Part shown: piece after piece, positions 1 to 64,000 of the stretch | Numbering within the stretch: position 1 is the stretch's first letter | Layout of the letters: each line of letters starts with the position of its first letter | Origin: an uncultured Clostridia bacterium | Lineage (GTDB): Bacteria > Bacillota > Clostridia > Christensenellales > CAG-917 | Direction of reading: 5' to 3' | Length of the DNA: 64,000 bases | NCBI GenBank assembly: GCA_944332995.1 | Contig: CALVKR010000002.1 | Span: forward strand, 191,752 to 255,751 | Position numbers and translations under genes: made by a program | The notes under the pieces: model-generated | Told to the model about the DNA's origin: nothing | The model's input: the letters and a program-made list of their open reading frames with translations, nothing else | Databases searched by the model: none

Positions 1-431
<431 letters not shown>

Positions 432-456
432 TTAGCCCATTGTCGGATAAGACGGT

Positions 457-2301
457 TTATTTTAAGATATACATTTCCTGTTGCGTGCCACCGTCGGGTA
501 TGCAGAAAACATACACTTTGGCAAACTCGGATGACGGCGAGAACAGCGTGACAGTGGTGTATTTAGCTTCAAGCAAAAGATTTTTGGTGGTCGACGCATT
601 TGTGGATTTAACGCCGTAAAGTTTTGTTCCCTTGTCGTTGACATAGCTGTATACGTAGCAACCGGTTTTGTAAATACCGCCGTTGTTGTTTATATGGAAG
701 CTATAATCTTCCGACACTGACTTGGAATTTCCGAGGAACACTTCATATCCGTTTTTGCCGACAAGATAATAGCTTGTGTCGCCGTTTTCGTCGTCTCTTT
801 GACCTATTGCATAAAAGCCCGTAAACAAACTAAGACTGTCATAAATAAACGGAACGGTAACTTGTCCTTTGGTGTTTACTGCGCCGTAAAGCAAAGCCGT
901 GGACGAGTCTGTCGAGTTTTCCTCGTCGACTATCGTGCAGACAATCATACCGCTGTTGTAGGTAGCGCTCTGATACTCGTAGTCGTTGTTGCTTGCTATG
1001 ACTTCACCTTCTGTATTGTAAATGTTCAAAACGCCCGTCTGCGATTGAACCACACCTATTCCGCCGACGTAGAAAAGCAAGAGCTCTTTTAAACTGATTG
1101 CGTCGGTATCGGGAAATTCGACCGAGCCGTAATTTTTGGTGAGCGAGTTTACTATGGTAAAGTCGGAATTTCTTATGATAAACTCGTCATAAGATACCGT
1201 TTTATCCGTATCCCTCACTATGCCGTAAGACACGTAGGAGTATCCCGGTTGCAAAAACTGCGAGGTGTCATAGGTCTTTGTAGTTGAATATTGATAATAT
1301 TCGTTCTCTATCGATAAAAACAGCGTTTCCGAGCGATAAGTCTCTCTTGTTCCCGTATCGGCACGAAAGATATATCTTCTGACTTTCCAATATTTGTCGT
1401 TCTCGTCTTTATAGAAATAATCGGTTTCGTCGCCCTCTTCTTCTATGTGAATCAAAAATTTACCGTTTCCGAAGTATGTCGCTTCAAGTCCGTTATTGGT
1501 GCCGGACGCATATGAAAACACTCCGTTGTAATTCGGCTCGATGAGGTTTTGATTTTTTGAGGTCAGCCCCGTCAGATTGAATATCCTGGTTTCCTTGCCG
1601 TTTGAGCCGGTTATGTTGTTGACTACCGCATAGGTGTCGAAGCCGTCGACGCTGCCGAGTCTAGAACTGACCGTTGCCGTAGCGTCGATACGTCCCACCA
1701 TATTTCCGTTGGAATGGAAAACAAAATAAGACGTGGCGAATTCTTTATCCTCTCCAAACTGCTTTTTGAACACCTCGGGCGAGGAAATCGTCAAGAAATA
1801 GTCCTTTGAAATGGCGTAAACGTATGTCGAAATAGAACGGTTTATCGTGGGCGGAACACAAAGCGGATTATCCGTTCCGTAAAGCCATTTATCGTTGTCG
1901 TAATCGTAAACGAGAATTTTTGTATCCGACGTCATCATGAAAATGTTTCCGTAGTAAACGTGAATCTGTTTGATGTTAAACGAAAGATTTTGAAAATAAA
2001 CGTCGGTCGCACCCGTCTTAATAAAATTTAAGCCGTTCTCGTTGTATACGATAAAGCCGTCGAGTTCCTTTTGATATCCGTATTCCGAATAAGCATAATT
2101 GGTGGTAGAAGTCAAAACTCTATATCCCACCGGCAAAGTTCCGAGATATTCCGCTTTCGTAAATTCGCCTACGTTTGAGCGATTTTTATAAATTGTCAGC
2201 ATAGAATTTTCCGTCGAGGAATTGCACGCCGAAAAAGTCGCAAACATTGCGACGCAAACAAAGATAATAACTATCGCCAAAATCGCTCTTTTCATATCCA
2301 C
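457..2301 (-). CDS. Putative lipoprotein with repeated WG/KWG-like beta-rich units; function unknown.
   Basis: 614-aa ORF. Signal peptide plus lipobox (MKRAILAIVIIFVCVAMFATFSAC). Recurring G-x-hydrophobic-N/D-x-x-G-x-hydrophobic motifs (LYGAVNTKGQVTVPFIYD, YYLVGKNGYEVF). Starts 1 nt after the recO stop. Confidence 0.5.
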   Translation of the reverse strand: MDMKRAILAIVIIFVCVAMFATFSACNSSTENSMLTIYKNRSNVGEFTKAEYLGTLPVGYRVLTSTTNYAYSEYGYQKELDGFIVYNENGLNFIKTGATDVYFQNLSFNIKQIHVYYGNIFMMTSDTKILVYDYDNDKWLYGTDNPLCVPPTINRSISTYVYAISKDYFLTISSPEVFKKQFGEDKEFATSYFVFHSNGNMVGRIDATATVSSRLGSVDGFDTYAVVNNITGSNGKETRIFNLTGLTSKNQNLIEPNYNGVFSYASGTNNGLEATYFGNGKFLIHIEEEGDETDYFYKDENDKYWKVRRYIFRADTGTRETYRSETLFLSIENEYYQYSTTKTYDTSQFLQPGYSYVSYGIVRDTDKTVSYDEFIIRNSDFTIVNSLTKNYGSVEFPDTDAISLKELLLFYVGGIGVVQSQTGVLNIYNTEGEVIASNNDYEYQSATYNSGMIVCTIVDEENSTDSSTALLYGAVNTKGQVTVPFIYDSLSLFTGFYAIGQRDDENGDTSYYLVGKNGYEVFLGNSKSVSEDYSFHINNNGGIYKTGCYVYSYVNDKGTKLYGVKSTNASTTKNLLLEAKYTTVTLFSPSSEFAKVYVFCIPDGGTQQEMYILK

Positions 2302-2994
2302 CTATTCGGGTATAGCTATTTTTATTCCGAGAAGTTCGGCAGCTATATCCTTTAAAAACAATGCTGTATTATTTTGAGTTATATCATCGCCCGACATATC
2401 GTTTTGCATACATCTTAAAACGTCTGAAGGGACGCGATTTTTAAACACCGAGCCGCACGAGGCGCACACTATCCCGTCACCCACGGAAAAATATGCCTCG
2501 TCGAGTTTTTTTCCGCACACGGCGCAAACGTTGAAATCAAGCCTGAACCCAAGCTCCGCCAAAGCGTGATATACGAATTTATTGAAAGCCCTTGTTGGCT
2601 TCATTCCGTCATAAGCTATCGCCTTGAGCGCCTTTACGGCGTAAAGCGTCAATGTGGGATTGGATACGTTTTCGGCGCTGAAATCGGACAAAACTTTTAA
2701 AACGGCAAATCCTGCGTAGTAGTTTTTCAAATCTTTTGCAAGCTCGGAAAAACTTTCGATTTGCTTACATTCGCAAATTATGTATTTGCCACCCTTTCCG
2801 ACAAGAGAATACTCGCCAAAGCAAAAAGGCTGTCCTGCGTATTTAAGTTTTGAAGATATTTTGTTTACGCCTTTAAGTTTTGCCGTCACCTTGCCGTTTT
2901 CGACCGAACACAGCGTAACAATCTTATCGCTTTCGTTATAATCGACGCTCTTTACGCATATAGCGGTCACTTTAAATCCGTTGCCGTCAGTCAT
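2302..2994 (-). CDS. recO: DNA repair protein RecO
   Basis: 230 aa. OB-fold-like N-terminus and a CxxC...CxxC zinc motif (CAVCGKK...CASCGS). Lies downstream of era, as in Bacillus. Confidence 0.85.
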   Translation of the reverse strand: MTDGNGFKVTAICVKSVDYNESDKIVTLCSVENGKVTAKLKGVNKISSKLKYAGQPFCFGEYSLVGKGGKYIICECKQIESFSELAKDLKNYYAGFAVLKVLSDFSAENVSNPTLTLYAVKALKAIAYDGMKPTRAFNKFVYHALAELGFRLDFNVCAVCGKKLDEAYFSVGDGIVCASCGSVFKNRVPSDVLRCMQNDMSGDDITQNNTALFLKDIAAELLGIKIAIPE

Positions 2995-3316
2995 CTTCTC
3001 TTTCCAACCGTTTGTATATCTGATAATACCCCGTCTTGCCGGTAGTGCAAAACAGTTTCCAGAACATTTGTTTACCGTCTATGCTTTTTTTCGTCTTTTT
3101 CATAAATTTAGTTTTTGGCTAAATTTAATTTTTATTCTGCAAGGCGGTATATATACTTATCTCATTTTATCATATTTCGTTTATAATTTTAAGTGTTTGA
3201 AGTTAAAACTATATTAAATTTTCCGCCGTAGCCTATTTATGCCTATTTCCCCGTCAAAATTGCTTGCCGCCTTTTCAGGAACACTTGTGCAAAGAGCAAA
3301 AAAGCCCTTTTCCTAT

Positions 3317-4210
3317 TTATTTTACGTCCTTGAGGTTGTATCCCAGTTCCTTCATCAGATATTCACTGTCACGCCATTGCGATTTGACTTTGACGTATAG
3401 CGTCAAAAACACCTTGTCGCCCACGAGTTTTTCAAGGTCCTCCCTCGCCCCCGAGGCAATCTGTTTAAGCATACTTCCGCCCTTTCCTATGACGATGGAC
3501 TTATGCGACTGCTTTTCGACAATTATGTCGGCGTTTATATCCCATATAGGTTTGTCTTCCCTCTTTTTAAAGTCGACAATTTCCACTCCGAGCCCGTAGG
3601 GAATTTCCTTATCCAAAAGGTAAAGCCCTTTTTCTCTTATTATCTCTGCCGCCATAAATCGCATTGACTTATCCGTATACACGTCGTCGGGATAAAGTTT
3701 CTCGCCCTCGGGTAAAAGTTTTTTTACTTCCTCGAGCAAGGTATCAACGCCCTCGCCTTTTTTTGCGGATATCGGTATTATGGCGTTTGCCCACCCAAAA
3801 CGGTTTAAATCCTTAAGAGCGTCAAACAGCGTGTTTCTCGTCACGGCGTCCTCTTTGTTGAGCGCTATGACAACCGGCATCTTGCCTTCGTATCCTTCCA
3901 AAAACTTGACGTCGGCATCGCTTACCCCTTTTGCCGCGTCGACGACGTAAAGTAAAACGTCGGCGTCCTTGACAGACGACGATACCGTCTTGTTCATGTA
4001 TTCTCCAAGCTGATTTTTGGGTTTATGAAAACCGGGAGTGTCCACAAACACGAACTGACAGTCATCGGCGTTCAATATGCCCAAAATGTTGTTCCTCGTC
4101 GTCTGCGGTCGCCATGATACGATTGCGACTTTCTCTCCCACAAGAGTGTTTATCAAGGTGGATTTGCCTGCGTTCGGCAATCCCGCTATACAAATAAATC
4201 CTGACTTCAT
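3317..4210 (-). CDS. era: GTPase Era
   Basis: 297 aa. G1 motif GLPNAGKST, PQTTR, DTPG and NKED motifs, and a C-terminal KH domain (VIGKGGSMLKQI). Confidence 0.95.
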   Translation of the reverse strand: MKSGFICIAGLPNAGKSTLINTLVGEKVAIVSWRPQTTRNNILGILNADDCQFVFVDTPGFHKPKNQLGEYMNKTVSSSVKDADVLLYVVDAAKGVSDADVKFLEGYEGKMPVVIALNKEDAVTRNTLFDALKDLNRFGWANAIIPISAKKGEGVDTLLEEVKKLLPEGEKLYPDDVYTDKSMRFMAAEIIREKGLYLLDKEIPYGLGVEIVDFKKREDKPIWDINADIIVEKQSHKSIVIGKGGSMLKQIASGAREDLEKLVGDKVFLTLYVKVKSQWRDSEYLMKELGYNLKDVK

Positions 4211-4680
4211 TTTCTGACGTATCCTAATTCGCTTAATATTTTTTCCTGGTGAAAACGCATTTCCTTTTCCTGTTCTTCGTTTAAGTGGTCAAAGCCTAAA
4301 AGGTGCAAAAGAGCGTGCGAAAACAAAAAAGCCGCCTCCCTTTTGACGCTGTGTCCGTATTCTTCGGCTTGCTTTAGGGCGACGCTTTCGCATATGGCAA
4401 CGGAGCCGAGGGTGTATGTTTTTCCGTCAAAAAGGTCGTCGGTAAACAAAGACTTATCTATGGGAAATTTTGCCCCTATCTCCATAGACGGATAGCTAAG
4501 CACGTCGGTGGCTTTATCGACTCCTCTGGTGCGCTTATTCAGCTCGAACATATCCGCCTCGTTTAAAAAGCAGACGTCGACGCCAAACACGCCTTTGACG
4601 GCAAAGTATTCTTCCGTTTTTTTAAACACGTTTTTTAATATTGTCTTATATTTAAAAGGAACAGCCGACAAGTTAAGCAT
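4207..4680 (-). CDS. ybeY: rRNA maturation endoribonuclease YbeY
   Basis: 157 aa with the HxxxHxxGxxH zinc motif (HALLHLLGFDH). Its stop overlaps the era start in a 4-nt ATGA overlap. Confidence 0.9.
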   Translation of the reverse strand: MLNLSAVPFKYKTILKNVFKKTEEYFAVKGVFGVDVCFLNEADMFELNKRTRGVDKATDVLSYPSMEIGAKFPIDKSLFTDDLFDGKTYTLGSVAICESVALKQAEEYGHSVKREAAFLFSHALLHLLGFDHLNEEQEKEMRFHQEKILSELGYVRK

Positions 4681-6163
4681 TTTTTATATCCTTTTCCGTT
4701 TTTTCTTCCTTTTTCGTTTCCGTCTTTTTATCTTCGCCGTAGGACACTCTCGAATGGTGAATACTCGGCAAAACGTTTATTATGGTATTTTTAATGACGG
4801 TAAGATCTTCCATGGTTATCGGGCACTCGTCAAACTGTCCCGTCTTCAATTTATCGTCTATCAATGTATTGACTCTTTGCACGAATTCCTCTTTAGTGGG
4901 AGGCATATACGCCCTCGTTGCCGCTTCGATGGTATCGGCAATCATGATGATTGCGGAAATTTTGCTTGAAGGCTTAGGTCCGGAATAGGAAAAATTCATT
5001 TTGTCGGCATTGCCTTCGGTAAGCGAAAGCGCCTTTTGATAGAAATATCCGACAGATGACGTGCCGTGGTGCTCGAGAGAAATTCTCGCTATCTCTTTGG
5101 GCAGCCTGTATTGTCGGTTGAGCATTTCTCCGAACACGGTATGCGACGTTATCATGCTTACGCTCACTTCGGGGATAAGTTCGTCGTGCGGATTGTAATT
5201 GGATTGATTTTCCACATAATATATAGGCGCTTTAAGTTTGCCTACGTCGTGATAATATGCCGCCGCTTTTGCGAGCCTGCTGTTTTCGCCTATGGCGATA
5301 GCGCACGATTCGGCAAGGTTTCCTACGACAAGCGAGTGGTTAAAGGTTCCGGGCGCTTCGCTTGCAAGTCTTTTGAGTAAGGGCTGGTCAAGACGGCAAA
5401 GCTCGTCGAGCCTGAAATCGTCCGTCGTATTGAATATCGCTTCAAACAATATGATAAACGGGAAATAGAGCACTATGGCTATCGCAGAAGAAAGCAATCC
5501 CCACAGAACGTTGAACAAAAGACTTATGTTCGTTATGCCCATGGATATCGACAAAATTATAGTAAACGGCACGGCAACAACGCTTGCCAAAAGACAGCAC
5601 AGCAAAAATCTGATTCTCGTATAGTGTTTTGACGCAAAATAAATCATAGTGCCACCCGACACGAGGTTGCCCACTATCGCAGCCACTATGGAAATTATGA
5701 CAGTCTGCTCTATATATGCGCCTCTTAACAGAAAGTTTACCAAAATCAAAATGACGAGGTCTACGATGCATATGATGCCGGTTTTACTGCTCACCAAAAT
5801 GCAAAGCAAAAGTGCGCAAAGCTGAACGGGAACGGCAAACGGACTGCAAAACTTATACATGACGGTGGACAATATATAAGTTATCGTAACCACCAAGGAA
5901 TCGAGCACGAAATAAGAAGTTTTAGTAAGTTTTTCGGAATCGAAAACGAACAGAGAAACATAAAGAGTTTCGATAAGCAAAATATTCGATAAAAATATAC
6001 CCGTGGTAGTCGCCGCCGAGTTATGAAATTCCTTTGTGAAGTCGGACACGAAGAAAATTGTTACTATGGAAATGAGCGTAGAAAAAATGAGCACTGCAAT
6101 CTGGCTCTGCAAAAACACTTTCCAATTCCATTTTTTGTGCGAAACTTCTTTTGTCATTTCCAT
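4673..6163 (-). CDS. 7TM-HD (HDIG) membrane phosphohydrolase, PgpH/YqfF-like. Short form lacking the N-terminal extracellular domain.
   Basis: 496 aa. Multiple TM helices followed by an HD domain (HSLVVGNLAE...YYHDVGK...EHHG). Sits in the yqfCD...ybeY-era context. Confidence 0.8.
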   Translation of the reverse strand: MEMTKEVSHKKWNWKVFLQSQIAVLIFSTLISIVTIFFVSDFTKEFHNSAATTTGIFLSNILLIETLYVSLFVFDSEKLTKTSYFVLDSLVVTITYILSTVMYKFCSPFAVPVQLCALLLCILVSSKTGIICIVDLVILILVNFLLRGAYIEQTVIISIVAAIVGNLVSGGTMIYFASKHYTRIRFLLCCLLASVVAVPFTIILSISMGITNISLLFNVLWGLLSSAIAIVLYFPFIILFEAIFNTTDDFRLDELCRLDQPLLKRLASEAPGTFNHSLVVGNLAESCAIAIGENSRLAKAAAYYHDVGKLKAPIYYVENQSNYNPHDELIPEVSVSMITSHTVFGEMLNRQYRLPKEIARISLEHHGTSSVGYFYQKALSLTEGNADKMNFSYSGPKPSSKISAIIMIADTIEAATRAYMPPTKEEFVQRVNTLIDDKLKTGQFDECPITMEDLTVIKNTIINVLPSIHHSRVSYGEDKKTETKKEEKTEKDIKNA

Positions 6164-6278
6164 ATTTTCACCCGAATATTTTTATCTTTTTTCCATCTCA
6201 TTGCCCGCAGACTTATATCATGCCAAAGCCGCAAAAACAATTCAAAGCGGTACTTTTTTTTGCGCTTTTTCACTTAAA

Positions 6279-7181
6279 TTAAACCGATTTAAAATCGTCT
6301 ATTCTTTCTTCCGTTGTTACCATTGCTTTTATACTATTGCCGTTTATCTCGTAATCAACCGAAATTATACTCGCCTCGTCCTTAATTTGCGAAAGAGCGA
6401 AAATCAAAACGGTTTTTTTGTATTCCTCAAGTCGCACGTTGTCGATATACTCGAAATACCATTCCGCCTCGTAGTATAAAAAGCCGTAAACCTTGCCTCC
6501 CGCCTGAGTCGGAACCTTTTCCTCTCCCACGACAATATAGTTTTCAATGAGAGTATCTCCGGGATTTATTATATCGCCGTAAGACTTAACAAGCGTACCG
6601 CCGTAAACTATCGCCCTTGAAAATACCGCCTTTTTTACCGCCCTGACGCTTTCGCCGACAAGCGGAAAATAATCGGGTTTGGGTTGTTCTTTGACTATGG
6701 AAACCTTTATGGTCGTTCCCTCTTTGACTACGTCGGCAAAGGATACGCCGTCCAAAGCGAGTATTTCCCTTTCGATAGATTTTGAATCGACGTCAAAAGC
6801 AAACGAATATTTTTTTATGCCGTGTTTTGACAATATCGAAAGAACGCTTGTAGCGTATTCGCTTTCGTTTATTTTTATATCCGTCAAAAAACTCGGATAC
6901 AGCGAGCATACGACAACCGAAAAGAGTATACCGACAATAAGCCCGTATCGAAGCATAATTTTTCGGACGGAAGGCAAAAAGCCCTTTCTATCCACTACCG
7001 AAAAATTATAACACATATCGGTTAAAATGGCAATACACTTTTGTTCATCTTTTAGCCTGCACCAAAAGTAAATTTTTCCGTTTTTCTCCGCCACGTCGTA
7101 TATTCTGATTTTTTTAGAAAGATTTGCCACGGAATATGGCGAGCCTTCCACTCGAAAGCAGGTTCTGTCAAACAATTTCAA
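6279..7181 (-). CDS. yqfD: Sporulation protein YqfD
   Basis: 300 aa with a single central TM (LIVGILFSVVVCSLYPSFL). Immediately follows and overlaps the yqfC homolog. Confidence 0.7.
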   Translation of the reverse strand: MKLFDRTCFRVEGSPYSVANLSKKIRIYDVAEKNGKIYFWCRLKDEQKCIAILTDMCYNFSVVDRKGFLPSVRKIMLRYGLIVGILFSVVVCSLYPSFLTDIKINESEYATSVLSILSKHGIKKYSFAFDVDSKSIEREILALDGVSFADVVKEGTTIKVSIVKEQPKPDYFPLVGESVRAVKKAVFSRAIVYGGTLVKSYGDIINPGDTLIENYIVVGEEKVPTQAGGKVYGFLYYEAEWYFEYIDNVRLEEYKKTVLIFALSQIKDEASIISVDYEINGNSIKAMVTTEERIDDFKSV

Positions 7182-7419
7182 AGCTCTTTACCTCTCCCGA
7201 AACGTATGCGACGCCGCCTCCCGCTTCCGAAAGACGGAGTTTTTCCCCCTTGATTGACAGGATATTATGCTTGGTTTTAAACCTTATCTCACTTTCGCTT
7301 AAATAGCTGACCGTCTTGATTCCCTCTACGGCGGCTTTACTTTTTCCGTATACGCACAAGGCAAAATCGGACGCACATTCGGTAAGGTTCAGTTTTTTGT
7401 TCAGTTCATCCAAAAACAT
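7168..7419 (-). CDS. yqfC: Sporulation protein YqfC (YabP family)
   Basis: 83 aa with the YabP-like pattern (VEGIKTVSYLSESEIRFKT...LSIKGEKLRLSE...VSGEVKSFE). Overlaps yqfD. Confidence 0.7.
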   Translation of the reverse strand: MFLDELNKKLNLTECASDFALCVYGKSKAAVEGIKTVSYLSESEIRFKTKHNILSIKGEKLRLSEAGGGVAYVSGEVKSFEIV

Positions 7420-7457
7420 ATTAAATTATATTATTTTATAAAGCCGTTTATTCTAAA

Positions 7458-7483
7458 TTAAAAAGCGGAAGAAAATCTTCCGC
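7458..7483 (-). terminator. Rho-independent terminator downstream of dnaB
   Basis: 7-bp stem GCGGAAG/CTTCCGC with a 5-nt loop, followed by a T-run on the minus strand. Confidence 0.6.
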
Positions 7484-7606
7484 TAACTTAATTATAATTT
7501 AAATTTTAAAAATTTCACCGATTTAAAAAAACAAGCTATTAAAAAAACATAACGGCGATATAATCGTAAAAGCGATTTTGAACAACTTCAACACATAATA
7601 TCGCTT

Positions 7607-9073
7607 TTATTTTTCTTCCTGTTCGCCTTTGAAATCGTCGGACTCGACGCTTGAAAACTCGTCGCCCTCCCTGACTGCGGCGGCTCCTCCGAGAAGATTT
7701 TCCTTTGGTACGGGCATATCCTCGATTTCGCTGAATGTAGTCGTATCGCCCTGCCAATGAAGGTGAATGGTTCCGCACGGGCCGTTACGGTTTTTGGCGA
7801 CGATAAGGTCGACTTTCGTCCTGTCGTTTTCGTCAAGACGGTGCAGGAACATTACTACGTCGGCGTCCTGTTCGATAGCGCCGGAATCTCTTAAGTCGCT
7901 GAGCTTAGGTCCTTGTTCTCTTTCCGTTTTCGTCCTCTTATCGAAATCACGGGACATCTGCGAAAGCACCAGGATAGGCACCTTAAGTTCGCCTGCGTAA
8001 AGTTTCATCAATCTCGATATAGTGCTGACTTCCTGCTGGCGGTTGTCGCTGTATCTTCCTCCGTCCATAGACATAAGCTGGAGATAGTCGATGACTACGA
8101 GGTCAAGCCCTTTTTCTCTCTTAATGCGGCGGCATTTGGCGAGAATATCTCCCGGGGTGTTAAGCGAATAGTCGTCGATAAAAATATCTGCGCTGTCCAA
8201 CCTCTTTGCCGCCCTGTATAAAGCGTCCATACTCTCGTTTGAAAGCCCCCTCTTTTTATTGGAAGCGGTGAGCGACACTTTTGAAAGATGGGCAAGCACC
8301 CTCTTTGCCAAAAGCACCGACGACATTTCCATTGAGAAAACAGCCACCTTTTTATGTTGCTCGATAGCCACGTCGCAGGCGATATTCAATGCAAGCGCCG
8401 TTTTGCCGACAGAAGGACGGGCGGCAATCAAAATAAATTCGCCCGGTTTCATACCGAAAAGATGACGGTCAAGCTGCTTGAAGCCTGTGCTGAGTTTTTC
8501 CTGCTGAGCCTTGCCCTTTTGGATATCGGATATCTCATCAAAAGCCTTGCACGCAGCCGACGATATCGTGGCAAGCGCCATTTTGTCTTTGTTTTCGCCG
8601 ATAGAGAAAATCTTGCTTTCGGCGTAGTTAAGCATCTCGGTCGCATCGTCGGAAGCGTATGCCTTTTTGACGATATCGTTGCCCGTGCCGATAATTCTTC
8701 TTAAAAGACCGTCACGCTTTACCATTTCGAGGTAGTATTCGCAGTTAGCGGAGCTCGGCACAGCCATGGAAAGAGAGGATATGTAACTTACGCTTCCCAC
8801 TTCGTCGAGTTTGCCCTTTAAAACAAGCCTGTCGGTCAAGGCTACGGTATCTATGGGGTTGGATTCGTCCTGAATCTCCTTCATAGCTTCAAATATTATT
8901 CTGTTTTTGTTCGAGTAAAAGTCGTCGGGCAAAAGCCTCGGAATCAAAGCGTCTGCGGCGTCTTTGTCAATCAAAATGGAGCAAAGCACCGCCTGTTCCG
9001 CTTCGATATTCGACGGCATACCTCTGCCCTCGGGCTTCGCCGTTTTACTCGTTTGAGTCTTTTGTTCGCTCAT
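7607..9073 (-). CDS. dnaB: Replicative DNA helicase DnaB (DnaC in B. subtilis nomenclature)
   Basis: 488 aa. NIEAEQAVLCSIL N-terminus, Walker A GARPSVGKT, and the RecA-like C-terminal domain. Strong AAGGAG RBS before the ATG at 9073. Carries an acidic tail of about 40 aa. Confidence 0.95.
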   Translation of the reverse strand: MSEQKTQTSKTAKPEGRGMPSNIEAEQAVLCSILIDKDAADALIPRLLPDDFYSNKNRIIFEAMKEIQDESNPIDTVALTDRLVLKGKLDEVGSVSYISSLSMAVPSSANCEYYLEMVKRDGLLRRIIGTGNDIVKKAYASDDATEMLNYAESKIFSIGENKDKMALATISSAACKAFDEISDIQKGKAQQEKLSTGFKQLDRHLFGMKPGEFILIAARPSVGKTALALNIACDVAIEQHKKVAVFSMEMSSVLLAKRVLAHLSKVSLTASNKKRGLSNESMDALYRAAKRLDSADIFIDDYSLNTPGDILAKCRRIKREKGLDLVVIDYLQLMSMDGGRYSDNRQQEVSTISRLMKLYAGELKVPILVLSQMSRDFDKRTKTEREQGPKLSDLRDSGAIEQDADVVMFLHRLDENDRTKVDLIVAKNRNGPCGTIHLHWQGDTTTFSEIEDMPVPKENLLGGAAAVREGDEFSSVESDDFKGEQEEK

Positions 9074-9662
9074 TTATATCTCCTTTGCGTTTTACGATTG
9101 CCACAACGGCAACTATGACCGTTGCCAAAGCAAAAATGCCAATGAGAAGTCCGTACCATATCGCCTTATCTTCCACTCTTTGCGTCAGACGCACGGCGAC
9201 TTCCTCGCCCTCATCGAATTGCCAGACGTACGCTCTCGTTTTACCGTTTTCGATATATTCGCCGTCACCGTAAATTGATTTATAGAGTGTAGCATAAACG
9301 TAAACAATTTTCAAGTTATATTCGCCGTCAGCGCCTTTTTCGTCCAAAATTTTTTTGAGCGCTTCGTCTTCTACGGCTCTCACCCTTATTTTATCCCAAA
9401 AATCGGCTGGTAGCTTATAAGTCGTTTTGTAGATATCGAAAAAGCCGTCGTCGGTTTTTTCCCTTTGATATTCCGCTTTCGCCACGGCGTTTCCAGTGGA
9501 GTTTTGCAGATTTATCTGCACGGTTACCGTGTCCGTTTCCTCGTCGTAGGAATATCCCGCCACGGCGCAATATACCTCGCTGTCTTCCCCGTCGCATGCG
9601 GAAAACACGAAAAGCGAAACAAAAAGCGCAATCAAAACGGCAAACAGCGTTATCTTTTTCAT
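9045..9662 (-). CDS. Hypothetical lipoprotein with a C-terminal TM anchor
   Basis: MKKITLFAVLIALFVSLFVFSAC lipobox and a C-terminal TM (WYGLLIGIFALATVIVAVVAIV). Its ATG overlaps the pepF stop (ATGA). Its 3' end overlaps the dnaB start by 29 nt. Confidence 0.6.
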   Translation of the reverse strand: MKKITLFAVLIALFVSLFVFSACDGEDSEVYCAVAGYSYDEETDTVTVQINLQNSTGNAVAKAEYQREKTDDGFFDIYKTTYKLPADFWDKIRVRAVEDEALKKILDEKGADGEYNLKIVYVYATLYKSIYGDGEYIENGKTRAYVWQFDEGEEVAVRLTQRVEDKAIWYGLLIGIFALATVIVAVVAIVKRKGDINERTKDSNE

Positions 9663-11422
9663 ACGAGCCGGGATAGCTGACCAAAGCAATCGGCAAATTC
9701 AAGCATGGCGTCGTCAAACGGTTTTGACACTGTCATGTCAACGTCGGCGAGCTTTAATATTTCCAGCGGCGACAGACTCGAGCCTGCCGAAAGGAATTTG
9801 AAATATCCTTGAGTGTTGCCGTCGAGAACTTTTTTTGCGATTGACACGGCGCTCGTGATTCCCGTTGCATATTTGTATACGTAAAAGGAATTGTAAAAAT
9901 GCGGTATGCGAGCCCATTCCACCTCTATAAGTTTATTGTGCTCCACAGCGCCGCCGTAGTATTTTTTGTTTAAATTATAATATATTTCGTTTAAAACGCT
10001 CGCCGTGACAGGTTCCCCTTGCGTGACGAGAGCGTGCGCCTTTACCTCGAATTCCGCAAACATCGTCTGTCTGAAAAGAGTTGTGCGGAACATATCGAGA
10101 TAATACGACAGCAAAAACTTTTTGAGTTCGCCGTCCGCTTTTTTGAGCAGATATTTTAAAAGCAACACCTCGTTTACAGTGCTCGCTATTTCCGCCACGA
10201 AAATCTCGTAATCCGCTTTCTGCGACGGCTGAGCCTCGTTTGAAAAATAGCTGTGGAGCGCATGACCGAGTTCGTGCGCTATCGTAAACACGTCGTGCGT
10301 CGTCTTCTGATAATTGAGCAAAACATAAGGGTGAACGCCGTAAGTGCCCCACGAATACGCTCCGCTTCTTTTGCCCTTCGTTTCGGGAACGTCTATCCAC
10401 CTAAAGTCGTGCGCTGTTTGAAGCAAATCGGTGTATTCCTTCCCCAAAGGCGAAAGCGCCTCTTTGACGAGTTTGAAAGCGTCCTCGTAGTCGAGCTTCA
10501 AGTCCTGATTTTCCACGATGGGTACGTGCAGGTCGTACATATTGAGAACGTCGAGCCCGAGCACACGTTTTCTCAGTCCCATATATTCATGCAAAGTCTT
10601 AAGTCCCTTTTCGACGGAGGAAATGAGTTTGTCGTAAACTTTTGTGTCGACGTTCTCAAGATACATCGCATAGTCTTCACATGAAGAAAAACCTCTCGTT
10701 TTGGCGTAAAACCAATCCTTTTTACAGTTGGTGGCGTAAACGCTCGCAAGCGTGTTTTCGTGATTTTTATAGACGGAAAACATACTCGTAAAAGCGTCCT
10801 TTCTTACGCCCTGATTTTCGTTCTGAAGCAAAAGCGAATACACTCCGTGCGACATTTTCATAGTCTTGCCGTCAGGCATTTTCACGTCGTCGAATTTAAT
10901 ATCGGCATTGTCAAACATGGAAAATATCTGTTTTGCCCCGTCCGAAAAAAGAGAGCTGTCCGCCAAAATCTTTTCCTCTTTGTCGGAAAGTATTATCTTC
11001 TTGCTGCGGAGCACCTCTTTGAAAAGCACGTCGTAATCTTTGAATTTAGGGTCGGATATCAGCGATTGCAAAACTTCGTCCGACAAACTTACGAGTTCGG
11101 GCATCATAAACGACAGCGACGAGGAAAATTCCACACCCACAGCCTCTATCTTGTCGCACATCGCCTGATAAAAGGAATTTGCGGTATCCTCGTCTTTGCG
11201 CATATGTGAATAGACGTAAAGCCTCGAATAATCAAAGCCCGCCTTTTCACGCTTTTCCAAAAACTCGAAAAGCAGATTTTTGTCCGACAGCTTCCCCTTA
11301 TATTCTTTCAGTTCGGGGACGCATTTTTTGAAATATGAAAAACAATCTTCCCAATCGTTGTCTATCGGGAAAATGTCTTCCAGCTTCCATTTTAATTTTT
11401 CGGGATAATCACATCTGTTCAT
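9659..11422 (-). CDS. pepF: Oligoendopeptidase F (M3B metallopeptidase)
   Basis: 587 aa with the HELGHALH zinc motif and the typical PepF length and N-terminus. Confidence 0.9.
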   Translation of the reverse strand: MNRCDYPEKLKWKLEDIFPIDNDWEDCFSYFKKCVPELKEYKGKLSDKNLLFEFLEKREKAGFDYSRLYVYSHMRKDEDTANSFYQAMCDKIEAVGVEFSSSLSFMMPELVSLSDEVLQSLISDPKFKDYDVLFKEVLRSKKIILSDKEEKILADSSLFSDGAKQIFSMFDNADIKFDDVKMPDGKTMKMSHGVYSLLLQNENQGVRKDAFTSMFSVYKNHENTLASVYATNCKKDWFYAKTRGFSSCEDYAMYLENVDTKVYDKLISSVEKGLKTLHEYMGLRKRVLGLDVLNMYDLHVPIVENQDLKLDYEDAFKLVKEALSPLGKEYTDLLQTAHDFRWIDVPETKGKRSGAYSWGTYGVHPYVLLNYQKTTHDVFTIAHELGHALHSYFSNEAQPSQKADYEIFVAEIASTVNEVLLLKYLLKKADGELKKFLLSYYLDMFRTTLFRQTMFAEFEVKAHALVTQGEPVTASVLNEIYYNLNKKYYGGAVEHNKLIEVEWARIPHFYNSFYVYKYATGITSAVSIAKKVLDGNTQGYFKFLSAGSSLSPLEILKLADVDMTVSKPFDDAMLEFADCFGQLSRLV

Positions 11423-11726
11423 TTACGCCTCAAAGTTTATAGGCGGAACAACTTCCGCCGAAATAGTTTGTTTAATCAATCCTGTTTTACTTCTTTATAT
11501 TATGCAATTTTGCGTTGTCGGTTTTTAATATAGATATTATATCGACAGTTTATTAAACTTAAATTTAACAGGTATATCCGATAAACCGCATTTATGCGTT
11601 TTCGGTTGCTTTTGCGCACCTTTTACGGCGGCTTGATTTTAATGCGTTTTGTATGCCCCTTTTCCGTTCAATCTTAATTTGGATATCCTTTCGTGTTTTG
11701 CCGACTTAAAAAAACGTCAGGCTAAA

Positions 11727-13208
11727 CTAATCGCAATACAAATCGTTTGACGAGAATTTAGGGTCTGAAGTAAGATTGATACCCAGTTTTCTCAGGGCTT
11801 CCTCATCTGCCTCTTTTAAAATGCAGGTAGAATGAGCCTGAAGATTGTTTAAGCTGTTAAGTTGCTTTAAAGCAAGTTTTGCCGTCGGGTCTGCATTTGC
11901 GCAGATTGTCAATGCAAGCAAAGCCTCTTCGAGGTTGAGCGCCTTGTCCTTATCCTTTAAGATATTCTTTTTCAGCCTGTTGATAGGAGCGATAATATCG
12001 GGGGATATCAGTTTGACGCTCTTTGGTATATCCGCCAAAACTTTGACGGCGTTAAAAACGCAGGCAGCAGACGCAGACATATTGTCGCTTCCCTTTCCTC
12101 TTATGATTCTGCCGTCGTCGAGCTCGATAGCCATTGACGGTTTACCCGTCTTGCTTTCTTTCTCTCTAGCCGCAGTAACGACTACCCTGTCCTCTACCTT
12201 TAACGAGAGTTTTGACATTAAAAACTCAAGCCTTAGTATCGTCTTTTCGTTTGCAAGCCCGTTTTTAAAGTCGACGAGTCCTTTTAGATACCTTCTTATT
12301 ATTTCCTGTTTTGCCGCCTCGCATACCGCCTCGTCGTCGTAAATGCAATAGCCTGCCATATTGACTCCCATATCGGTGGGCGATTTATAAATGACGTTGC
12401 TTTTTGAAATTTTCGTCAAAATGGCTTTTAACACGGGAAACGCTTCGAGGTCACGGTTGTAGTTTACCGCTATCGTGCCGTATGCGTCGTAGTGGAAGGT
12501 GTCAATTTGATTTACGTCCAAAAGGTCGGCTGTCGCCGCTTCATACGCAAGGTTGACCGGGTGAAGCAATGGAAGGTTCCATATAGGGAAAGTTTCAAAT
12601 TTTGCGTATGACGCATTCACTCCTCTCTTGTTTTCGTGATACACCTGACTTAAGCAAGTGGCAAGTTTTCCGCTGCCCGGACCGGGAGCCGAAACCACTA
12701 CAAGCGGCTTTGTCGTCGGGATATACGGGTTTGCGCCGTATCCCGAGTCGGAAACGATAGTATCCACGTCGTGCGGATAGCCTTTCGTCTTGCGGTGCAA
12801 AAATACTTTAATTCCCCTGTTTTCAAGTTTTGCCTTATATGCGACAGCGGATTGCTGGTCCTCAAACATGGTTATGACCACGCTGTTTATGCTTATGCCC
12901 TGGCTGGAAATATTGTCTATCATTCTGGTGACTTCCGTGCCGTAGGTTATGCCGTAATCCGCTCTGATTTTGTTTCTCTCGATATCGCCTGCGGAAATAC
13001 AGATAATGAGTTCCGCCTCGTCTTTTAAACTTGTCAAAAGTTTGATTTTAGCAGCTTTATCGAAACCGGGCAAAACTCTCGCCGCATGCAAGTCGTCAAA
13101 GAGTTTGCCACCGAATTCAAGATAGAGTTTGCCGAACTGAGAAATACGTTTTAATATTTGCTCTTTTTGTTTCTGCATATAAAGTTCGCTGTCAAATCCC
13201 TGTTTCAT
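11727..13208 (-). CDS. DUF1846 / UPF0371 family protein
   Basis: 493 aa. Strong resemblance to UPF0371 proteins (LYLEFGGKLFDDLHAARVLPGF, SAPGPGSGKLATCLSQ, YAKFETFPIWNLPLLHPVNLAYEAATADL). Confidence 0.85.
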   Translation of the reverse strand: MKQGFDSELYMQKQKEQILKRISQFGKLYLEFGGKLFDDLHAARVLPGFDKAAKIKLLTSLKDEAELIICISAGDIERNKIRADYGITYGTEVTRMIDNISSQGISINSVVITMFEDQQSAVAYKAKLENRGIKVFLHRKTKGYPHDVDTIVSDSGYGANPYIPTTKPLVVVSAPGPGSGKLATCLSQVYHENKRGVNASYAKFETFPIWNLPLLHPVNLAYEAATADLLDVNQIDTFHYDAYGTIAVNYNRDLEAFPVLKAILTKISKSNVIYKSPTDMGVNMAGYCIYDDEAVCEAAKQEIIRRYLKGLVDFKNGLANEKTILRLEFLMSKLSLKVEDRVVVTAAREKESKTGKPSMAIELDDGRIIRGKGSDNMSASAACVFNAVKVLADIPKSVKLISPDIIAPINRLKKNILKDKDKALNLEEALLALTICANADPTAKLALKQLNSLNNLQAHSTCILKEADEEALRKLGINLTSDPKFSSNDLYCD

Positions 13209-13313
13209 ATTATCTCCTGTTCAAAAATATACTCTATAATTTATTTTGCCGTCTTTAATAAGTCTGCGCGCGGATAGACGGAGCGCATATAAGACAACGG
13301 CGTTTTATCAAAT

Positions 13314-15752
13314 CTATTTATACTGCGACTTGTGCGCCACGATAAATTTGACTTTACCTTTTACGATAGATTTACCTTTTGTCGATTTTGTATCTATCTT
13401 AACCTTTTCGGTGTTGACGACGTGCACGACGTTATCCTCGGTCACCACGCCGAAATCATACGGCATCTTAACGAGCGTTATTCCTGCGATTCTTGCCGTG
13501 CCGAGGTCGGCAATAAGCGAGCCTTTAAGATATCTGTTGCCAGGCTCAATGGTAGAGGAAATAATTCTCTTTGCATTGCCTGCCGTGGTGCAAACGACAA
13601 TTTCTCCTTCGTCGTCGCACTGACCCATAAACGCCACTTCGTCGCCGTCGCCTAGTTTTACGCCTCTTACGCCGCCCGCTTTTCTGCCCTGAACGGGAAC
13701 GTCGTCAAGCCTGAATGCAAGCGACAGACCTTTTTTGGTTACCGCAAGCACGTGCTTGTCGCTTTCGACCATTTCTACGTTTATCACCTCGTCGCCGTCG
13801 GAAAGCACGACCGCCTGATTGTAGTCTTTGGCAAGTTTAAGATATTCGCTAAGATCCGAACGCTTTATCATACCCTTTTTGGTGTAGAACAAAAGCTCGC
13901 CCACAAAGAGTTTGTCGATAAACATGACTTTGACCACTTTTTCTCCGTCTGCGGTATATTCCGAAACACGCTTTAGAGGCAGAGCGCTGTCCTTCCACTT
14001 CTTTTCGGGCATCTCGTCGATATTGATTTTACAATAGTTTCCGAGATTGGTAAAGGCAATAACCTCGCCCGTATTATTGACCACGCAGACGTCTTTGACG
14101 AGTTCTTTGTCCGAACAGGTATTGATATCTCTCGCTCCGTTTCCGTAACTGCGGAAAGACAAAAATTTTATCTCGCCGTAAGGATTGACGGCAACGACGC
14201 CCTCTTTGTATCCGGGACCTGCATTGAGGTCGGCAATGGGAATATTGACCTTTTGTCCCTTGCCCATAAGGACGCTCGTTCTCGGACATTTCTGTTTTTT
14301 TGCAATTTCTCTGAGCTCTTGCTTTACCACCTCGAACTGGCGCTGTTTACTGTTGAGTATTTCGGTGAGATATTCGATTCTTTCCTCGAGCTCTTTCAAT
14401 TCCTGCTCGAGTTTATCCACTTCGAGATGAGTGAGGTTTTTGAGCTTCATTTCTACGATTGCCGTAGCCTGCTCGTCGGAAAGGCTGAACCTCTCTTTAA
14501 GTGCGATTTTTGCCGCCGTGGTAGAAGCGGATTGTTTTATTATCTTTATGACTTCGTCGATATTGGCAATGGCGATAAGCAAGCCTTTGACGATTTCCGC
14601 TCTCGCCTTTGCGATTTTAAGCTCGTATACGGTGCGGCGTTTTATTATATCTCTTTGATAGAAGACGTAATATTTTAAATAATCCACAAGCCCGAGCGTT
14701 TCCGGCTTGCCGTTTGCTATTGCCACCATGTTTATCGAAAAGGTCGTTTCGAGGTTGGATTTTTTAAACAAAAAGTTGACCACATCGTCCACGTTGGTAT
14801 CTCTTTTGCATTTGATGACCGCTCTTATGCCGTCCTTGTCCGATTCGTCTACGATATCGCTGATACCCGACAAAACGTCTTTGTTTGCTTCTCTTAAATC
14901 GGCGATTTTCGTGAGCAATTCCGACTTGGAAATTTTATAAGGGATTTCGGTTATGACGATGTTTTTCTTTTCGTTGGATTCTTCCTCGATATGCACTTTT
15001 GCCCTGATTTTAATCTTGCCCCTGCCCGTTGAATAAATTTCCTCGAGCGAATCCACAGGGATTATATAACCGCCCGTCGGGAAGTCGGGACCTTTTACAA
15101 TCTGAAGCAAATCCTTGAGTTTTACGGACGGGTGGTCGATAACTTTTATAGCCGCCTCGATTATCTCGGAAAGATTGTGCGGAGGGATATTTGTCGCCAG
15201 ACCGACGGCAATACCGTTAGCTCCGTTGACAAAAAGATTGGGAAATCTGCCCGGCAGGATATTCGGCTCTTTTAACGTGTCGTCAAAGTTGTTAGACCAC
15301 GTTACCGTGTTTTTGTCGATATCCCTTAAAAGTTCCATGGCAAGCGGACTCATTCTCGCTTCGGTATAACGCATTGCCGCCGCTCCGTCGCCGTCGATAG
15401 AACCGAAGTTTCCGTGACCGTCGATGAGCTTCATTCTCATAGAGAAGTCCTGCGCCATATTGACGATTGCGCCGTATATAGAGCTGTCGCCGTGGGGGTG
15501 ATATTTACCCATACAGTCACCGACGATTCTCGCCGATTTCTTGAACGGTTTCTCGGGACCGAGCCCCATTTCATACATAGAATATAAAATTCTTCTCTGA
15601 ACAGGCTTTAATCCGTCCTCTACTCTCGGAAGCGCTCTGTCGAGTATGACGTATTCCGAATACGGCAGCATGGAATCGTGCATGACGTCTTCAAAAACTA
15701 CGTCGTATATTTTTGATGAATCTACAAAATTTTCCTCTTTAGCTTTTGCCAT
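13314..15752 (-). CDS. parC: Type IIA DNA topoisomerase subunit A (ParC-like / GyrA family)
   Basis: 812 aa. [17 protein letters not shown] motif, catalytic region AAMRYTE, and a beta-pinwheel C-terminal domain. I see no QRRGGKG GyrA-box. Follows the B subunit directly. Confidence 0.7.
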
Positions 15753-15754
15753 GC

Positions 15755-17701
15755 TTACCTCTGCGTATCAAAATCGTCAACCTTGTTAAAGTCGGCGTAT
15801 TCGTAAATATATTTTCTTCTTTGAACGGGGTCGTCGCCCATTAAAATGGATATCCTCTTATCGGCAATGATTGCGTCCTCTAACGTAACACGTGTCATCG
15901 TCCTCGTTTTGGGGTCCATCGTCGTTTCCCACAGCTGTTCGGGGTTCATTTCGCCCAAACCTTTAAACCTCTGCAAAATAGCGCTCTTGCCCATGACCTT
16001 CCTGCCCTCCTCGAGAGCCTTTTCGTCATAGCAATATTTAAACTCGCCGTTCTTTTGCAATCTGTAAAGCGGAGGCATACCGACGTATACGTGTCCGTCG
16101 ATAATGAGCGGACGCATATATCTGAAAAAGAAAGTAAGAAGCAAAGCCCTTATGTGTGCGCCGTCCTGGTCGGCATCGGCAAGTATAATGACTTTGTTGT
16201 ATTTTAAGTGCTCGAGGTCAAATTCGTTTTCTATGCCCGTACCCAAAGCGCTTATGATAGTGGCAATTTCCTCGTTGCCCAAAATACGCTCGAGGCTTGC
16301 CTTTTCGACGTTGAGCGGTTTTCCTCTCAGCGGCAGGATTGCCTGAAAACTTCTGTCTCGTGCCTGCTTGGCGCTGCCTCCTGCGGAGTCACCCTCGACT
16401 ATAAACAGTTCGTTTCGGTCGTAGCGTTTGCCCGTACAGCTTGCCAGCTTTCCTATGAGGTTTGCGCCGTTAAGGCTGTTTTTCTGCCTTGCAAGGTCCT
16501 TTGCCCTTCTTGCCGCCTCTCTCGTTTTAGCCGCACCCAACGCCTTTTCGACAATGGCGTCGGCGGAAATTTTATTTTTCGGGTCTTTCGTCCATTTTTC
16601 AAACTCGTCGGATAAAAGCTGTTCCACCTTTTGACGGACGTCGGGGTTTCCGAGTTTTGTTTTCGTCTGTCCCTCAAATTGCACGTTTTGCATTCTGACG
16701 GAGATGACGGCAACCATACCCTCTCTGAAGTCCTCGCCCAAAAGGTTGGGCTGTTTATCCTTTAAAAATCCCGCCTTACGGGCATAGTCGTTAAAAACTT
16801 TGGTGAAAGCGACTTTAAAGCCCATTTCGTGCGTTCCTCCCTCGCTAGTGGGGATATTGTTGACGTATGAATAAATACTTTCGTTGTAATTGTCTCCGTG
16901 CTGAACGGCGCAAATGACCTCGAAACGGTCTAATTTCGCCTCGCAGTAAATGGGCGGAGCGTAAACCGTTGACCTGCCCTCGTTGAGGTAGGATACGTAG
17001 TCGGCAAGACCGCCCTCAAAGTGATAGACTTCTTCCCTGACCTCGTCCGTTCTTCTGTCTATCAAAACGAGTTTTATACCTTTGTTTAAATATGCCGTTT
17101 CCCTGAGCCTTGTGGATATAGTATTCCAACTGAATTTCTCGTCGCCGAAAACTCTCGGGTCCGGTTTAAACGTTACCGTCGTTCCCGTGTCGCTTGCCTC
17201 GCCTATGACGGTAAGCGGAGTTTTCGTCACGCCGCTCTTTACCTGTCCGTCTATCTCGGGCGACCAGAACTCTATTCTGTAAAGACTTCCGCCTCTTTTG
17301 ACCTCAACGTTTAGCCATTCGCTGAGAGCGTTGGTAACGGAAGCTCCGACGCCGTGCAAACCGCCGCTGAAGCCGTAGGAATCGTTATCGAATTTTGCGC
17401 CTGCGTGAAGCTGAGTAAAAACGACCTCGACGCCGCTTATTTTAAGTTTGGGGTGCTTATCTATGGGAACGCCTCGACCGTTGTCCGAAACTCTTGCCAC
17501 GGTGTCGGGCAAAAGTTCTATCGTTACGGTATCGCCAAAGCCGTTTGCCACCTCGTCGATGCCGTTGTCGATGATTTCCCAAAGAATGTGGTGAAGTCCT
17601 TTATTTCCCGTCGTGCCGATATACATACCGGGACGTTTGCGGACTGCTTCTAACCCCTCTAAAACGTGAATATCTTCTGCTGAATAATTTGCCCCTGCCA
17701 T
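15755..17701 (-). CDS. parE: Type IIA DNA topoisomerase subunit B (ParE-like / GyrB family)
   Basis: [20 protein letters not shown] ATPase domain, and Toprim EGDSAGG. The ATG at 17701 has a GAGGA RBS; the ORF track extends upstream to 17743. Confidence 0.75.
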
Positions 17702-17790
17702 ATCATCCTCTTTAAAAATCAAATATATTTTATTATAACACAAATCTTGCCAAAACGAAAGGCTAAATTTAATATATTTAAGGTTTTTTC

Positions 17791-17823
17791 AAACAAATAC
17801 GGACGGCAAAAATATGCCGTCCG
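17791..17823 (-). terminator. Rho-independent terminator after the hydrolase gene
   Basis: 9-bp stem CGGACGGCA/TGCCGTCCG with a 6-nt loop, followed by a T-rich tract on the minus strand. Confidence 0.55.
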
Positions 17824-17927
17824 CAATTTTAAAAATTTGAGATTATTATAAATTTTATATAATCGAACAAAATTAAGATTATTATAAATTTTTATAAACT
17901 CATTAAAATTTATCGCAAACGTTTAAC

Positions 17928-18845
17928 CTATTTTGCGGCGGCGACGAATTCCTCGATTTTAGCAAGAAAATCCGCCCATACTTCCGCTTTATTGGTTTCG
18001 TTCAAAATCTCGTGTCTGGCGTCGGGATAGAGCTTGATGGATACGTTTTCGATACCGAGTTTCTTATACTTCTGATAGAGTTTCATAACAAGTTTGCCCT
18101 GAGCGCCGACAGGGTCTTTATCACCGGCGAAAAGAGCAACCGGCTTTGAAAGGTCTATACCCTTGAGATTTTTCTTTTTATATACCTTTTTAACTCCGTT
18201 TAAGAAATATTTGAAAAAGGCGTTTGACATGACGACGCCGCACTGCTCGTCGGCTATATATTTGTCGACCTGTTCTTTATCTCTCGAGAGCCAGCCGAAC
18301 GATGGCATTTCCTTTGCAAAGGGTTTGTTGTAGCTGCCGAAGCTGAGCTTGTCAAGTAGCTTTGCCGCCCTCTTTTTGCCTCTTAAAGCGGTAACGACGT
18401 TAGATACGAATGCACCTACGCTGTAGAGAGCACCCTTCATATATGCCGAACCGCAAAGGATAACGCCACACGCCTCGTTTGCTATTTCCATGTATCTTTG
18501 GCTCATAAAACTTCCGTAGCTGTGTCCCAAAACGACGACGGGAAGTTTGTAAGTTTCTTTTAAATATTTCGTTATCGCCAACTCGTCTTTGACGGAATCG
18601 AGATAAATATCTCCGTCGTGATAACCTATCGTATCTTTCGTTTCCGTATCGCCGTGAGCACGGTGGTCATCGGCAAATACTATGAATCCGTTTTTATTTA
18701 AATATTTGGCAAAATCGTCATAACGTCTTGCGTGCTCCGCCATGCCGTGGACAATTTGAACAACGCCCTTTGGTGAGCTTACCTCGTCCCACAGATAGCA
18801 TTGAAGCTGAGTTTTGTCAAAACTCTCAAACTTAACATATTTCAT
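17928..18845 (-). CDS. Alpha/beta hydrolase (lysophospholipase / monoacylglycerol lipase-like)
   Basis: 305 aa. HGMAEH oxyanion region, nucleophile elbow GHSYGS, and a C-terminal His (ARHE). Confidence 0.75.
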   Translation of the reverse strand: MKYVKFESFDKTQLQCYLWDEVSSPKGVVQIVHGMAEHARRYDDFAKYLNKNGFIVFADDHRAHGDTETKDTIGYHDGDIYLDSVKDELAITKYLKETYKLPVVVLGHSYGSFMSQRYMEIANEACGVILCGSAYMKGALYSVGAFVSNVVTALRGKKRAAKLLDKLSFGSYNKPFAKEMPSFGWLSRDKEQVDKYIADEQCGVVMSNAFFKYFLNGVKKVYKKKNLKGIDLSKPVALFAGDKDPVGAQGKLVMKLYQKYKKLGIENVSIKLYPDARHEILNETNKAEVWADFLAKIEEFVAAAK

Positions 18846-18939
18846 AAATTACTGCCCCCAAAAAATTTATACAAATATTATACAATAGAGATATCTATTT
18901 TGCAAACATTTTTTTTATTTAAACATACTATATAGTGCT

Positions 18940-19941
18940 ATGAAAATCGTATTGACGGGAGGAGGAACGGGAGGACACGTCTATCCCAACCTCGCAATGC
19001 TCCCCTATCTTAAAAATTTCGAGGTTTATTATTTCGGCTCAAACGGCATTGAAAAAGAGTTGGCAAAAAAATACGGCGTTCCCTTTTACGAAACGGAAAC
19101 GGTAAAGTTCGAGCGTAAAAATTTGCTGAAAAATTTTGCTCTGCCCTTTAAGCTGTCCAGATGCAAAGCGCAGGCGGCAAAACTGCTTGAGGAAATAAAA
19201 CCCGACGTCGTGCTGTCAAAAGGCGGTTATGCCTCGCTACCCTCTACCCTTGCCGCACTCGGTCAAGATATCCCCGTCATATGCCACGAATCGGACGTAA
19301 GCCTCGGGCTTGCCAACAGAGTGGCAAAACTCAGCGGAGCTACTCTCGCCACCGCATACGAGGAAACGGCAAAGAAACACGGCGGAGTTTTCACGGGAAT
19401 TCCTTTAAGAAGAGAATTGTTTAAAATCTCTCAATCAGAGGCGAAAAAGAATTTGAAAATATACAAAAAAATCATTCTCGTTTTGGGGGGAAGCAGCGGA
19501 GCGAAAGCAATCAACGAAGCTATCCCGGCTGTTGCCTCAAAGCTATGTCCTGACTATTTTATAATTCACGTTTGCGGAAAAAACAAAAAGCTCGATTTTT
19601 GCAAAGATAACTATCTTCAGCTTGAATATACTGACGACATGGCAACCTATCTCAATGCCGCCGACGTCGTGGTATCCCGTTGCGGAGCCACCGCCCTGCA
19701 CGAGATAGCAGCACTCAACAAGCGAGCGGTATTCATACCCCTGCCAAAAGGAACGTCGAGGGGCGACCAGATAGAAAACGCGCGCATTGCATTAAAACAC
19801 GGCGGAATAATTTTGGAGCAGGAAAAACTCTCTCCCGAAAACTTGATTTCCGCTATCTCGCTAGCCAAAACGCCCATGACTCCGATTTGCGAAAACCCCA
19901 ACGAAAAACTTTTAAATCTGATTATGGAAAAAGCAAAGTGA
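18940..19941 (+). CDS. murG: UDP-N-acetylglucosamine--N-acetylmuramyl-(pentapeptide) pyrophosphoryl-undecaprenol GlcNAc transferase
   Basis: 333 aa. N-terminal GGGTGGHVYP motif and a GT28 C-terminal domain (SRCGATALHEIAAL). Confidence 0.9.
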   Translation: MKIVLTGGGTGGHVYPNLAMLPYLKNFEVYYFGSNGIEKELAKKYGVPFYETETVKFERKNLLKNFALPFKLSRCKAQAAKLLEEIKPDVVLSKGGYASLPSTLAALGQDIPVICHESDVSLGLANRVAKLSGATLATAYEETAKKHGGVFTGIPLRRELFKISQSEAKKNLKIYKKIILVLGGSSGAKAINEAIPAVASKLCPDYFIIHVCGKNKKLDFCKDNYLQLEYTDDMATYLNAADVVVSRCGATALHEIAALNKRAVFIPLPKGTSRGDQIENARIALKHGGIILEQEKLSPENLISAISLAKTPMTPICENPNEKLLNLIMEKAK

Positions 19942-19950
19942 GTTTTAGAT

Positions 19951-20110
19951 AAAGCAATGCGATACGGATATAAAACAGATGCGCTTTGATTATGAAGAAA
20001 AGCGATAAATTTTAAACGCTAAGCGACGCCTTTTAAAAAGCAACGTGATACGGCTATAAAACACATTCGCTTGTCTTATAAAGGTGATAACTTTTAAACG
20101 CTAAGAGATA
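19951..20110. repeat. Imperfect direct duplication, about 80-86 bp x 2, in the murG downstream spacer
   Basis: AAAGCAATGCGATACGGATATAAAACA...TTTTAAACGCTAAGCGA is followed 86 bp later by AAAGCAACGTGATACGGCTATAAAACA...TTTTAAACGCTAAGAGA. Confidence 0.7.
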
Positions 20111-20203
20111 TTATTAAGCAAAATTATTCCGTCCGTGGCTTATAATGTAAAAGCTATTGCAAAAGCCGAAAATTTGTGATACAACCCCTCTAACGGGGGG
20201 TCT

Positions 20204-21463
20204 ATGGGAAATAACAAAGCAATAAAATGGATACTTGTTATACTTTTGGTAGCAATTTGCATAAGCTGTTTTATAATTGTCTGCACTGTCAATTTAAACT
20301 CTGCAAGCGGAACGAATGCGGAGGAAACGGTAACGGAGGAAAAACCGCCTATAACCGAGGAGCCTCTGCCCGATAAGACGGAGCCTGTCTATTCCGTATT
20401 TCCCCGAGATATAGCAACATACGACTCGGTGGGAGTCGGACATATCGGCGGAACCTTTTCCGATACGCTCATCGAAGTGTTCTCTCTCGGTCAATACTAT
20501 TTTTCTATAATTTCCACAGGCTCAACCGACTACGATTTTACCGAAAGCGGATTTGCGCTTGCAAAATCTACCGACACGTCCTTGCTGGATACGGCGACTT
20601 TCGGCAAAGGCGAATATGTCTGTTCCACCTTTACCGAAGGGAATATTGCCGTTGCCCTTAAATCGGACGGCGTGATAACACTTTTCTTTTTCGACACTTC
20701 TCTTTGCCTGTTATCCTCCTATTCTTTACAGCTCGACGACGCCGTTTTTTATTCGAGCTCGTCAATGCTGTTCGGAACGGCAAACGGCGAACTTTTCGTA
20801 TACGAAACCCTGCCTTCAAAAAGCACTTTGCTTTTTAAAGGCAGGGTAAACGAAAACGTGAAACTAAAACAGATATTTAAAACCAACAATTCCTTTTTGG
20901 TGATAATGTCGGGCGAAAACCTCACAGAGGTTTATTCATACGACACCTCGCTCACTTTGGTCAAAACCATAAACGACGACTACCTCGACTGCTGCATATC
21001 CACCGAGCGTTTTGCGATTTTTTGCACAAGCGGCACCCTATACGCTTTCGACCTCGAGTTTGAGCTCGTTTCAACGCAAAAACTCAAAGAGTGCGTATCG
21101 GCAAAGTTTATCCCTGTTTCGGGCGGCGTTATGCTCGTAACCACAAAAGGATACTATAACCTTTGCTCACACTTCGACAGCCTCAAATTTATGGCGTTTT
21201 CGCTCGAATATCAAAGCGTTGATTTTGCCGTCAAGACGGACGGAGGATATATTCTCGCACAAAGGGACAACCTTGTGGATATTATCCGTTTTACGAGCTT
21301 CGGAAGCTATAACACGCTATATACATTTACCGCCAAAAACACGTTTAAAAGAGTGTTTATAAAACAGAGCGCCTTTACGGTATTTCTGACAAACGCCACT
21401 ATAGACAATATCTTTAAAGACAACTTCGGCGAATCGGACGTATTTTGGCTGTGCCTTAAATAA
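20204..21463 (+). CDS. Hypothetical membrane-anchored protein; extracytoplasmic domain of unknown function
   Basis: 419 aa with an N-terminal TM (WILVILLVAICISCFIIVCTV). The remainder is beta-rich and has no motif I recognise. Confidence 0.5.
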   Translation: MGNNKAIKWILVILLVAICISCFIIVCTVNLNSASGTNAEETVTEEKPPITEEPLPDKTEPVYSVFPRDIATYDSVGVGHIGGTFSDTLIEVFSLGQYYFSIISTGSTDYDFTESGFALAKSTDTSLLDTATFGKGEYVCSTFTEGNIAVALKSDGVITLFFFDTSLCLLSSYSLQLDDAVFYSSSSMLFGTANGELFVYETLPSKSTLLFKGRVNENVKLKQIFKTNNSFLVIMSGENLTEVYSYDTSLTLVKTINDDYLDCCISTERFAIFCTSGTLYAFDLEFELVSTQKLKECVSAKFIPVSGGVMLVTTKGYYNLCSHFDSLKFMAFSLEYQSVDFAVKTDGGYILAQRDNLVDIIRFTSFGSYNTLYTFTAKNTFKRVFIKQSAFTVFLTNATIDNIFKDNFGESDVFWLCLK

Positions 21464-21603
21464 AAACACGAAAAGTTTAAACAGGTCGGATATTCGATTC
21501 GGTTTACTATTAGCTTAAGCCGAAATATTCCGTCTTGGCTATTTATTGCCCAACACGGCAAAATGCTGTTGAAATTGACGGCGGTATATGTTAAACTGTT
21601 TGT

Positions 21604-22008
21604 ATGGACCAACCGCAGTTTTCTCCGCCGCAAACGGAGACCAAACCCCAAACGCAAAAAGCACCCGCATCGCCTGTCGCGATTGTTTCGTTTGTATTAT
21701 CGCTTGTGGGCACGGTGTTTTTCATAATAGTCATAGCGCTTATTATATCGAGAACGCAAGGTAAAAATCTTTTCAGCTCTATAAACACTTTTGAAAAATA
21801 TATCGCCGTCATGTTCTCGCTTTTTTTGGTGTCGTTTTTCTGTTTTTTGGCGTCGCTCATTACAGGAGCCGTCTCGCTTAAGACGGAATCCAAACTCGGA
21901 TTTGCCGGTCTTATCATATCGGCGATAGAAGTTATTCCGTCAATTATATTTTCCATGGCGTGCGGACTTACGCAATCGATAACAAGTTTAGGTACGGTAA
22001 TGTTATGA
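21604..22008 (+). CDS. Small multi-pass membrane protein (DUF4190-like), hypothetical
   Basis: 134 aa. P/Q/T-rich N-terminus followed by 3-4 TM helices. Its stop overlaps the lgt ATG (ATGA). Confidence 0.55.
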   Translation: MDQPQFSPPQTETKPQTQKAPASPVAIVSFVLSLVGTVFFIIVIALIISRTQGKNLFSSINTFEKYIAVMFSLFLVSFFCFLASLITGAVSLKTESKLGFAGLIISAIEVIPSIIFSMACGLTQSITSLGTVML

Positions 22009-22862
22009 AACCATTTTTATTCGGAGTTATTCCCGCATACGGATTTTTTATTTTTATAGGAGCGGCTTTAGGCGTCTTGCTCGCTACGTTTCGCCGTCGC
22101 CATGACGGAATATCAAACAAAGAGGTTTTCTTTACAGGCGTCATATCTTTAACGATAGGTCTTATAGGCGCAAAGCTGTTTTACATTTTCGGGACGCTTC
22201 CCAAAGTTATTTCGGGAGATATGCCGTGGATTGCCCTTTTTGAATCCGGATTTATGTTTTACGGCGGTCTTATATTCGGAATTTTGGGCGCACTGCTTTG
22301 CGCCTACATTTTCAATATTCCGATAAAGCGTCTTTTTGACGCTCTCTCATTCGGCGTTCCCATAGGACAGGCTTTCGGCAGAATAGGCTGTTTCTGCGCC
22401 GGCTGTTGTTTCGGAATTCCCACCGATTCGGCAATAGGCGTCGTGTTTACCCACCCTCTCGCCTCCACCACTCCCGTGGGCGTTCCGCTCGTTCCCACTC
22501 AGCTGATTGAATCGGCAAGCTGTTTTCTGATTGCCGTCATAATGCTCGTCGTATTTTCCAAAAAGAGAAGGGACGGAGCGGCTTTCTGGACGTATATAGT
22601 GCTTTACGCAGTCACCCGTTTTATAATAGAATTTTTCAGAGGCGACGCCGAAAGAGGTATGATTGGGGCGCTTTCCTCGTCGCAATTCGTCGCAGTGCTG
22701 TTTTTGTCGGCGTTTGTCGTCTATCTTATCGTCCGCAAAATCGTAAAGGCAAAGATAGGCAAAAACGACTCCTTCCTCGAGGCCAAAGGAGTTATTTATA
22801 AACTTCCGAAATGCGCAAAATGGAACATAATGAAATTTGACCAATATGCAAATTTAAAATAA
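22005..22862 (+). CDS. lgt: Prolipoprotein diacylglyceryl transferase
   Basis: MKPFLFGVIPAYGFFIFIGAALG N-terminus, GRIGCFCAGCCFG motif, multi-TM. The ATG at 22005 is preferred over the upstream extension in the ORF track (21960). Confidence 0.85.
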   Translation: MKPFLFGVIPAYGFFIFIGAALGVLLATFRRRHDGISNKEVFFTGVISLTIGLIGAKLFYIFGTLPKVISGDMPWIALFESGFMFYGGLIFGILGALLCAYIFNIPIKRLFDALSFGVPIGQAFGRIGCFCAGCCFGIPTDSAIGVVFTHPLASTTPVGVPLVPTQLIESASCFLIAVIMLVVFSKKRRDGAAFWTYIVLYAVTRFIIEFFRGDAERGMIGALSSSQFVAVLFLSAFVVYLIVRKIVKAKIGKNDSFLEAKGVIYKLPKCAKWNIMKFDQYANLK

Positions 22863-22892
22863 AAAACCGACTGAGTTCAGTCGGTTTATTTT
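22862..22892. terminator. Bidirectional rho-independent terminator between convergent lgt and the protease gene
   Basis: 8-bp stem ACCGACTG/CAGTCGGT with loop AGTT, flanked by an A-run upstream and a T-run downstream. Confidence 0.75.
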
Positions 22893-23060
22893 AGCCTGAT
22901 TTTGCGATATGTTTTGCAATGCGTTATAAAATTTATGTATTCGTTTAAGCCTTATCTTTCTCGCTTTAGCCGTATCGCAGATATCTAATTTCGCTTTTTT
23001 ATCTTAAAAGAGGTTTTAAATAGCTTTGGCGACTTTAGTTAAAATAATCCCCTTTTGGTT

Positions 23061-23873
23061 TTACTCTGCAATTTCCTCTTTTGCTCTTTCCAAAAATTCC
23101 TTGACTGCTTCAAGCGGAATGGCGTAGTTTATACCCAACTTGCCGGAGTCTGCCACAACGACGCCCACGACCTTTCCGTCGTCGCCAATCAAAGGACCGC
23201 CGCTGTTGCCGGGCAGAGTGTTGGCTGTGATTACTATAAACTCCTCGTCGTTCACCTTTCTGAGTTCGTCGGATACAAGACCGTCGATAATGCAAAGCCC
23301 TTTACCTGCGCTGTTGCCGATGGCGTAGATATGCTCGCCTGTCCTCACCGCTTTATCAGAAAATTCGGCAGGTTTTAAATTTTCGGCTTCGATTTTAAGC
23401 AATGCCAAATCCTTTTTCGGGTCGGCGGTAACAAATTCAAGCGTATACATTTGCGATTGCTTATAAAACTTACAATATATGAAATTGGATATATTTTCTA
23501 TCTTTTTATCCGCCGATACCTTGCCCACGCAATGCAAATTTGTAAGAACGTATCCGTCCATACATATAAAACCGCTACCCGTCGAGATTTCGTCGCCGTA
23601 AGTAGCGCCCACGGTAACGACGCTGTCTCTGTTTTTGTCGAACACGTTTAAGTTTTCTTCTTTCTCAATTTCCACAACCGCCTTAGCCTTTTTAACCGCA
23701 GTTTTGGGTGCGTTTTTAAGATTAAAAACTCTCAGCTTAGATTCGCTGTTAAATTCCCCGAAACAGCTGCGGCATTGATAGCCGTAAAAAGTGTTGCCGT
23801 CCTTTTCGTATTCGACAAGCTCTACGATTTCCTCGCTTCCGCAAATTTCGCATTTATCGCATTTAAAAACCAT
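23061..23873 (-). CDS. Zn-ribbon + trypsin-like (S1/Trypsin_2) serine protease; last gene of the candidate system
   Basis: 270 aa. N-terminal CxxC...CxxC (KCDKCEICGS...YQCRSCFG). Catalytic triad candidates are LTNLHCV (His), KKDLALLKI (Asp) and GNSGGPL (Ser). No PDZ domain and no signal peptide. Confidence 0.8.
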   Translation of the reverse strand: MVFKCDKCEICGSEEIVELVEYEKDGNTFYGYQCRSCFGEFNSESKLRVFNLKNAPKTAVKKAKAVVEIEKEENLNVFDKNRDSVVTVGATYGDEISTGSGFICMDGYVLTNLHCVGKVSADKKIENISNFIYCKFYKQSQMYTLEFVTADPKKDLALLKIEAENLKPAEFSDKAVRTGEHIYAIGNSAGKGLCIIDGLVSDELRKVNDEEFIVITANTLPGNSGGPLIGDDGKVVGVVVADSGKLGINYAIPLEAVKEFLERAKEEIAE

Positions 23874-23881
23874 AACTCCTC

Positions 23882-25033
23882 CTACTCGGCAATTTCTTCG
23901 CCGTTTCTGTAAGCCTCGAACTTGGCGAGCTCTTCCTCGGTTATTACGTTTCTCGTAGTCTTAATAGCTTTTTCAAGGTCTTTAAGCGTTATATTTTCCG
24001 CTTTTCCGCTCTTGACCGCTCTCTTATATGCTTCGAGCTTTACTTTTTCGCATATGGCGGTTATATCGCCTCCACCGAATCCCTTAAGCGACACGGCAAA
24101 CGCTTTTAAATCGACATCGTCGTCTTTAGGAAGATTTTTGAGCGCCTTGTTTACCATAAACTCGCGGGCGCCCTCGTCGGGCAGACCGACGTATATTTGT
24201 GTGTCGAAACGGCCGCCTCTGACCATTGCGCTGTCGATGACCCACGGACGGTTGGTAGCGGATATCAAAAGCAGCATTTTGTTTGTCTTAGACTTTTTAA
24301 AGCCGTCTACCTTGGTCAGAAAAGTAGCGACAAATCTTGCCATTTCTGCGTCGACGCCGCCCGAGCTATCCCCTCTTTTTGAAGCGACGGAATCGAATTC
24401 GTCGAAAAAGATTATTGCTCTTTCGTTTTTCTGCGCAGTTTCAAACAGAGCGTCAAGCTGCTTGGAGCTGTCGCCCATATATTTAGAAATGAGGTCCTGA
24501 CAGTTTACTGCAAAAAACTTTGCGTCAACCTCACCTGCTATCGCCCTTGCAATAAATGTTTTACCTGTTCCGGGAGGTCCGTAAAGCATTATCTTTCCGC
24601 CCGGTTTTATATTGTAGAGTTTGGCAAGTTCGGGATTCCCCAGAGGCGCCAACACCTTGAAACGTATCTGATCTTTTACGTCCTCGAGCCCTGCCACGTC
24701 TGCAAAGGTAACTTTGTTTTCATCGGTATCGACAGGCTGAAAGGTAGGCATTTCGTCGTCCTTTTTCTGCGCCTGTTTATTCTGTTCCGCGTCGGCTGTC
24801 CTGATGGGTTTTTTGCCGGAACAATGACTTCTTACAAAGTCGAGAATTTTTGAAGCAAGTTTATGATACTCGATTTTTACGTCGTTCGTAGTCGCTGTCG
24901 TCGATATATCGTCGGCAAGTTCAGCCGCTCTCAAAAATGCGTCTCTTGCTCCTAAAATATCACCGGCACCGTAAAGTTCTTTGCCCGTTGCGTAAAAACT
25001 TTTATATGCTTCCACTTTAGCCGAATTGTTCAT
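23882..25033 (-). CDS. AAA+ ATPase of the classical (Vps4/katanin/FtsH-like) clade with an MIT-like three-helix N-terminus
   Basis: 383 aa. Walker A GPPGTGKT, Walker B IIFFDEFD, second region of homology SATNRPWVIDSAMVRGGRFD. The first 80 or so aa are helical and MIT/TPR-like (GDILGARDAFLRAAELADDI). Confidence 0.8.
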   Translation of the reverse strand: MNNSAKVEAYKSFYATGKELYGAGDILGARDAFLRAAELADDISTTATTNDVKIEYHKLASKILDFVRSHCSGKKPIRTADAEQNKQAQKKDDEMPTFQPVDTDENKVTFADVAGLEDVKDQIRFKVLAPLGNPELAKLYNIKPGGKIMLYGPPGTGKTFIARAIAGEVDAKFFAVNCQDLISKYMGDSSKQLDALFETAQKNERAIIFFDEFDSVASKRGDSSGGVDAEMARFVATFLTKVDGFKKSKTNKMLLLISATNRPWVIDSAMVRGGRFDTQIYVGLPDEGAREFMVNKALKNLPKDDDVDLKAFAVSLKGFGGGDITAICEKVKLEAYKRAVKSGKAENITLKDLEKAIKTTRNVITEEELAKFEAYRNGEEIAE

Positions 25034-25149
25034 ATTCTTTCCCTCACCTTGTAGAGTTTATCGCCTGTGCGATAAGTGTTAAATTATCTGATTTGAATAA
25101 GGAGTTTTTTAGTTCTTGCCTATATTTTGCGTCTTGTATGGGACGCCGC

Positions 25150-27951
25150 CTATCTTTTGAGCTTTAAACCTCTCGAGTTAAAATAATCGTCGATATCGAA
25201 ATGGTCGTCAAATTCAAACTCGTATCGCTCGTCGTCATCGTCGTCACGGTCGAGCCTTTTTTCGTTGAACTCAAAAATGTTTTCATACCTCGTTATTGCG
25301 GAAGGAAATATAACGAGCGCCAAAACGACAGCCATGAAAAATCCCACTGCGCTCGTGCCGCTTTCGCTTGCACGTATAATCTGCATTCTCGCATTTTTTA
25401 CACCGCCGAATTTTTCGTTTTTATATTGCTCGTTGACAACGTTAAGTTTATAATCTCTATACTTTTTAATCCTGAATCTTAACACGACCAAGGATATAAT
25501 AGACAAAACGGCAAATACGAGCATGAGCACGAAAGTTACGAATGCTCCGCCCAAAAATTTGTTTTGGGTTTCCGCCACTATCGTTACCACAAAACAGGCA
25601 ACAAACGCCATAAACAGCAACGTCGCCGTCAGTACGTAAGGAGCAATCGAAACCTTTTGCTTTTGCGATTCGTTTTTCGCTCTAGCCTCGTCCCACTTTT
25701 TTTGCACTTTATACAACGTCGAGCCCTTTTCAACGCCCGTGCCGTTAAGCGGAGGATTGTTATCTTTTCTGTTTTGCCCTTGATTTTGAGCCTGATAATT
25801 TTTAGCGTTTTTTACGATACGCATGCAATTTTGCGTTTGTCTGTCGTCTGCCACCGCAAGAAAGTTTACAAACTCGGGCATTGCGGATATATCCGCTCCG
25901 CTTCTCTCCAGCTCGCTGTCCGTGGAGGCTTTTGCCTTTGCCATGATAAGTTGCCAGAACACGTTCGGGTTTTCTTTATCGTATTCAAGCCTGAGTTTGA
26001 GATAATACACGGCAGAATCGAAAAATCCTGCTTTCATACAGGCGTCCGTCATTGCCGTTAGCTGTCCGTCGATTTCGCTTACGTCGGAGGGATAATATCT
26101 TATGACGTGATTGAAAGTTTCAACACAATTAGCCGTGACAGGCGCACTGTAAAGTGCGTCGAGGACGGCGGTTATCTCCCTTTGCTGCCCGACCTTGTCG
26201 AGAGATATCAAAAGCGCCTCGAACTCGTCGAATTTAAAACGGTTCGGCAATGCGATATCCCGGTCATATCTGACCTCGGACGGAGATATCGGGCTAAGCG
26301 ACGTTGTCCTGATAATTCCTCTTAATGCGTCGGTATAGCCTGCGTCGATTTTTAAAACTCTCGAAAAATACATCTTCGCAACGGAATACTGCTTTTTATA
26401 AAGCGCCGCCACGGCAAACTCGTATAAGTATCTAATGTGCAAATCGACGTCCGAGGAATCGACTGCGCATATAACTTTTTCAAATAGAGAAGGCGAAACC
26501 TTCATCGACACCGCTTTCATTATTTTTTCTACGTTTGCTTTTGAGTTTTCGTAAGAATACGGCAATATGGCATCAAGAAGCGAAAGTGCGTCCTTTTCGT
26601 TTACCTCGACAAGGTTTGCCGCCAAACCGTAAAAGATGTCGAGAGCGGAAACGGCAAAGTCCTTGCTTGCCTTCGATATAATTTCGTCCGCCATATCCGA
26701 TTCGGGAAACGCTTCCGACTTTATAAAATCGGAAACGCTCATACAGCGACGGTTGACAAACAGTTTATACATAAGTGCTTCCGCACTGTCAGGATTTGCC
26801 TTTAAAATCGAATCGAGCAAAGCTGACGCCTCGTCAAACAATCCGTTTTGCGCCATCGTCTTGACGACGGCAAGCTGTTTTTTCTCGGAAAGCGATAAAT
26901 CTATTCCTTTAAGATTGAGGCTTTTTTGCTCAAGCTGTTTTGTCGCAACCTCTTTCGCCCTTTTTAACACTCTGCCGGATTTAAGGCTGATTTTTTCAAT
27001 GCCGTTGCCTTCGGTGGAAGTCGTTTCCTCAAACACCTTTTCTATGTGCCTTAAAAGGTCGCCGAGAAAGGTTTTTTTGGAGCCGTCGAGGCATTGCCTG
27101 TTTTTAAGAGATGACGGCAAAAGGCTCGGGTCGAAATTTTCATATACCACAACAAGGCTTGCCGAATGTTTTTCACCCTCTGCCAACAGTTTGGCATAAC
27201 GGCGCCATTCGTTTTTCACCCACGCCGACGTGACGTAATCGGGATTTTGAGCGTAAACTATCATAACTCTCGCCGTTTTGATAGCGTTAAAAATATAAGG
27301 CTCGTATTGCTCGGCAATCTTATCTCTTAAACTTTCTCTCGAAAAGAATACTCTGTATCCTGCCTGAGTGAGGTATGTATAAAGATTCTGAGCCTCATAG
27401 CTGTCTTTGGTGCGCTCTATTCCCTTTTCCGAGTCGCTGTCTTTGTAACATATGAAAATATCGTAAGGTTTTTCCTTGCTCGCTTTAAAAAGCCATTCCG
27501 TGCGGATTTTTTCTATCTTTTCGCCCAAGCGGACGTAATTATCTTTAACCTCGCCGACGCTGTGCTCGATTGCGGCAAGATAATCTTTGTCCTGCAAAAA
27601 TGACGATTCGCTTATCCTGTGACAGGTGGGAACTTTTTTCGAGTCGACGTCGTCGACAAACAAAACTCCCGCCCTTGCCAAAGCCCTGCCCCAATAAGCC
27701 TCGTGGCAGTCGCTGTCGGCGGATATAACTCGGCTGAAAGATTCCTCGGCTTCTTCAAATTCGCCTTTTCTGAGGTCGTCGAAAGCGTTATACAGTATGA
27801 CCTCGTTTTGCGATTTTGCCGTCCTGCTTTCATATTTTGCGCCGCATGCAAGACACTCCAAAACGACCCCGTCGTCACGAAGGGGACCGCCGCATATTTT
27901 ACAAATAAGTTGTGTAAGTGTGTCTTTTTCCATATTCAATCGTTTAGGCAA
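25150..27951 (-). CDS. Zn-ribbon - TIR domain - helical (TPR-like) repeats - 3 TM - acidic tail protein
   Basis: 933 aa. CKICGG...CLACGAKY at the N-terminus. TIR-like block at aa ~161-300 (YDIFICYKDSD...GYRVFFSRESL...ARVMIVYAQNPDYVTSAWVKNEW). Three C-terminal TM helices, then the tail DRDDDDDERYEFEFDD. An alternative ATG start lies at 27933. Confidence 0.75.
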   Translation of the reverse strand: MPKRLNMEKDTLTQLICKICGGPLRDDGVVLECLACGAKYESRTAKSQNEVILYNAFDDLRKGEFEEAEESFSRVISADSDCHEAYWGRALARAGVLFVDDVDSKKVPTCHRISESSFLQDKDYLAAIEHSVGEVKDNYVRLGEKIEKIRTEWLFKASKEKPYDIFICYKDSDSEKGIERTKDSYEAQNLYTYLTQAGYRVFFSRESLRDKIAEQYEPYIFNAIKTARVMIVYAQNPDYVTSAWVKNEWRRYAKLLAEGEKHSASLVVVYENFDPSLLPSSLKNRQCLDGSKKTFLGDLLRHIEKVFEETTSTEGNGIEKISLKSGRVLKRAKEVATKQLEQKSLNLKGIDLSLSEKKQLAVVKTMAQNGLFDEASALLDSILKANPDSAEALMYKLFVNRRCMSVSDFIKSEAFPESDMADEIISKASKDFAVSALDIFYGLAANLVEVNEKDALSLLDAILPYSYENSKANVEKIMKAVSMKVSPSLFEKVICAVDSSDVDLHIRYLYEFAVAALYKKQYSVAKMYFSRVLKIDAGYTDALRGIIRTTSLSPISPSEVRYDRDIALPNRFKFDEFEALLISLDKVGQQREITAVLDALYSAPVTANCVETFNHVIRYYPSDVSEIDGQLTAMTDACMKAGFFDSAVYYLKLRLEYDKENPNVFWQLIMAKAKASTDSELERSGADISAMPEFVNFLAVADDRQTQNCMRIVKNAKNYQAQNQGQNRKDNNPPLNGTGVEKGSTLYKVQKKWDEARAKNESQKQKVSIAPYVLTATLLFMAFVACFVVTIVAETQNKFLGGAFVTFVLMLVFAVLSIISLVVLRFRIKKYRDYKLNVVNEQYKNEKFGGVKNARMQIIRASESGTSAVGFFMAVVLALVIFPSAITRYENIFEFNEKRLDRDDDDDERYEFEFDDHFDIDDYFNSRGLKLKR

Positions 27952-28060
27952 CAGCCGACGGCAAAGCCTTATAAACGTAGCCGTTTATCAAATCGGAAAT
28001 AAAGCAAGCGTTCCCGTCGCATACGACGTCAAATAAACCCACTTTAAAACTCCGAGCTTA

Positions 28061-28111
28061 AAACTTTCCGCTCCCCCGCCCGCTACCCGTCTGGGCAGAC
28101 GGACGGAAAGC
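28061..28111 (-). terminator. Candidate compound hairpin / terminator between the Snf7-like gene and the TIR gene
   Basis: GC-rich nested stems: CTTTCCG...CGGAAAG enclosing CCGTCT-GGGC-AGACGG. TTTT follows on the minus strand. Confidence 0.4.
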
Positions 28112-28120
28112 GAATTGTTA

Positions 28121-28717
28121 TCAGTCTAAAATTTTGTTTTTCTCTTTTGCTATCTCGTCCGCAAGGCTCATACCCGTGCTCTTGGGTGCGTTTGGCAAAG
28201 CCGCTCCGCTGAGTTTCGCTCTTGCGGCGTCTATCATGGGACGGACTGCCGATATCTCGTCGTTGCTTCTTGCCCTGTTGGCAGGATTGGACGACTTCAT
28301 GGCGCCCGCCATAGCCTTTTGAGAAATTTTTATGTTTCTCATATACTTGCTGATTTTGATGTTCGCCTTTTGAATTTTCTTGATATCCGGCATTTTGGCT
28401 TTATTGCCCGCCATTTTGTCGAGAGCGTTGATAGCCATTGCCATATTCTGAGCGATAGCGTTTGAAACGTTTATTATATCAAAATTCGCCTTTGTCTGCG
28501 TGAGCGAGCTGATAACGTCGTTAAGTTCGATAAGAGCGTTTACCGCCACGTCGTAGCTGCCCATATCGCCGTTTATTTCCGCCTGAGCGGCAATGTTGGC
28601 ATATTCCTGTCTTTTGGCGGTGAGCTCGTTTATCTGGTCGTTAAAAATCTGCATTTGCTCGTCGCGTTCCATTTGCGCTATAATTTCTTTTTCTTGTTTG
28701 GTTTTGTAGAAAGCCAT
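28121..28717 (-). CDS. ESCRT-III superfamily-like (Snf7/PspA-like) all-helical protein, candidate
   Basis: 198 aa, predicted long helical hairpin. The segment NFDIINVSNAIAQNMAMAINALDKMAGNKAKMPDIKKIQKANIKISKYM resembles the Snf7 alpha2-alpha4 core. The C-terminal LADEIAKEKNKIL is MIM-like. GGAGG RBS. Confidence 0.45.
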   Translation of the reverse strand: MAFYKTKQEKEIIAQMERDEQMQIFNDQINELTAKRQEYANIAAQAEINGDMGSYDVAVNALIELNDVISSLTQTKANFDIINVSNAIAQNMAMAINALDKMAGNKAKMPDIKKIQKANIKISKYMRNIKISQKAMAGAMKSSNPANRARSNDEISAVRPMIDAARAKLSGAALPNAPKSTGMSLADEIAKEKNKILD

Positions 28718-28733
28718 AAAATGTTTCCCTCCT

Positions 28734-29741
28734 CTATTTTACGGTTGGCGTATCTTGATTTCCGACTTCTTCTTCATCCAAATCGGACATGCTCGATTGA
28801 GCTGCTTTTTGAGCGTTTCGTTTTGCGATAAGTTCCTGTTGATAGGCAACGGCTTCGCTCGTGGCGGCGTCGTCGACTTCGCCGAATCCGCTTATCTTTT
28901 GTTCGTTGGCTTCGATTTTAGGCACCATGGCTTTTAAATCTTCTTCCATTTTCTTGAGCGTGGTAACCGCCCTTTCCGGCTCGGCAATGACCTTTTTGAG
29001 GTCGTCCACTTTAAGATATGCCTTTGCCTTATTAAGTTCGGATACGGAAAACTCCGAAGCTATGATTTTTTCTCCCACCAAACTTGCTATCATATCGAGC
29101 AAATCGCTGCAAAAGCTGTAGTTGCGGTAAGTATTGTTGAGTGCGTTGAGCTTAACCTTGACCGCCTTGACTTTAGATACGAGATTGTTGAGTTTGCGGT
29201 CGTTTTTTTCGTCTATTATGGCGTCGTTCAATTCGTCGATATCTCTTTCGAGGTTCTGCATTTCCGCCTCGAGTCTCTTTTCGTTTGAAAGATATTCCGA
29301 TTGCACGTCCTTTAATTCCGAAAGTTTTTCTTCAAGTTTTCTTCTTACCGACGAGGTTTCTCTCTTTTGGAGTTCCTCGCCTGCAATGGACGAATCCACG
29401 TCGCCGTAGAGCACGCTTGACCATTTATCGATAGTATAGTCGAGGTCGTCCACCGACTGAATGAGCCTGCCGCTGAGATATGACTTCATTTGGTCTCTTA
29501 CGTCGTCAATTTGAATCAAAGCGGTATTATAAAAACATTCGATGTTTTCGTCGCCCGTACCCACGATTTCTTCAAAATTTTTGATAACGTCGTAAAGTTT
29601 TTTTCTTGCCTGCTGAACGGATTCACCGTTTAAATCTTTGTTGTATCTTCCCTTATCGATATCAAATATGACGCCCTGCAATTTTTTTGCGACCTCGTCG
29701 CGCATGGCGTTGTTTGCTTTTACTGACGGTTTATACTTCAT
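28734..29741 (-). CDS. Long coiled-coil protein (possible PspA/ESCRT-III-like or TelA-like), hypothetical
   Basis: 335 aa with heptad-rich E/K/L/N composition and an acidic C-terminus. Its start overlaps the SPFH gene stop by 11 nt, with a GGAGGGGG RBS inside the upstream gene. Confidence 0.4.
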   Translation of the reverse strand: MKYKPSVKANNAMRDEVAKKLQGVIFDIDKGRYNKDLNGESVQQARKKLYDVIKNFEEIVGTGDENIECFYNTALIQIDDVRDQMKSYLSGRLIQSVDDLDYTIDKWSSVLYGDVDSSIAGEELQKRETSSVRRKLEEKLSELKDVQSEYLSNEKRLEAEMQNLERDIDELNDAIIDEKNDRKLNNLVSKVKAVKVKLNALNNTYRNYSFCSDLLDMIASLVGEKIIASEFSVSELNKAKAYLKVDDLKKVIAEPERAVTTLKKMEEDLKAMVPKIEANEQKISGFGEVDDAATSEAVAYQQELIAKRNAQKAAQSSMSDLDEEEVGNQDTPTVK

Positions 29742-30408
29742 CGCTATCCCCCTCCGAATTGACGGCGTTTTTTATCATGAGCATATCTTCTTCCGGCACG
29801 AAAATTTTTGCCGTTAAAGTGTTTACCTCTATTCCCATGTCTTTTATCAATTCTTTTTCGTTTAACTGTTTTTTGATTGCCACAGATACTTCTTCCGTCT
29901 TGGCGGTAACCTCAAAAACGGAAACCGTCGTATCGGCAAAAAGAGTCGCCACTGCGTCGGAAGCCACCATCTGCATGCATGACAGCACTTTTTTCTTTAT
30001 ATCGTCAAGAGTGATAACTGTTCCGAATTTGAAGTTGTCGATAAATCTGCGGTCGTTTACCACCTCGAAGACACATTCTCCGTTGGCGCCCACTCTGTAT
30101 GCCTGTTTAAGTTTCGGGTTTTTGACCTGAATGTCGCCCACTCCCCAAAGAATTTTCGGGAATACCGTGCTGACAAACGCCACCCTAAGCTGTTTTTTAA
30201 GATAACTTCTGTCCTTTTTCAAAAGGTCGAAAACTCTTTCGTCGGCGCACTGCTTGACCACCGCTTCGATTTTTTCATCGATATACAGATAAGCCTTAAA
30301 CTGCCTCGGAACGGTTATATTTACGTCCTTGGTCAATTCGAGCGGTTCGCAAAACTGAACGATTAAGTTTTCGTCGGCATAAGGTTTCAATAATACTTTT
30401 TTCGACAT
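29731..30408 (-). CDS. SPFH/Band-7-like protein of the YdjI (COG4260) type
   Basis: 225 aa, colinear by eye with B. subtilis YdjI-type proteins (ITVPRQFKAYLYIDEKI.., ..WGVGDIQVKNP.., YRVGANGECVFEVVNDRRFIDNF, ITLDDIKKKV, GIEVNTLTAKIFVPEED). Confidence 0.55.
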   Translation of the reverse strand: MSKKVLLKPYADENLIVQFCEPLELTKDVNITVPRQFKAYLYIDEKIEAVVKQCADERVFDLLKKDRSYLKKQLRVAFVSTVFPKILWGVGDIQVKNPKLKQAYRVGANGECVFEVVNDRRFIDNFKFGTVITLDDIKKKVLSCMQMVASDAVATLFADTTVSVFEVTAKTEEVSVAIKKQLNEKELIKDMGIEVNTLTAKIFVPEEDMLMIKNAVNSEGDSDEV

Positions 30409-30414
30409 AACTTA

Positions 30415-30777
30415 CTACCTCTCCTTATTTTCGGTTGACTTGATCACCTGGCAAATCCTTTCAATCGTTTCGTCGTCGAGATTTTCTTTTGCAACGGCGT
30501 ATATGACCCTCCTGCGGTTCTCCTCGAGATTAGCAAAATCAAGACGCATATTTTCAAGCGAGGAAGCAAGCGCCTTTTTCATCTTTTCCTGTTCTTCAGG
30601 CGTAAGGTCGTAGTTTGCCAAAATTGCGTCCTTCAAATCGTCGGGAACGTTGCGTTTGCCGTTTTCGATTGCCGAAAGATATGACGCCGAAATCCCCAGT
30701 TTTTCCGCCATTTGCTTTGCGCTGTCGCCGCAGTTGATACGAATTATCCTGAGTGTTTTTCCAAATTCCGTTATCAT
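30415..30777 (-). CDS. XRE-family helix-turn-helix transcriptional regulator; first gene of the cluster
   Basis: 120 aa with an HTH_3 signature (FGKTLRIIRINCGDSAKQMAEKLGISASYLSAIENGKRNVP). AAAGGAGAA RBS. Confidence 0.85.
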   Translation of the reverse strand: MITEFGKTLRIIRINCGDSAKQMAEKLGISASYLSAIENGKRNVPDDLKDAILANYDLTPEEQEKMKKALASSLENMRLDFANLEENRRRVIYAVAKENLDDETIERICQVIKSTENKER

Positions 30778-30818
30778 AGTATTCTCCTTTAATATATAAA
30801 ACGTTTTTGACTGTGTTT

Positions 30819-30847
30819 ATTATAGCATTGAAAAATGAAATAGTCAA
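30819..30847 (-). promoter_or_regulatory. Near-consensus sigma-A promoter for the XRE-led operon
   Basis: Minus strand reads TTGACT, a 17-nt spacer, then TATAAT (-35 at 30842-30847, -10 at 30819-30824), about 40 nt upstream of the XRE ATG. Direct repeats TGTAAATTT x 2 lie just upstream at about 30861-30885. Confidence 0.65.
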
Positions 30848-31039
30848 TAGGTGTATTTGAAATTTACAAAAAAAATTTACATTTTATGTGAAAATTTTTT
30901 AATCAAAAACGGCTTCCGCCCCCTTTTTGCCGTCTTAAACGCTTTTTTACAAAAAAACATAAGGCACAAAGGCAGATTGATTTTGCCGTTTAAGGCGAAA
31001 AGTTTTTAACGACATATTGTGAGAACTTAGACGGCGATA

Positions 31040-31897
31040 TCAAAGCACGACTTTAATTTTGCTCGGCGAATTTTGAACGCTCACGATAAACTTTTCGCCG
31101 GGGTAGTATTTTTCGCCGTCAAGGCAAAACGGATAATTTTTATCCAACTCGACTTCGAGGTTTTTTACCGCTTTAAAAGTCATGTTTTTCGAACGGTATT
31201 CCTTTTTAAAACCTATAAAAAAGGCTCGAAATAGCGGAAAGAAAATTTTAAACTTTTTGAAATGCCCTTTAGGAGTTCTTATCGTAAGAAGGTGAAAAAG
31301 TCCGTCGTTAAACTTATACAACCGGTTGAAGCGGAATCCGAAACATCTTTGAGAATCAAGGCACATAATCAAAGAATAAACTCCCTCGTCCGTTTTTCCG
31401 TCTGCCACGAGTTTTGCTTTCATATCGTAAACTTTGTATTCTTTAAAAACTTTAAAAATATATGCAAGCCACTTAAAGCGTTTCTTGCTCTTGTTCGAGG
31501 TGGAATATCCGATAGGAGTAAACGAGCCGCTCGCAAAAACGTAGACGAACTGATGGGAATCCACCCTGCCTATCTCGGATATGGTAAGGTCACTGCCCTG
31601 TTTTTTCATGTGTCCGGAAAACTCGTTTAAAGTGCCGTAAGGGAAATACAGCACGTCGATGCCCGTTTTCGACGCAATGTTCAAAGCGTTGCTCAGCGTA
31701 CCGTCGCCTCCGCAAACGGCAACTGCGTCGCACTCGTCAAGCTCAAACGTGTCCTTTTCGTCGGCTATCATAATAACTTCCGTCACCGTATATTCTTCGT
31801 CGGGAAACCTGTGTTTGAGCTTATCCAAAATGATTTTGTCATAGGCTTTTTCTCCGTTTCCGCTCAGTTTATTGATGACGATCTTCAATCTTTTCAT
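31040..31897 (-). CDS. Diacylglycerol/lipid kinase family protein (YegS/BmrU-like)
   Basis: 285 aa with the GGDGT motif (VAVCGGDGTLSNALN) and a DAGK catalytic-domain layout. Confidence 0.75.
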   Translation of the reverse strand: MKRLKIVINKLSGNGEKAYDKIILDKLKHRFPDEEYTVTEVIMIADEKDTFELDECDAVAVCGGDGTLSNALNIASKTGIDVLYFPYGTLNEFSGHMKKQGSDLTISEIGRVDSHQFVYVFASGSFTPIGYSTSNKSKKRFKWLAYIFKVFKEYKVYDMKAKLVADGKTDEGVYSLIMCLDSQRCFGFRFNRLYKFNDGLFHLLTIRTPKGHFKKFKIFFPLFRAFFIGFKKEYRSKNMTFKAVKNLEVELDKNYPFCLDGEKYYPGEKFIVSVQNSPSKIKVVL

Positions 31898-32318
31898 ACC
31901 GCTTTCATTTTACCATATATTGACGTATTGTCTATGCTTTTTAAACAAATTTAACTATCTATTTAGGCTCTACTATATATTATAAGCTCGTTTAATCTAT
32001 TTTGAGCACTAAAATCTCTTTAATACCCCGTCCGTTTTGGATTGAACCCGATTTTGCCTAATGACGATTTAACTTTTAAATGCTTTTATGCGGTATCGGG
32101 TAAACGGTATCGAAACAAGACAGATTAAACCGTTGCAATAAACTATGGCGGTTAGACGGTAGCGATTAAATAATTTTGAATATACCGCAACGAACATATC
32201 CCGTTAAATAAGCGATAATGATTAAACTGTATTGTTAAACGGTATCGGATAATCGATATTGAATATGCATGCTTGAGAGGAAAAATAAAAAAAGCGGCAT
32301 AAGCCGCATAAAGTAAGA

Positions 32319-32370
32319 AAAAGGTAGAACATCCAAAAAAATCGGAGAGAAAAAAGATGTTCTACCTTTT
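32319..32370. repeat. Perfect 15-bp inverted repeat (hairpin) inside a long ORF-free region
   Basis: AAAAGGTAGAACATC, a 22-nt spacer, then GATGTTCTACCTTTT. An adjacent short hairpin GCGGC-ATAA-GCCGC has an A/T run at 32282-32307. Confidence 0.7.
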
Positions 32371-32898
32371 ACCACATAGGTGGCATATAATAGGAAAACT
32401 ATTTAACCTGCCTACGCACACATCTTATTTTTTAAAACTTAAAATTAAATTAAAAACAAATTTAATTTTAAAAATTTTTTTTTAATTCGCATTTATTTCG
32501 CATTTTTTTCAAACCGACCCTCAAACCGCCACTAAAGTTTTAATTTTAGTGCCGCTCTTTAGTCTGTTGCGTTTCCCTTCTTTTCAATTTAATACGTTTT
32601 TAAGTTTTTCGGTTAAAATAAGGTTAAATAATAGCTATTATAAAAGAATTATCAAAATATTATCAAAAAAACGGTTTGATTAAACGCAGGCATTTTCATA
32701 TATTCGTTGTCTCCCTATTTAAGTTTTAAGCTGTTAATTTAAATCGAACGAAGTAAAAACGGTCCGTCGCAAGTTATCCGACGGCTAAAAATATAAAATT
32801 TATAGCTTTAATCGCTTTTAAGTGTTGCAACATTTATATTTTCGGTTAAAATTTAATTGGAGCGACGCATTGTCGCACTTAAAGGCAAAGGAGTAAAT

Positions 32899-33576
32899 AT
32901 GAGAGTTTTACTTATCGAAGACTCAACGAGTTTATCGCAAGCGTTGGTTGCGGTGCTCAAAAAGGAAAAATACGAGGTAGAAAACGTCTACGACGGCGAA
33001 AGCGGGCTCGAATTCGGGCTGAGCAACGTTTTTGACATTATCCTGCTTGACGTTATGCTTCCCGAGATGAGCGGTTTTGACGTTCTGAAAAAACTCAGAC
33101 AAAACAAGATAACAACCCCTATAATCATGCTTACCGCCCTGTCCGACGAGGCGAACAAAGTGCACGGGCTCGACTGCGGGGCGGACGACTATATCGCCAA
33201 ACCCTTTTCTATTCCCGAGCTTCTCGCAAGGATAAGAGCGCTGACGCGCCGCAAAAGCGACAGCTATCAGGGATTTATATCACACAACGGAGTCAACCTC
33301 GACGTCAACACCTACAAGGTGGAATACGACGGCAAAAGCGTAAAACTTTCGGTGAAGGAATTTGAGATTTTAAAGTATCTTTTTGAAAAAGGAAACGCCA
33401 TTGCCGATAAAGAAAATCTTATCGCAAAAGTGTGGGGATTCGACAGCGAATTTGAATCGAATACCCTTGAAGTTTTCATTTCCTTTCTAAGAAAGAAACT
33501 TGCGTTTTTAAACGCCCCCTTTACCATAAACGCAATAAGAGGCGTGGGCTATCAGCTCGAGGACAAAAAAGATTAA
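32899..33576 (+). CDS. OmpR/PhoB-family response regulator
   Basis: MRVLLIEDS receiver domain (D...LLDVMLP..., K at IAKPF) and a winged-helix C-terminus (IRGVGYQL). AGGAG RBS 7 nt before the ATG at 32899. Confidence 0.9.
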   Translation: MRVLLIEDSTSLSQALVAVLKKEKYEVENVYDGESGLEFGLSNVFDIILLDVMLPEMSGFDVLKKLRQNKITTPIIMLTALSDEANKVHGLDCGADDYIAKPFSIPELLARIRALTRRKSDSYQGFISHNGVNLDVNTYKVEYDGKSVKLSVKEFEILKYLFEKGNAIADKENLIAKVWGFDSEFESNTLEVFISFLRKKLAFLNAPFTINAIRGVGYQLEDKKD

Positions 33577-33714
33577 ACGCCTTACAGCTTGAATTTATTC
33601 GGACTTTAAATTTGCAACGGTAAAAATCAAAACGGCAAACAGCCAAACCGCAAAAATAAAGCGTCAAATTTAAAACGCTTTAAATGCAAAAGCAATCGTC
33701 AATCGGAACGGAAT

Positions 33715-35172
33715 ATGAAAATAAGCGTCAACACGTCATCTAAAAAGGAATTGTTTAACGACCTTAAAATAAAATTTATGTTGCTTGCGTCTGTTATCGG
33801 CACGGCGATTCTTTTGATTATTTTCATAGCGATTTTTTCGGCTCAATACGGCGATATGCAACTGAGCATAAAAGACAGCCTTTTTACAACCATAGAAGAT
33901 TTTAAAAGCAACAGCGGTGCGGGCTCGGAATTCAACGACTTCGATACCAGAAACCACTGTATTTTGCTTGTGGAAAGAAACGGAGTGATAGTAATAAAAC
34001 AACACTTCGACGGATATACGCAAACGGAACAATCGCAGATAATCAACGTCGTGACGAACACGGATAAAACTAAAGTTACGATAGGTAAAAGACACTTTCA
34101 GATTTTAAAAGCAAGCAGTTCAAACTTCGTATTTGACGAAACGGTATACGCAATTTACGACTATACTATGGAATACAACTCGATAATGGTTATGATTATC
34201 GCCTTTTCCTGTTCGATAATTCTGTCGGCGTGGCTGTTTTCTCTTATCGGCTGGTTGTTTGCAAAACACGCCGTCAAACCGGTCGAATACGCATTTCACA
34301 ACCAAAAGGAGCTCGTCACAAACGTATCTCACGAGCTCAAAACGCCGCTTACCGTTTTGGCGACAAATATAAATCTCGCAAAAGGCTCGCTGACCGCAAA
34401 AAACGCAGAAGCGAAAAGCTGGCTCGACAGTTCCGCCGCTCAGATAGAAAAAATGAACAAACTTATTCTTGAAATGCTCGAGCTGTCAAAATTTACAAGC
34501 GTGTTTTACAACCCCAATTTGGAAAAAATCAACCTGAGCGACTTTTTGGAAAGCACCCTGCTTTCCTTTGAAGCCACCTGCTATTATAAAAAAATCACGC
34601 TTGAAACGAAAATCGAAAAAGACGTGTGGTGCTATGTCGATAAAAATTCGCTCGAAAGGCTTCTTTCCATTCTCTGTGACAACGCCATTAAATATACACC
34701 CGAAGACGGCAAGATAAGAGCGGGGCTCGTCAAACAAAAAAAGAAAGTTGTCATCACCGTATCCAACACGGGCAAAGGCATATCGGAAGAAAATCTCAAA
34801 CACATATTTGAAAGATTTTACAAAGTGTCCACCGACGTGGAACAGTCAAAGAGTTTCGGGCTAGGACTTTCCATAGCGAGGTCTATAGCGCAATCTATGG
34901 GCGGCGAGATAAGCTGCGAAAGCGAAACGGATAAATATACCGCCTTTATCGTTTCGTTGCCTTTGGAAAGAAAGAAAACTGAGGCCTACGCAAATCAAAA
35001 ACGGCAGTTAAAGCAAAACGTCGACGAACAGTCTGACGATATGAAATCGCAGACGGACGCAGGACGCAAAAAATCACTTTTTAAAAGTAAATCCTCAAAA
35101 AAACAAGAGAGCAAAAACGGCTCGACTGAAACGGATACGACGCAGAAAAATGACGACGAGCGGCAGGATTAA
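33715..35172 (+). CDS. Sensor histidine kinase (HisKA + HATPase_c), two TM segments
   Basis: H-box SHELKTPLT, N-box DNAIKYT, and G-boxes NTGKGI / GLGLSIARS. K/S/D-rich C-terminal tail. Confidence 0.9.
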   Translation: MKISVNTSSKKELFNDLKIKFMLLASVIGTAILLIIFIAIFSAQYGDMQLSIKDSLFTTIEDFKSNSGAGSEFNDFDTRNHCILLVERNGVIVIKQHFDGYTQTEQSQIINVVTNTDKTKVTIGKRHFQILKASSSNFVFDETVYAIYDYTMEYNSIMVMIIAFSCSIILSAWLFSLIGWLFAKHAVKPVEYAFHNQKELVTNVSHELKTPLTVLATNINLAKGSLTAKNAEAKSWLDSSAAQIEKMNKLILEMLELSKFTSVFYNPNLEKINLSDFLESTLLSFEATCYYKKITLETKIEKDVWCYVDKNSLERLLSILCDNAIKYTPEDGKIRAGLVKQKKKVVITVSNTGKGISEENLKHIFERFYKVSTDVEQSKSFGLGLSIARSIAQSMGGEISCESETDKYTAFIVSLPLERKKTEAYANQKRQLKQNVDEQSDDMKSQTDAGRKKSLFKSKSSKKQESKNGSTETDTTQKNDDERQD

Positions 35173-35182
35173 AGCCGCTCGT

Positions 35183-35869
35183 TTAACTTTCACGTTTAAA
35201 TTCTTTTTTTATGCTTCTCAAAAATTCCTTTTGCTCGATGTCGAGCCTCAGCGACTCAATTCCCTTTTTTATTGCGATAAGACTGACGGAATCGGAATAT
35301 CTCTTTTGCAAAAGAATATCCGCCGTCTTTTTAAAATCTCTTACCTCTAGGACGGAAAGGAGCCAACCTATTGCCATTTCGACGTAATAGTCGTCGTTTT
35401 TTATCTTTGACGTTATCTCGACTATCTCGTCAAAACGCCCGTATGTAAAATAATCCAAAAAACAGACGACTCCGTATCTTATCGAATACGTCCTGTCCGA
35501 CTGCGTTTGCGCTTTAGCGTGTTCAAATACGGCTTCGAGGTCGTCGCTTTTTTTCCACAGTCCTGCCGTCATCGTGTCGCACACCGCCCAATTGTCGACG
35601 TAAGGCAAAAACTCGTTTAATCGGACAAGTTTTTTATCCGTTCCGCATTGCATACCCAACAGCAGACCGTGCAGCATATTTTCGTCGTAATATCTGTGAG
35701 GCAGAGTGTTTAAAAAGCCGTCCGATTCATCTTCCGTCAGCGACTTTGCTATTTTCCTGACGTCGGGAATGGTGCAACCCAAAAAATCGCCGATACCGGG
35801 CACAAGTTTGGAGTGAAATTCTTTATATTTTTGACTTGAAACGCTTTTTAATCTTTCAAGTATTTCCAT
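35183..35869 (-). CDS. DNA alkylation repair enzyme family protein (AlkD-like HEAT repeats)
   Basis: YKEFHSKLVPG...IPDVRKIAK...LPYVDNWAVCD pattern. The ATG at 35869 has a GAGGGGG RBS; the ORF track extends to 35914. Confidence 0.7.
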   Translation of the reverse strand: MEILERLKSVSSQKYKEFHSKLVPGIGDFLGCTIPDVRKIAKSLTEDESDGFLNTLPHRYYDENMLHGLLLGMQCGTDKKLVRLNEFLPYVDNWAVCDTMTAGLWKKSDDLEAVFEHAKAQTQSDRTYSIRYGVVCFLDYFTYGRFDEIVEITSKIKNDDYYVEMAIGWLLSVLEVRDFKKTADILLQKRYSDSVSLIAIKKGIESLRLDIEQKEFLRSIKKEFKRES

Positions 35870-36253
35870 ATCCGATACCCCCTCGTAAATTTCAAAAGCA
35901 CTGCCGTTATACAATTAAAATAAAAGAAATCACAAGACAGCCTATACCGTGCAACGCCACCTGCCAAGCTATACCACCCACCGAGCAACACCCACTGCCA
36001 CGCTACCGACTGCCATGCTATACTTTCGATACCTACGATACAACAAACGATAACAACAGCATTTTTTTCGCTAATTGACCGACTGTATTCTTACCGTTAT
36101 TATAAATCATTGTCGCACTAAAATCAACGAAAAACAAATTTGAGCTAGAGGCAGCGTTATACTCGATTAAAAGCAATTGTAGATTAAATAAATTTAAGCA
36201 AAACACGGCGTAAAAGCATTTGCTAAAAGAGCACAATAAACGTCGAAGCGCAA

Positions 36254-36279
36254 ATAAAAAGACGGCGCAATGCGCCGTC
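36254..36279 (-). terminator. Rho-independent terminator of pnp
   Basis: Stem GACGGCGC/GCGCCGTC, followed by TTTTTAT on the minus strand. Confidence 0.75.
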
Positions 36280-36298
36280 CTCTTACTTTGCGGTTAAA

Positions 36299-38422
36299 TT
36301 AGTTTTCACCGTGTTTTTTCAAAACTTTTTGAAGTTTAAGGTCAACTCTGCCCTTATCGTCGATTTTGATAATCTTGACAGCTACTTCGTCGCCAACGTT
36401 TACCACGTCGGTGACCTTTTCCACTCTGTTTTTAGAAAGTTTTGAAATGTGAATCATGCCGTCTTTGCCGGGAGCAAGCGACACGGAAGCGCCGAATTGT
36501 CCCTTTTCGTTTTCCATAATCTTGACGACCTTACCGCTGAGTTCCTCACCCACTTCAAAGTCACGGCAGATATTTTCGATAATAACTCTTGCCTTTTCGA
36601 TTGAATCGGTATCCGCCGCTGCGATAAAGATTTGACCGTCGTCGCTGATATCGATTTTAACGCCTGTTTCCTCGATAATCTTGTTGATGGTCTTTCCGCC
36701 GCTACCGATAACATCTCTGATTTTATCGGGATCGATGTTAAACGAAACAATCTTGGGTGCATACTTACTGAGCTGAGGTCTGGGAGCCGCCAAAACTTCC
36801 TTCATTTTGTCGAGAATGAAAAGACGTCCCTGTCTTGCCTGCTCTAAAGCCTTGGTCAGAATCTGCTCGTCGATACCCTTGATTTTAATATCCATCTGAA
36901 TGGCGGTGATACCTTCGCTCGTGCCTGCGACTTTAAAGTCCATATCGCCGAGGAAGTCCTCTAAGCCCTGAATATCGCTGAGAACCGCCACCTTGTTTTC
37001 CGCTTCGTTCTTGATAAGACCCATCGCTATACCTGCAACGGGAGCTTTTATGGGAACGCCTGCGTCCATAAGCGCCAAGGTGCTTCCGCAAACGGAAGCC
37101 TGCGATGTGCTGCCGTTAGACGACAAGATATCCGACACCGTCCTGATTGCGTAAGGAAATTCTTCTTCCGACGGCAATACGGGTTCGAGCGAACGCTCTG
37201 CAAGCGCTCCGTGACCTATCTCACGGCGACCGGGCGTCTTGAGCGGTTTTGCCTCACCCGTGGAATATCCCGGCATATTGTATTGGTGCATATATCTCTT
37301 GTAATAATCCTCGTCAAGACCTTCGAGCTTCTGAACTTCGCTTATCGTTCCGAGCGTACAAGTTGTCAAAGCCTGTGTTTGACCTCTCGTGAATACGGCG
37401 CTGCCGTGAACACGGGGAAGAATTCCCACTTCGCACCAGATAGGACGAATCTCGGTAAGCTGTCTGCCGTCGGGACGGACGCCGTCGTTTAAAATCTTGG
37501 CACGGACTTTCTCTTTTTTGAGGTAGTAAAGCGAATCCATAATGAATTTCGTCTTCTTTTCCACGTCGTTGAAGTCGTCTGCAAAGTGATTCAAAACGTC
37601 TTCGTTTAAAGCCTCCTCTCTTGCCTCTCTCTCATAACGCTCGAAAGCCTCGAGAACATAATCCATTTTCTTGTCGGCGTATTTACGAACGGCGTTATCG
37701 ATATCTTCGGGGATTTTCTCGAGTTCAATCTGAGCCTTCGGCTTTCCGATTTCCGCCTGAATGGATTCAATAAAGGCAACAATCTTTTTGATTTCCTCAT
37801 GACCGAACATAATAGCTCCGAGCATTTCCTGTTCGGTGATGACGCTTGCGCCTGCCTCAACCATCATAATGGCGTCCTTTGTTCCGGACAAGGAAAGGTG
37901 CAATCTCGATTTTTCTCTCTGTTCGCTGTCGGGGTTGATGACGTATTGACCGTCCACCAAACCGACTACGACGGAGCCCGTAGGTCCGGCAAAGGGAATA
38001 TCGGAAATGGAAAGAGCGATAGACGAGCCCACCATGCCCCACACTTCGGGCGGAATGTTGGTGTCGACGCTCAGCACCGTAGCTATGACGGTAACGTCGT
38101 TATAAAAGCCCTTGGGGAAGAGCGGACGGATAGGACGGTCGATAAGTCTTGAAGTCAAGATAGCCTTATCGGACGGTCTGCCCTCTCTCTTTTTGAAACC
38201 GCCGGGGATTTTGCCGACGGCATACATTTTTTCTTCAAAATCCACGCCGAGCGGGAAATAATCCATTCCCTCTCTCGGAGTCTTTGACATTGTTGCGTTT
38301 ACCATGACCGCAGTGTCGCCGCAACGGACGATACAGGAGCCGTTAGCCTGCGAGCAATAAGCTCCCGTTTCGACAATAACTTCTTTCCCGCCTATTGTCG
38401 TTTTAAAAATTTCTTTTTTCAT
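36299..38422 (-). CDS. pnp: Polyribonucleotide nucleotidyltransferase (PNPase)
   Basis: 707 aa. Two RNase PH domains, a KH domain (GSGGKTINKI) and an S1 domain. Lies downstream of rpsO. Confidence 0.95.
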   Translation of the reverse strand: MKKEIFKTTIGGKEVIVETGAYCSQANGSCIVRCGDTAVMVNATMSKTPREGMDYFPLGVDFEEKMYAVGKIPGGFKKREGRPSDKAILTSRLIDRPIRPLFPKGFYNDVTVIATVLSVDTNIPPEVWGMVGSSIALSISDIPFAGPTGSVVVGLVDGQYVINPDSEQREKSRLHLSLSGTKDAIMMVEAGASVITEQEMLGAIMFGHEEIKKIVAFIESIQAEIGKPKAQIELEKIPEDIDNAVRKYADKKMDYVLEAFERYEREAREEALNEDVLNHFADDFNDVEKKTKFIMDSLYYLKKEKVRAKILNDGVRPDGRQLTEIRPIWCEVGILPRVHGSAVFTRGQTQALTTCTLGTISEVQKLEGLDEDYYKRYMHQYNMPGYSTGEAKPLKTPGRREIGHGALAERSLEPVLPSEEEFPYAIRTVSDILSSNGSTSQASVCGSTLALMDAGVPIKAPVAGIAMGLIKNEAENKVAVLSDIQGLEDFLGDMDFKVAGTSEGITAIQMDIKIKGIDEQILTKALEQARQGRLFILDKMKEVLAAPRPQLSKYAPKIVSFNIDPDKIRDVIGSGGKTINKIIEETGVKIDISDDGQIFIAAADTDSIEKARVIIENICRDFEVGEELSGKVVKIMENEKGQFGASVSLAPGKDGMIHISKLSKNRVEKVTDVVNVGDEVAVKIIKIDDKGRVDLKLQKVLKKHGEN

Positions 38423-38482
38423 ATTATCTCCTTTCTGGTTATCTCGTCATAACCTATTTATTGGCAAACGTAAAGTTTACCT

Positions 38483-38511
38483 AAAAAACGGGGGCAAAAG
38501 CCCCCTGTTTT
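38483..38511 (-). terminator. rpsO-pnp intergenic hairpin (terminator/attenuator)
   Basis: Stem GGGGGC/GCCCCC with an AAAA loop, followed by a T-run on the minus strand directly after the rpsO stop. Confidence 0.7.
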
Positions 38512-38775
38512 TTACTTTCTGAGTCCGAGTTCGTTGATTAAATTTCTGTATCTTTCGATATCGGTTTTCTTGAGATACTCGAGCATGCTTCTTCTTTGAC
38601 CTACCATCATAAGCAGACCTCTGCGGCTGTGATGGTCTTTCTTGTGAACCTTAAGGTGCTCGGTAAGCTCGGTGATACGCTCTGTAAGTAAAGCGATTTG
38701 AACTTCGGGTGAACCTGTGTCGCCTTCGCTGCGACCGAATTTTGCAATAATTTCCTGTTTTCTCGTTTTATCCAT
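38512..38775 (-). CDS. rpsO: 30S ribosomal protein S15
   Basis: 87 aa with [17 protein letters not shown]...[16 protein letters not shown]. Confidence 0.95.
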
Positions 38776-38861
38776 TTTTTACTCCTCCTGTGGATAAATA
38801 ATTCGCTGCAATCAAAGAGTAACCTCGGAGATTTGGATACACTTTGAAAGAGTACATTTTG

Positions 38862-38890
38862 ATTTTATCATAATAAAAAATAAATGTAAA
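38862..38890 (-). promoter_or_regulatory. Candidate sigma-A promoter of rpsO
   Basis: Minus strand reads TTTACA, a 17-nt spacer, then TAAAAT, with a TG extended -10 (TGATAAAAT). This leaves a leader of about 80 nt. Confidence 0.5.
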
Positions 38891-38966
38891 CTAAAAATAT
38901 AGTTTATTTTGTCGTTTTTGAATTTATTTTAAACGCTCGGGCAAGACATATTTTATCTGACGCCCG

Positions 38967-40391
38967 TTAGTCGGATTTGTTTTCGCTGTCTTTTTCCCAA
39001 AACTCTTTTTGTTTTGAAAGCATTTCCTCGAAACGCTTGACGTAATCGGCAGGTTCTTTGCAATTTGCCTGTCTTTCAATGAGATTTATTCGCGGGGAAA
39101 ACTTTTTCGAGATGGCTCCCGCTCCGCAGGCGAGCACGGAAGTATCTTCTTCCATAACGTCGATATTGTATAGGCAATATTTTTTCGGCTTGGAATAGCC
39201 GACGTTTTCGAGATTGCCCGCCATATACTTTTGCCTGTACATATAATAGGGCTGATACCCTTTTGCGGTGAGCGTATACATGGCATAATCGACCATTTTT
39301 TTCGCTTCCTCGAAATTTTGATTGAAATAGCCTTCTTCTTTCAGTTTTGAGCCGTTTTTAAGGCAGAGAGTGTGAACGGTGATATTTTCCGGCGCAAGCT
39401 CGATTGCCTTGTCCACGCTGTATTTAAAGTCATCAAACGTCTCTCCGGGCAACATGGCAATCAAATCCATATTGACGTCAAATTTTTTCCTGACGAGTCC
39501 GTAAGCGTTTATGACGTCTTCGACCTTATGTGTCCTGCCTATCTTATCGAGCGTCTTTTGATTAAAGCTCTGCGGATTAACCGATATTCTCGTGACCTTT
39601 GCCCTTTTCATAATCTTGACGGTTTCTTTGGTTATCGTATCCGGTCTGCCTGCCTCGACGGTGAATTCCTTCTGCCCGAATTTAAGACAAGCCAACACCG
39701 CCTTGAGTTCCCCTATTTTAAGAGACGTGGGCGTGCCTCCGCCGACGTATACCGCCCTGACGGAATATTTTTTGTCTTTGATTATCTTTTTGATTTGTGA
39801 AATTTCACGCTTTAAACAATCGATATAAGGTCCCACGACCGCCTGCTGCTTGCCTATGACGGTGGAAACAAAGCTGCAATAAGCGCACCTTGACGGACAA
39901 AACGGAATATTTACAAAGACGTCCACCACCGTTTCGGGTTTCGTGTTTTTATACGGAATCTGATTTACCACACAGCTTTGAACGAGTTTTACCTTGTCGC
40001 CGTGCACGGAAAATTCCTTTTCAAAAATTTCCTTGGCGTTTACGCCGAGTTCCGCAAAATACTTGGTAGGTCTTATTCCCGTAAGACAGCCGTAAGGAAG
40101 ATTGGTGTTTGACAAAAAAGACAGGCACCGATACAGTGCGACCTTAAGGTGTCTTTTTACCGACCTTTTATATGCCATCTCGCTTGAAGAATCCACCTCA
40201 AACGTGTAAACCTTTTTAAATTTATCGAAAACGTCGCTCGTTATGACAACCTTGAGTTCCCCTCTCTCAACGGCGGCGTTTAAATCGATATAATTTTCAT
40301 CGCCTGCCGATATGCTCGGATAAAAAGCCCTGAAAAGCTCTTGCAAATCGGAATCGAAATTTGGTTGGTTGTGAGTAAATTTTAAAAGCAT
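38967..40391 (-). CDS. Radical SAM coproporphyrinogen-III-oxidase-family protein (HemZ-like)
   Basis: 474 aa with the CPSRCAYCSF radical SAM cluster motif and the long HemZ-type N-terminal extension. Confidence 0.7.
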   Translation of the reverse strand: MLLKFTHNQPNFDSDLQELFRAFYPSISAGDENYIDLNAAVERGELKVVITSDVFDKFKKVYTFEVDSSSEMAYKRSVKRHLKVALYRCLSFLSNTNLPYGCLTGIRPTKYFAELGVNAKEIFEKEFSVHGDKVKLVQSCVVNQIPYKNTKPETVVDVFVNIPFCPSRCAYCSFVSTVIGKQQAVVGPYIDCLKREISQIKKIIKDKKYSVRAVYVGGGTPTSLKIGELKAVLACLKFGQKEFTVEAGRPDTITKETVKIMKRAKVTRISVNPQSFNQKTLDKIGRTHKVEDVINAYGLVRKKFDVNMDLIAMLPGETFDDFKYSVDKAIELAPENITVHTLCLKNGSKLKEEGYFNQNFEEAKKMVDYAMYTLTAKGYQPYYMYRQKYMAGNLENVGYSKPKKYCLYNIDVMEEDTSVLACGAGAISKKFSPRINLIERQANCKEPADYVKRFEEMLSKQKEFWEKDSENKSD

Positions 40392-40787
40392 AACGTCTCC
40401 GTTTCAAATGGGTCTAAGCAGTTTATATAGGCAGTATTAACGGCTCACTGTTTTTTGCATAAATATGCAAATATGCAATTCGCTTGCGTTTATCGAAATC
40501 GACTTTCGACGAAAACGCCTTCGGTAGATATATAGCCCTATATTCAGCCGGCACAGTCGGATATCAACACGCCTAAGCCGAATGGGCAACCTCCAAAGTA
40601 AAATAGTCGACAGTCACAGCCAGATATTTAATCGTCATAGATAATTATACTAAAAAACAACAATTAAATCAATGAAAATTTTTAACAATTATACGGTCAA
40701 AACCGCACGGTAAAGGGCAAGGGAGCGCCGATACCCTTTCGCATACTAAATCGATGCATTTAGCTCGGGCGGGTTCTGCCGCTTTTA

Positions 40788-41396
40788 TTAGTCGAAATTT
40801 ATCGGATTGGTTTTTCTTTCCTCGTCCAGGGTGGAAAACTCTCCGTGACCGGGATACAGTTTATAATCCCCGTTTAGCGAAAATATCTTTTTTGCGGAGT
40901 TTTTCAGTTCGTTTAAATCCCCGTCGTAAAAGTCGTATCTTCCGTAAGAGCCGCAAAAGAGAGTGTCGCCGCAAAATACCGAATCGTCGATAACGTAGCA
41001 TACGCTGCCCTTGCTGTGCCCGGGCGTATGAATAACTTTAATTTCTTTACCGATAAAATGCAAAATTTCCCCGTCAGTTACGTATTCGTCCGCCTTGAAG
41101 GCGTTGAGCTTTACTCCCGCAAAAGCCGCCATACCCTTATAGGTATATAGCTTTTCGGCGTCCGCTTCGTGTATATAAATTTTTATCCCCTTTTGTTGCA
41201 ACTCTGCGCATCCGTTGGCGTGGTCGAAATGTCCGTGCGTAAGCAATACCGCCTCAAGAGTTATCCCCTCTTTTAAAGCGTAAAGATATAAATCCTCGCC
41301 GTCGCTTCCGACGTCAATCAAAATCCCTCTGCCGTTCTCGCTGACAAGATAAGTATTCGTTCCTATCGGGGAAGTGATAAAACTTTCTACCTTCAC
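40788..41396 (-). CDS. MBL-fold metallo-hydrolase (hydroxyacylglutathione hydrolase-like)
   Basis: 202 aa with the THGHFDH motif and downstream H and D ligands (HTPGHS, GD). Confidence 0.8.
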   Translation of the reverse strand: MKVESFITSPIGTNTYLVSENGRGILIDVGSDGEDLYLYALKEGITLEAVLLTHGHFDHANGCAELQQKGIKIYIHEADAEKLYTYKGMAAFAGVKLNAFKADEYVTDGEILHFIGKEIKVIHTPGHSKGSVCYVIDDSVFCGDTLFCGSYGRYDFYDGDLNELKNSAKKIFSLNGDYKLYPGHGEFSTLDEERKTNPINFD

Positions 41397-41398
41397 GC

Positions 41399-43567
41399 CT
41401 ACCTCCTCACGTCTATGACGCCCTGCAAGGAGCTGAGTTTTCTGATGAGGTCGTCAAGTTCGCTTGTCGATTTTATCTCGACGGTTATGGATATCTCCGT
41501 CGTTTCGTCCTTTTTATTCATGCTCGCATTGACGCCGACAATCTGAAGTTTTTGTCCGGCAATGGCGGTGGAAACCTGGGCGAGCATACCCGATTTGTTT
41601 TCGCACACGATTTTTATCGTTACGGTATAGCTGTCGTTAATGGCGAAGTTATCCCACGACGCCTCGATTATTCTTTCAGGCTCCATAGACTTTATATTCG
41701 GACAATCCGCCCTGTGAACCGAAACGCCTCTGCCCCTTGAAATGTATCCTATGATTTTATCCCCGGGAACGGGCGAACAGCAATGAGAAAGTCTGACGGC
41801 AAAATCGGCAAAGCCTTTTATTAAAACTCCGCTCTTGCTTGTTTTGCGCGGCTCCTTTGCGTTTTCGTAGCTGAGACTGTCTGTTTCAAAAGAATTGTTT
41901 GCACTGTTTTCCTTTGCCACCTCAACGACGTGCGCTTTAAACTCGTCAATGAGTTTTACTAAAATCTGATTCGTGGTGATTCCGCCGTATCCCACCATAG
42001 AATAGAGGTCGTCAAGGCTCTGACAGGACTGCCTCGACAGCAACATATCCTGAACGCCCGGCGTCTGAAGGAGTTTGGCAAAGCTGTAGCCGCGGTGGCG
42101 TGCCTCACGCTCAAGCATATCCTTTCCCCTTTTGATGTTTTCTTCCTTCATTTCCTTTTTGAAGAAGGAACGGATTTTAGAACGTGCCGTCGCCGTCTGG
42201 GCGTAGTTGAGCCAATCCCGGCTGGGACCTTTTGAAGCGTTGGACGTCAATATCTCTATTATGTCGCCGTTTTGAAGTCTTGTCGACAGCGGAACGATTT
42301 TCTGATTTATCCTTGCGCCGACGCACTTGTTGCCTATTGCCGAGTGAATCTTATAAGCAAGGTCGATAGGCGTCGAGCCGACGGGAAGTCCGTATACGTC
42401 GCCCTTTGGCGTAAATACGAACACTTCGTCGTCGAACACGTTGATTTTGACTGCGTCCAAAAATTCGTGAGCGCCTATGATATCCTTTTCGGCGTCCATG
42501 ACTTCTCTTAGCCAGCGCACCTTTTCGTCGAGGACGCTCGACTGCGTCCTGCCCTCTTTATACTTCCAATGTGCGGCGACGCCGTATTCCGCTATGCGGT
42601 GCATCTCTTTCGTTCTTATCTGCACCTCGAACGTCTGCCCGAATTGCGTCATAACCGTGGTGTGAAGCGATTGATAGTTGTTCGGCTTGGGCACGGCGAT
42701 ATAATCTTTAACTCTGTTCGGAAGCGGTTTCCACATCGTGTGAATCTGACCGAGCAATGTATAACAGTCTTTTACGTCGTCCACTATTATCCTGACTGCG
42801 AGAAGGTCGTATATCTGGTCTATATCGATATTGAGGTTACGCATTTTTTTGAAAATGGAATAAAAATGTTTTGCCCTGCTGCTCACCTCGCCGTCTATTT
42901 TGAGTTCGGCAAGTTTATTTTTAATTTCCGTGCATATCTTGGTCAAAAATTCCTGTCTTTGACTGTTGTGTTCTTCCACATATTTTGCGATATAGTTATA
43001 TTCTTTGGGATAGAGATAACTCATTGCAAGGTCTTCGAGCTCGCATTTGAAAAAGGAAATACCAAGTCTGCCTGCAAGCGGAGCATATATCTCGAGCGTT
43101 TCTCTCGATATATATTGCTGTTTCTCTTCCGGCTGAAATTTGAGCGAACGCATATTGTGCAAACGGTCGGCAAATTTGACGATAATGACTCTCAGGTCGT
43201 TTGCCATGGCGACGAACATTTTCCTGAGACTTTCCGCCTGAGCGTCCTCACGGTTTAAAAACTTGAGTTTGTCGAGCTTCGTAACGCCCTCGACAAGTTC
43301 CAATATCTCCTCGCCGAATTCCGTTTTTATCTGTTCATCCGTGACGGGCGTATCTTCTAACGTGTCATGCAAAAAAGCCGCAACGACTGTTGAGGCGTCA
43401 AACCCGAATTCCGCTACAATCTCGGCAACGGCGCAAGGGTGAGTTATATAGTCCTCGCCCGACCTGCGCTTTTGTCCCTCGTGCGCTTTGGCGGCAAACT
43501 CGTATGCCTTTTTTATCAGCTCGTAGTTTTCGGGATATAGAGGTTTGAATTTCTCGATATCGAACAA
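41399..43567 (-). CDS. relA: Bifunctional (p)ppGpp synthetase/hydrolase RelA/SpoT
   Basis: 722 aa. HD domain (HDTLEDT), RelA_SpoT synthetase domain (YQSLHT), TGS domain and ACT domain. Confidence 0.95.
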   Translation of the reverse strand: MFDIEKFKPLYPENYELIKKAYEFAAKAHEGQKRRSGEDYITHPCAVAEIVAEFGFDASTVVAAFLHDTLEDTPVTDEQIKTEFGEEILELVEGVTKLDKLKFLNREDAQAESLRKMFVAMANDLRVIIVKFADRLHNMRSLKFQPEEKQQYISRETLEIYAPLAGRLGISFFKCELEDLAMSYLYPKEYNYIAKYVEEHNSQRQEFLTKICTEIKNKLAELKIDGEVSSRAKHFYSIFKKMRNLNIDIDQIYDLLAVRIIVDDVKDCYTLLGQIHTMWKPLPNRVKDYIAVPKPNNYQSLHTTVMTQFGQTFEVQIRTKEMHRIAEYGVAAHWKYKEGRTQSSVLDEKVRWLREVMDAEKDIIGAHEFLDAVKINVFDDEVFVFTPKGDVYGLPVGSTPIDLAYKIHSAIGNKCVGARINQKIVPLSTRLQNGDIIEILTSNASKGPSRDWLNYAQTATARSKIRSFFKKEMKEENIKRGKDMLEREARHRGYSFAKLLQTPGVQDMLLSRQSCQSLDDLYSMVGYGGITTNQILVKLIDEFKAHVVEVAKENSANNSFETDSLSYENAKEPRKTSKSGVLIKGFADFAVRLSHCCSPVPGDKIIGYISRGRGVSVHRADCPNIKSMEPERIIEASWDNFAINDSYTVTIKIVCENKSGMLAQVSTAIAGQKLQIVGVNASMNKKDETTEISITVEIKSTSELDDLIRKLSSLQGVIDVRR

Positions 43568-45787
43568 TTAACACTCCTTGAGATATTGATAGGTATAAGA
43601 CTTATCAAGGCTCGTCTTTTTATCGGATATTACTATAATACCCTTATCATCCGTCAAAATCAATAGCAGTTCCTTAAAAATTTGAAGTCCTGCAAAAAAT
43701 TCAAAATCAGCAAGTCCTGCCTTGTTTAACTCGGATTTAAATTTCTTCTCGTTATATTTCAGTCCCTTCTTGCCCTTGAAATATATAAACAGTTTCTCAA
43801 GGGAGGCTCGGGAAATTTTGTTTATCTTCTGCTCCGGCGCACCCGAAACGATACAGACAAATGCACATTCGTCCTTTGCCTTTTTATAGATGCCGCTTAT
43901 CGGCTTCTCGTAAAAGACCACCCTCTCGAATTCGGAAAAATCAAAATCCGAGTCGGGACAAAGGACAATCTGATTTTGCATATTGCTCACCGCCTGAGCG
44001 CATATTCCTATCGGCAAGGCGGGATAATCGTTTTCTATAAGTGAGAGCCCCTCTTTAGAAAACGCTACAAACAGCGTCCCGAAACTGCCCTCGGCTTTAA
44101 AATCCGTCGCCCCGTCGCACTCGGCAGGCGGTAGTTTCAGCGCCCCGAGCGCCGCCGTCATAAGTTCATCATTTGACAGCGTTACGTTTTCGACGTATAC
44201 GTCCTTTATGAGTGCCTGCGCCGTTTCGTTGTTTTGGAAGATGTTCCTTGACAGACTAACTACAAATCTCGAGTCGCACTCTGCCATAAAACGTCTGTCG
44301 TGTTTAAAAAAGCCCACCATTTCAAACGCTTTCGTATTTGCCTTGATATGCTCGCTGTCGCCTATCCTGTCAAAAGCGATACCGCCGGACGGTACCAAAA
44401 ACAGAGGCTTGGGGTTTTTATATCCCGTAGGCTCGAGCAACTCAAGTTCTCTTGCAAGCGGAAGTTTCGGCAAAACGGTGTCCGCTTCAAAGTCATAATA
44501 TACCCTTTCAAAAAACGTTTCCGCCCCGTAAGAGAGAGCCTTTTCGTTGAGCAGATTTTTTACCGTGTCGAATTTGTCTGCCGATATGCTCACCCCTGCC
44601 GCCATGGCGTGACCGCCGAACGACAGGAAGTGCTCGGAAATTCCCTTTAAGGTTTCAAACAGGTTTATCTCGGAAATTGACCTTGCCGAGCCCTTTAAAA
44701 CGTCGCCTTTTTTTGAAAACAACAGACAGGGGCGGTGATATTTTTCCACCAGCCTTGAAGCGGCAATGCCCAATATACCTGCCTCCCATTTTTCGCTATA
44801 TAAGACGATAAAGCCGAGATTATCGAAGTTTGTGCCGCTCAGCATCTTTACGCTGTCACGGAACGCCTCCTCGCATTTTATCTGTCTTTGAGTGTTGTTG
44901 AATTCAAGTTCTTTGACTATGCCGTCGATTATGAAATCGTCGTCGCACAAAAACATTTCCACCGCTTTCATGGCGTTGTCCATTCTGCCTGCGGCGTTTA
45001 TCTTGGGCGCCGTTTTAAACATTATCTCATAGCTTGAAACACTTTTGCCTATAAGCCTCTTTATCGCCTTGGACGGTTTCTTTCTTATACAGTCAAGTCC
45101 AAGCGAGGCAATAACTCTGTTTTCTCCGCAAAGCGGAACGATATCGGCAATGGTGGCAATGGCGGCAAGTTCCAGGAGCGGTTTTATATCCTCTCTCGAC
45201 GACAGCGCCTCGGCAAGTTTTAATGCGACGCCCGCTCCGCAATAATCGGAAAATCCCTCTCTCTTGATTTTGGGATTTATCTTTATGCAGTCCGGCAAAT
45301 TATTCTGCGGTTCGTGGTGGTCGGTCACTATGACGTCCACCCCTCTGTCCTTCAAAAACTCCACTTCGTCCGTGCTCGTGATACCGCAGTCGACGGTTAT
45401 GACGAGGTCGGGCGAATATTTTTTTAACAGTTTTTCAAGCGAATTTACCGAAAGTCCGTATCCGTCCACGTTACGGTCGGGTATGAAATAATTGACCGCC
45501 TTTACCCTTCCGTATAAAATTTTATACAAAATGACGGTGGCGCAAATGCCGTCGCAGTCGTAGTCGCCGTATATGAGAACGCTGTCGTTTTTAGCCTCGT
45601 TTATCCTGTTTACGGCGTCGGAAATTCCGTCAAGAGAAAACGGGTCGCACATATCGTCAAGCGACGGATTTATAAATGCTTCTACGTCGGATATTCCCCT
45701 TTCCGCCAGAAGCGATGAAAACTCTTTGGAATACTTACCGACGGTTTCGACTTCCGATTTTACTCTTTTAACGTAATTCATTCTCAT
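43568..45787 (-). CDS. recJ: Single-stranded-DNA-specific exonuclease RecJ
   Basis: 739 aa with DHH motifs (GDYDCDG, VDCG, TDHH) and DHHA1 (GGHAMAAG). Confidence 0.9.
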   Translation of the reverse strand: MRMNYVKRVKSEVETVGKYSKEFSSLLAERGISDVEAFINPSLDDMCDPFSLDGISDAVNRINEAKNDSVLIYGDYDCDGICATVILYKILYGRVKAVNYFIPDRNVDGYGLSVNSLEKLLKKYSPDLVITVDCGITSTDEVEFLKDRGVDVIVTDHHEPQNNLPDCIKINPKIKREGFSDYCGAGVALKLAEALSSREDIKPLLELAAIATIADIVPLCGENRVIASLGLDCIRKKPSKAIKRLIGKSVSSYEIMFKTAPKINAAGRMDNAMKAVEMFLCDDDFIIDGIVKELEFNNTQRQIKCEEAFRDSVKMLSGTNFDNLGFIVLYSEKWEAGILGIAASRLVEKYHRPCLLFSKKGDVLKGSARSISEINLFETLKGISEHFLSFGGHAMAAGVSISADKFDTVKNLLNEKALSYGAETFFERVYYDFEADTVLPKLPLARELELLEPTGYKNPKPLFLVPSGGIAFDRIGDSEHIKANTKAFEMVGFFKHDRRFMAECDSRFVVSLSRNIFQNNETAQALIKDVYVENVTLSNDELMTAALGALKLPPAECDGATDFKAEGSFGTLFVAFSKEGLSLIENDYPALPIGICAQAVSNMQNQIVLCPDSDFDFSEFERVVFYEKPISGIYKKAKDECAFVCIVSGAPEQKINKISRASLEKLFIYFKGKKGLKYNEKKFKSELNKAGLADFEFFAGLQIFKELLLILTDDKGIIVISDKKTSLDKSYTYQYLKEC

Positions 45788-45883
45788 AAGTCAAATTATA
45801 ATACAACTGTCAAACAAATTAAAGTGATTTTTTTAACTTAAAGCGGAAATTTGTCTTAAAAGAGCAACTTGATTTATATAAAA

Positions 45884-45911
45884 ATAAAAAAGGCTCGACT
45901 GAGCCTTTTTA
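45884..45911 (-). terminator. Rho-independent terminator after secF
   Basis: Stem AGGCTC/GAGCCT with loop GACT, with A/T runs on both sides. Confidence 0.65.
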
Positions 45912-45918
45912 TTTCAAA

Positions 45919-47103
45919 TTATTTTTTCTTTTTAAACTGAGTGTTTTTCTTTTTGGGATTTACCCACACGTTTTGTTGCGGCTTCTTTTTAGCTTTCTTT
46001 TCCGCTTGAGTTCCCTCGGCATTGTCGCCCTTTTCTTCCTTTGAGGGTTTTTTATCGTAGATGACGACATCTTTGTTGCCCTCTTCGGCGGCTTTTCTTG
46101 CAAGACGTTTAAGTCTTAAGCCGTCCATGGCATAGCTGAGTTTTGCCCATATAGGCGTTGCAAGGAATACGGAAGAATAGAAGCCGACAAAAAGTCCTAT
46201 GATAATCGGAACGACAAATTCTCTCATCGTTACGCTTCCGAAAATAGCGAGCATTGCAACCGTAACCAAAGTCGTGAACGTGGTATATAACGAACGGGTC
46301 ATCGTCGTTTTAACCGCCTCGTCGCCTATTTCGATATAATTGATAGATTTAGCGTTTTTGATAGGCTTGATTGTTTCACGGCATCTGTCGAAGATAACTA
46401 TCGTGTTGTTTATCGAATACGCAATGATTGTTATCGCCGCGGCAACGTAGGACGAGTTGATTTGTATTCTGAACATAACGGTGAGGCAGAACATGATGAT
46501 TGCATCGTGTATTGTCAAGAGCACCGCCACGATACCGGAAACAGGCTCAAACCTAATAATGATATAAATGAGTATCAAAACGAGCGTAACTACCAAAGCA
46601 ATTGCGGCTTTTTCGAGCAAGTCGTTTGCCGCCGTTTTACCGATTGTATCGTAAGCTATATCCGACTCGCCGAGGTCGGGATAAAGCGCTCTGACGGATG
46701 CGACTATTTTTTCGTTGGTATCAAAGATGACATCCGCATTTTCCGACGAATTAGTATATCTGAACTGAAGTGCGTCCGTTGCCGTAGTGGAACCGGACGA
46801 CGTCTGAACATAGCTGACCGTAACTCCGTGAGACTCTATCGCCTTAGTGATTTGGCTTACGTGCTTGTCATAGTTTGCGTTTGCCGAGTGGGCTTCCTCC
46901 CCGAGCGTAACGCTGAGCAGAGTGCCGCCCTCAAAGTCGATACCGATATTAAATCCGTCTGCCGCAGAACCGTTTACCACGGAAATGGACAAGATGACTA
47001 TAAATGCGATAACCAAAATGACTATCGGCGGAATAAGCCAAAAACGGAGTTTGTTTGTAATTTTGAAATCTTTGACGTTTTTGAGGAAATTGTTATTCTT
47101 CAT
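45919..47103 (-). CDS. secF: Protein translocase subunit SecF
   Basis: SecF periplasmic loop plus 6 TM (GIDFEGGT motif) and a K-rich tail. The ATG at 47103 has a GAGGGGG RBS and overlaps the secD end. Confidence 0.9.
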   Translation of the reverse strand: MKNNNFLKNVKDFKITNKLRFWLIPPIVILVIAFIVILSISVVNGSAADGFNIGIDFEGGTLLSVTLGEEAHSANANYDKHVSQITKAIESHGVTVSYVQTSSGSTTATDALQFRYTNSSENADVIFDTNEKIVASVRALYPDLGESDIAYDTIGKTAANDLLEKAAIALVVTLVLILIYIIIRFEPVSGIVAVLLTIHDAIIMFCLTVMFRIQINSSYVAAAITIIAYSINNTIVIFDRCRETIKPIKNAKSINYIEIGDEAVKTTMTRSLYTTFTTLVTVAMLAIFGSVTMREFVVPIIIGLFVGFYSSVFLATPIWAKLSYAMDGLRLKRLARKAAEEGNKDVVIYDKKPSKEEKGDNAEGTQAEKKAKKKPQQNVWVNPKKKNTQFKKKK

Positions 47104-48448
47104 CGGACACAACCCCCTCTTCTACTTCTTCGACGACTTTTTCTTTATCTTCGTCCTCCTCATCTAAATCGTCTTCGACGACTTGCTCGCCTCTCTTAAG
47201 CGCATACAGCTTCGGATTTGAAGAATTGAAAGAAAGCATAATAGACATCAAAAGTCTTGTTACCAACAGCGACGTGAACATCGACAGAATGATACCGATA
47301 AACAGCGTAACCGCAAAGCCTACGATAGACGCAGAGCCGACAAGCCACAAAACGACAGCGCCTATAAGCGTCGTAACGTTTCCGTCGATAATTGCGCCAA
47401 GACTTCTTTTAAAGCCGGTCTTGACAGCCGTTCCGATAGGCTTGGAAGTGTGCTTGTATTCGTCCTTGATTCTTTCAAATATGACGACGTTGCCGTCGAC
47501 AGCCATACCGATTGAAAGCACGATACCGGCAATACCCGGGAGCGTGAGCTGAACCCACGGAAGCACTGCGCAGAACCAAAGCAACAGCAAAATATAAATG
47601 ACCAAAGCGATATCCGCCATAACGCCCATCATGCGATAGACGATAGCCATAAAGATAAACACGATGGCGATACCGACAGCGGCGGCGATAAGCGAAGAAG
47701 TTATCGCACCCTCGCCGAGCGTCGGGCTGATGAGTCTTATTTCGTCTTTAACGAGATTGACGGCAAAGGTGCCGCTCTGAATTTGCGTAACAAAATCGTA
47801 TGCGGCCTGATAGTCGTAACCGCCCGAACGGGAAATGATACATTGACCGTTGGTGATTGCGCTTTGAACGTTGACCTGAGTATATAATTCGTTATTGGCG
47901 TAAACGTAAATAGTTTTGCCAACTAAATCCGCCGTGGCGTCAGCAAACGCTTTCGTTCCCGCGGAGTTAAATTTAAGACCTACGGCATAATATCCGTTTT
48001 CGTCGTAAGTGACGTAGGCGTTTTCGATGTGATCTCGACCGACGATAAGGACGTTTGCGTCCGAGCCCTCTCCGTCACGGAATTCGATACTCTGCGGTCT
48101 GCCGATAAGCTCGAAAATCTGCTCGGGATCGTCCACGTCGGGAACTTCAACTCTTATCTTTCCGTTTGAATAGGAAACGACGGATTCGGTGTATCCCTTG
48201 GACACCAAAAGCGTCTGAAGTCCGGTAACCGTTCCGTCGATTCTCGTTTGCAAATCGTCGCTCGGTTCTTCGTCGACTATATAAACGGCGGATACGCCGC
48301 CCGATAAGTCAAGTCCTAAACTGATGGTCTTAGCATAGCCGGTATAATCGTATACGCCTATGGGAAATTCGATTACCGCAAAAACCGTCATCAAAACGAT
48401 GAAGATTGCAAGTAAAACTAAAACCACGATAGATTTTGTCTTTGTCAT
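47093..48448 (-). CDS. secD: Protein translocase subunit SecD
   Basis: 451 aa with LGLDLSGG and a SecD/SecF C-terminal TM bundle. Acidic tail. Confidence 0.9.
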   Translation of the reverse strand: MTKTKSIVVLVLLAIFIVLMTVFAVIEFPIGVYDYTGYAKTISLGLDLSGGVSAVYIVDEEPSDDLQTRIDGTVTGLQTLLVSKGYTESVVSYSNGKIRVEVPDVDDPEQIFELIGRPQSIEFRDGEGSDANVLIVGRDHIENAYVTYDENGYYAVGLKFNSAGTKAFADATADLVGKTIYVYANNELYTQVNVQSAITNGQCIISRSGGYDYQAAYDFVTQIQSGTFAVNLVKDEIRLISPTLGEGAITSSLIAAAVGIAIVFIFMAIVYRMMGVMADIALVIYILLLLWFCAVLPWVQLTLPGIAGIVLSIGMAVDGNVVIFERIKDEYKHTSKPIGTAVKTGFKRSLGAIIDGNVTTLIGAVVLWLVGSASIVGFAVTLFIGIILSMFTSLLVTRLLMSIMLSFNSSNPKLYALKRGEQVVEDDLDEEDEDKEKVVEEVEEGVVSDEE

Positions 48449-48663
48449 ACTGTGCTCCTGAGTCTAAAACATAGTTATTATACACATAAAGCAAATTTAA
48501 GTCAATTTATTTTGATAAATGTATCTTGTTTATATATATTTTATATACAAAGGATAAACGAAAATTAAATCGTCCGTCCCATATTTAGCGATTGCATAAA
48601 CAAATTTGCGCTTTGACGTTTACTCTTTGTGTTTACACTTTAAAGTCGGTAAAACCAAAACGG

Positions 48664-50016
48664 TTACTTTTCCGAGTTTTCGGCGGCATAGATGGCAAGC
48701 GAGGTCAAAAACCTCTTTCTCATCATGGCGCACGCCTCTTTATAAGGAGTGTTTATATCCCCCGAAAAATGCACGGCATTGGCGTTGCAGCCGCCCGAGC
48801 AATAATATTTTGCCACGCATTCGGAGCAACCTTTTTTAGTGTAAACCGTACACTCGGCAAAACGCTTTTGAGCTTCTGTATCAAAGGTGCGGTCGAGCAC
48901 GCTGCCCATTTTGTATTCCGTCTGCCCGGCAAACTGATGGCACGGATATATATCGCCCGTCGGAGTGACGGCGACGTATTCGTTGCCCGCTCCGCAGCCT
49001 CTCAGTCTTTTGTATACGCAGGGACCCTGTTTTAAATCTATCATAAAGTGGAAAAAGTTAAACCACTTATCCGTCTTGCGACGCTTTATGTATTCTTTGG
49101 CTAAGACGTCGTATTCGGCAAGCACCCTGTCCATATCCTCTTCTTTTATTGCAAGCGGGTCGCTTTGAGGCAAAACAACGGGCTCTACGGAGATTTGGTC
49201 AAATCCCTCGTCGTTTAAATACAAGACGTCCTTGGAAAAATCGAGATTGTTTGCCGTGAAAGTGCCTCTTATATAATAGCTTTTATCCCCTCTGATTTTC
49301 CTGAATTCTTTTGCGTTTTCAAGAACAAGCGCCTGACAGCCTTTGTGATTGGGAGTTACTCTGAGCTTGTCGTGAACCTCGGGTCTGCCGTCAATGGATA
49401 TGACTACGTTAAACATATTGTCGTTAAGCCACCTGCGGTTTTCTTCGCTTAGCAATACGCCGTTTGTCGTCATGGTAAAATGAATGCTCTTGCCCGCCTC
49501 TTTGACCTTTTCATTGGCGTATTCTACAATGCGTTTTACAACGCCCATATTCATGAGCGGCTCACCGCCGAAAAAGTCTACTTCGAGATTGTGGCGACTT
49601 TTACTCTTTTCAATCAAAAAGTCGATTGCCGCTGCTCCGACCTCAAAGGTCATATAATCTTTGGGCGTGTTATACGTTCCGTCCTTTGCGAAACAATAAG
49701 GACATCTCAGATTGCAGTCGTGGCAGATATGCAGACACAGTGCCTTTATCTCTCCCGTGCAACCGAGATTATATACGGTTGCAGGCGAATTTAAAACGCC
49801 CTGTTTTTCCAGCTCGCAAAGCTCTGCCTCTATCTCCTCTATTTCCGATTTAGGCAAAAGTCCATACGACAAAAACTCTTCATCTGTCGGTGAAGAGTAC
49901 TTTTGTTTTGCGACGAGATAGGCGCTTTTATCCACGCTGTGGAGCGAACCGCTCTCGACGTCGTATAGAAAATATTCGGTATTACCCGATACGTCCGACG
50001 TGAAACAATAAACCAT
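48664..50016 (-). CDS. Radical SAM/SPASM thioether-forming SCIFF peptide maturase
   Basis: 450 aa with the CNLRCPYC radical SAM motif and a Cys-rich SPASM C-terminus. Lies 9 nt downstream of the SCIFF precursor. Confidence 0.85.
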   Translation of the reverse strand: MVYCFTSDVSGNTEYFLYDVESGSLHSVDKSAYLVAKQKYSSPTDEEFLSYGLLPKSEIEEIEAELCELEKQGVLNSPATVYNLGCTGEIKALCLHICHDCNLRCPYCFAKDGTYNTPKDYMTFEVGAAAIDFLIEKSKSRHNLEVDFFGGEPLMNMGVVKRIVEYANEKVKEAGKSIHFTMTTNGVLLSEENRRWLNDNMFNVVISIDGRPEVHDKLRVTPNHKGCQALVLENAKEFRKIRGDKSYYIRGTFTANNLDFSKDVLYLNDEGFDQISVEPVVLPQSDPLAIKEEDMDRVLAEYDVLAKEYIKRRKTDKWFNFFHFMIDLKQGPCVYKRLRGCGAGNEYVAVTPTGDIYPCHQFAGQTEYKMGSVLDRTFDTEAQKRFAECTVYTKKGCSECVAKYYCSGGCNANAVHFSGDINTPYKEACAMMRKRFLTSLAIYAAENSEK

Positions 50017-50025
50017 TATCGTTTA

Positions 50026-50193
50026 TCAGTCGTTCTTCTTTTCGGGCTTTAAGATTTTCTCGTCCTTCTGAACGCATGTTTGAGTTCCTACCGTGCAGCT
50101 GGTCTTGCAAGCGGATTGACAGCTTGATTGACATTCTCCGCAGCCGCCGTTTTTCTTCATGGAACAATTTGTGATAGTTTTGACGTGTTTCAT
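50026..50193 (-). CDS. SCIFF (six-cysteines-in-forty-five) ribosomal peptide precursor
   Basis: MKHVKTITNCSMKKNGGCGECQSSCQSACKTSCTVGTQTC... is the hallmark GGCGECQ(T/S)SCQSACKTSC core. GGAGGA RBS before the ATG at 50193. Confidence 0.9.
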   Translation of the reverse strand: MKHVKTITNCSMKKNGGCGECQSSCQSACKTSCTVGTQTCVQKDEKILKPEKKND

Positions 50194-50375
50194 CTTTTCC
50201 TCCAAAGAATTGAAATTGCTAATTACAGTATATATTAACCTTTTATCTTTTGCAAGCAATTTGAGTTTTAACCGACAAGTTTTTTAGCCAAAACAGAATA
50301 TATAAGCGGTGTCAGCAATAATCTATAATAGTATGTTTAAGTTTACCGTTAAACTTTATTTTGCTAGGAGTGCTT

Positions 50376-50768
50376 ATGAGTTTTGCTAAAAAACAGATTT
50401 TCCCCATTGTAAAAATGGTATTGCTCGCCGTGCTGTTCACCCTCGTGTTCGTGCTTATATTTGCCATGATAACGAGATGGGCGTCGCTCGACAACAAGGT
50501 AGTCGTCCCCGTTACCTACGCTCTGAAAGTGCTGAGCATTCTCCTTGCCTGCCTCATTGCCTTTAAAAGAGGCGACAACGGACTTATCAAAGGTCTTATA
50601 GGCGGTATGTTATACTTTTTCATATCCTATCTGTTGTTTGCCGCCCTCAACAACTTCGTGGACGCCAAATTCAATTTCATCGACCTTATCTGCCTTACCG
50701 TTTCCGGCGGAATAGGCGGAATTATCGCCGTCAACCTGTTTAAACCCAAAGAGGCAAAACAAAACTGA
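50376..50768 (+). CDS. Small 4-TM membrane protein, hypothetical
   Basis: 130 aa, four hydrophobic helices. AGGAG RBS before the ATG at 50376. Confidence 0.55.
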   Translation: MSFAKKQIFPIVKMVLLAVLFTLVFVLIFAMITRWASLDNKVVVPVTYALKVLSILLACLIAFKRGDNGLIKGLIGGMLYFFISYLLFAALNNFVDAKFNFIDLICLTVSGGIGGIIAVNLFKPKEAKQN

Positions 50769-50933
50769 ATTTCAATCATAAAGCCTTACCGTTTAGGGCG
50801 CATATCAAGTTTTAGCCCCGTCCGTCCGTTTTTTCATGCCGATTTTATACCTCAGCGCAACGGCGCAATGGTGCAATCAGCCACGGCAAGTGACAACGTT
50901 AAATAAACCGCAAATAATTTTATTAAAATAAAA

Positions 50934-50966
50934 ATAAAAAAGGAATGAGTTTCATTCCTTTTTTGT
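50934..50966. terminator. Bidirectional rho-independent terminator (yajC on the minus strand; the membrane protein gene on the plus strand)
   Basis: 8-bp stem AGGAATGA/TCATTCCT, flanked by A-runs and T-runs. Confidence 0.7.
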
Positions 50967-50972
50967 TTTATC

Positions 50973-51518
50973 TTATTCAGCTTTGGGCTCTTCGGCTTTG
51001 GGCTCTTTGGAAACTGTTTCCTCTGCGGTTTCGATTTGAGCTACTTCCCCGCTGACTTCTTCAACGGCTTCCTCGCCTTTTACTTCGCCCTCTTCACGAT
51101 ACTTCTTGCCCCTCTTTTTCTTCTCGGGTTTGACTTCCTCTTCCTTCACCTCTTCTAAGGCAGGCTGTTGTACCTCTTGAGGCGCTTGAGCCGCTTCTTG
51201 CTCGGGTTGAGCAGGCTGAGCAGGTTGAACGGGCTGAATGGGATCGAGCACTGCGCCGATACCGTTTCTTTCGATAACGATCAAAGTGGGATTTTCGTCC
51301 GAACCGACGTTAATCGTTACAGTGTTGTCTGCGGCGTTCATAGCGGTTACCTTACCGATAAGTCTGCCTATAGTCATGACTTTCGTGCCGACTCTTATAG
51401 AGTTCATCATTTCCTGTTGTTGCTTTTGACGCTTCTTTTGAGGAATGATGGTCATAACAATCATCGCAACCAAGAATACGCCCAAAATTACTAATATAAT
51501 CCAGCTGTTACCTTCCAT
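50973..51518 (-). CDS. yajC: Preprotein translocase subunit YajC with a long low-complexity C-terminal extension
   Basis: N-terminal TM plus the YajC core (IIPQKKRQKQQQEMMNSIRVGTKVMTIGRLIGKV). About 85 extra residues rich in P/Q/E/K (PVQPAQPAQPEQE...). Confidence 0.85.
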   Translation of the reverse strand: MEGNSWIILVILGVFLVAMIVMTIIPQKKRQKQQQEMMNSIRVGTKVMTIGRLIGKVTAMNAADNTVTINVGSDENPTLIVIERNGIGAVLDPIQPVQPAQPAQPEQEAAQAPQEVQQPALEEVKEEEVKPEKKKRGKKYREEGEVKGEEAVEEVSGEVAQIETAEETVSKEPKAEEPKAE

Positions 51519-51874
51519 TTTATTCTCCTTAATACTAAGTTCAATGTGTTGATTTTACACTAAAAAACAAATATATGCAACTAATTTAACTAAAAACTAA
51601 TAGAGCAGATATTTTTTTAATGCACTATTTTGTATAATTCTTGCCCATTTTGCTTAATTTAAAAACATCAAATGAAAAATGAACGCCTTTAAGGTTAAAT
51701 CATACATTGATATTTTACATGTAAGCATTAAACCAAGCTGAAAATCGATAAATTTATTAACTTTTTTAACTTTTTTGGCGGGTCTGTTAATTCTGCCCAT
51801 TATTTATAACTTTTAATTCAAGTTTTTATTTATCTCGGTTTTGTGTTAAAGGTTCCCTTTTTAATTTTAATTTT

Positions 51875-51898
51875 AAAAGCACGGGATGTCACCCGTGC
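51875..51898 (-). terminator. Candidate terminator after tgt
   Basis: 7-bp stem GCACGGG/CCCGTGC with a 6-nt loop and a short T-run on the minus strand. Confidence 0.5.
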
Positions 51899-51927
51899 CG
51901 TTTATAACTCATAAAACCGATATAATT

Positions 51928-53055
<1,128 letters not shown>

Positions 53056-53167
53056 CTAACTCCGATAAACGGCGTTTGTCTTTTGAGCTCACTTGCCTTT
53101 TCGGCTTGCATGCTTTTTGCTCAAAGGCTAAGCCGTCATTGTATTATCTTTTTATACTGCGCTGACG

Positions 53168-54193
53168 CTACAAAATGAGCATGGCGTCACCGAAAGAGAA
53201 AAAGCGGTATCTTTCCTTTACTGCCTCGTTGTATACTCTGAGCGTTTCTTCCCTGCCGCAAAGAGCGGAAACGAGCATGATGAGCGTGGATTCCGGCAGG
53301 TGGAAATTTGTTATAAGGGCGTCCACCGCCTTGAATTTATAGCCGGGATAGATAAAAATATCAGTATCGCCCGATTTTGCCGAAACAAAACCGTTTTCGT
53401 CCGCCACACTCTCGAGCGTCCTGACCGACGTCGTGCCTACGCAGATGACTCTGCGTCCCTCCTGTTTTGCTCTGTTTATCTTTTCGGCATTGATTTCGTC
53501 TATCGAGTATTCTTCCGTGTGCATTTTATGTTCTAAGGCGTTTTCCTCTTTTACGGGACGGAAAGTGCCAAGCCCTATCTGAAGCAGGACGGTGGCGAAT
53601 TCCACGCCCTTTGCCTTCAGCTTTTCGATAAGCTGTTCGGTGAAATGAAGTCCTGCCGTAGGGGCCGCCGCCGAGCCGTCAACCTTGGAATATACCGTCT
53701 GATACCTTTCTTTGTCGGCGAGCTTTTCCTTTATATAAGGCGGAAGCGGCATATTGCCCACCCTCGATAAAATATCTTCGAATACTCCGTCGTAGATAAA
53801 TTCCACACGCCTTACTCCGTCGTCGAGAAGGTCGCAGACCTTTACCTTTAACTCGTCGGAAATATTATACACTTCGCCTATCTTAAGCCTCTTTGCAGGT
53901 CTTAAAAGCGCCTGCCAATGAGTGAGGTCCTCTCTCTTTAACAAAAGCACCTCGAAAGCGGAATTTTGCCGTCTGCCGTAAAGTCGTGCGGGAATAACTC
54001 TCGTATTATTTACGACGAGCAAATCTCCCTCTTTAAGATAATCGCCTATATCGTAAAAATGCCTGTGAGCTATATTCTTTGTCGCCCTGTCGTATACCAA
54101 AAGTCGAGAGCTGTCCCTCGGTTCGACGGGAGTCTGAGCTATCAGCTCCTCGGGTAAATCGTAATAAAAATCTTTAGTTAAAAGTGTGTCCAT
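53168..54193 (-). CDS. queA: S-adenosylmethionine:tRNA ribosyltransferase-isomerase
   Basis: 341 aa with [35 protein letters not shown] and [11 protein letters not shown]. Confidence 0.95.
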
Positions 54194-54410
54194 GTTTGTT
54201 TGCGCTTTTATATGGTGTGTTTATATTTAATAATTTAATTGTGCTATACCGTGCCGTTAAATTTTTGCGTTTTAATTATGCTTTTTCCCATCGATTAAGT
54301 TTTATCGCACGTAAATCCTATTATATAAATTTTATTGCCTATATACTTTATCTTTTAAATTTTATCGTACATATTGCTTATATCAAATTACATCGATGCC
54401 GAGCGGCAGT

Positions 54411-55406
54411 TTACTTAAACTCTCTGTTTAAATGCCTATACGCCGCCTCGGTTGCCGTCCTGCCCCTCATCGTCTTTTGAATAAACCCGAGTTTTATAAG
54501 ATAGGGCTCTACGACGTCTTCTATCGTAGTGGCTTCCTCGCCGACAGCCGAAGCTATCGTGTCAAGCCCGACAGGGCCCCCTTTGAACTTATCGATAATG
54601 ACGCACAATACGTCAAGGTCGAGTTTATCTAGTCCTATGCCGTCGATTCCGAGCCTCGACAGAGCGACTTTTGCCACGTCTAAGTCTATGCGCTCCTTGC
54701 CCTCATAGTCGGCAAAATCTCTGACTCTCTTTAATATCCTGTTGGCTATCCTCGGAGTGCCTCTGCTTCTCGACGCTATCTCTCCTGCGGCTTCTTCCGA
54801 TATCTCGCACCCTAACAGCCTTGCCGAACGCTTTGTTATTAGCTTTAATTCGTCGGGCGAATACATTTCAAGTTTAAGCATAACGCCAAATCTGTCACGA
54901 AGCGGACTTGAAAGCAACCCTGCCCTTGTCGTCGCTCCTATAAGGGTGAACTTTGGCAGAGCGAGCCTTAGCGTCCTCGCCGTCGGTCCCTTGCCCAGCA
55001 CGAGGTCGAGTTTGTAGTCTTCCATAGCAGGATATAAAATTTCTTCCACGCTCTTGTTAAGACGGTGTATCTCGTCTATGAACAGCACACTGCCCTGAGG
55101 CAGATTTGAAATTATTGAAGCCAAATCCGCCGCCTTTTCTATGACGGGACCGCTTGAAACGACTATCTGAGCTCCCATCTCGTTGGCGATTATGTGCGCA
55201 AGCGTGGTTTTGCCGAGTCCCGGAGGCCCGGACAGTAAAACGTGGTCTAAGCTGTCGTTTCTCTTTTTGGCAGCGGAAATATAGACCATAAGATTGTCCT
55301 TTATAGCCTGTTGACCGACGTATTCGTCAATCATTTTAGGACGGAGAGTTATTTCCGCTTCGTCGTCCGCCGTCATTGTCGAGCTTATAAGTCTTTCTTC
55401 TTCCAT
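54411..55406 (-). CDS. ruvB: Holliday junction branch migration helicase RuvB
   Basis: 331 aa with [23 protein letters not shown] and DEIHRL. Confidence 0.95.
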
Positions 55407-55479
55407 TTTATCCTCTAAACATTGCCTGTATCCGTTTCGCGTCAGGCTTCAATCGCCAAAATGCACCTTAATTTGTCCT

Positions 55480-56046
55480 CTACTTTCTCTCTCTCAGTGC
55501 CAAAGATACTATATTTTCAAGTCCGCTCGTATGCTTTGCCGCACTTTCGACCGCTTTTTGCGCTTCCTGACGTCCAAGCCCCAGCGACATAAGGGCGAAT
55601 ATTGCGTCCTCGAGTTCGGACGGAACGGAATCGACCGTCTCAATATCAGGTTTAAATTGCTCTTTGAGCTCAAGCACTATTCTCTCCGCCGTCTTTTTGC
55701 CCAATCCCTTTATCTTGGTGAGCGAAACGGTATCGCCGGACGCCACCATGGAGGCGAGAAGATTAAGCGGATAACTGCCCAGCACCGTCATTGCGCTTTT
55801 AGGTCCGACGCCGGAAACGGTAATGAGTTTTTCAAAGAAATATTTTTCCTCTCCGCTTATAAACCCGAACAGCGTTAAGGCGTCCTCTTTGACGTGCAGA
55901 TAGGTATACAGCATCGCTTCCGATTTTCCGCTTACCGCCGCCGCCGTCGATTTTGACACGTTGACGGCATAACCCACTCCGCCTACGTCCAGCACGACGA
56001 GATTTTCGCTTACGCTTGCAACTTTTCCTTTTATATAAGCATACAT
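55480..56046 (-). CDS. ruvA: Holliday junction DNA-binding protein RuvA
   Basis: 188 aa with MYAYIKGKV, HhH motifs (VSGVGPKSA, IKGLGKKTAERI). Confidence 0.9.
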   Translation of the reverse strand: MYAYIKGKVASVSENLVVLDVGGVGYAVNVSKSTAAAVSGKSEAMLYTYLHVKEDALTLFGFISGEEKYFFEKLITVSGVGPKSAMTVLGSYPLNLLASMVASGDTVSLTKIKGLGKKTAERIVLELKEQFKPDIETVDSVPSELEDAIFALMSLGLGRQEAQKAVESAAKHTSGLENIVSLALRERK

Positions 56047-56264
56047 TTTTTATCCTCGCTGACGGGCGCCGTTTTTGCCCGACCGATACTTTTTTATCAA
56101 TTTTATATAAACGCTTAAACGGCTTTTTGAGCTTCGGCTGGCGCCTGTTTAATCTATATATCAACATTGTTTCGATACGACAATCTATAAATTCAAGACA
56201 ATAAGTTAAATACCGCTTTATACCGTTTATGTTTTTATGTGCCGTTTTGTTTACTTTTTTTTGT

Positions 56265-56392
56265 GCTTTTTTATATTCCGTTTTTTATATGCTTTTTTAT
56301 ATGCTTTTTTTATATGCTCTTTTTATATGCTTTTTTATTGCTCTTTTTATATGCTTTTTTTAATATTCGTTTCTTATATTCTTTTTATATTT
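56265..56392. repeat. Degenerate T-rich tandem repeat, about 12-13 bp x about 10, in the ruvC-ruvA spacer
   Basis: Successive units GCTTTTTTATAT / GCTTTTTTTATAT / GCTCTTTTTATAT and similar. This array explains the F/L/Y-rich phantom ORF 56237..56473. Confidence 0.8.
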
Positions 56393-56406
56393 AAACCGAG
56401 TATCCT

Positions 56407-56925
56407 CTACCTCTTGCCGAGGTTTAAACCGCCCACCTTAAACTGCTCGCTAAGCCTGCCCGTCTGTGCGTGAGTGAGAGCGACAGCCAAAGCGTCCGCC
56501 GCATCGTCGGGAGAAGGTCTTTTGGGCAGATTCAATATCATCTGCGTCATAAGCTGCATCTGCCGTTTATCTGCGCTTCCCGTGCCGGTAAGCGCCTGCT
56601 TAATTTGATTTGGCGTATACTCGAATATCTTGTCGCCGAGGCATTTTCTTCCGCAAAGCAAAATGACTCCCCTTGCTTCCGACACGGCAATGCCCGTGGT
56701 AATGTTTTTGGTGAAAAACAGTTCTTCCACCGCCATTTCGTCCGGCTTGAATTTGTCAAAGAGAGCATACATGGCTTTCTCGACGTCCAAAAGACGAAGC
56801 GGCAAGCTGTCGTCCTTATCCGTCTTGACGACGCCGTAGTCGACTGCCTTTACACGTCCGCCGTCGCTATCCACCACGCCGTAACCCATGGTTCCTATAC
56901 CGGGGTCGATTCCCAATATCCTCAT
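56407..56925 (-). CDS. ruvC: Crossover junction endodeoxyribonuclease RuvC
   Basis: MRILGIDPGIGTMGYGV with RNase H-like catalytic D/E residues. The ATG at 56925 has a GGAGGAG RBS; the ORF track extension to 57000 is unlikely. Confidence 0.9.
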   Translation of the reverse strand: MRILGIDPGIGTMGYGVVDSDGGRVKAVDYGVVKTDKDDSLPLRLLDVEKAMYALFDKFKPDEMAVEELFFTKNITTGIAVSEARGVILLCGRKCLGDKIFEYTPNQIKQALTGTGSADKRQMQLMTQMILNLPKRPSPDDAADALAVALTHAQTGRLSEQFKVGGLNLGKR

Positions 56926-57085
56926 CAGATACTCCTCCGCTCTGTCTGACTTTTTGATTCTTTTTTGATTATTCAGCTTATGCCGTTTTCTCTTTTGCAA
57001 AATGCCTTTTAGCTATAATACCGCCTTTAGTTGCTACTTAGCGATGTGCGAGCGTGCGGTAACGGCGCATTATATTTACCGACTC

Positions 57086-58132
57086 TCAGTCCTTTAAAAT
57101 TCCGCTTTCCGACGAGCTGTCAAACAGCATGATTTTATCGGGCGGCAACAAGACCTTTTCTGCTTTGTCCGCCTTCGAGCCGTATCTGCATATCCCGTTT
57201 GAGTATTCGGTAAAATAAGCACCCGAAACGAAAGAGCTTGACTTTGTTTCACATTCTATTCCGTCGTCGGACACCACGACGTCGCCCGAATGCATTCCCA
57301 CAAGCACTTGTGCCCCTATATATTTTTTTGTGACGAGCCTGTCTTTAAGTACGGTTACGTCCTGCTTAAATCCGAGGTATTCAAGGTATAGCCTGCCAAA
57401 GCTTTCCGTAAGAGTTGCCTTTACCGAAAAAGCGAATTCGTCGGCCGCCTCGAGCGCCCAATAGCTTTCCGGTTTAAAATACAGCTTTTCGGGTGAGGAG
57501 ATTTGCTTTATCTCGTAAGGCGTGGCAAACAGCACTTTATCCGCTATACTAAGCGCCTCGTATCTGTCCGAGGTAGAATATATCACGGTTTTTTTGCTTC
57601 CCTTCAGAAAGTCGGAAAGCTCGGAAAAAAGCGTCTTTCTCGTCTCGTAAGGCAAGCCCTTTAAAATGTCGTCTATGAGCACCACTTCAAAATCTCTGAC
57701 GAGCATACGGGCGAGCGACGTCATCTTGCGCTCCTCCACCGTCAGTCTTTTGACCTTTTGATACAGCACGGAATTTAAACAGAATGCGTTTGCCGCCCTC
57801 AAAGTTCTCTTTGCTATTTCCGCTTTATCCGTCTTTCTTATTTTAAGCGGATAAGCGAGATTATCAAACACCGTCCAATTGTCGAAAAGCGCTCCGTCGG
57901 AAAATATCATCATGACGTCGTCCGGTTTTTTGGCAAGCGGATTGCCGTCAAACAGAACTTCGCCCTCGCATTTTTCCGCACCTGCCAGGCACTTCAACAG
58001 AGTGGTTTTTCCGCTCCCCTCCGCCCCGTAAACGCTCATTATCTCGCCGTCCGATAGGGAAAAGGAAAGATTTTCAAATACCGCCCTTCCGTATGAATAT
58101 ATTTTTGTCAATCCTTTAACTTCGACTTTCAT
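57086..58132 (-). CDS. Orphan MalK/UgpC-like ABC ATPase homolog with degenerate catalytic motifs
   Basis: 348 aa. Walker A GAEGSGKT is intact. The Q-loop Gln is missing (IFSDGALF), the signature LSGGQ is replaced by LTVEE, Walker B is VLIDDI (no catalytic Glu), and the H-loop is replaced by STSD. TOBE-like C-terminus. No permease or binding-protein gene nearby. Confidence 0.7.
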   Translation of the reverse strand: MKVEVKGLTKIYSYGRAVFENLSFSLSDGEIMSVYGAEGSGKTTLLKCLAGAEKCEGEVLFDGNPLAKKPDDVMMIFSDGALFDNWTVFDNLAYPLKIRKTDKAEIAKRTLRAANAFCLNSVLYQKVKRLTVEERKMTSLARMLVRDFEVVLIDDILKGLPYETRKTLFSELSDFLKGSKKTVIYSTSDRYEALSIADKVLFATPYEIKQISSPEKLYFKPESYWALEAADEFAFSVKATLTESFGRLYLEYLGFKQDVTVLKDRLVTKKYIGAQVLVGMHSGDVVVSDDGIECETKSSSFVSGAYFTEYSNGICRYGSKADKAEKVLLPPDKIMLFDSSSESGILKD

Positions 58133-58373
58133 AACAATCTTAAACTATTATATATTACATTGGCAAATTTAACAAGCGTTAAGCCTAAAATCACTCATTG
58201 CGCCGTCGGCAATTTAAAACAGTTTTTAAATCATAATTCCTATAATTGAAATCGGACGGCAAATTTTTAATTTTATACAAATCATTAAAGCCAAAAATTA
58301 TTTTTTAAAGTTTATTAGTTAGCCGTAAATTTAAAGCCGTGATTTTATAAATCATCAAACCCTTAAACTTATA

Positions 58374-58536
58374 AATTTATAAAATGACCTGCATATATAA
58401 TTTGTAAAATGCCCTGTAAATATAATTTATAAAATGACCTGTAAATATAATTTGTAAAACGACCTGCATATATAATTTGTAAAACGACCTGCATATATAA
58501 TTTGTAAAATGCCCTGTAAATATAATTTATAAAACG
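58374..58536. repeat. 25-bp tandem repeat, 6.5 copies
   Basis: Head-to-tail units AATTT(A/G)TAAAA(T/C)G(A/C)CCTG(C/T)A(T/A)ATAT at 58374, 58399, 58424, 58449, 58474, 58499 and a partial unit at 58524. Lies upstream of the ABC-like gene. Confidence 0.9.
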
Positions 58537-58537
58537 T

Positions 58538-58566
58538 AAAAAAGCACGGAAACCCGTGCTTTTTGT
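58538..58566 (-). terminator. Rho-independent terminator after the 356-aa ORF
   Basis: 7-bp stem AGCACGG/CCGTGCT with a 4-nt loop, with A-runs and T-runs on both sides. Confidence 0.7.
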
Positions 58567-58610
58567 TTTAAGTTAATTTGACAAGCTGCGTTTATTTTAA
58601 ACGGAGCTGA

Positions 58611-59681
58611 CTACATTCTCGTCTTTTTGTATTCGCCGATACCCGTCATACCGTCCACTTTATAGACGTTGCCGTCCGTATCCTTTAAAGTTCCGTAAAT
58701 AGTTCCGAAAGGCAAGAGATACTTGACGTCGATGACGATAAAGTGCATGGGCATTTTGAAGGTTTGGTCAATCTCGAAACGAATATCGACGCAGCCGTGC
58801 TCGTCTTTGACGTACCAAATATTTTTATTCTTTTTGTCCCTCGTAAACTTGACGGGGGGAAGCGGAGAGCTGTCGTTTTCAAGCCAAATGAGATTTTCGT
58901 TGTAGTCGTCCTGGTTTGTCGACTGATTTCTCGTGAGGTTGAAGGCAAAATATTTTTCCTTGCCGTCGATGTCGAGTTTGCCCATTGCGGTGAGCCAATC
59001 GTAGTGGGCAATGAAAGGATAATATCCCTTGTGGTCGTCGATGATAGAAACGGTATTGCCGTTGGATTCGTATTTCTTGCCGTTTATCGAGATATATCCG
59101 ACAGCTTTAAAAAAGTCCTTTTCGGAATAGAGCGGCTTATTTTTGCCGAACGGTATGCACACGTTGGAAATGGGAGAAACTCTCTCGACGCTCATATCAA
59201 TCTCAAACTTGCCGTATTTTTTGTTTTCCGAGTAGCCTACCGCCCTCGCCTTGCCGTTTTTGAGGTCGTTGATTATCTTATAATCCGACTTTTTGGTTTT
59301 GAGTTCGCTGACGCCGTTTACAAGCTGAGGTGCAACGTGTGCGGCTTTAGCCGAAACAAAGTTTTTCCAGCTGTATATCTTATGGGCGGCCTTGTCGTAT
59401 ACCACCATAATGGAAAAGCCGAGCGAGCCGGTATTGTATATGGCGCTGACGAGCGACAACTCGTCCATATTGATTTCAAACGCTTCCCACTCGGTGAGAC
59501 GCTTGCGGTTTAAGCAATGCGGATACAATGCGCCGCAGGGTTTGCGACAGTCGAGCAAATTGAGCGTTTCAAACGGCTCGTCAAAAGTGCCGAACTGTGC
59601 TTTTCCGTCAATGACGATTTTATCCGGCGTCGCTACGGGACGCCTTTTGGGTGATATGTAGTTAGGATATTCTTTGTTCAT
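58611..59681 (-). CDS. Hypothetical protein (possibly DUF2804 family)
   Basis: 356-aa ORF with protein-like composition. The family assignment comes from recollection of the general pattern only. The long plus-strand ORF 58743..59513 is its antisense shadow. Confidence 0.4.
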   Translation of the reverse strand: MNKEYPNYISPKRRPVATPDKIVIDGKAQFGTFDEPFETLNLLDCRKPCGALYPHCLNRKRLTEWEAFEINMDELSLVSAIYNTGSLGFSIMVVYDKAAHKIYSWKNFVSAKAAHVAPQLVNGVSELKTKKSDYKIINDLKNGKARAVGYSENKKYGKFEIDMSVERVSPISNVCIPFGKNKPLYSEKDFFKAVGYISINGKKYESNGNTVSIIDDHKGYYPFIAHYDWLTAMGKLDIDGKEKYFAFNLTRNQSTNQDDYNENLIWLENDSSPLPPVKFTRDKKNKNIWYVKDEHGCVDIRFEIDQTFKMPMHFIVIDVKYLLPFGTIYGTLKDTDGNVYKVDGMTGIGEYKKTRM

Positions 59682-59748
59682 AATTTCTCCGTTTAAATTT
59701 ATTTATTTTCCCTTTTAAATTTATTTGTTTTAGCCATAAGGCTTTTTA

Positions 59749-61137
59749 TCAGATAATATACGCCTTGTTTTTCTTGGGCGCATTTTCGAGTTCCTGCTTT
59801 TTGGCTTCGTAACCTTTACGGTTAAAGAGCGCATACGTCGCATTTTTGCCCGCTTCGACTCCCGGTTGATTGAAAGTGTCGATGTTGAGCATCTCTCCGC
59901 AATATGCGGTCTGAAGCTGGAAGAACATCAAAAGCTGACCTATCGTGTGAGCGTTGACTTCGGGAAGAAGTATCGTGTTGTTCATATGCTTAGAGCAAGT
60001 CAAAGCGTATTCGGTGGCGACTCTTTCGGTATTGATAAGCTCGCTCATGGTATGACCGCAGAGGAAGTTGACGTCGGGGAATTCTTCTGCGCCGTTTGCG
60101 ATAGTCACGTCGCCTCTGAATTTTTCCACGCCGATAATGGTGATAACCTTATCGAAAGGTCCTTCGGTGTAAAGCTGAACCTGACTGTGTTGGTCGGTAA
60201 CGCCCAAAGCCTTGACGGGAGTTTGTCCCGCATTTACCACTTTGCCGTTTTTATCTACCGCCTTGCCGAGCGACTCGCCCCAAAGCTGGCAATACCAATC
60301 GGCTATATATTTAAGGCTGTCGGCATAAGGCATCATAACGGAAATGTTTTTGCCTTTCTTCATTGAAATATATGAAAGAAGCGCCGCCATAAGTGCGGGA
60401 TTTTTGTGTGCGTCATCTAGCGAGCAAAGTTTATCCATAAACTTTGCACCCTCGAGCATAGCCTTAATGTCTATGCCCAAAACGGCGGCAGGCAAAAGTC
60501 CCACGGGGCAGAGTTCGGAAAATCTGCCGCCCACGCCGTCGGGAATGTAAAAGGTTTTAAATCCTTCCTTTTTGGCGAGCTTGATGAGATTTCCCTTTGT
60601 TTCGGAAGTGGTGGCAACAATGTTTTTGCTGAATTTGTCGCCTAGCTTTTTCTTCAATATATCCGTGATTATAAGATATTGGCTCATCGTTTCCGACGTA
60701 GCGCCACTCTTTGTAATGACGTTAAAGCAGGTCTTTTCCACGTCGATGACGTCTAAAAGGGCGAGCATTCTTTCGGGGTCTACGTTGTCCTCGACAAAGA
60801 ATTTAAGCCCTCTCTTTTCCTTGGGCAGGTCATTATAGCGGAAATGGCAAAGCGCAGTGAACACCGCGATGGGACCCAAAGCACTGCCGCCTATACCCAA
60901 AACGACGAAGTTTTCAAAGTTCTTGTTTATCTCTTTTGCGGTGGCGATTATATCCTCGACTACGCCGTCCTGATTGTAAGGAAGGTCCGCCCATCCCATC
61001 ATTTCAGTGCCCCTGTTAGCCTGGAAATAGTCGAATGCCGCTTTAGATACGGGGTTGTCGAGCTCGGACGCCTTGATGCCCTGCTCGCCGATAAAATCGC
61101 TCATCATATTGTTAAAATCGAATTTAATAGCTTCCAT
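59749..61137 (-). CDS. pgi: Glucose-6-phosphate isomerase
   Basis: 462 aa with GIGGSALGP, KSGATSET and the C-terminal catalytic region (QPGVEAGK). Confidence 0.9.
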   Translation of the reverse strand: MEAIKFDFNNMMSDFIGEQGIKASELDNPVSKAAFDYFQANRGTEMMGWADLPYNQDGVVEDIIATAKEINKNFENFVVLGIGGSALGPIAVFTALCHFRYNDLPKEKRGLKFFVEDNVDPERMLALLDVIDVEKTCFNVITKSGATSETMSQYLIITDILKKKLGDKFSKNIVATTSETKGNLIKLAKKEGFKTFYIPDGVGGRFSELCPVGLLPAAVLGIDIKAMLEGAKFMDKLCSLDDAHKNPALMAALLSYISMKKGKNISVMMPYADSLKYIADWYCQLWGESLGKAVDKNGKVVNAGQTPVKALGVTDQHSQVQLYTEGPFDKVITIIGVEKFRGDVTIANGAEEFPDVNFLCGHTMSELINTERVATEYALTCSKHMNNTILLPEVNAHTIGQLLMFFQLQTAYCGEMLNIDTFNQPGVEAGKNATYALFNRKGYEAKKQELENAPKKNKAYII

Positions 61138-61318
61138 AACTACTCCTTAAAATTTGATTGTTTCCCTTATTTTTATCCGATGTATTTTGTGTTATAAATA
61201 GTTTTTCTTTGATTTTCCTATAAAACGGTTTTTACATTGATTTTCCGTTTTGACTCTCAGAAGTAATCTATCGGATATCTTTTACCGACAAACGACTTTA
61301 GCAACCGACGGAAAAAGT

Positions 61319-62113
61319 TTAACCGTTGTTGACCTTATCCATTATCTCTTTAAGCCTGTCAAACGGAGCATAAAGAGCGTTTAAGTTTTGATAGTCTTTT
61401 GAATAGAGTTCGATGAGCACGGGGCCGTCATAACCGCTGTCTTTAAGCGTTTTAAACAGTTTTTCGTAGTCCACCGTTCCCTCGAAAGGAAGGCAGGTAT
61501 TTCCGTTTTCGTCGAAGTCGGAAATGTGCACCGTCTTTAAGCGGTTGCCGTATACCTTTATAAACTCGTTATAATCGACGCCTGCCTGTCTTGCCTGTTT
61601 GATGTCAAGCGTAGCTTTAAGATGAGGAGCGCCGCTCGATATTATTTCAAAGATACAAGGCTCGTTGTTTATTGCCCAATGGACGTTCTCGAGGCACAAA
61701 TCCATGCCGTATTCGTTTGCCCACAAAGCAAGCTCCTCGTATCTTTGGCTAACCAAAGGAAAATCGTATTTAGTCGTTTTTTTAAGACGGGTCTGACCGT
61801 GAAAAGTATAGTTTTGCGCACCTAAAATTTTGCCTGCGGAAAGCACCTTTTCAAACAGCTTTTCGCCGTCACGCCTCGTTCTTTCGGCAGGATTAAAAAG
61901 CATAGGCTCAAAACTTGTCGTATAGTCGTGAACGGAATGAACTCTAACGCCCATAAGACGGTCGGACAAAACTCTTGCAAAATCCGATTCGTATTCGCAA
62001 AACGTGGTCAAAAAAACTTCGCAGACGTTAAATCCGTAGCGGCGGACAAGCTCTAAGGTATCTTCCGTTTTCGCTACGTTAAAAAACGTCGCTGTGCAAA
62101 TCCCCAATTCCAT
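61319..62113 (-). CDS. Sugar phosphate isomerase/epimerase (xylose isomerase-like TIM barrel)
   Basis: AP_endonuc_2-like pattern (MELGICTATF..., HS/HG..., LENVH, D...H). The ATG at 62113 is preferred over the ORF track extension to 62278. Confidence 0.7.
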   Translation of the reverse strand: MELGICTATFFNVAKTEDTLELVRRYGFNVCEVFLTTFCEYESDFARVLSDRLMGVRVHSVHDYTTSFEPMLFNPAERTRRDGEKLFEKVLSAGKILGAQNYTFHGQTRLKKTTKYDFPLVSQRYEELALWANEYGMDLCLENVHWAINNEPCIFEIISSGAPHLKATLDIKQARQAGVDYNEFIKVYGNRLKTVHISDFDENGNTCLPFEGTVDYEKLFKTLKDSGYDGPVLIELYSKDYQNLNALYAPFDRLKEIMDKVNNG

Positions 62114-62388
62114 ACTGAGATTATAAAGCACAAAGTGCCGATAGTCAATAAAAAGCCGAAAATAATGCCTTAAATTTCCGCTCGTCAAGTTTATACACAA
62201 CGTTTCGGGCGTTGCGCTGGGCAAACTCTCTTTCGCAAAACTCTTAGATGCGACTAAATTGATAAAATTTAAATGCAATTTAAAAAACTCCGCCTATACG
62301 GAGTTTTACATAGCAACATGAAAACATAAAAACGCCAAAAATGAAATTTTTGATAGCGTTATATGATAATCTGTTTCAAATAAAATTT

Positions 62389-62593
62389 TAAACGCCTGTT
62401 TTAACGTTTGTTTTTAAAAACAAGTGTTTGCTAAACGTTTGTTGTTGCCAAACGTTTGTTTTGGCTAAACAAGTGGTTTGGCTCACGTTTTTTGCTAAAC
62501 GAGTGTTTTGGCTACACGTTTGTTTTTTCTAAACGTTTGCTTTGGCTAATCGGGTGTTTTTGCTAAACGAGTGCTTGCCAAACGTTTAATAAT
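62389..62593. repeat. 17-bp degenerate tandem repeat, about 12 copies, each with a palindromic AAACGTTT-like core
   Basis: Units CTAAACGTTTGTTGTTG / CCAAACGTTTGTTTTGG / CTAAACAAGTGGTTTGG / CTAAACGAGTGTTTTGG and similar. Lies between the trkA stop and the TIM-barrel gene start. Confidence 0.85.
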
Positions 62594-62627
62594 TAGTTTC
62601 AACCGGTTTAAAATATCTGTATTTCCT

Positions 62628-63299
62628 TTAATTTATGTTGTTGGCAAGTTTAATGAGCTCGTCGCTGTGTCCGAGCGTCACGACGTGGTCACCCTTTTGG
62701 AATTTAAAATCAGGCGACGGCGACGGGATAAACTCCTTGCCTCTCTTTACCGCCAAAATGTTGATATTATAATTTTTGCGGACGTCGATTTCAAGTATGC
62801 TCATACCGTCCCAGCCTTCCATGATGGGTATTTCAAACAGAGAATAATCGGCGGTGAGCTGAATATAGTCAAAGACGTTGTTTGAGCTGTATTTAATTGC
62901 AAGGCGTTCGGCGTTATCCTTTTCGGGGTAAACCACTTCGGTTGCGCCCGTCTTAAGGAGAAATTTTGCCTGCGACTCCCTGCTCGCTTTCGACACGACT
63001 CTCTTTGCGCCGCATTCGGAAAGGAGCGACGTGATTTCAAGCGAGGATTGGAAATTGTCGTCGATAGCCACAAAACAAGTATCGAATTGGTCGACGCCTA
63101 TCGTCTTTAAAACCGCTTCGTTAGTGCAATCGCCTATATGAGCGTTGGTGAACACGGGAGCAAGTTCTTCTATTTTTCTTTCGTCGATATCGACAATCAT
63201 GACCTCGTTGCCGAGTTCTAAAAGTTTTAAGGCAAGATACTTTCCGTATTCGCCCATTCCTATGACGAGCATTGATTTTTTACCAATTTTCTTTGCCAT
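62628..63299 (-). CDS. Trk/Ktr potassium uptake system NAD-binding subunit (TrkA/KtrA)
   Basis: 223 aa with a Rossmann GxGxxG (VIGMGEYGKYLA) TrkA_N domain plus a TrkA_C domain. Confidence 0.85.
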   Translation of the reverse strand: MAKKIGKKSMLVIGMGEYGKYLALKLLELGNEVMIVDIDERKIEELAPVFTNAHIGDCTNEAVLKTIGVDQFDTCFVAIDDNFQSSLEITSLLSECGAKRVVSKASRESQAKFLLKTGATEVVYPEKDNAERLAIKYSSNNVFDYIQLTADYSLFEIPIMEGWDGMSILEIDVRKNYNINILAVKRGKEFIPSPSPDFKFQKGDHVVTLGHSDELIKLANNIN

Positions 63300-63306
63300 A
63301 ACACAC

Positions 63307-64000
63307 CTAACCTATTATGATTTTTTCCGTCGGCCTCTCAAGCGGCACGACTTTATTTTTACCTGCAAATATCATTGCAAAGGAGAGCATTCCCACCCTT
63401 CCTATATACATAAGCAAAATCAAAACTACCTTTCCGACAACCGCCACGTGGACGGAAAGTCCCACGGAATATCCCACCGTCGAAAGCGCAGACACCACCT
63501 CGAAAACGACGTCGGCAAGAGAATACTCGGGAGCCACGATACAGATAATCCCGCAGCCGATTATCGCAAGCGCAAGATACATTGACAAAAGGCCGTATGC
63601 CTGATGCACGTTTGCGGAATCTATCCTTCTGTTGCCCACGGTGATATCCTTTTTGCGGCGCACGTTGGCGATTATGCTGAAAATCAAAACGACGAGAGTT
63701 GTAGTCTTGATACCGCCGGCAGTAGAACCGGGGCTGCCGCCGATAACCATCATTATTATCGAAAGGAGCTTTCCTCCCTCGCTCATTTTGGCGGGATCAA
63801 TCATTGCAAAACCTGCCGTCCTAAGCGATACCGCCTGGCTCAGGCACGCCAAAAACTGTTCCCCTGAAGTATAACCTTTTAATGCGTAATTGTTTTCAAA
63901 CACAAAATATAAAAGAGCCGTCACACCGACGAGAAGTATCGACGCTATGAGCACTATTTTCGAGTGAAGCGAAAACTTTTTGAAATTGAATTTGTGTTTT
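63307..64000 (-). CDS. Trk/Ktr potassium transporter membrane subunit (TrkH/KtrB). C-terminal part only; the N-terminus lies beyond the window.
   Basis: The reading frame stays open to the window edge. Multi-TM with selectivity-filter-like motifs (RTAGF, GGSPGSTAGGIKTTT, STVGYS). Confidence 0.8.
   Translation of the reverse strand, partial: KHKFNFKKFSLHSKIVLIASILLVGVTALLYFVFENNYALKGYTSGEQFLACLSQAVSLRTAGFAMIDPAKMSEGGKLLSIIMMVIGGSPGSTAGGIKTTTLVVLIFSIIANVRRKKDITVGNRRIDSANVHQAYGLLSMYLALAIIGCGIICIVAPEYSLADVVFEVVSALSTVGYSVGLSVHVAVVGKVVLILLMYIGRVGMLSFAMIFAGKNKVVPLERPTEKIIIG

Follow-up and report, generated by a model that had tools for sequence, protein, structure and literature searches.

Results

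Layout of the locus

We have analysed a seven-gene cluster on the minus strand of a 64,000-nucleotide stretch of DNA from a gut Clostridia genome (the window). Coordinates count from window position 1, and the cluster genes are named g1 to g7 in the order of transcription. An ORF check of the window found the cluster as first described, with the following features.

30819-30847, minus strand: sigma-70-type promoter (TTGACT-17-TATAAT with a TG extension) upstream of g1
30415-30777, minus strand: g1, 120 aa
29731-30408, minus strand: g2, 225 aa
28734-29741, minus strand: g3, 335 aa
28121-28717, minus strand: g4, 198 aa
28059-28114 (about), minus strand: strong GC-rich hairpin with a trailing UUUU between g4 and g5, a candidate for an attenuator or partial terminator
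25150-27951, minus strand: g5, 933 aa from TTG (25150-27933, 927 aa from ATG)
23882-25033, minus strand: g6, 383 aa
23061-23873, minus strand: g7, 270 aa
22864-22887, minus strand: strong intrinsic terminator closing the cluster just 3' of g7, a 10-bp stem with 5 GC pairs followed by TTTATTTT (T-run)

From g1 to g7, the genes are separated by a 6-nt gap, an 11-nt overlap, a 16-nt gap, and then by 169, 116 and 8 nt. The promoter, with 11/12 matches, is the top-scoring site in 22800-31200. Accordingly, the shared orientation, the spacings and the near-consensus promoter are all as the first-pass annotation had claimed. Its proposal that one promoter serves all seven genes holds for the promoter itself, but the hairpin beyond g4 weakens the case for a single operon. 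The g4-g5 gap folds with an MFE of -69.3 kcal/mol (z = -4.34; 0/200 shuffles fold equally well), and a simple terminator scan did not pick up the hairpin. Because of this hairpin, a simple single transcript is argued against, and the driving of all seven genes by one promoter is unproven.

The flanking genes are housekeeping genes, namely gyrB/gyrA, GT28, lgt, a DAGK-type lipid kinase, a two-component system and PNPase, so that the earlier description of the flanks (lgt, lipid kinase) is upheld by the 10 large flanking ORFs. None of these ORFs, within about 10 kb on each side, carries an integrase or transposase domain, and no conjugation genes lie nearby in this genome.

Regulator, SPFH protein and coiled-coil protein

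For comparison we used 36 species-level genomes of Clostridia and Bacilli from gut Bacillota. The profile matches of g1 (Pfam HTH_31, E 7.5e-11; HTH_3, E 3.3e-10) confirm its predicted identity as an XRE-family HTH regulator; in PADLOC it matched the HTH_VI, control-protein and capH-like models. It was detected in 25 of the 36 loci and heads the block wherever it is detected. The predicted product of g2 is likewise confirmed by profile as an SPFH protein of the Band_7_1 (YdjI-like) family (PF13421, 31 bits, cutoff 24), and no TM helix was seen by eye in its translation. Its relatives span 217-855 aa, all with the Band_7_1 domain kept, and are found in 16/16 loci having full flanks; even the distant locus L044 has a homologue (E 3e-15). 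The g3 product appears to be a helical, coiled-coil protein of an uncharacterised family. Pfam, NCBIfam and PADLOC gave no family for it except coiled-coil noise, and its profile against the PDB likewise returned nothing but such noise. Nevertheless g3 is found in 35/36 loci, with a homologue in L044 at an hhalign probability of 98.7%.

The 198-aa protein

We consider g4 to be probably an ESCRT-III-like protein of the Snf7/CdvB/CHMP type, because three weak lines agree: the layout of the AlphaFold model, the top-probability Foldseek matches and the CdvB profile match. The AF2 model predicts helices at residues 7-49, 52-102, 112-142, 152-170 and 185-197, and the conserved features are an N-terminal MAF(F/Y)KxK motif and a C-terminal helix behind a flexible linker. 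Foldseek probabilities were 0.95 for CHMP2A, 0.98 for CHMP3 and 0.93 for CdvB2; nearly all matches at a probability of at least 0.6 were ESCRT-III proteins, with one de novo designed protein at 0.60. With profile A2, CdvB ranked first in the PDB (E 0.0059), and hhalign aligned g4 in register with the CHMP2A family (E 0.0024). The statistics are weak, with Foldseek E-values all at or above 0.09, an HMM E-value of 0.006 and an hhalign probability of 12%. No Pfam family matched, including Snf7 and PspA_IM30. Of the Snf7/PspA-like character first proposed for this protein, the ESCRT-III side is thus probably right by structure and profile, whereas the PspA side fell with the missing PspA_IM30 match. 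The PspA-like identity was rejected, the weak affinities being instead to CdvB, CHMP2A and CHMP3, and hhalign gave no match to E. coli PspA, for which the sequence used may be inexact.

The membrane TIR protein

The ATG at 27933 is probably the real start of g5. It is preferred over the TTG at 27951 because the ORF of the near-identical locus L007 starts at that Met, a start taken from our own scan for the first start-codon ORF and not from a gene call. The profile and TM predictions confirm g5 as a putative membrane TIR protein with TIR_2, TPR and three TM helices. An N-terminal Zn-ribbon, a TPR-like region, the TIR domain (TIR_2 at residues 165-292, 42.7 bits, cutoff 28), helical/TPR repeats (TPR_19/16/14), TM helices at 773-791, 805-823 and 868-886, and an acidic C-terminal tail of 47 aa, predicted outside, follow one another. 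It matched no PADLOC model, including the TIR models, and reached 17.5 bits on NCBIfam ThcB4 against a cutoff of 220.

The N-terminal module of about 310 aa is kept in 29/29 TIR homologues, as is a W-x-x-(N/D)-E-W motif with Glu at the canonical TIR catalytic position. This cytoplasmic Zn-ribbon-TPR-TIR module is constant, while the ectodomain can be as short as the tail in the window or comprise over 2000 aa of LRR_5/Flg_new repeats, which are typical of Gram-positive surface proteins. In relatives, these repeats come after one TM helix and form giant, receptor-like proteins of up to 3154 aa, encoded by variable, tandemly duplicated TIR-LRR genes. Such ectodomains alter the view of the role of the TIR protein.

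The ATPase-protease pair

The predicted g6 product is confirmed by profile as a classical-clade AAA+ ATPase (Pfam AAA 133 bits; PAN 209, CDC48 201, FtsH 193 and CdvC 170 bits). It consists of a three-helix N-domain (AF2 pLDDT 80-92), a disordered linker, a single AAA domain with intact Walker A/B and the pore loop SKYMGDS, and a C-terminal helix. Its top Foldseek match is p97 D2, and the top single-domain PDB match of its pore-loop segment is Vps4. Vps4_C scored 19.0 bits, under the 21.3 cutoff, and CdvC was far under its cutoff; no MIT family was detected, and the N-domain matches TPR. Accordingly, of the MIT-like, Vps4-like character once claimed for g6, the architecture stands, whereas overall the predicted protein is nearest to Cdc48/p97 D2 and is Vps4-like in architecture only. 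A second ATPase, AAA2, carries Vps4_C above the Pfam cutoff in 9 loci and lies directly 3' of g4 in 8/9. On models of IetAS, an anti-phage system of an AAA ATPase and a protease whose ATPase is spelled IteA in NCBIfam, g6 scored up to 146 bits (PADLOC IetA) and 128 bits against a cutoff of 510 (NCBIfam IteA).

The profiles also confirm g7 as a putative trypsin/HtrA-like serine protease with an N-terminal Zn-ribbon (Trypsin_2 87.5 bits; NCBIfam degP_htrA 102 bits, below cutoff). The H/D/S triad motifs were read by eye as TNLHC, DLALL and GNSGGP, and a PDZ domain is absent. PADLOC matched the protease domains of RT-Protease_XI and Avs1b. In most loci carrying both, g7 is directly 3' of g6.

Taken together, Pfam and TM prediction bear out the initial calls of XRE HTH, SPFH, TIR-repeats-3TM, AAA+ and Zn-ribbon trypsin; among the families suggested for searching, HTH_3, Band_7 (as Band_7_1), TIR_2, AAA and Trypsin_2 were found, whereas Snf7/PspA_IM30 and MIT were undetected.

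Conservation and mobility

The genes stay linked across the 36 species-level genomes, as had been supposed, and the seven genes are a conserved linked set, not a local accident. In every locus with upstream sequence g1-g4 are contiguous, and g5, g6 and g7 follow in permuted orders (g4-g5-g6-g7, g4-g6-g5-g7 and g4-AAA2-g5-g6-g7). In many loci, including the most divergent relatives, an AAA gene (g6-type or AAA2) lies 2-30 nt 3' of g4, and the g4-g5 gap in other loci is just 12-40 nt. Distant members, with a g4 identity of 24-37%, retain HTH-g2-g3-g4-AAA(-protease). The 4+3 modularity proposed for the cluster is real: L024 carries g1-g4 alone, followed by sugar-metabolism genes, and the divergent branch L044/L045 has g1-g4, AAA and proteases without TIR or any such membrane protein. 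Therefore, the TIR protein is inessential to the core machine.

The spread across classes is patchy, at a g4 identity of 61-86%, and the protein family is narrow: 1.84 billion proteins yielded 45 clusters at 50% identity. Relatives directly follow genes for a T4SS (TrbL, PrgI, VirB4-like) and also lie next to integrase and PemK, often in ICE or integrase contexts. The earlier view that the cluster is not on a mobile element is thus right for this genome, whereas relatives adjoin T4SS genes or integrases. The cluster is absent from IMG/VR viral contigs.

Discussion

The invariant core of the system comprises an XRE regulator, a Band_7_1 SPFH protein, the 335-aa coiled-coil protein and the 198-aa protein. 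A classical AAA+ ATPase of Vps4-like build, paired with a trypsin-like Zn-ribbon protease, is linked to this core, and the main clade adds at least one transmembrane TIR protein. With confidence and doubt about evenly balanced, we read these genes as one membrane-associated multi-protein system that moves horizontally among gut Bacillota, for which a membrane-level conflict or surveillance role (anti-phage, anti-MGE or abortive infection), the response including membrane remodelling, would be the most likely. We favour the conflict role because of the T4SS, integrase and PemK neighbours, the patchy spread and the variable, duplicated TIR-LRR genes, and also because models of defence proteases hit the g7 protease domain and those of capH and control proteins hit g1. 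On the other hand, several observations count against it: no known PADLOC defence model matches g2, g4 or g5, the surroundings here are housekeeping genes, viral contigs of IMG/VR lack the cluster, the hairpin splits g4 from g5, L024 has only g1-g4 and the L044/L045 branch has no TIR, g6 is nearer to Cdc48/p97 D2 than to Vps4 and has no MIT family, and the ESCRT-III statistics are weak. Sensing outside the cell is, moreover, unusual for bacterial defence.

That the cluster serves in envelope stress or membrane repair, without any part in immunity, we consider unlikely. Such a system would be Psp-like: the SPFH, coiled-coil and ESCRT-III-like proteins would stabilise damaged membrane, the AAA+ ATPase would recycle the polymer, the protease would clear damaged membrane proteins, and the TIR protein would be merely an anchor or scaffold. 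An SPFH protein beside an ESCRT-III-superfamily protein does follow the published logic of B. subtilis pspA-ydjGHI and some archaeal ESCRT loci, the cluster in the window lies among the envelope and lipid genes lgt, DAGK-type kinase and GT28, and the core survives without TIR in L044/L045. However, repair would sit poorly with the patchy distribution in ICE and integrase contexts and with so narrow a family; the invariant catalytic-position Glu would be needless in a pure scaffold, and the huge, variable LRR/Flg_new ectodomains with their tandem paralogues resemble recognition modules.

The T4SS genes immediately upstream in relatives, and partner membrane proteins of up to 3154 aa with LRR_5/Flg_new repeats beyond a single TM helix, could instead point to a mobile-element accessory for cell-surface biology, which we regard as improbable. 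Here, the ESCRT-III/AAA machine would sort, turn over or bud membrane bearing the giant LRR/Flg_new proteins, which might be adhesins for mating-pair formation or act in exclusion or vesicle release, and the cytoplasmic Zn-ribbon-TPR-TIR module would be a cargo or adaptor handle. Archaeal ESCRT-III/Vps4 has been proposed to release DNA-carrying vesicles (review PMC7619361). Yet the whole system is kept in the window, where the TIR protein has just a 47-aa ectodomain and no conjugation genes are nearby, L044/L045 have no such membrane protein, and the conserved TIR Glu and the protease would be left unexplained.

We give little credence to two independent, often adjacent units, an SPFH/ESCRT-III-like g1-g4 module and an IetAS-like TIR plus AAA-protease g5-g7 unit: although the terminator-like hairpin in its 169-nt gap, the 116-nt gap before g6, the solitary g1-g4 of L024, the IetA score of g6 and the defence protease matches of g7 would suit it, the AAA gene close behind g4 even in the most divergent relatives, the short g4-g5 gaps elsewhere, a set that is permuted but together across 36 species, the low IteA score and the trypsin-like protease speak against it. 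The IetS protease is an S8 subtilase, unlike g7.

Returning to the conflict or surveillance role, the SPFH and coiled-coil proteins would set up a patch of membrane centred on the TIR protein and bring in the ESCRT-III-like g4 via its N-terminal basic/hydrophobic motif; known SPFH partnerships include that of YdjI with PspA and those in archaeal ESCRT systems (PMC10936438). The three-helix N-domain of g6 would engage the conserved C-terminal helix of g4, and the ATPase would disassemble or turn over the g4 polymer, possibly passing substrates to the protease. A Vps4-type partner is favoured because of the Vps4_C-bearing AAA2 after g4, the g6 architecture and the g6 pore-loop match. The TIR protein would be both sensor and effector: an extracellular or membrane cue may drive clustering, which would activate the conserved catalytic Glu and lead to NAD+ consumption or signal synthesis.

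Comparison with known systems

In agreement with the first-pass annotation, no named defence system corresponds to the cluster: PADLOC returned nothing for g2, g4 and g5, NCBIfam IteA and CdvC were far below cutoff, and a search of PADLOC, NCBIfam and the literature found no such system named or described.

Bacterial TIR defence systems (Thoeris ThsB, TIR-fused effectors) share the TIR_2 domain, whose W-x-x-(N/D)-E-W helix bears the conserved Glu, as well as the mobile, patchy distribution and the variable partner domains. However, the cluster has no ThsA, SLOG, Macro or SAVED-type reader of TIR products, and its TIR is part of an integral membrane protein that has an ectodomain. Animal Toll-like receptors resemble the polypeptides of L004-L006 and L046-L049, which join a cytoplasmic TIR, one TM and a large LRR ectodomain, but there the order is reversed (TIR N-terminal, LRR C-terminal), the LRR belongs to the bacterial LRR_5/BspA type and is accompanied by Flg_new, and g5 of the window lacks an LRR; the likeness is architectural and not one of demonstrated homology.

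With IetAS and other ATPase-protease modules, the cluster shares a classical AAA gene with a serine protease gene 8 nt behind it, and g6 scores on the IetA models. On the other hand, g6 is well under the IteA cutoff, g7 is trypsin/HtrA-like and no subtilase, and the pair sits inside a larger conserved set.

B. subtilis pspA-ydjGHI likewise combines a Band_7_1 SPFH protein, an ESCRT-III-superfamily candidate and Zn-ribbon partners at the membrane. The first-pass likeness to this operon does not stand as homology, since only Band_7_1 is in common and the cluster lacks PspA_IM30, YdjH (TPM) and YdjG. In Ravi et al. 2024 (PMC11237479), bacterial Vps4-like AAA+ genes adjoin a gene for a TPR and multi-TM protein, and Snf7 is displaced in these contexts; in contrast, a candidate ESCRT-III-like gene is present here, and none of the Psp contexts listed there has a TIR or protease.

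Finally, the archaeal and eukaryotic ESCRT-III/Vps4 (Cdv) systems share with the cluster a helical-hairpin protein of about 200 aa with ESCRT-III-like layout, and the best PDB matches of g4 are CdvB, CHMP2A and CHMP3. Linked with the hairpin gene is that of a classical single-domain AAA+, which has a small N-domain of helices, a linker and a helix at the C-terminus, and sister loci have a Vps4_C-positive AAA directly 3' of the hairpin gene. Archaeal ESCRT variants with SPFH-coiled-coil-Zn-ribbon proteins also have SPFH in the same locus (Makarova et al. 2024, PMC10936438). Unlike in those systems, g4 has no Snf7 Pfam match, g6 reaches neither the CdvC nor the Vps4_C threshold and is nearer to Cdc48 D2, and no MIT family, CdvA or ESCRT-I/II parts were detected in the cluster. 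The cluster also differs in its bacterial host (gut Bacillota) and in encoding, in addition, a membrane protein with a TIR domain, a protease of the trypsin type and an XRE regulator.

Gene organization and genomic setting

The seven minus-strand genes of the cluster at positions 23061-30847 encode, in order, an XRE HTH regulator (g1), an SPFH protein (g2), a 335-aa coiled-coil protein (g3), a 198-aa protein (g4), a TIR protein (g5), an AAA+ ATPase (g6), and a protease (g7). They were found at the coordinates and with exactly the spacings that the first-pass annotation had given, and Pfam upheld the XRE HTH, Band_7_1 SPFH, TIR, AAA, and trypsin-type protease assignments, so that its overall reading of the cluster anatomy was right. 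The features of the cluster region and its flanks are as follows.

20204-21463, plus strand: ORF of 419 aa with an N-terminal TM helix and no Pfam family, just downstream of the cluster
21604-22008, plus strand: membrane ORF of 134 aa adjoining the 419-aa ORF
22887-22864: strong intrinsic terminator 3' of g7
30847-30819: promoter TTGACT-17-TATAAT with a TG extension
32001-33000: dip in G+C (0.325 against a background of about 0.44), non-coding, with the lipid kinase gene on one side and the gene for the two-component response regulator on the other
32857-35172: two-component pair (translation read by eye)

The proposed promoter is the sole site matching 11 of 12 positions in the region. Its presence holds, but the further claim that it drives all seven genes as a single operon is not established, as a hairpin lies in the 169-nt gap between g4 and g5. 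This gap contains a long GC-rich hairpin followed by UUUU and folds at -69 kcal/mol (z = -4.3), with 0 of 200 shuffles folding equally well; an Rfam scan of the cluster gave no match. Considering the position of the hairpin after g4, g1-g4 and g5-g7 may be expressed at unequal levels or partly separately.

Among the 10 large flanking ORFs scanned, we found housekeeping genes (gyrB/gyrA, GT28, lgt, a DAGK-type kinase, and PNPase) and no integrase or transposase, in agreement with the earlier description of the flanks. The 419-aa and 134-aa ORFs also lie downstream of the cluster in its closest relatives, L008, L010, and L011 (handles from L004 to L049 denote related loci from other genomes or metagenome contigs), and are possibly lineage-specific neighbours or associated genes. 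The g4 locus of the window is 99% identical to L007 (FR901010.1), deposited as 'Acidaminococcus sp. CAG:917'. Since the cluster's nearest relatives bear the labels Christensenellales or Clostridia, the genus name on this record looks unreliable.

Conservation, linkage, and mobility of the cluster

A database clustered at 90% identity contained 622 homologues of g4 (E <= 0.001), and every one of the best 120 of these was more than 70% identical. Gene contexts were drawn from metagenome contigs and one genome per species. In all 36 species-level loci, g1-g2-g3-g4 were contiguous and in unchanged order, g3 being found in 35 of them and the remaining locus being truncated at the contig end. When the 16 loci with full flanks were compared, g2 and g3 were present in all 16, a g5-type gene in 15, and an AAA gene in 12. 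In three of the four loci without an AAA gene, the g5-type genes are giant or broken into fragments and occupy most of the 10-kb flank or extend past it, and the fourth, L024, has no downstream partner. The downstream gene order varies among g4-g5-g6-g7 (the window), g4-g6-g5-g7, and g4-AAA2-g5-g6-g7, in which AAA2 is a second AAA+ ATPase distinct from g6. The retention of the gene set despite this rearrangement is strong evidence of functional linkage. Accordingly, as had been proposed, the cluster is a real unit and not a local adjacency, and the permuted orders argue against two independent units that happen to neighbour each other.

The separability of the first four genes bears on the same question. 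In L024 the g1-g4 module stands alone, followed by genes for galactarate/altronate dehydratase, an AraC regulator, rhamnosidase, and sugar ABC permeases. The module may be separable as four genes on its own, what is left of a decayed system, or an artefact of a join in the MAG assembly. Two divergent loci, L044 and L045, with a g4 identity of 37%, carry HTH-g2-g3-g4-AAA and two trypsin-like proteases and have no TIR gene. Genes for ABC/FtsX proteins and a C39-peptidase ABC exporter lie downstream of them. In L043, with a g4 identity of 24%, the AAA gene is directly 3' of g4; an extra 209-aa gene in this locus showed no detectable paralogy to g4. The universal core thus consists of the HTH, SPFH, and coiled-coil proteins, g4, and the AAA protein, usually together with the protease. 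The TIR membrane protein, although found in most loci, is an addition specific to a clade.

The hosts belong to Clostridia (Christensenellales and others) and Bacilli (Acholeplasmatales and Anaeroplasma), and the g4 identity of 61-86% across their loci indicates horizontal spread of the cluster. Two loci with g4 identities of 77-78% are assigned outside Bacillota, L013 to an Elusimicrobiaceae MAG and L014 to a Bacteroidaceae MAG, which points either to contamination during binning or to a mobile element having crossed between phyla. On some contigs, a g1-g4 module whose g4 protein is identical follows the T4SS genes TrbL, PrgI, and VirB4/TraG-like, and on others such a module adjoins a tyrosine integrase, a PemK toxin, a Y-family polymerase, and a LexA-like S24 repressor. 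These neighbours imply that many copies are cargo of integrative or conjugative elements (ICEs); no relative was found among the IMG/VR viral contigs scanned. In the ICE-type loci, a divergently oriented HTH_19-like gene and g1 suggest a two-repressor switch, and the window does not carry this second regulator. The loci concerned are listed below.

L005, L006, L047, and L048, positions 1-6500: mobile-element context upstream of the module
L004 and L046, positions 1-6300: mobile-element context upstream of the module
L005:6515-6835, L046:6514-6834, L047:6516-6836, and L049:2107-2427, minus strand: 106-aa HTH_19-like gene, 5' of g1 and divergent
L044:446-5934 and L045:378-5866: TIR-less divergent variant, with a C-terminal Zn-ribbon on one protease and an N-terminal one on the other
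L024:7122-10582: g1-g4 module alone, with the downstream sugar-utilization genes extending to 19638

The 198-aa protein g4

The label "Snf7/PspA-like" that g4 had received was not reproduced by family HMMs. The protein matched neither Snf7 (PF03357) nor PspA_IM30 (PF04012) at E <= 0.1, none of the 44 family members matched either family even at E <= 10, and the searches of g4 and its 44 relatives against Pfam, NCBIfam, and PADLOC returned no Snf7 or PspA match. When 1.84 billion representatives were searched exhaustively in HMMER with the profile of g4, only 45 clusters at 50% identity were recovered, showing that the family is narrow, and no bridge of transitive homology led to the Snf7/PspA families.

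The structural model points to ESCRT-III. The AF2 model built from a 44-sequence alignment has a mean pLDDT of 68 (77-87 in the hairpin) and consists of a long hairpin of helices 7-49 and 52-102, helices 112-142 and 152-170, a low-confidence linker, and a helix at 185-197. This model fits the ESCRT-III layout of an alpha1/alpha2-3 hairpin, alpha4, alpha5, and a short C-terminal helix within about 200 aa, and its predicted helix order is the canonical one. Foldseek against the PDB gave nothing at E <= 1e-3. Nearly all matches with a probability >= 0.6 were ESCRT-III proteins, led by CHMP2A/CHMP3 (7zcg, 0.95/0.98) and CdvB2 (9s99, 0.93) and including CdvB, CHMP3, and Asgard ESCRT-IIIB (9s9j, 2gd5, 9ftl). 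The sole exception at this level was a de novo designed protein at 0.60, and 14-3-3, Shroom, and similar helical proteins reached at most 0.41.

Profile comparisons gave a similar picture. A narrow g4 profile (A1) returned only noise from the PDB. When it was broadened with divergent members from the 1.84-billion-representative search (A2), the top match among 177,635 PDB sequences was Sulfolobus CdvB (9s9j_A, E 0.0059), with the hairpin in register. In hhalign, A2 matched human CHMP2A (100% identical to the database CHMP2A) with E 0.0033 and a CHMP2A-family alignment with E 0.0024 and a probability of 12%, g4 residues 49-126 being collinear with CHMP2A 53-136 in both runs; the gain with the family alignment was marginal because that alignment is shallow (Neff 1.5). 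Comparison of A2 with CHMP3 and with an unverified sequence of E. coli PspA gave nothing useful. When the alignment was read by eye, the nearly invariant N-terminus of g4, MAF(F/Y)KxKxEKE, appeared to resemble LLFGRRKTPEE at the N-terminus of CHMP2A. The conserved terminal helix, (D/S)LxxEIxxEKN, fits the position of MIT-interacting motifs in ESCRT-III proteins, as judged from the alignment. Considering that these individually weak lines agree, we think that g4 probably belongs to the ESCRT-III superfamily, on its Snf7/CdvB side, and it would then be expected to polymerise on and remodel membranes.

The AAA+ ATPases

The g6 protein is a classical-clade AAA+ ATPase (AAA domain 133 bits in Pfam) with intact Walker A/B motifs, arginine fingers, and the pore loop SKYMGDS. 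Its NCBIfam scores were 209 bits for PAN, 201 for CDC48, 193 for FtsH, and 170.5 for CdvC (cutoff 650), Vps4_C (PF09336) reached 19.0 bits, under the cutoff of 21.3, and the best PDB and Foldseek matches were Cdc48/p97. By whole-protein comparison, g6 therefore appears nearest to Cdc48/p97/VAT and PAN, and with its CdvC and Vps4_C scores below cutoffs it is not a Vps4 orthologue. When only the pore-loop/Walker B segment is considered, no single domain in the PDB matches better than Vps4, at 41 bits, with Cdc48/VAT reaching 30-35 bits per domain. In the AF2 model, a three-helix bundle (residues 4-70, pLDDT 80-92) is followed by a disordered linker, one AAA domain, and a C-terminal helix, a predicted architecture that is Vps4-like. 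The N-domain had been called "MIT-like", which family HMMs do not reproduce; by sequence it matches TPR_2 in 11 of 15 members as well as consensus-TPR PDB chains, and not MIT. In the Foldseek search with the whole g6 model, the poorly modelled AAA core dominates, so that the N-domain could not be judged from it.

L013, L016, L017, L018, L020, L026, L028, L029, and L034 (nine loci; for example, L028:3465-4745): genes for AAA2

AAA2 proteins have 406-483 aa, and their genes are directly 3' of the g4 homologue in eight of the nine loci and after g6 in L018. Vps4_C exceeded the Pfam cutoff in two of three tested (L028, 23.1 bits; L017, 22.2 bits; L013, 19.2 bits). They have a helical N-domain, which matched neither MIT nor any other family, and a low-complexity acidic or Pro-rich linker. 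Their best single-domain PDB match is katanin, and their first pore loop (GGLGNS) has no aromatic residue. The g6-g7 pair is retained in several AAA2 loci. At the level of the system family, the coupling of an ESCRT-III-like gene to AAA+ genes of Vps4 architecture holds. On the one hand, the ESCRT-III and Vps4 labels given earlier are plausible; on the other hand, their statistical support is weak.

The TIR membrane protein g5

In g5, Pfam TIR_2 scored 42.7 bits (cutoff 28) over residues 165-292, together with TPR matches, and the PADLOC TIR models gave no match. A hydropathy scan placed three TM helices near the C-terminus, and by the positive-inside rule the last 47 residues, which are acidic, are predicted to lie outside the cell. 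Because the near-identical L007 starts at that Met, the ATG at 27933 is a more likely start than the TTG at 27951.

The N-terminal ~310 residues are common to all 29 homologues examined and comprise a CxxC...CxxCG Zn-ribbon, a TPR-like stretch with an invariant WG...GI...D...P.C, and the TIR domain. The W-x-x-(N/D)-E-W of this domain is invariant in all 29, including its Glu, whose position corresponds to that of the catalytic glutamate in TIR NADases. The g5 protein is a candidate for NAD+ cleavage or signal production. After about residue 320 the homologues vary, and their total length is 460-3154 aa; in some loci, two or three TIR paralogues are in tandem.

L004-L006 and L046-L049 (for example, L004:10612-17979; L046:11363-15550 and 15701-20585): LRR-bearing TIR proteins of 1231-3154 aa

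These ICE-borne proteins carry one TM helix (near residue 920-950), beyond which LRR_5/Flg_new repeats extend over 300 to about 2000 aa. The TIR genes of these loci often occur as tandem pairs of paralogues, and a small LRR_5 protein of 233 aa with several TM helices is encoded alongside. The Zn-ribbon-TPR-TIR part is predicted to be in the cytoplasm and the LRR region to be extracellular. The g5 of the window, with its three TM helices and 47-aa acidic tail, is a minimal form.

The proteins g1, g2, g3, and g7

The XRE HTH protein g1 resembles control regulators of defence systems in PADLOC (HTH_VI, control protein, capH), which is weak evidence of a defence role. The Band_7_1 domain (PF13421) of g2 scored 31.0 bits (cutoff 24) over residues 76-212, and longer relatives also match. 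For g3, no relatives of known function were detected in Pfam, NCBIfam, or PADLOC, and its profile returned only coiled-coil noise from the PDB; it is a conserved helical/coiled-coil protein. With Trypsin_2 at 87.5 bits in Pfam, an N-terminal Zn-ribbon, and intact H/D/S motifs, g7 is by its sequence an HtrA/trypsin-like protease, and its gene closely follows g6 in most loci that hold both.

Proposed role of the cluster

The analysis established the gene content, the linkage, the conservation of catalytic motifs, the predicted topology, and the mobile contexts; the mechanism that follows is inferred. The SPFH and coiled-coil proteins would organise a membrane domain around the TIR protein, and g4 would polymerise there. 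The three-helix N-domain of the AAA+ protein would bind the C-terminal helix of g4, and the ATPase would remodel the polymer and possibly hand substrates to the protease. Clustering would activate the TIR domain.

The cluster is most likely a conflict or surveillance system at the membrane, considering that it is mobile and patchily distributed, that its receptor-like genes vary and are duplicated, that the Glu at the TIR catalytic position is conserved, and that its protease is of a defence type; a defence function is a reasonable inference. These features have to be weighed against three rival explanations, in which the cluster would be a pure envelope-repair system, element-encoded machinery for surface proteins or vesicles, or two independent neighbouring units. 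A far-reaching reading would be that gut Bacillota hold a true ESCRT-III/Vps4-type machine that has been recruited, jointly with a protease and an SPFH scaffold, to act as output or safeguard for a transmembrane TIR protein resembling a receptor. In most members, this protein would sense cell-surface events through LRR/Flg_new ectodomains. The cluster would then be a bacterial analogue of TLR-like surface-receptor immunity coupled to ESCRT-mediated membrane shedding or repair. We regard this combined reading as unlikely.

If the proposed reading of the cluster is right, bacteria would have an ESCRT-III-like protein of the Snf7/CdvB type whose gene is linked to that of an AAA+ ATPase with Vps4 architecture, and the disassembly of bacterial ESCRT-III-type polymers would become testable with a compact gene set. 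A TIR domain would also be tied to a protein that spans the membrane like a receptor and bears ectodomains of leucine-rich repeats. Gut metagenomes of humans and animals contain the gene set in abundance, and given its carriage on conjugative elements, the system may influence how phages or plasmids move through the gut microbiome.

Comparison with known systems

PADLOC and NCBIfam assigned no named system to the cluster, which agrees with its earlier placement outside the named defence systems. In the full-text literature search, we found no description of this gene set and none of a bacterial TIR on an integral membrane, receptor-like protein with LRR ectodomains. As far as these tools tell, the cluster is real, conserved, and undescribed.

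Thoeris combines a ThsB-type TIR protein with the effector ThsA (SIR2/Macro-SLOG). The cluster does not match it, having no ThsA-like gene, an NCBIfam ThcB4 score of 17.5 bits (cutoff 220), and no PADLOC match for g5. IetAS consists of an anti-phage AAA ATPase, named IteA in NCBIfam, and the S8 subtilase-type protease IetS. The g6-g7 pair is not IetAS, as IteA scored 127.7 (cutoff 510) and g7 is Trypsin_2 and not a subtilase; the 146 bits of PADLOC IetA on g6 represent generic AAA similarity. The pspA-ydjGHI operon of B. subtilis encodes a PspA_IM30 protein, YdjG (Zn-ribbons and TM), YdjH (TPM), and YdjI (Band_7_1). Band_7_1 is the sole component in common, and PspA_IM30 and TPM domains are absent; accordingly, the cluster is not a homologue of this operon, and the PspA analogy drawn in the first-pass annotation was wrong in detail.

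SPFH proteins are found together with B. subtilis PspA and in some archaeal ESCRT loci (PMC10936438). According to a 2025 review, a Vps4-like ATPase 'appears absent in bacteria' (PMC7619361). A 2024 survey described only transferred bacterial Vps4-like AAA+ genes, which adjoin a TPR plus 6TM protein 'with snf7 displaced', and occasional PspA/TM-Snf7 homologues next to other AAA+ ATPases (PMC11237479). In contrast to these published contexts, the AAA+ gene of the cluster still has a candidate ESCRT-III-like gene for a neighbour, and the cluster adds an SPFH protein, a coiled-coil protein, a protease, and a membrane TIR protein. The likeness of its LRR-bearing TIR relatives to animal TLRs is one of architecture only. 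Each enzymatic part of the cluster belongs to a known superfamily, and the kinds of system that it joins are ESCRT-III/AAA+ membrane modules and TIR conflict systems.

Follow-up and report, generated by a model that had tools for sequence, protein, structure and literature searches.

Could a bacterium carry an ATP-driven membrane-remodelling machine of the ESCRT type, with a Vps4-like ATPase at its centre? The question is raised by a stretch of 64,000 nucleotides from an uncultured Clostridia bacterium (the window, to which all coordinates refer), in which one gene encodes an AAA+ protein that was predicted, from the sequence, to be a Vps4-like ATPase with an MIT-like N terminus. Here we find that the gene belongs to a recurrent cassette of seven genes, for which we found no account in the literature; it may be a sign that bacteria have an ESCRT-like membrane system not described so far. 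Our preferred reading, held tentatively and with a chance somewhat short of even, is that the protein may be a Vps4-analogous disassemblase or unfoldase for the membrane assembly of the cassette, coupled to a protease.

An ATPase with a Vps4-like layout

The ATPase is encoded by a single ATG-initiated open reading frame (25033..23882 on the minus strand, from the open-reading-frame listing) and is divided as follows.

23882..25033, minus strand: MIT-like::AAA ATPase gene, 383 amino acids (open reading frame; Pfam AAA, AAA_lid_3 and weak Vps4_C matches; homologues)
24818..25033, minus strand: N-terminal three-helix MIT-like domain, residues 1–72, with helices at 4–22, 26–46 and 50–71 (AF2 and Foldseek)
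24713..24817, minus strand: charged, low-complexity linker, residues 73–107, which varies in length and sequence among homologues
24158..24712, minus strand: AAA large subdomain (PF00004 at residues 148–284, E = 1e-38)
23885..24157, minus strand: lid subdomain (residues ~293–352; AAA_lid_3 at 306–348) and C-terminal helix (residues ~360–376, ITEEELAKFEAYRNG)

The reading frame is not a chance one, because 2,998 proteins match its product at E ≤ 1e-20; the best 120 of these are near-full-length and 68–96% identical. The domain architecture can be read directly, and the proposed layout of a three-helix N-domain, a charged linker and one classical-clade AAA cassette is borne out. The sequence contains everything quoted in the original prediction: the motifs GPPGTGKT, IIFFDEFD, SATNRPWVIDSAMVRGGRFD and KYMGDSSKQLDALF, three helical stretches at the N terminus, and the charged linker. 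The catalytic motifs are intact: the large subdomain contains Walker A (GPPGTGKT), pore loop 1 (SKYMGDSSK), Walker B (IIFFDEFD), sensor-1 N261 (in SATN) and the arginine fingers R272 and R275 (in VRGGRFD). The catalytic and pore residues are invariant across 16 homologues, with N261 kept in at least 90%. A single cassette with intact Walker A and B motifs and an aromatic pore loop 1 (K-[WY]-x-G) is what Vps4 and CdvC require. The sequence and Pfam searches revealed no transmembrane or hydrophobic segment and no peptidase domain in the protein and, lacking a transmembrane segment and an M41 protease domain, it is not FtsH, in agreement with the original prediction.

The N-domain resembles MIT in its fold, and this part of the original prediction stands only at that level, as MIT went undetected by every sequence model. 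The AF2 model of residues 1–72 is a three-helix bundle (pLDDT 88), and 8 of its 10 top Foldseek matches in the PDB are MIT domains, with those of VPS4A/B, NRBF2, MITD1, calpain-7 and archaeal Vps4 at the top; the match to the MIT domain of Sulfolobus solfataricus Vps4 (2v6y) has TM-scores of 0.83/0.86 and an r.m.s.d. of 1.6 Å, at a non-significant E value. Foldseek E values for these matches span 0.07–0.6, the level expected of any small helical bundle. Pfam MIT (PF04212) did not match any of nine N-domains at E ≤ 10, giving only weak TPR matches, and a PDB profile search with the N-domain returned no MIT domain and only a TPR-like signal on helices 1–2. The MIT assignment follows from fold ranking at non-significant E values, and helices 1–2 of the domain are similar to a generic TPR unit as well. 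Conservation is highest on helices 2 and 3, at A29, L34, A36, A37, A40, E55, Y56 and A60.

The AAA module lies outside the Vps4 clade

The AAA module had been placed closest to Vps4, katanin and spastin; profile ranks, the second region of homology (SRH) and a neighbour-joining tree all set it apart from this meiotic clade. NCBIfam models score the protein in the order PAN, Cdc48, FtsH and CdvC. The PAN model gives 209 bits, FtsH_fam 193 bits (cutoff 600) and CdvC 170.5 bits (cutoff 650). Matches to p97 D1 and D2 score 166 and 173 bits. The SRH reads MVRGGRFD, the type found in Cdc48, PAN and FtsH proteins from the compared loci (RPGRFD); in VPS4B, spastin and katanin it reads RRRF, LRRF and RRRL, without the P-G insert. 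The lid lacks the beta-domain of eukaryotic Vps4, with ~70 residues from its start to the C-terminal helix compared with ~115 in VPS4B. In a rough neighbour-joining tree (242 columns, 36 sequences), the protein falls within a separate bacterial clade of MIT-like AAA proteins (72% bootstrap), which is sister to Vps4, spastin and katanin at 48% bootstrap. A profile of the family itself gives bacterial MIT-like AAA proteins 236–255 bits and all other groups 212 bits or less, with PAN and Cdc48 D1 at 196–212 bits and VPS4B at 165 bits. The nearest relatives from outside are bacterial MIT-like AAA proteins of Chloroflexota and Phycisphaerae (loci L007–L009). AAA modules that are ~60% identical carry MORN repeats in place of the N-domain; one such MORN-fused relative stands alone amid housekeeping genes.

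The sequences used to represent VPS4B, spastin, katanin and CHMP3 were accepted on near-identity in PDB searches (993, 633, 678 and 429 bits, respectively). Two loci taken as sources of CdvB/CdvC references (L043 and L075) turned out to be Cdc48 loci. A contig profile scan with the full-length AAA alignment was swamped by generic AAA genes and was informative only for L006–L010, and multi-cassette AAA proteins dominate the top ranks of the representative-library search.

On its sequence, the AAA protein is not a Vps4 orthologue. It is thus unlikely that a genuine Vps4/CdvC orthologue from archaea acts here with a true Snf7-family subunit as a canonical ESCRT-III/Vps4 scission machine. The transfer of VPS4-like ATPases into some bacteria is on record (PMC11237479), and such an origin would fit the MIT-like fold (TM-scores of 0.80–0.86 to the Sulfolobus Vps4 MIT domain), the SK[YW]xG pore loop and NRPW..DSA motif shared with VPS4B, and the position of the bacterial clade in the tree. 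It would also fit the weak Vps4_C (PF09336) match on residues 346–376 (19.0 bits, below the cutoff of 21.3; homologues P0143 and P0128 reach 21.5 and 37.8 bits); the C-terminal helix is not diagnostic of Vps4, because p97 D2 has a comparable one. Set against this reading are the low bootstrap of the sister relationship, the profile order, the type of SRH, the missing beta-domain, the low family-profile score of VPS4B and the lack of a Snf7 or PspA match in the 198-amino-acid protein described below. Membership of FtsH, PAN and Cdc48 was also rejected, on architecture and family cutoffs.

A recurrent seven-gene cassette

The ATPase gene is the sixth of seven genes in the cassette, of which those other than the ATPase gene itself, the protease gene and the gene for the 198-amino-acid protein are listed here in order, with the flanking signals.

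30819..30847, minus strand: promoter-like site upstream of the HTH gene, TTGACT-17-TATAAT with a TG extension (11/12; consensus match only)
30415..30777, minus strand: XRE-type HTH regulator, 120 amino acids, first gene of the cassette (HTH_31/HTH_3; PADLOC capH-like, E = 2e-5)
29731..30408, minus strand: SPFH (Band_7_1, YdjI-type) protein, 225 amino acids (PF13421, E = 2.5e-7, above the gathering score)
28734..29741, minus strand: 335-amino-acid coiled-coil protein, fast-evolving (31–42% identity between cassettes)
25150..27951, minus strand: ZnR-TPR-TIR-TPR-3TM protein, 933 amino acids (TIR_2, E = 1e-10; TPR matches)
27076–27459, minus strand: TIR domain of the 933-amino-acid protein (Pfam)
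25294–25635, minus strand: transmembrane helices of the same protein (transmembrane scan), followed by an acidic C-terminal tail
22864..22887, minus strand: intrinsic-terminator-like hairpin downstream of the protease gene, a 10-bp stem and then a T run

The gene order is HTH, SPFH, 335-amino-acid coiled coil, 198-amino-acid helical protein, ZnR-TPR-TIR-TM protein, AAA ATPase and ZnR-trypsin, and the seven genes probably form one transcription unit from the predicted promoter to the predicted terminator. PF13421 also matches the SPFH protein in L003 and L090. The 335-amino-acid protein has no family match in Pfam and no PDB profile match. A candidate catalytic Glu of the TIR domain lies in a WVKNEW motif. 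The N-terminal module of the TIR protein is common to homologues that bear LRRs; its acidic tail is confined to this lineage and predicted to be extracellular, so it is unlikely to be a conserved target of the ATPase, which weakens the earlier proposal of the tail as a partner.

The operon and its conservation are direct observations. We found the cassette in no fewer than five lineages, with AAA or 198-amino-acid proteins that are 69–85% identical, and its gene set was found in L001/L002, L003, L090–92 and L093/L094; in L003 the order differs and the set is kept. The recurrence of the set with proteins this similar argues for functional linkage. Cassettes are abundant in gut metagenomes: one variant of the 198-amino-acid protein alone occurs in 100 blocks of the assembly collection. 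Some copies adjoin mobile-element genes.

Among loci with enough flanking DNA for the association to be judged, the MIT-bearing form of the ATPase accompanies cassette genes in all cases (L001–L003, L093 and, with AAA genes of 385 amino acids, L090–92). This bears on a further reading, in which the protein is a general quality-control unfoldase like Cdc48 or PAN that has no specific partner among its neighbours and owes its place in the operon to co-regulation only. The top scores of the PAN and CDC48 models and the solitary MORN-fused relatives would suit such a role. We regard it as very improbable given the constant company of the cassette genes, the retention of the set in L003 despite its changed order, and an architecture that has neither the coiled coil-OB domains of PAN nor the double-psi-barrel N-domain of Cdc48.

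An HtrA-like protease gene next to the ATPase gene

The last gene of the cassette encodes a serine protease and begins immediately downstream of the ATPase gene.

23874..23881, minus strand: 8-nucleotide intergenic gap, GAGGAGTT, from the AAA stop codon to the protease ATG, with a Shine-Dalgarno sequence overlapping the AAA stop codon
23061..23873, minus strand: Zn-ribbon and HtrA-like trypsin serine protease, 270 amino acids (Trypsin_2, E = 2e-24)

The gap reads TAG-GAGGAGTT-ATG, which places a GGAGG Shine-Dalgarno sequence over the stop codon of the AAA gene; the spacing of 8 nucleotides predicted at the outset is exact. The protease has a Do-family match of 102 bits and all three catalytic motifs (His, Asp and Ser in LHCVG, DLALL and GNSGGP), and it resembles defence-associated trypsin domains in PADLOC, such as those of RT-Protease and Avs1b. 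L001, L002, L004, L005 and L090–92 all have the protease gene downstream of the AAA gene. In L003 the TIR gene separates the pair, and no protease gene is present in L006 or L087. The predicted ATPase–protease pair is therefore common without being obligatory, and is not the invariant core of the system.

The pairing could mean that the two proteins form a two-component ATP-dependent protease, following a logic like that of IetAS or Lon, that controls the TIR protein or the HTH regulator by regulated proteolysis. Substrates would then be brought in by the N-domain as a generic TPR-like adaptor, and the helical proteins would have no relation to ESCRT-III, serving instead as scaffolds or sensors. 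We consider this possible, though less probable than a disassemblase. It would account for the tight spacing, the frequent adjacency, the defence-like trypsin domain, the match of N-domain helices 1–2 to TPR models and the mobile-element genes beside some copies. IetA is also the best PADLOC match of the AAA protein (146 bits), but the match is generic: the same model gives 163 bits to archaeal PAN and 113 bits to VPS4B, and NCBIfam IteA gives the AAA protein 127.7 bits against a cutoff of 510, on which membership of IetA was rejected. Nor is the protease always present or adjacent, and HtrA-type proteases are self-compartmentalizing, with no known docking on AAA rings. Such a pair would, moreover, leave unexplained the tight conservation of the genes for the 198-amino-acid, 335-amino-acid and SPFH proteins with the AAA gene.

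A candidate ESCRT-III-like partner

A substrate for such a disassemblase may be encoded upstream of the ATPase gene, at the fourth position of the cassette.

28121..28717, minus strand: 198-amino-acid all-helical protein, candidate ESCRT-III-like subunit (AF2 and Foldseek)
28124..28171, minus strand: C-terminal amphipathic helix of this protein, SLADEIAKEKNKILD, a putative MIT-interacting motif

Its AF2 model, of low confidence (pLDDT 64), has helices at residues 7–49, 52–102, 112–142, 152–170 and 185–197. As modelled, their order would match that of ESCRT-III (an alpha1–alpha2/3 hairpin, alpha4, alpha5 and a C-terminal tail helix). The Foldseek matches of highest probability are CHMP2A–CHMP3, CdvB2 and CdvB, at E ≥ 0.2 and TM-scores of 0.40–0.48. 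Hhalign places the family in register with CHMP3 and with an alignment of 37 bacterial Snf7 sequences (P = 0.044 and 0.065; probability ~1%); neither these comparisons nor those with the 335-amino-acid family, the L008 proteins and the neighbours in L087 reached significance. Pfam, NCBIfam, PADLOC and PDB profile searches gave nothing significant for Snf7 or PspA in either the 198- or the 335-amino-acid protein, and the 198-amino-acid protein had no match in phage, plasmid and IMG/VR collections. The charge pattern is reversed relative to eukaryotic ESCRT-III, with an acidic hairpin and basic alpha4–5. The protein is a candidate ESCRT-III-like subunit, for which no homology test by sequence, profile or predicted fold was significant.

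Across cassettes the protein is 66–86% identical. In its C-terminal helix, which follows a Pro/Ala-rich linker, all 15 homologues compared keep E188, I189, E192 and K193.

Proposed role of the ATPase

In the preferred reading, the AAA protein would be a hexameric classical-clade AAA+ unfoldase that is Vps4-like in its action without being an orthologue. Its MIT-like three-helix domain would dock on a short conserved helix of a partner; among the candidates, the invariant helix at the C terminus of the 198-amino-acid protein ranks first. Drawn through the ATPase ring by the KYMG pore loop, subunits would be pulled out of a membrane-proximal assembly that the 198-amino-acid protein, the 335-amino-acid coiled coil and the SPFH protein may form around the TIR membrane protein with its ZnR and TPR parts; the assembly would thereby be taken apart, or its turnover set. 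Polypeptides that are extracted or exposed could then be substrates of the translationally coupled, HtrA-like protease, which could degrade them or cleave a partner to activate it. We infer the MIT-to-helix contact, the ESCRT-III-type polymerization and the direction of regulation, as well as a biological role that may lie in envelope surveillance or in anti-phage conflict with a TIR output.

Two further comparisons favour the preferred reading: in the Chloroflexota loci L008 and L009, MIT-like AAA genes lie near genes of a Snf7-like family, many members of which have precomputed PF03357 matches, and SPFH/Band_7_1 proteins partner ESCRT-III-superfamily proteins in YdjI–PspA and in archaeal ESCRT loci (PMC10936438, PMC11237479). 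We rather doubt that the cassette amounts to a true ESCRT-type machine of bacteria, with a polymerizing ESCRT-III-like subunit and an SPFH scaffold remodelled by an MIT-bearing, Vps4-analogous ATPase, and with a Toll-like-receptor-style membrane protein and a protease. If true, an ESCRT-type machine wired to an LRR-out/TIR-in protein and a protease would constitute an envelope-surveillance or immune module of gut Firmicutes. The presence together of an MIT-like AAA protein, an SPFH protein and an ESCRT-III-shaped protein makes ATP-driven ESCRT-like remodelling in bacteria directly testable. The cassette ties such machinery to a receptor-like membrane TIR protein and a protease; this points to a connection, so far unexplored, of TIR signalling with membrane remodelling in the conflict or stress systems of prokaryotes.

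Comparison with known systems

Cdc48/p97 and PAN share with the ATPase its highest AAA-module scores and the type of SRH. The protein has a single cassette where Cdc48/p97 has two, has neither the double-psi-barrel nor the coiled-coil/OB N-domain, scores far below the cutoffs of these families and has no evident proteasome context. In IetAS, too, a classical AAA gene (IetA) is directly followed by a serine protease gene (IetS). IetS is a subtilase, whereas the protease here is of the trypsin/HtrA type, and IetAS has neither an MIT-like domain nor the other five cassette genes.

Vps4 and CdvC are similar in their three-helix MIT-like N-domain, flexible charged linker and single classical AAA cassette, in the SK[WY]xG pore loop 1, the NxPW..DSA motif and the C-terminal helix after the lid, and in being encoded near a small protein whose helices, as modelled here, are ordered much as in ESCRT-III and whose C-terminal helix is conserved. 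The differences are the VRGGRFD SRH, the absence of a beta-domain, the separate bacterial clade and an MIT-like domain invisible to Pfam; the operon here also adds TIR, trypsin and SPFH genes, and its partner is only a candidate ESCRT-III-like protein.

Closer in architecture are the bacterial VPS4-like AAA+ ATPases described in a PSP survey, which are associated, like the ATPase here, with a TPR and TM protein (for example, ACB74714.1; PMC11237479), and those of L007–L009. The latter are the closest outgroup and have an RPGR-type SRH; they are only 34–35% identical to the AAA protein here. Where the Chloroflexota loci have a Pfam-detectable Snf7-family gene, the cassette has the unclassifiable 198-amino-acid protein instead; those loci lack TIR and trypsin genes. 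The PspA–YdjI modules of Firmicutes envelope stress likewise encode a Band_7_1 SPFH protein with helical ESCRT-III-superfamily-like and zinc-ribbon proteins that are predicted to act near the membrane. No cassette protein matches PspA_IM30, and the described PspA modules have no Vps4-like ATPase (PMC7619361); the TIR and trypsin components of the cassette are new to the PspA-module context.

Gene organization of the AAA locus

The AAA ATPase gene is one of seven co-directional genes that are bracketed by a promoter-like site and a terminator-like hairpin:

30847-30819, minus strand: promoter-like site (11/12 consensus match plus TG extension)
30415-30777, minus strand: gene 1, XRE-type HTH regulator
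Gene 2: SPFH/Band_7_1 protein (PF13421, above the gathering score)
Gene 3: 335-aa coiled-coil protein
Gene 4: 198-aa helical protein
25150-27951, minus strand: gene 5, 933-aa ZnR-TPR-TIR-TPR-3TM protein
25033..23882, minus strand: gene 6, AAA ATPase (ORF listing; ATG start, 383 aa)
Gene 7: ZnR-trypsin protease
22887-22864, minus strand: strong terminator-like hairpin

The observation behind the original prediction is correct: all of the motifs that it quoted are present in the translation of the AAA gene. Pfam assigns the protein one AAA cassette (PF00004, residues 148-284, E 1e-38) followed by AAA_lid_3 (306-348); Vps4_C also matches the C-terminal helix (346-376), but below threshold (19.0 bits; cutoff 21.3). 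Neither a hydrophobic segment nor a peptidase domain was found in its 383 residues, so it was rightly distinguished from FtsH. Relatives number in the thousands; the best 120 are near-full-length and 68-96% identical, and the few named sources among them are Christensenellales, Clostridiales or Eubacteriales metagenome-assembled genomes (MAGs).

The seven-gene set recurs around AAA proteins that are 74% (loci L001/L002) and 69% (L003) identical, and around homologues of the 198-aa protein that are 85% (L090-92) and 71% (L093/L094) identical. In L003 the AAA gene comes before the TIR gene, and L093/L094 contain additional small genes. Conservation of the set despite changed order argues for functional linkage of the cassette genes. 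At the locus of a 51%-identical relative (L087), a coiled-coil gene is retained along with genes for a 200-aa helical protein and a ZnR-Sel1-repeat protein, but TIR and trypsin genes are absent. Given the recurrence of the set, we consider it very unlikely that the AAA protein is a general quality-control unfoldase.

The HTH regulator resembles CapH (PADLOC, E 2e-5), and a Peptidase_M78 and HTH pair in a CapP/CapH-like arrangement lies just downstream of the AAA-trypsin genes in L004 (12659-13636) and L005; such regulators hint at damage-responsive transcriptional control. Mobile-element genes adjoin several cassette copies (L004 13900-20200; L093 1-6800; L094 46-2013) and include integrase, resolvase/recombinase, PemK toxin, TraG-like ATPase, Y-family polymerase and LexA-like repressor genes. 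The window cassette lies among housekeeping genes (gyrB/gyrA, murG-like and lgt-like), and the 198-aa protein had no match in phage, plasmid or IMG/VR collections. Immediately upstream is a DAGK_cat (diacylglycerol-kinase-family) gene (31040-31897, minus strand) with its own promoter-like site, followed by lookalikes of an OmpR-type response regulator and a histidine kinase (32857-35172, plus strand; judged by eye from translations). No evidence of a link between these genes and the cassette was seen.

A distinct bacterial AAA clade

The top PDB matches of the AAA module are p97/Cdc48 D1 and D2 (166 and 173 bits per domain). NCBIfam models for PAN (209 bits), CDC48 (201), FtsH (193), CdvC (170) and IteA (128) all score far under their family cutoffs. 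We rejected an IetA identity given this IteA score and a PADLOC IetA match (146 bits) that is generic, because archaeal PAN and human VPS4B reach 163 and 113 bits on the same model. The motif evidence points both ways: SKYMGDSSK and NRPWVIDSA are similar to SKWLGESEK and NIPWVLDSA of VPS4B, whereas the arginine-finger region (second region of homology, SRH) reads VRGGRFD, the Cdc48/PAN/FtsH type, rather than RRRF (VPS4B), LRRF (spastin) or RRRL (katanin). The protein has no beta-domain.

A family HMM built from the AAA modules scored highest on Phycisphaerae and Chloroflexota MIT-like AAA proteins (236-255 bits) and on the second cassette of a clostridial two-AAA protein (227), ahead of Cdc48 D1/D2 (144-212), PAN (196-198), FtsH (184), katanin (183), VPS4B (165) and spastin (153). 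In a neighbour-joining tree (36 sequences, 242 columns, 200 bootstraps), the family was recovered at 98% and joined other bacterial MIT-like AAA proteins at 72%; this clade adjoins Vps4/spastin/katanin at only 48%. Motifs, HMM scores and tree together place this protein, whose architecture is Vps4-like, in a distinct bacterial clade rather than among Vps4/CdvC orthologues. The membership of the Vps4 clade that the original interpretation suggested was thus not upheld. A true archaeal-type Vps4 orthologue, towards which the VPS4B-like motifs would point, is improbable given the separate clade, the SRH and the CdvC score.

MORN repeats replace the N-domain in proteins whose AAA modules are 60% identical and which nest inside the family in the tree. 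These fusions (P0135, P0139, P0141 and L089 10001-13885) have long MORN-repeat N-terminal regions; P0139 stands alone in housekeeping surroundings, between seryl-tRNA synthetase and phosphoribosyltransferase genes. The relative P0128 (704 aa) carries a tandem duplication of the AAA module. A 696-aa protein from a Clostridia MAG (L010 7272-9359) combines an MIT-like N-terminus, a SpoVK/CbbX-like cassette and a second cassette that groups with that of P0128 at 100% bootstrap.

The MIT-like domain and a candidate substrate

Across 16 aligned homologues, three helical blocks are conserved, and the linker after them varies in length. AlphaFold2, given residues 1-78 and nine homologues, placed helices at 4-22, 26-46 and 50-71 (pLDDT 88). 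In a Foldseek search of the whole PDB, eight of the ten top matches were MIT domains: VPS4A (twice), SKD1/VPS4B, VPS4B-IST1, NRBF2, MITD1 (twice) and archaeal Vps4 2w2u. Lower-ranked were the best-fitting MIT domain, 2v6y (TM 0.83/0.86, r.m.s.d. 1.6 Å, 74 columns), and that of calpain-7 (TM 0.83). As E-values were 0.07-0.6, and ribosomal protein S20 and FliS were also matched, the case for MIT is one of ranking, not of significance. The MIT-like fold of the original interpretation is supported by model and ranking; at the sequence level no homologue matched PF04212, and TPR models matched helices 1-2 weakly. MIT domains are themselves TPR-like, and these matches are compatible with MIT but not diagnostic. 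Conservation in the N-domain peaks on helices 2 and 3. In Vps4 this is where MIM1 peptides bind, and here these helices may form a MIM1-type binding surface.

The 198-aa protein is conserved to a degree similar to the ATPase (66-86% identity). Its AlphaFold2 model (pLDDT only 64; helices 7-49, 52-102, 112-142, 152-170 and 185-197) predicts a long hairpin, two shorter helices, a Pro/Ala-rich linker and a terminal helix, matching the helix order of ESCRT-III. Foldseek returned no significant match: those highest in probability and TM score were CHMP2A-CHMP3 (0.85; TM 0.40/0.48), then CdvB2 (up to 0.82; TM 0.43-0.47) and CdvB (0.72), and the nominally top matches were 14-3-3 proteins with a TM score of 0.17. 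With hhalign, the hairpin aligned to PDB-verified CHMP3 (P 0.044) and to a bacterial Snf7-like family of 37 sequences (P 0.065); the register agreed, the G-D of the tip being matched both times, and the reported probabilities were about 1%. Pfam, NCBIfam and PDB sequence searches gave no match, and the acidic hairpin and basic alpha4-5 are opposite in charge distribution to eukaryotic ESCRT-III. An ESCRT-III-like identity is plausible but unproven. In the terminal helix (..SLADEIAKEKNKIL), E188, I189, E192 and K193 are invariant; in L087 the 200-aa neighbour, which looks unrelated, has a comparable C-terminal helix, DAIAEKMQKI.

Protease pairing and proposed mechanism

Between the AAA stop codon and the ATG of the next gene, which encodes a 270-aa zinc-ribbon and Trypsin_2 protein, lies GAGGAGTT; a GGAGG Shine-Dalgarno overlaps that stop codon. 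The proposed ATPase-protease coupling fits this arrangement, although the pairing is frequent rather than universal: no trypsin gene lies downstream of the AAA gene in L006 (Borkfalkia), and L087 has none. With the pairing in its favour and these exceptions against it, a two-component ATP-dependent protease regulating the TIR protein is a possible but less probable reading. A 170-205-aa gene follows the protease in L001 (11961-12530), L004 (11993-12607) and L003 (16837-17355, with a zinc-ribbon-like motif); it is missing in the window, where the terminator directly follows the protease.

TIR proteins range from 933 to >4000 aa across cassettes (L001 6872-9937; L003 11149-15591; L090 10850-14362; L093 10612-17979; L094 11450-19969; L006 341-9997). 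All have a ZnR-TPR-TIR(-TPR) cytoplasmic module and, after it, TM helices that are odd in number; in most relatives a large LRR_5/Flg_new ectodomain comes next. Outside the window, total lengths run from 1021 to >4000 aa. With LRR outside and TIR inside, these would have a Toll-like-receptor topology in Firmicutes. In the window protein the ectodomain is missing, and the C-terminus is an acidic tail of 47 aa that is predicted to be extracellular.

The best-supported reading, which we hold tentatively, is a Vps4-analogous unfoldase that acts, with a coupled protease, on a membrane-proximal cassette assembly. The MIT-like domain would recognize a short helix in one of the cassette proteins, the tail of the 198-aa protein being the likeliest; the ATPase ring would extract subunits from an assembly that is organized, with the SPFH protein and the coiled-coil protein, around the membrane-bound TIR protein; and the HtrA-like protease would act on the products. 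Of the original interpretation, architecture and fold are retained.

Comparison with Snf7-Vps4 systems

The seven-gene cassette as a whole appears to be undescribed: full-text literature searches turned up no paper on it, and none of the full texts searched for the phrase 'bacterial Vps4' (papers dated 2021 or later) contains it. The closest outgroup ATPases, from Chloroflexota MAGs (L008 1384-7936; L009 192-5507), adjoin or lie near a family of ~200-aa proteins. The L008 member matches Snf7 under the Pfam gathering score (PF03357, E 2e-4, 21.4 bits), precomputed PF03357 matches exist for many members, and IST1 and CdvB are the best natural PDB matches of the family. L008 encodes two MIT-like AAA proteins: one has an LSRF-type SRH and scores best on the CdvC model, and the other is the closest outgroup of the window's family. 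Also encoded there are the Snf7-like protein (219 aa), another helical protein and a PQQ-propeller/TPR/ZnR protein; in L009, too, a Snf7-like gene accompanies an MIT-like AAA gene. From these neighbourhoods, MIT-like AAA ATPases are encoded beside Snf7-family genes in at least some bacteria. A survey of PSP systems notes that bacteria have received VPS4-like ATPases by transfer, along with a TPR and TM protein (PMC11237479). L008 and L009 look like a bacterial Snf7 and Vps4-like locus type, which according to reviews ought not to occur; for bacteria in general the literature states the contrary (PMC7619361, PMC10936438).

Follow-up and report, generated by a model that had tools for sequence, protein, structure and literature searches.

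A predicted membrane-anchored TIR-domain protein encoded in a conserved seven-gene operon of Clostridia and Bacilli

Results

A seven-gene operon

The 64,000-nt stretch of DNA analysed here, the window, is from an uncultured Clostridia bacterium. It carries a seven-gene operon encoding, in order, an HTH regulator, an SPFH protein (Band_7_1), the coiled-coil protein CC335, the ESCRT-III-like protein P198, a TIR protein, an AAA+ ATPase and a Zn-ribbon trypsin-like protease. All features described below are on the reverse strand. This gene order was conserved in about 30 of 36 species-level loci of Clostridia and Bacilli, and a ZnR-TPR-TIR protein of 460 to 3,154 aa was present in nearly every locus of sufficient length. 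A near-consensus promoter and a strong terminator flank all seven genes. The promoter-like site, TTGACT-17-TATAAT with an extended TG (30819..30847), lies upstream of the HTH gene and, matching at 11 of 12 positions, is the best in the region; judged by consensus match only, it is probably the operon promoter. At the operon's end, an intrinsic-terminator-like hairpin with a T-run (22864..22887; a 10-bp stem with 5 GC pairs, then TTTATTTT) is the strongest such site in the region. In the window and in close relatives, the operon is set among housekeeping genes (murG, lgt, a two-component system) and not in a defence island.

Gene 1 (30415..30777) encodes a Cro/XRE-type HTH regulator of 120 aa with a helical C-terminal extension, as indicated by matches to HTH_31 (7.5e-11) and HTH_3 (3.3e-10). 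It also matched the PADLOC capH model weakly over its full length (2.2e-5). The gene is conserved and is the first of the operon at most loci. The product of gene 2 (29731..30408) is an SPFH protein of the Band_7_1 (YdjI) type, comprising 225 aa with no TM segment (E 2.5e-7, 31 bits versus a cutoff of 24), and is likewise conserved within the operon. Gene 3 (28734..29741) encodes CC335, a coiled-coil protein of 335 aa that had no significant match in Pfam, NCBIfam or the PDB. Its gene always precedes that of P198; hhalign showed no relationship between the two proteins.

Gene 4 (28121..28717) encodes P198, an all-helical protein of 198 aa with an ESCRT-III-like predicted fold. In the AF2 model, whose pLDDT is only 67, the pattern of five helices fits that of ESCRT-III, in which a long α1-α2/3 hairpin precedes α4, α5 and a C-terminal helix. 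The top Foldseek matches were CdvB, CHMP2A/3, CdvB2, Asgard ESCRT-IIIB, IST1 and Vipp1, none of which was significant (E ≥0.17), and a profile search of the PDB ranked CdvB first (E 0.032). P198 had no Pfam match, and PspA_IM30 and Snf7 were not detected in 40 family members even at E 10. The description of this neighbour as ESCRT-III-like in an earlier note on this DNA is not fully supported, the fold and profile matches being non-significant. A HMMER profile search of 1.84 billion representatives recovered only 45 clusters, all of close relatives. The dN of P198 between strains was 0.003, and P198, the SPFH protein and the AAA+ ATPase are all under very strong purifying selection. Between the P198 and TIR genes lies a 187-nt spacer (27934..28120) that is predicted to be structured (MFE −71.8 kcal/mol, z −4.2) and whose sequence is not conserved among relatives.

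Downstream of the TIR gene, gene 6 (23882..25033) encodes an AAA+ ATPase (AAA, 9.7e-39) with intact Walker A, Walker B, KYMG pore loop and RGGRFD motifs. Its best PDB matches were p97/Cdc48/VAT. The match to Vps4_C (0.0014) was below cutoff, as were those to the CdvC (170 bits versus 650), PAN, Cdc48 and FtsH models. The AAA+ neighbour named in the earlier note is a classical-clade ATPase, but its further support is incomplete: no MIT domain was detected, the only signal being TPR_2 at 0.089 on residues 12-41. Gene 7 (23061..23873) encodes a trypsin-like (HtrA/DegP-type) serine protease of 270 aa (Trypsin_2, 1.9e-24) that contains the His, Asp and Ser motifs and no PDZ domain. As had been noticed, this protease, two genes downstream of the TIR gene, also begins with a Zn-ribbon (C5xxC8...C34xxC37).

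The TIR protein

The ORF at 25150..27951 is present in the window and encodes 933 aa counted from a TTG. Translation more likely begins at codon 7, an ATG (nt 27933), than at the TTG at 27951: the cluster representative (99% identity) has 927 aa, and the starts of relatives align with the ATG. Accordingly, gene 5 is annotated at 25150..27933, encoding a 927-aa protein with a Zn-ribbon, TPR-like helices, a TIR domain, a solenoid, three TM helices and an acidic tail, an architecture based on the ORF, Pfam, homologs and AF2. We use the 927-aa numbering except where the 933-aa numbering of the earlier note is indicated; the two differ by 6, such that Glu248 of the latter is Glu242. The ORF is not a chance one, given its significant TIR_2 match, more than 1,100 homologs, invariant Cys and Glu residues, and low dN/dS. 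This ratio was 0.08 overall and 0.04 within the TIR domain, showing that the gene is under purifying selection.

The N-terminal Zn-ribbon (27844..27903) has the form C11xxC14-x12-C27xxC30. The spacing originally given, CxxC-x17-CxxC, was incorrect: in the 933-aa numbering, the sequence reads C17xxC20-x12-C33xxC36. All four Cys are invariant across 75 homologs, and the AF2 model contains three short strands at a pLDDT of about 90. The TPR-like helices of residues 42-87 (27673..27810) scored 29.9 bits with TPR_16, below cutoff, and were modelled as helices 42-55, 59-72 and 77-87. The TPR-like segment and the acidic tail occur at residues 65-92 and 901-924 (933-aa numbering), as first described.

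The TIR domain (residues 155-308; 27010..27471) was recognized by TIR_2 (PF13676) at residues 165-292 in the 933-aa numbering, with an E-value of 9.7e-11 and 42.7 bits against a cutoff of 28, confirming the original assignment. Homologs matched TIR_2 at E 1e-8 to 1e-13. The motifs that had been quoted were found at DIFICYKDSD 164-173, GYRVFF 198-203, IVYA 231-234 and SAWVKNEW 242-249 (933-aa numbering). In the AF2 model, strands 159-162, 195-197, 223-228, 260-264 and 280-283 alternate with helices in the order βA to αE at a pLDDT above 90, predicting the canonical (flavodoxin-like) fold. No TIR structure was among the Foldseek matches listed for the full protein, as the solenoid dominated that listing.

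The best PDB sequence match for the domain was the TIR domain of TLR15/TLR2. Consistent with the proposal that it occupies the catalytic position, Glu242 (nt 27208-27210) shares an alignment column with the W+4 Glu in the TIR domains of TLR15/TLR2 and plant Roq1. Residues W238, N241, E242 and W243, which form a W-x-x-N-E-W motif, are invariant in 75 homologs. Scaffolding TIR domains of TLRs share this Glu, and its conservation is therefore not proof of catalysis.

The earlier note described about 450 aa of helical repeats after the TIR domain. According to AF2 and Foldseek, residues 348-722 (25768..26892) form a TPR-like α-solenoid of about 375 aa, and residues 309-347 are instead a linker, the segment of lowest confidence within the cytoplasmic part of the model. 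The solenoid had a pLDDT mostly above 93 and matched Ski3, IFT-A, designed CTPR, APC/C and NatA TPR proteins (E 1e-4 to 1e-3); TPR_19 and TPR_14 exceeded their cutoffs at residues 359-395 (933-aa numbering).

Kyte-Doolittle peaks, AF2 helices and charge counts agree on three TM helices, at about residues 764-786, 796-817 and 860-878 (25300..25644), and on an N-in topology, as had been proposed for a membrane-tethered, cytoplasmic TIR domain. The N-terminal ~750 aa (Zn-ribbon, TIR domain and TPR-like solenoid) are thus predicted to lie on the cytoplasmic side, as is the TM2-TM3 loop, which contains 11 K/R. By the positive-inside rule, the C-terminal tail (25153..25299; 17 D/E in 49 aa) is placed outside the cell. 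The tail is predicted to be disordered (pLDDT <50), is kept in the closest relatives only, and is all that this protein has in place of an ectodomain. The TIR protein is the sole integral-membrane subunit of the seven-gene unit.

A family of TIR proteins adjoining SPFH genes

Homolog searches yielded more than 1,100 matches in Clostridia and Bacilli, including Firmicutes of the human, animal and termite gut. These proteins constitute a large, undescribed TIR family of gut Firmicutes that adjoins SPFH genes. The ZnR-TPR-TIR module is constant throughout the family, while the segment following the TM region is hypervariable: it may be missing or consist of BspA-type LRR (LRR_5), Flg_new, RCC1, TM2 or DUF6273. 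In many members, ZnR-TPR-TIR(-solenoid) is followed by a single TM helix, beyond which Listeria-Bacteroides repeats or BspA-type LRR extend over 200-2,000 aa. Many others, like the window's protein, have three TM helices and a short tail with no ectodomain, and those with RCC1 have no clear TM segment. The dN of the TIR protein was 3 to 30 times that of the other operon genes, which fits a diversifying sensing surface.

The earlier note held that homologs lacking the ESCRT-III-like and AAA+ neighbours would refute its reading. For part of the family this is the case: more distant homologs lack both genes, while some 30 species keep both. Of 21 TIR-family loci, 17 had an SPFH gene no more than 8 kb away, making the SPFH protein the family's constant partner. 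Simpler loci (SPFH + 4TM + TIR) contain neither the AAA+ nor the protease gene; their SPFH proteins matched Band_7_1 at 131-135 bits and carry YdjI-like double Zn-ribbons at the C-terminus. The family was essentially absent from the plasmid and phage collections searched, indicating a lower mobility than that of many defence systems.

Comparison with known systems

The claim that the architecture departs from known TIR systems is borne out: none of 5,027 PADLOC defence models matched it. PADLOC models also returned no match for the SPFH protein or P198, and none of the literature and defence-system models searched describes this system. With the bacterial TIR NADases (Thoeris ThsB, AbTir, SpbK, TIR-STING, TIR-SAVED, PycTIR), the protein has in common a TIR_2-type domain, the S-x-W-x-x-x-E motif and the catalytic-position Glu; their oligomerization-dependent NAD+ cleavage is, in this case, only predicted. 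Unlike in those systems, the TIR domain shares one polypeptide with a Zn-ribbon, TPR, TM helices and a solenoid of 375 aa, and the protein is linked to SPFH. The sole NCBIfam link to Thoeris was a weak match to type III ThcB4 (E 1.4e-3, 17.5 bits versus a cutoff of 220). Thoeris was rejected: no operon protein matched ThsA or ThsB in PADLOC, and SIR2, SLOG and Macro domains are absent. A CBASS or Pycsar TIR effector was likewise rejected, as Pfam and PADLOC revealed no CD-NTase, pyrimidine cyclase, SAVED, STING or cNMP sensor among the seven proteins.

The analogy that had been drawn with YdjG and YdjI of Bacillus subtilis is apt, as a Band_7_1 (YdjI-type) SPFH protein is the family's most constant neighbour. 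The ydjFGHI operon (PspA-YdjG-YdjH-YdjI) shares with the present one a Band_7_1 SPFH gene adjoining that of a membrane protein with an N-terminal Zn-ribbon and C-terminal TM anchoring, as well as an ESCRT-III-superfamily-like helical protein. By contrast, PspA_IM30 could not be detected in P198, a TPM-domain YdjH is missing, and the present operon additionally encodes an AAA+ ATPase and a protease. YdjG begins with a pair of Zn-ribbons and also has a YpeB/NTF2-like domain and a TM segment (PMC11237479), whereas a TPR-TIR-solenoid replaces the second Zn-ribbon and the NTF2-like domain here. Membership of the YdjG family was rejected on these grounds, the likeness being positional only.

Archaeal ESCRT loci (CdvB/CdvC, and the 'Meth_adaptin' variant with SPFH-coiled-coil-Zn-ribbon; PMC11188069) similarly encode, in one locus, a classical AAA+ ATPase with a single domain alongside an ESCRT-III-like protein and SPFH, coiled-coil and Zn-ribbon components, and CdvB provided the best, non-significant, fold and profile matches of P198. 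The present operon differs in being bacterial, in having no ESCRT-I or ESCRT-II parts, in including a TIR protein and a protease, and in an ATPase in which the searches revealed neither a Vps4 β-domain nor an MIT domain and which scored equally well against PAN, Cdc48 and CdvC. Finally, IetAS also pairs adjacent genes for a classical AAA+ ATPase and a serine protease, and PADLOC IetA models matched the ATPase (E 5e-43). This assignment was rejected: NCBIfam IteA scored 127.7 bits against a cutoff of 510, the protease is Trypsin_2/HtrA-like and not an IetS subtilase, and the pair sits inside a seven-gene operon.

Discussion

Assembly of TIR domains with one another creates composite active sites in SARM1, plant TNLs and bacterial TIR filaments. 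Our tentative reading, with a chance not far short of even, is that the operon encodes a membrane-coupled conflict or stress system of the abortive-infection type, with the TIR domain as its NAD+-cleaving effector or signal generator. In the resting state, the solenoid and a lattice of SPFH, coiled-coil and ESCRT-III-like proteins would hold the TIR domains apart at the inner membrane face. The sensor of a perturbation of the envelope or membrane, such as phage adsorption or injection, might be either the TM/ectodomain part or the SPFH/ESCRT-III-like assembly. The TIR proteins would then cluster, allowing TIR-TIR assembly, formation of composite active sites and consumption of NAD+. The AAA+ ATPase, with its intact pore loop, may dismantle or remodel the polymer as Vps4 does, or feed a component to the Zn-ribbon protease, arming or resetting the system. 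Expression would be under the control of the HTH protein. Consistent with a conflict system, some family loci lie beside mobile-element genes (PemK, TraG, DUF87). Counting against it are the housekeeping setting, the location of some family members between ribosomal or RNA-polymerase operons, the near-absence of the family from plasmid and phage collections, the want of a PADLOC match for the TIR protein, SPFH or P198, the statistical weakness of the ESCRT-III assignment together with an ATPase in which no MIT domain was detected, and the lack of an ectodomain in the window's protein.

The same housekeeping surroundings, with stable synteny in the window's lineage, would suit a Psp-like machine for envelope stress or membrane repair, in which the SPFH protein brings an ESCRT-III-like polymer of P198 and CC335 to damaged membrane, the AAA+ ATPase recycles the polymer, and the TIR protein is an anchor or adaptor, its TIR domain acting as a homotypic oligomerization scaffold or regulator and not as a killing NADase. 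The constancy of the Band_7_1 partner, the ESCRT-III-like look of P198 and the very strong purifying selection on P198, SPFH and AAA+ point the same way, as does the precedent in B. subtilis, where PspA reaches the membrane only with YdjI (PMC8581546 as cited in PMC11188069; discussed in PMC11237479). We nevertheless consider this explanation unlikely: it leaves unexplained the invariant catalytic-position Glu and W-x-x-N-E-W motif, the hypervariable LRR/Flg_new ectodomains and the dedicated protease, and P198 lacks the PspA/Snf7 sequence signature.

SPFH proteins are established partners of proteases, as in HflK/C-FtsH and stomatin-NfeD, and an SPFH cage is among the work cited in PMC11188069. 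The operon could thus encode an SPFH-gated module for regulated proteolysis or quality control with the TIR protein as substrate or adaptor: an SPFH/coiled-coil cage would surround the membrane protein, the AAA+ ATPase would extract and unfold it, and the protease would cut it, for example in linker 309-347, perhaps freeing an active ZnR-TPR-TIR fragment. The aromatic pore loop, the full protease triad, the adjacency and co-conservation of the two genes, the N-terminal Zn-ribbon common to TIR protein and protease, and the low confidence of the linker are in keeping with this scheme. However, the simpler loci have neither AAA+ nor protease, which means that the family's core function cannot be proteolysis; we regard the scheme as quite improbable. 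Equally improbable, in our assessment, is an outside-in surface receptor, an inverted Toll-like receptor with a physiological rather than suicidal signalling output. In such a receptor, extracytoplasmic LRR, Flg_new or other repeats would bind a phage, another cell or a host or dietary polymer, and the TM helix would relay the event to the solenoid-TIR part. Members with a single TM helix and long repeats, and the constancy of the cytoplasmic module while the ectodomain varies, favour this arrangement. It is harder to reconcile with the window's protein and its many relatives without an ectodomain, with the RCC1-bearing members, and with the operon, in which Pfam and PADLOC found no downstream partner (a second TIR or a nucleotide-binding effector).

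TIR domains are common to the innate immunity of animals, plants and bacteria. To our knowledge, the bacterial TIR systems described so far are soluble and act as sensors or effectors under the control of a second messenger. If the TIR domain is active, the conflict or stress system favoured here would represent a new coupling of membrane or surface events to NAD+ chemistry and, for the abundant and little-studied Clostridia of the gut, an unrecognized candidate defence system. It would also provide a tractable bacterial model for what SPFH cages and bacterial ESCRT-III-like polymers regulate, and for whether LRR-TM-TIR receptor logic predates animals.

A bolder proposition, which we hold to be doubtful, is that P198 forms a bacterial ESCRT-III-type polymer that, with a dedicated classical AAA+ remodeller and an SPFH scaffold, is wired to a membrane-anchored TIR NADase, the LRR-bearing sisters being inverted 'bacterial Toll-like receptors'. 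According to a 2025 review, an ESCRT-III-type polymer with its own AAA+ remodelling ATPase appears to be absent from bacteria (PMC7619361). If this is true, the machine would respond to membrane damage or phage contact by depleting NAD+ or by producing a TIR-made signal, and gut Firmicutes would possess LRR-TM-TIR outside-in immune sensing and ESCRT-linked immunity. Like animal Toll-like receptors, some family members have a cytoplasmic TIR domain, a TM helix and LRR. By contrast with those receptors, their orientation is the opposite one, with the TIR domain N-terminal and inside and the LRR C-terminal and outside; their LRR are of the BspA type (LRR_5) and not of the TLR type, and the window's protein is LRR-free. 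The likeness is one of architectural convergence and not of orthology.

The TIR gene and its start codon

The open reading frame at 25150..27951 (minus strand) is present as described in an earlier note made from the sequence alone, encoding 933 aa when counted from TTG, and all motifs quoted there were found at their residue and nucleotide positions. The spacing of the N-terminal Zn-ribbon, given in the note as x17, is in fact C17xxC20-x12-C33xxC36 (933-aa numbering). Translation probably begins at codon 7, an ATG (nt 27933), which would yield a protein of 927 aa, because a 99%-identical database representative has this length and the same ATG lines up with the start codons of relatives. We number residues from this ATG unless indicated. 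Databases contain over 1,100 relatives of the TIR protein. Compared with its counterpart in the closest genome (L010; L-numbers denote relatives' loci compared with the window), the gene has a dN/dS of 0.08 over its full length and 0.04 within the TIR domain. The dN/dS value and the number of homologs rule out a pseudogene or a chance ORF. No second copy of the protein occurs elsewhere in the window. The L010 record (FR901010.1) is titled 'Acidaminococcus sp. CAG:917', yet the syntenic relatives (L011-L015) are MAGs of Christensenellales and Clostridia, and the record probably owes its genus name to mislabelling in the binning era.

Architecture and topology of the TIR protein

According to Pfam, the protein contains a TIR_2 domain (E 9.7e-11; 42.7 bits vs a cutoff of 28). 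TPR_19 and TPR_14 also exceeded their cutoffs, at residues 359-395 of the 933-aa numbering, and TPR_16 matched residues 60-92 below threshold. An AlphaFold2 model computed from 75 homologs was confident (mean pLDDT 86.8). It comprises a small, three-stranded Zn-ribbon (aa 11-36), three TPR-like helices (aa 42-87), a beta-hairpin (aa 90-104), a long helix (aa 127-153) and a canonical TIR domain of five strands and five helices (aa 155-308), which together with the Pfam match bears out the domain call of the earlier note. A linker of lower confidence (aa 309-347) leads to a 375-aa alpha-solenoid (aa 348-722), followed by three long hydrophobic helices and a disordered tail. In Foldseek searches against the PDB, the solenoid resembled the TPR superhelices of Ski3, IFT-A, designed CTPR, APC/C and NatA (E 1e-4 to 1e-3).

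Hydropathy analysis identified three TM segments. Eight K/R residues lie ahead of TM1, the loop after TM1 is 9 residues long, 11 K/R lie between TM2 and TM3, and the 49-residue tail contains 17 D/E. By this charge distribution, the first 760 residues are cytoplasmic and the acidic tail is extracytoplasmic. The membrane-tethered, cytoplasmic TIR domain proposed earlier was thus upheld, to which we add that the acidic tail is predicted to lie outside the cell.

The glutamate at the catalytic position

Because the full-length Foldseek results were dominated by the solenoid and gave no TIR-level comparison, we compared a profile of the TIR region with PDB sequences. On its own, the sequence of the TIR protein aligned to the TLR15/TLR2 TIR domain (E 0.0016). 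When 18 family TIR regions were combined into a profile, this matched the same domain and also the Roq1 TIR (E 0.044). In both alignments, the Glu of S-A-W-V-K-N-E (Glu242; Glu248 in the 933-aa numbering) fell on the W+4 Glu, which follows the conserved Trp by four residues, within SCWCQYEL in TLR15/TLR2 and SSTWCLEEL in Roq1. In SARM1 (E642) and plant TIRs, the W+4 Glu is the catalytic residue. In an alignment of 75 sequences that are only 26-50% identical overall, W238, N241, E242, W243 and the four Zn-ribbon cysteines were invariant, as were ∼30 further positions, nearly all of them within the TIR domain. The glutamate occupies the position that the earlier note had assigned to it. Such a pattern of invariance is what an enzyme would show, but the scaffolding TIRs of TLRs retain this Glu as well; the protein may be an NADase.

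A seven-gene operon

The TIR gene is the fifth in a run of seven genes on the minus strand, preceded by a near-consensus sigma-70 promoter-like site (30847-30819) and ending, after the protease gene, in the strongest terminator-like hairpin of the region (22887-22864). Gene 1 (30415-30777) encodes a Cro/XRE-type HTH regulator; gene 2, a Band_7_1 SPFH protein of the YdjI family; gene 3, a 335-aa coiled-coil protein (CC335) with no relatives detectable in Pfam or the PDB; and gene 4, a 198-aa helical protein (P198). Downstream of the TIR gene, gene 6 encodes a 383-aa single-domain classical AAA+ ATPase with intact Walker A/B motifs, KYMG pore loop and arginine fingers, and gene 7 a Zn-ribbon fused to a trypsin/HtrA-like protease with an intact triad. 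A weak PADLOC match to CapH (E 2.2e-5) spans the HTH protein at full length (residues 1-117). CapH acts as a repressor in CBASS until a partner protease inactivates it; this operon too encodes a protease.

The 187-nt spacer between the P198 and TIR genes (27934-28120, minus strand) is highly structured, with an MFE of −71.8 kcal/mol (z −4.2) that none of 200 shuffled sequences equalled. Even the closest relatives do not share its sequence; their spacers are 200-250 nt long and those of distant loci 10-40 nt. The spacer may represent an attenuator or processing site specific to the lineage, or what remains of an insertion. An Rfam scan of the operon region returned sub-threshold matches only. 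One of these, to the C0465 sRNA (22821-22893, plus strand; 33.3 bits vs 40), overlaps the minus-strand terminator hairpin and most likely merely reflects it.

P198 and the AAA+ ATPase

The AlphaFold2 model of P198 was of moderate confidence (pLDDT 67) and contained a hairpin of 43 and 51 residues followed by three shorter helices, the helix pattern of ESCRT-III proteins. Met1, Phe3 and Lys5 were invariant in an alignment of 40 members 70-86% identical to the window protein. The top Foldseek matches were CdvB, CHMP2A-CHMP3, CdvB2, Asgard ESCRT-IIIB, CHMP1B, IST1, Vipp1, CHMP3 and Shrub, none of them significant (best E 0.17; probability 0.89-0.94). Independently of the fold search, a profile of diverse P198 members ranked CdvB of S. 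islandicus first among 177,635 PDB sequences (E 0.032). Pfam gave no Snf7/PspA signal at E 10, and an exhaustive HMMER search recovered only 45 close relatives. We consider P198 to be probably ESCRT-III-like, the label that the earlier note had attached to it being no more than suggestive. CC335 was rejected as a second ESCRT-III paralogue: the hhalign probability was 0.2%, and its profile matched nothing in the PDB but generic coiled coils.

The AAA+ protein belongs to the classical clade. The NCBIfam models for PAN, Cdc48, FtsH and CdvC matched it about equally, all below their cutoffs. A weak Vps4_C match was also found. No MIT domain was detected in the N-terminal 100 residues, which gave only a marginal TPR match. 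As CdvC matched about as well as PAN, Cdc48 and FtsH and no MIT domain was detected, 'Vps4-like' describes a functional analogy rather than a demonstrated membership. The combination of P198 with this ATPase stands out because a Vps4-like ATPase appears to be absent from bacterial ESCRT-III systems, according to a 2025 review (PMC7619361), and because the nearest described gene set, comprising SPFH-coiled-coil-Zn-ribbon, ESCRT-III and Vps4 proteins, is archaeal (PMC11188069). A survey of bacterial PSP systems describes PspA with Band-7, YdjG and AAA+ partners, and no Toll-type TIR (PMC11237479).

The TIR family and its neighbours

A search with the P198 alignment, covering a single genome for each GTDB species, yielded 36 loci. 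The seven window proteins, mapped onto these loci by BLAST, occurred in the same order almost everywhere the contig was long enough, and a Zn-ribbon-TPR-TIR protein of 460 to 3,154 aa was found in ∼30 of the 36. Locus L027 carries HTH-SPFH-CC335-P198 with no TIR gene in the 10 kb that follow, and may be a decayed or split system. It is the only species-level locus that also lacks the AAA+ and protease genes over this distance (L027:10582-20579), carrying transporter-like and lipoprotein-like ORFs instead. Many operons encode, directly after P198, a further AAA+ paralogue that is longer (406-483 aa) and shares 35-40% identity with the window AAA+, beside or in place of the 60-80%-identical AAA+ (L016:6724-7944, L020:10591-11973, L029:9772-11223, L031:3465-4745, L032:10587-11867 and L037:5719-7125); the window does not have it.

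To these we added 79 loci of the TIR family sampled directly from metagenomes. Members whose TIR region is at least ∼50% identical to that of the window mostly lie in the full operon, and more distant ones mostly do not. Where the TIR ORF had 5 kb or more of flanking sequence on each side, an SPFH (Band_7_1) gene lay within 8 kb, usually within 3 kb, at 17 of 21 loci. By contrast, P198 and CC335 were present at only 4 of the same 21. These data indicate that the core association is that of the TIR protein with SPFH, and that HTH, CC335, P198, AAA+ and protease are an add-on module of the window's clade. The ESCRT-III-like and AAA+ neighbours, whose absence beside homologs the earlier note had named as evidence against its reading, are accordingly present in this clade but not family-wide. 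A few members are solitary, one of them between ribosomal-protein and RNA-polymerase operons.

The SPFH proteins of the simpler loci are 420-510 aa long, often with YdjI-like C-terminal double Zn-ribbons, and their usual companion is a conserved protein of ∼230 aa that has four TM helices and contains the motif 'RYSDPVS'. This unannotated family (230-265 aa) has four N-terminal TM helices, a cytoplasmic helical domain, the motif RYSDP(V/M)S and a basic C-terminus, and its genes lie between those for SPFH and TIR or next to them (L120:8784-9476, L098:8790-9515, L116:8768-9472, L125:6686-7378, L090:5030-5740, L003:14366-15076 and L086:8761-9558). It is missing from the window operon.

The constant part of the TIR family is the Zn-ribbon-TPR-TIR core of ∼310 aa, usually followed by the solenoid. 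Beyond it, members have two to five TM helices and a short tail, as in the window protein; one TM helix and then 200 to >2,000 aa of BspA-type LRR_5, Listeria-Bacteroides (Flg_new) repeats, DUF6273, M23 or SH3; a TM2 domain; or RCC1 repeats, with no TM segment at the hydropathy threshold used. The hosts are Clostridia (Christensenellales, Borkfalkia and Oscillospirales-type MAGs) and Bacilli (Acholeplasmatales and Anaeroplasma) from human-gut, animal-gut and termite-gut samples, and public sources label members no more specifically than 'TIR domain-containing protein' or 'leucine-rich repeat protein'. The operon genes evolve at sharply different rates: P198 is 61-86% identical across two bacterial classes (dN between strains 0.003), whereas the identity of the TIR protein drops to ∼35% outside the TIR domain (dN between strains 0.11).

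PADLOC gave no match for the TIR protein, SPFH, P198 or CC335. Its IetA-like match to the AAA+ protein is generic, since NCBIfam IteA scored far below its cutoff, and a known defence system was rejected as the identity of the operon on these grounds. The only NCBIfam tie of the TIR protein to a defence TIR was a very weak match to Thoeris type III ThcB4. The architecture was indeed novel, as first supposed, in that no PADLOC 2.0 or NCBIfam model fits either it or the gene set, and a full-text literature search found no published description of the family or the operon.

Proposed function and alternatives

In this family, a cytoplasmic TIR domain with enzyme-like conservation is held at the membrane and genetically coupled to an SPFH scaffold in most loci, and its extracytoplasmic end is fast-evolving and modular. 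The window's clade unites with it, in one transcription unit, an ESCRT-III-like protein, an unfoldase-type AAA+, a protease and a repressor-type HTH. The parts are each of a known kind (TIR, TPR, SPFH, classical AAA+, trypsin-like protease); their combination into a membrane-anchored, SPFH-coupled TIR system appears to be new. We tentatively favour, at somewhat less than even odds, a system with an abortive-infection or stress logic, in which a membrane or surface event would trigger TIR oligomerisation and, in turn, NAD+ cleavage. The SPFH/coiled-coil/ESCRT-III-like lattice would organise or restrain the TIR protein, and the AAA+ and protease might arm or reset it.

The conserved glutamate is also kept by the scaffolding TIRs of TLRs and so is compatible with a non-enzymatic TIR. 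This would suit a Psp-like repair machine with the TIR domain as a scaffold, which we consider unlikely given the enzyme-like invariance around E242. An SPFH-gated AAA+/protease module for quality control or cleavage activation, consistent with the shared transcription unit, appears improbable to a slightly greater degree; the AAA+ and protease belong to the clade-specific module and the SPFH-TIR pair to the core. A non-suicidal receptor of an inverted-TLR type would fit the modular extracytoplasmic end; we likewise give it only a small chance. The earlier interpretation is partly supported. Its TIR domain, the glutamate at the catalytic position, the topology and the novelty of the architecture stand; the ESCRT-III and Vps4 labels are no more than suggestive, and the ESCRT-III-like and AAA+ neighbours clade-specific.

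Genomic setting

A phage or plasmid origin was rejected, as tblastn searches of 50,697 phage and 72,556 plasmid records gave no match; 2.9 million viral contigs contained one TIR match and no P198 match. The window operon is flanked by housekeeping genes, namely murG, lgt and a two-component system. These flanks and the near absence from phage and plasmid records point against a classical defence island. Two metagenomic loci (L007:1-5800 and L008:1-5800) have the operon adjoining a PemK toxin, a Y-family polymerase, an S24 LexA-like repressor, a TraG P-loop protein and DUF87. The occurrence of the operon in more than one class, with P198 at 60-75% identity, and such loci near toxin-antitoxin, SOS-polymerase and conjugation genes point to mobility. 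Between murG and lgt, the window has a 419-aa ORF with an N-terminal hydrophobic segment (20204-21463, plus strand); in the related locus L002, a 434-aa ORF without a Pfam match occupies the same place beside murG.
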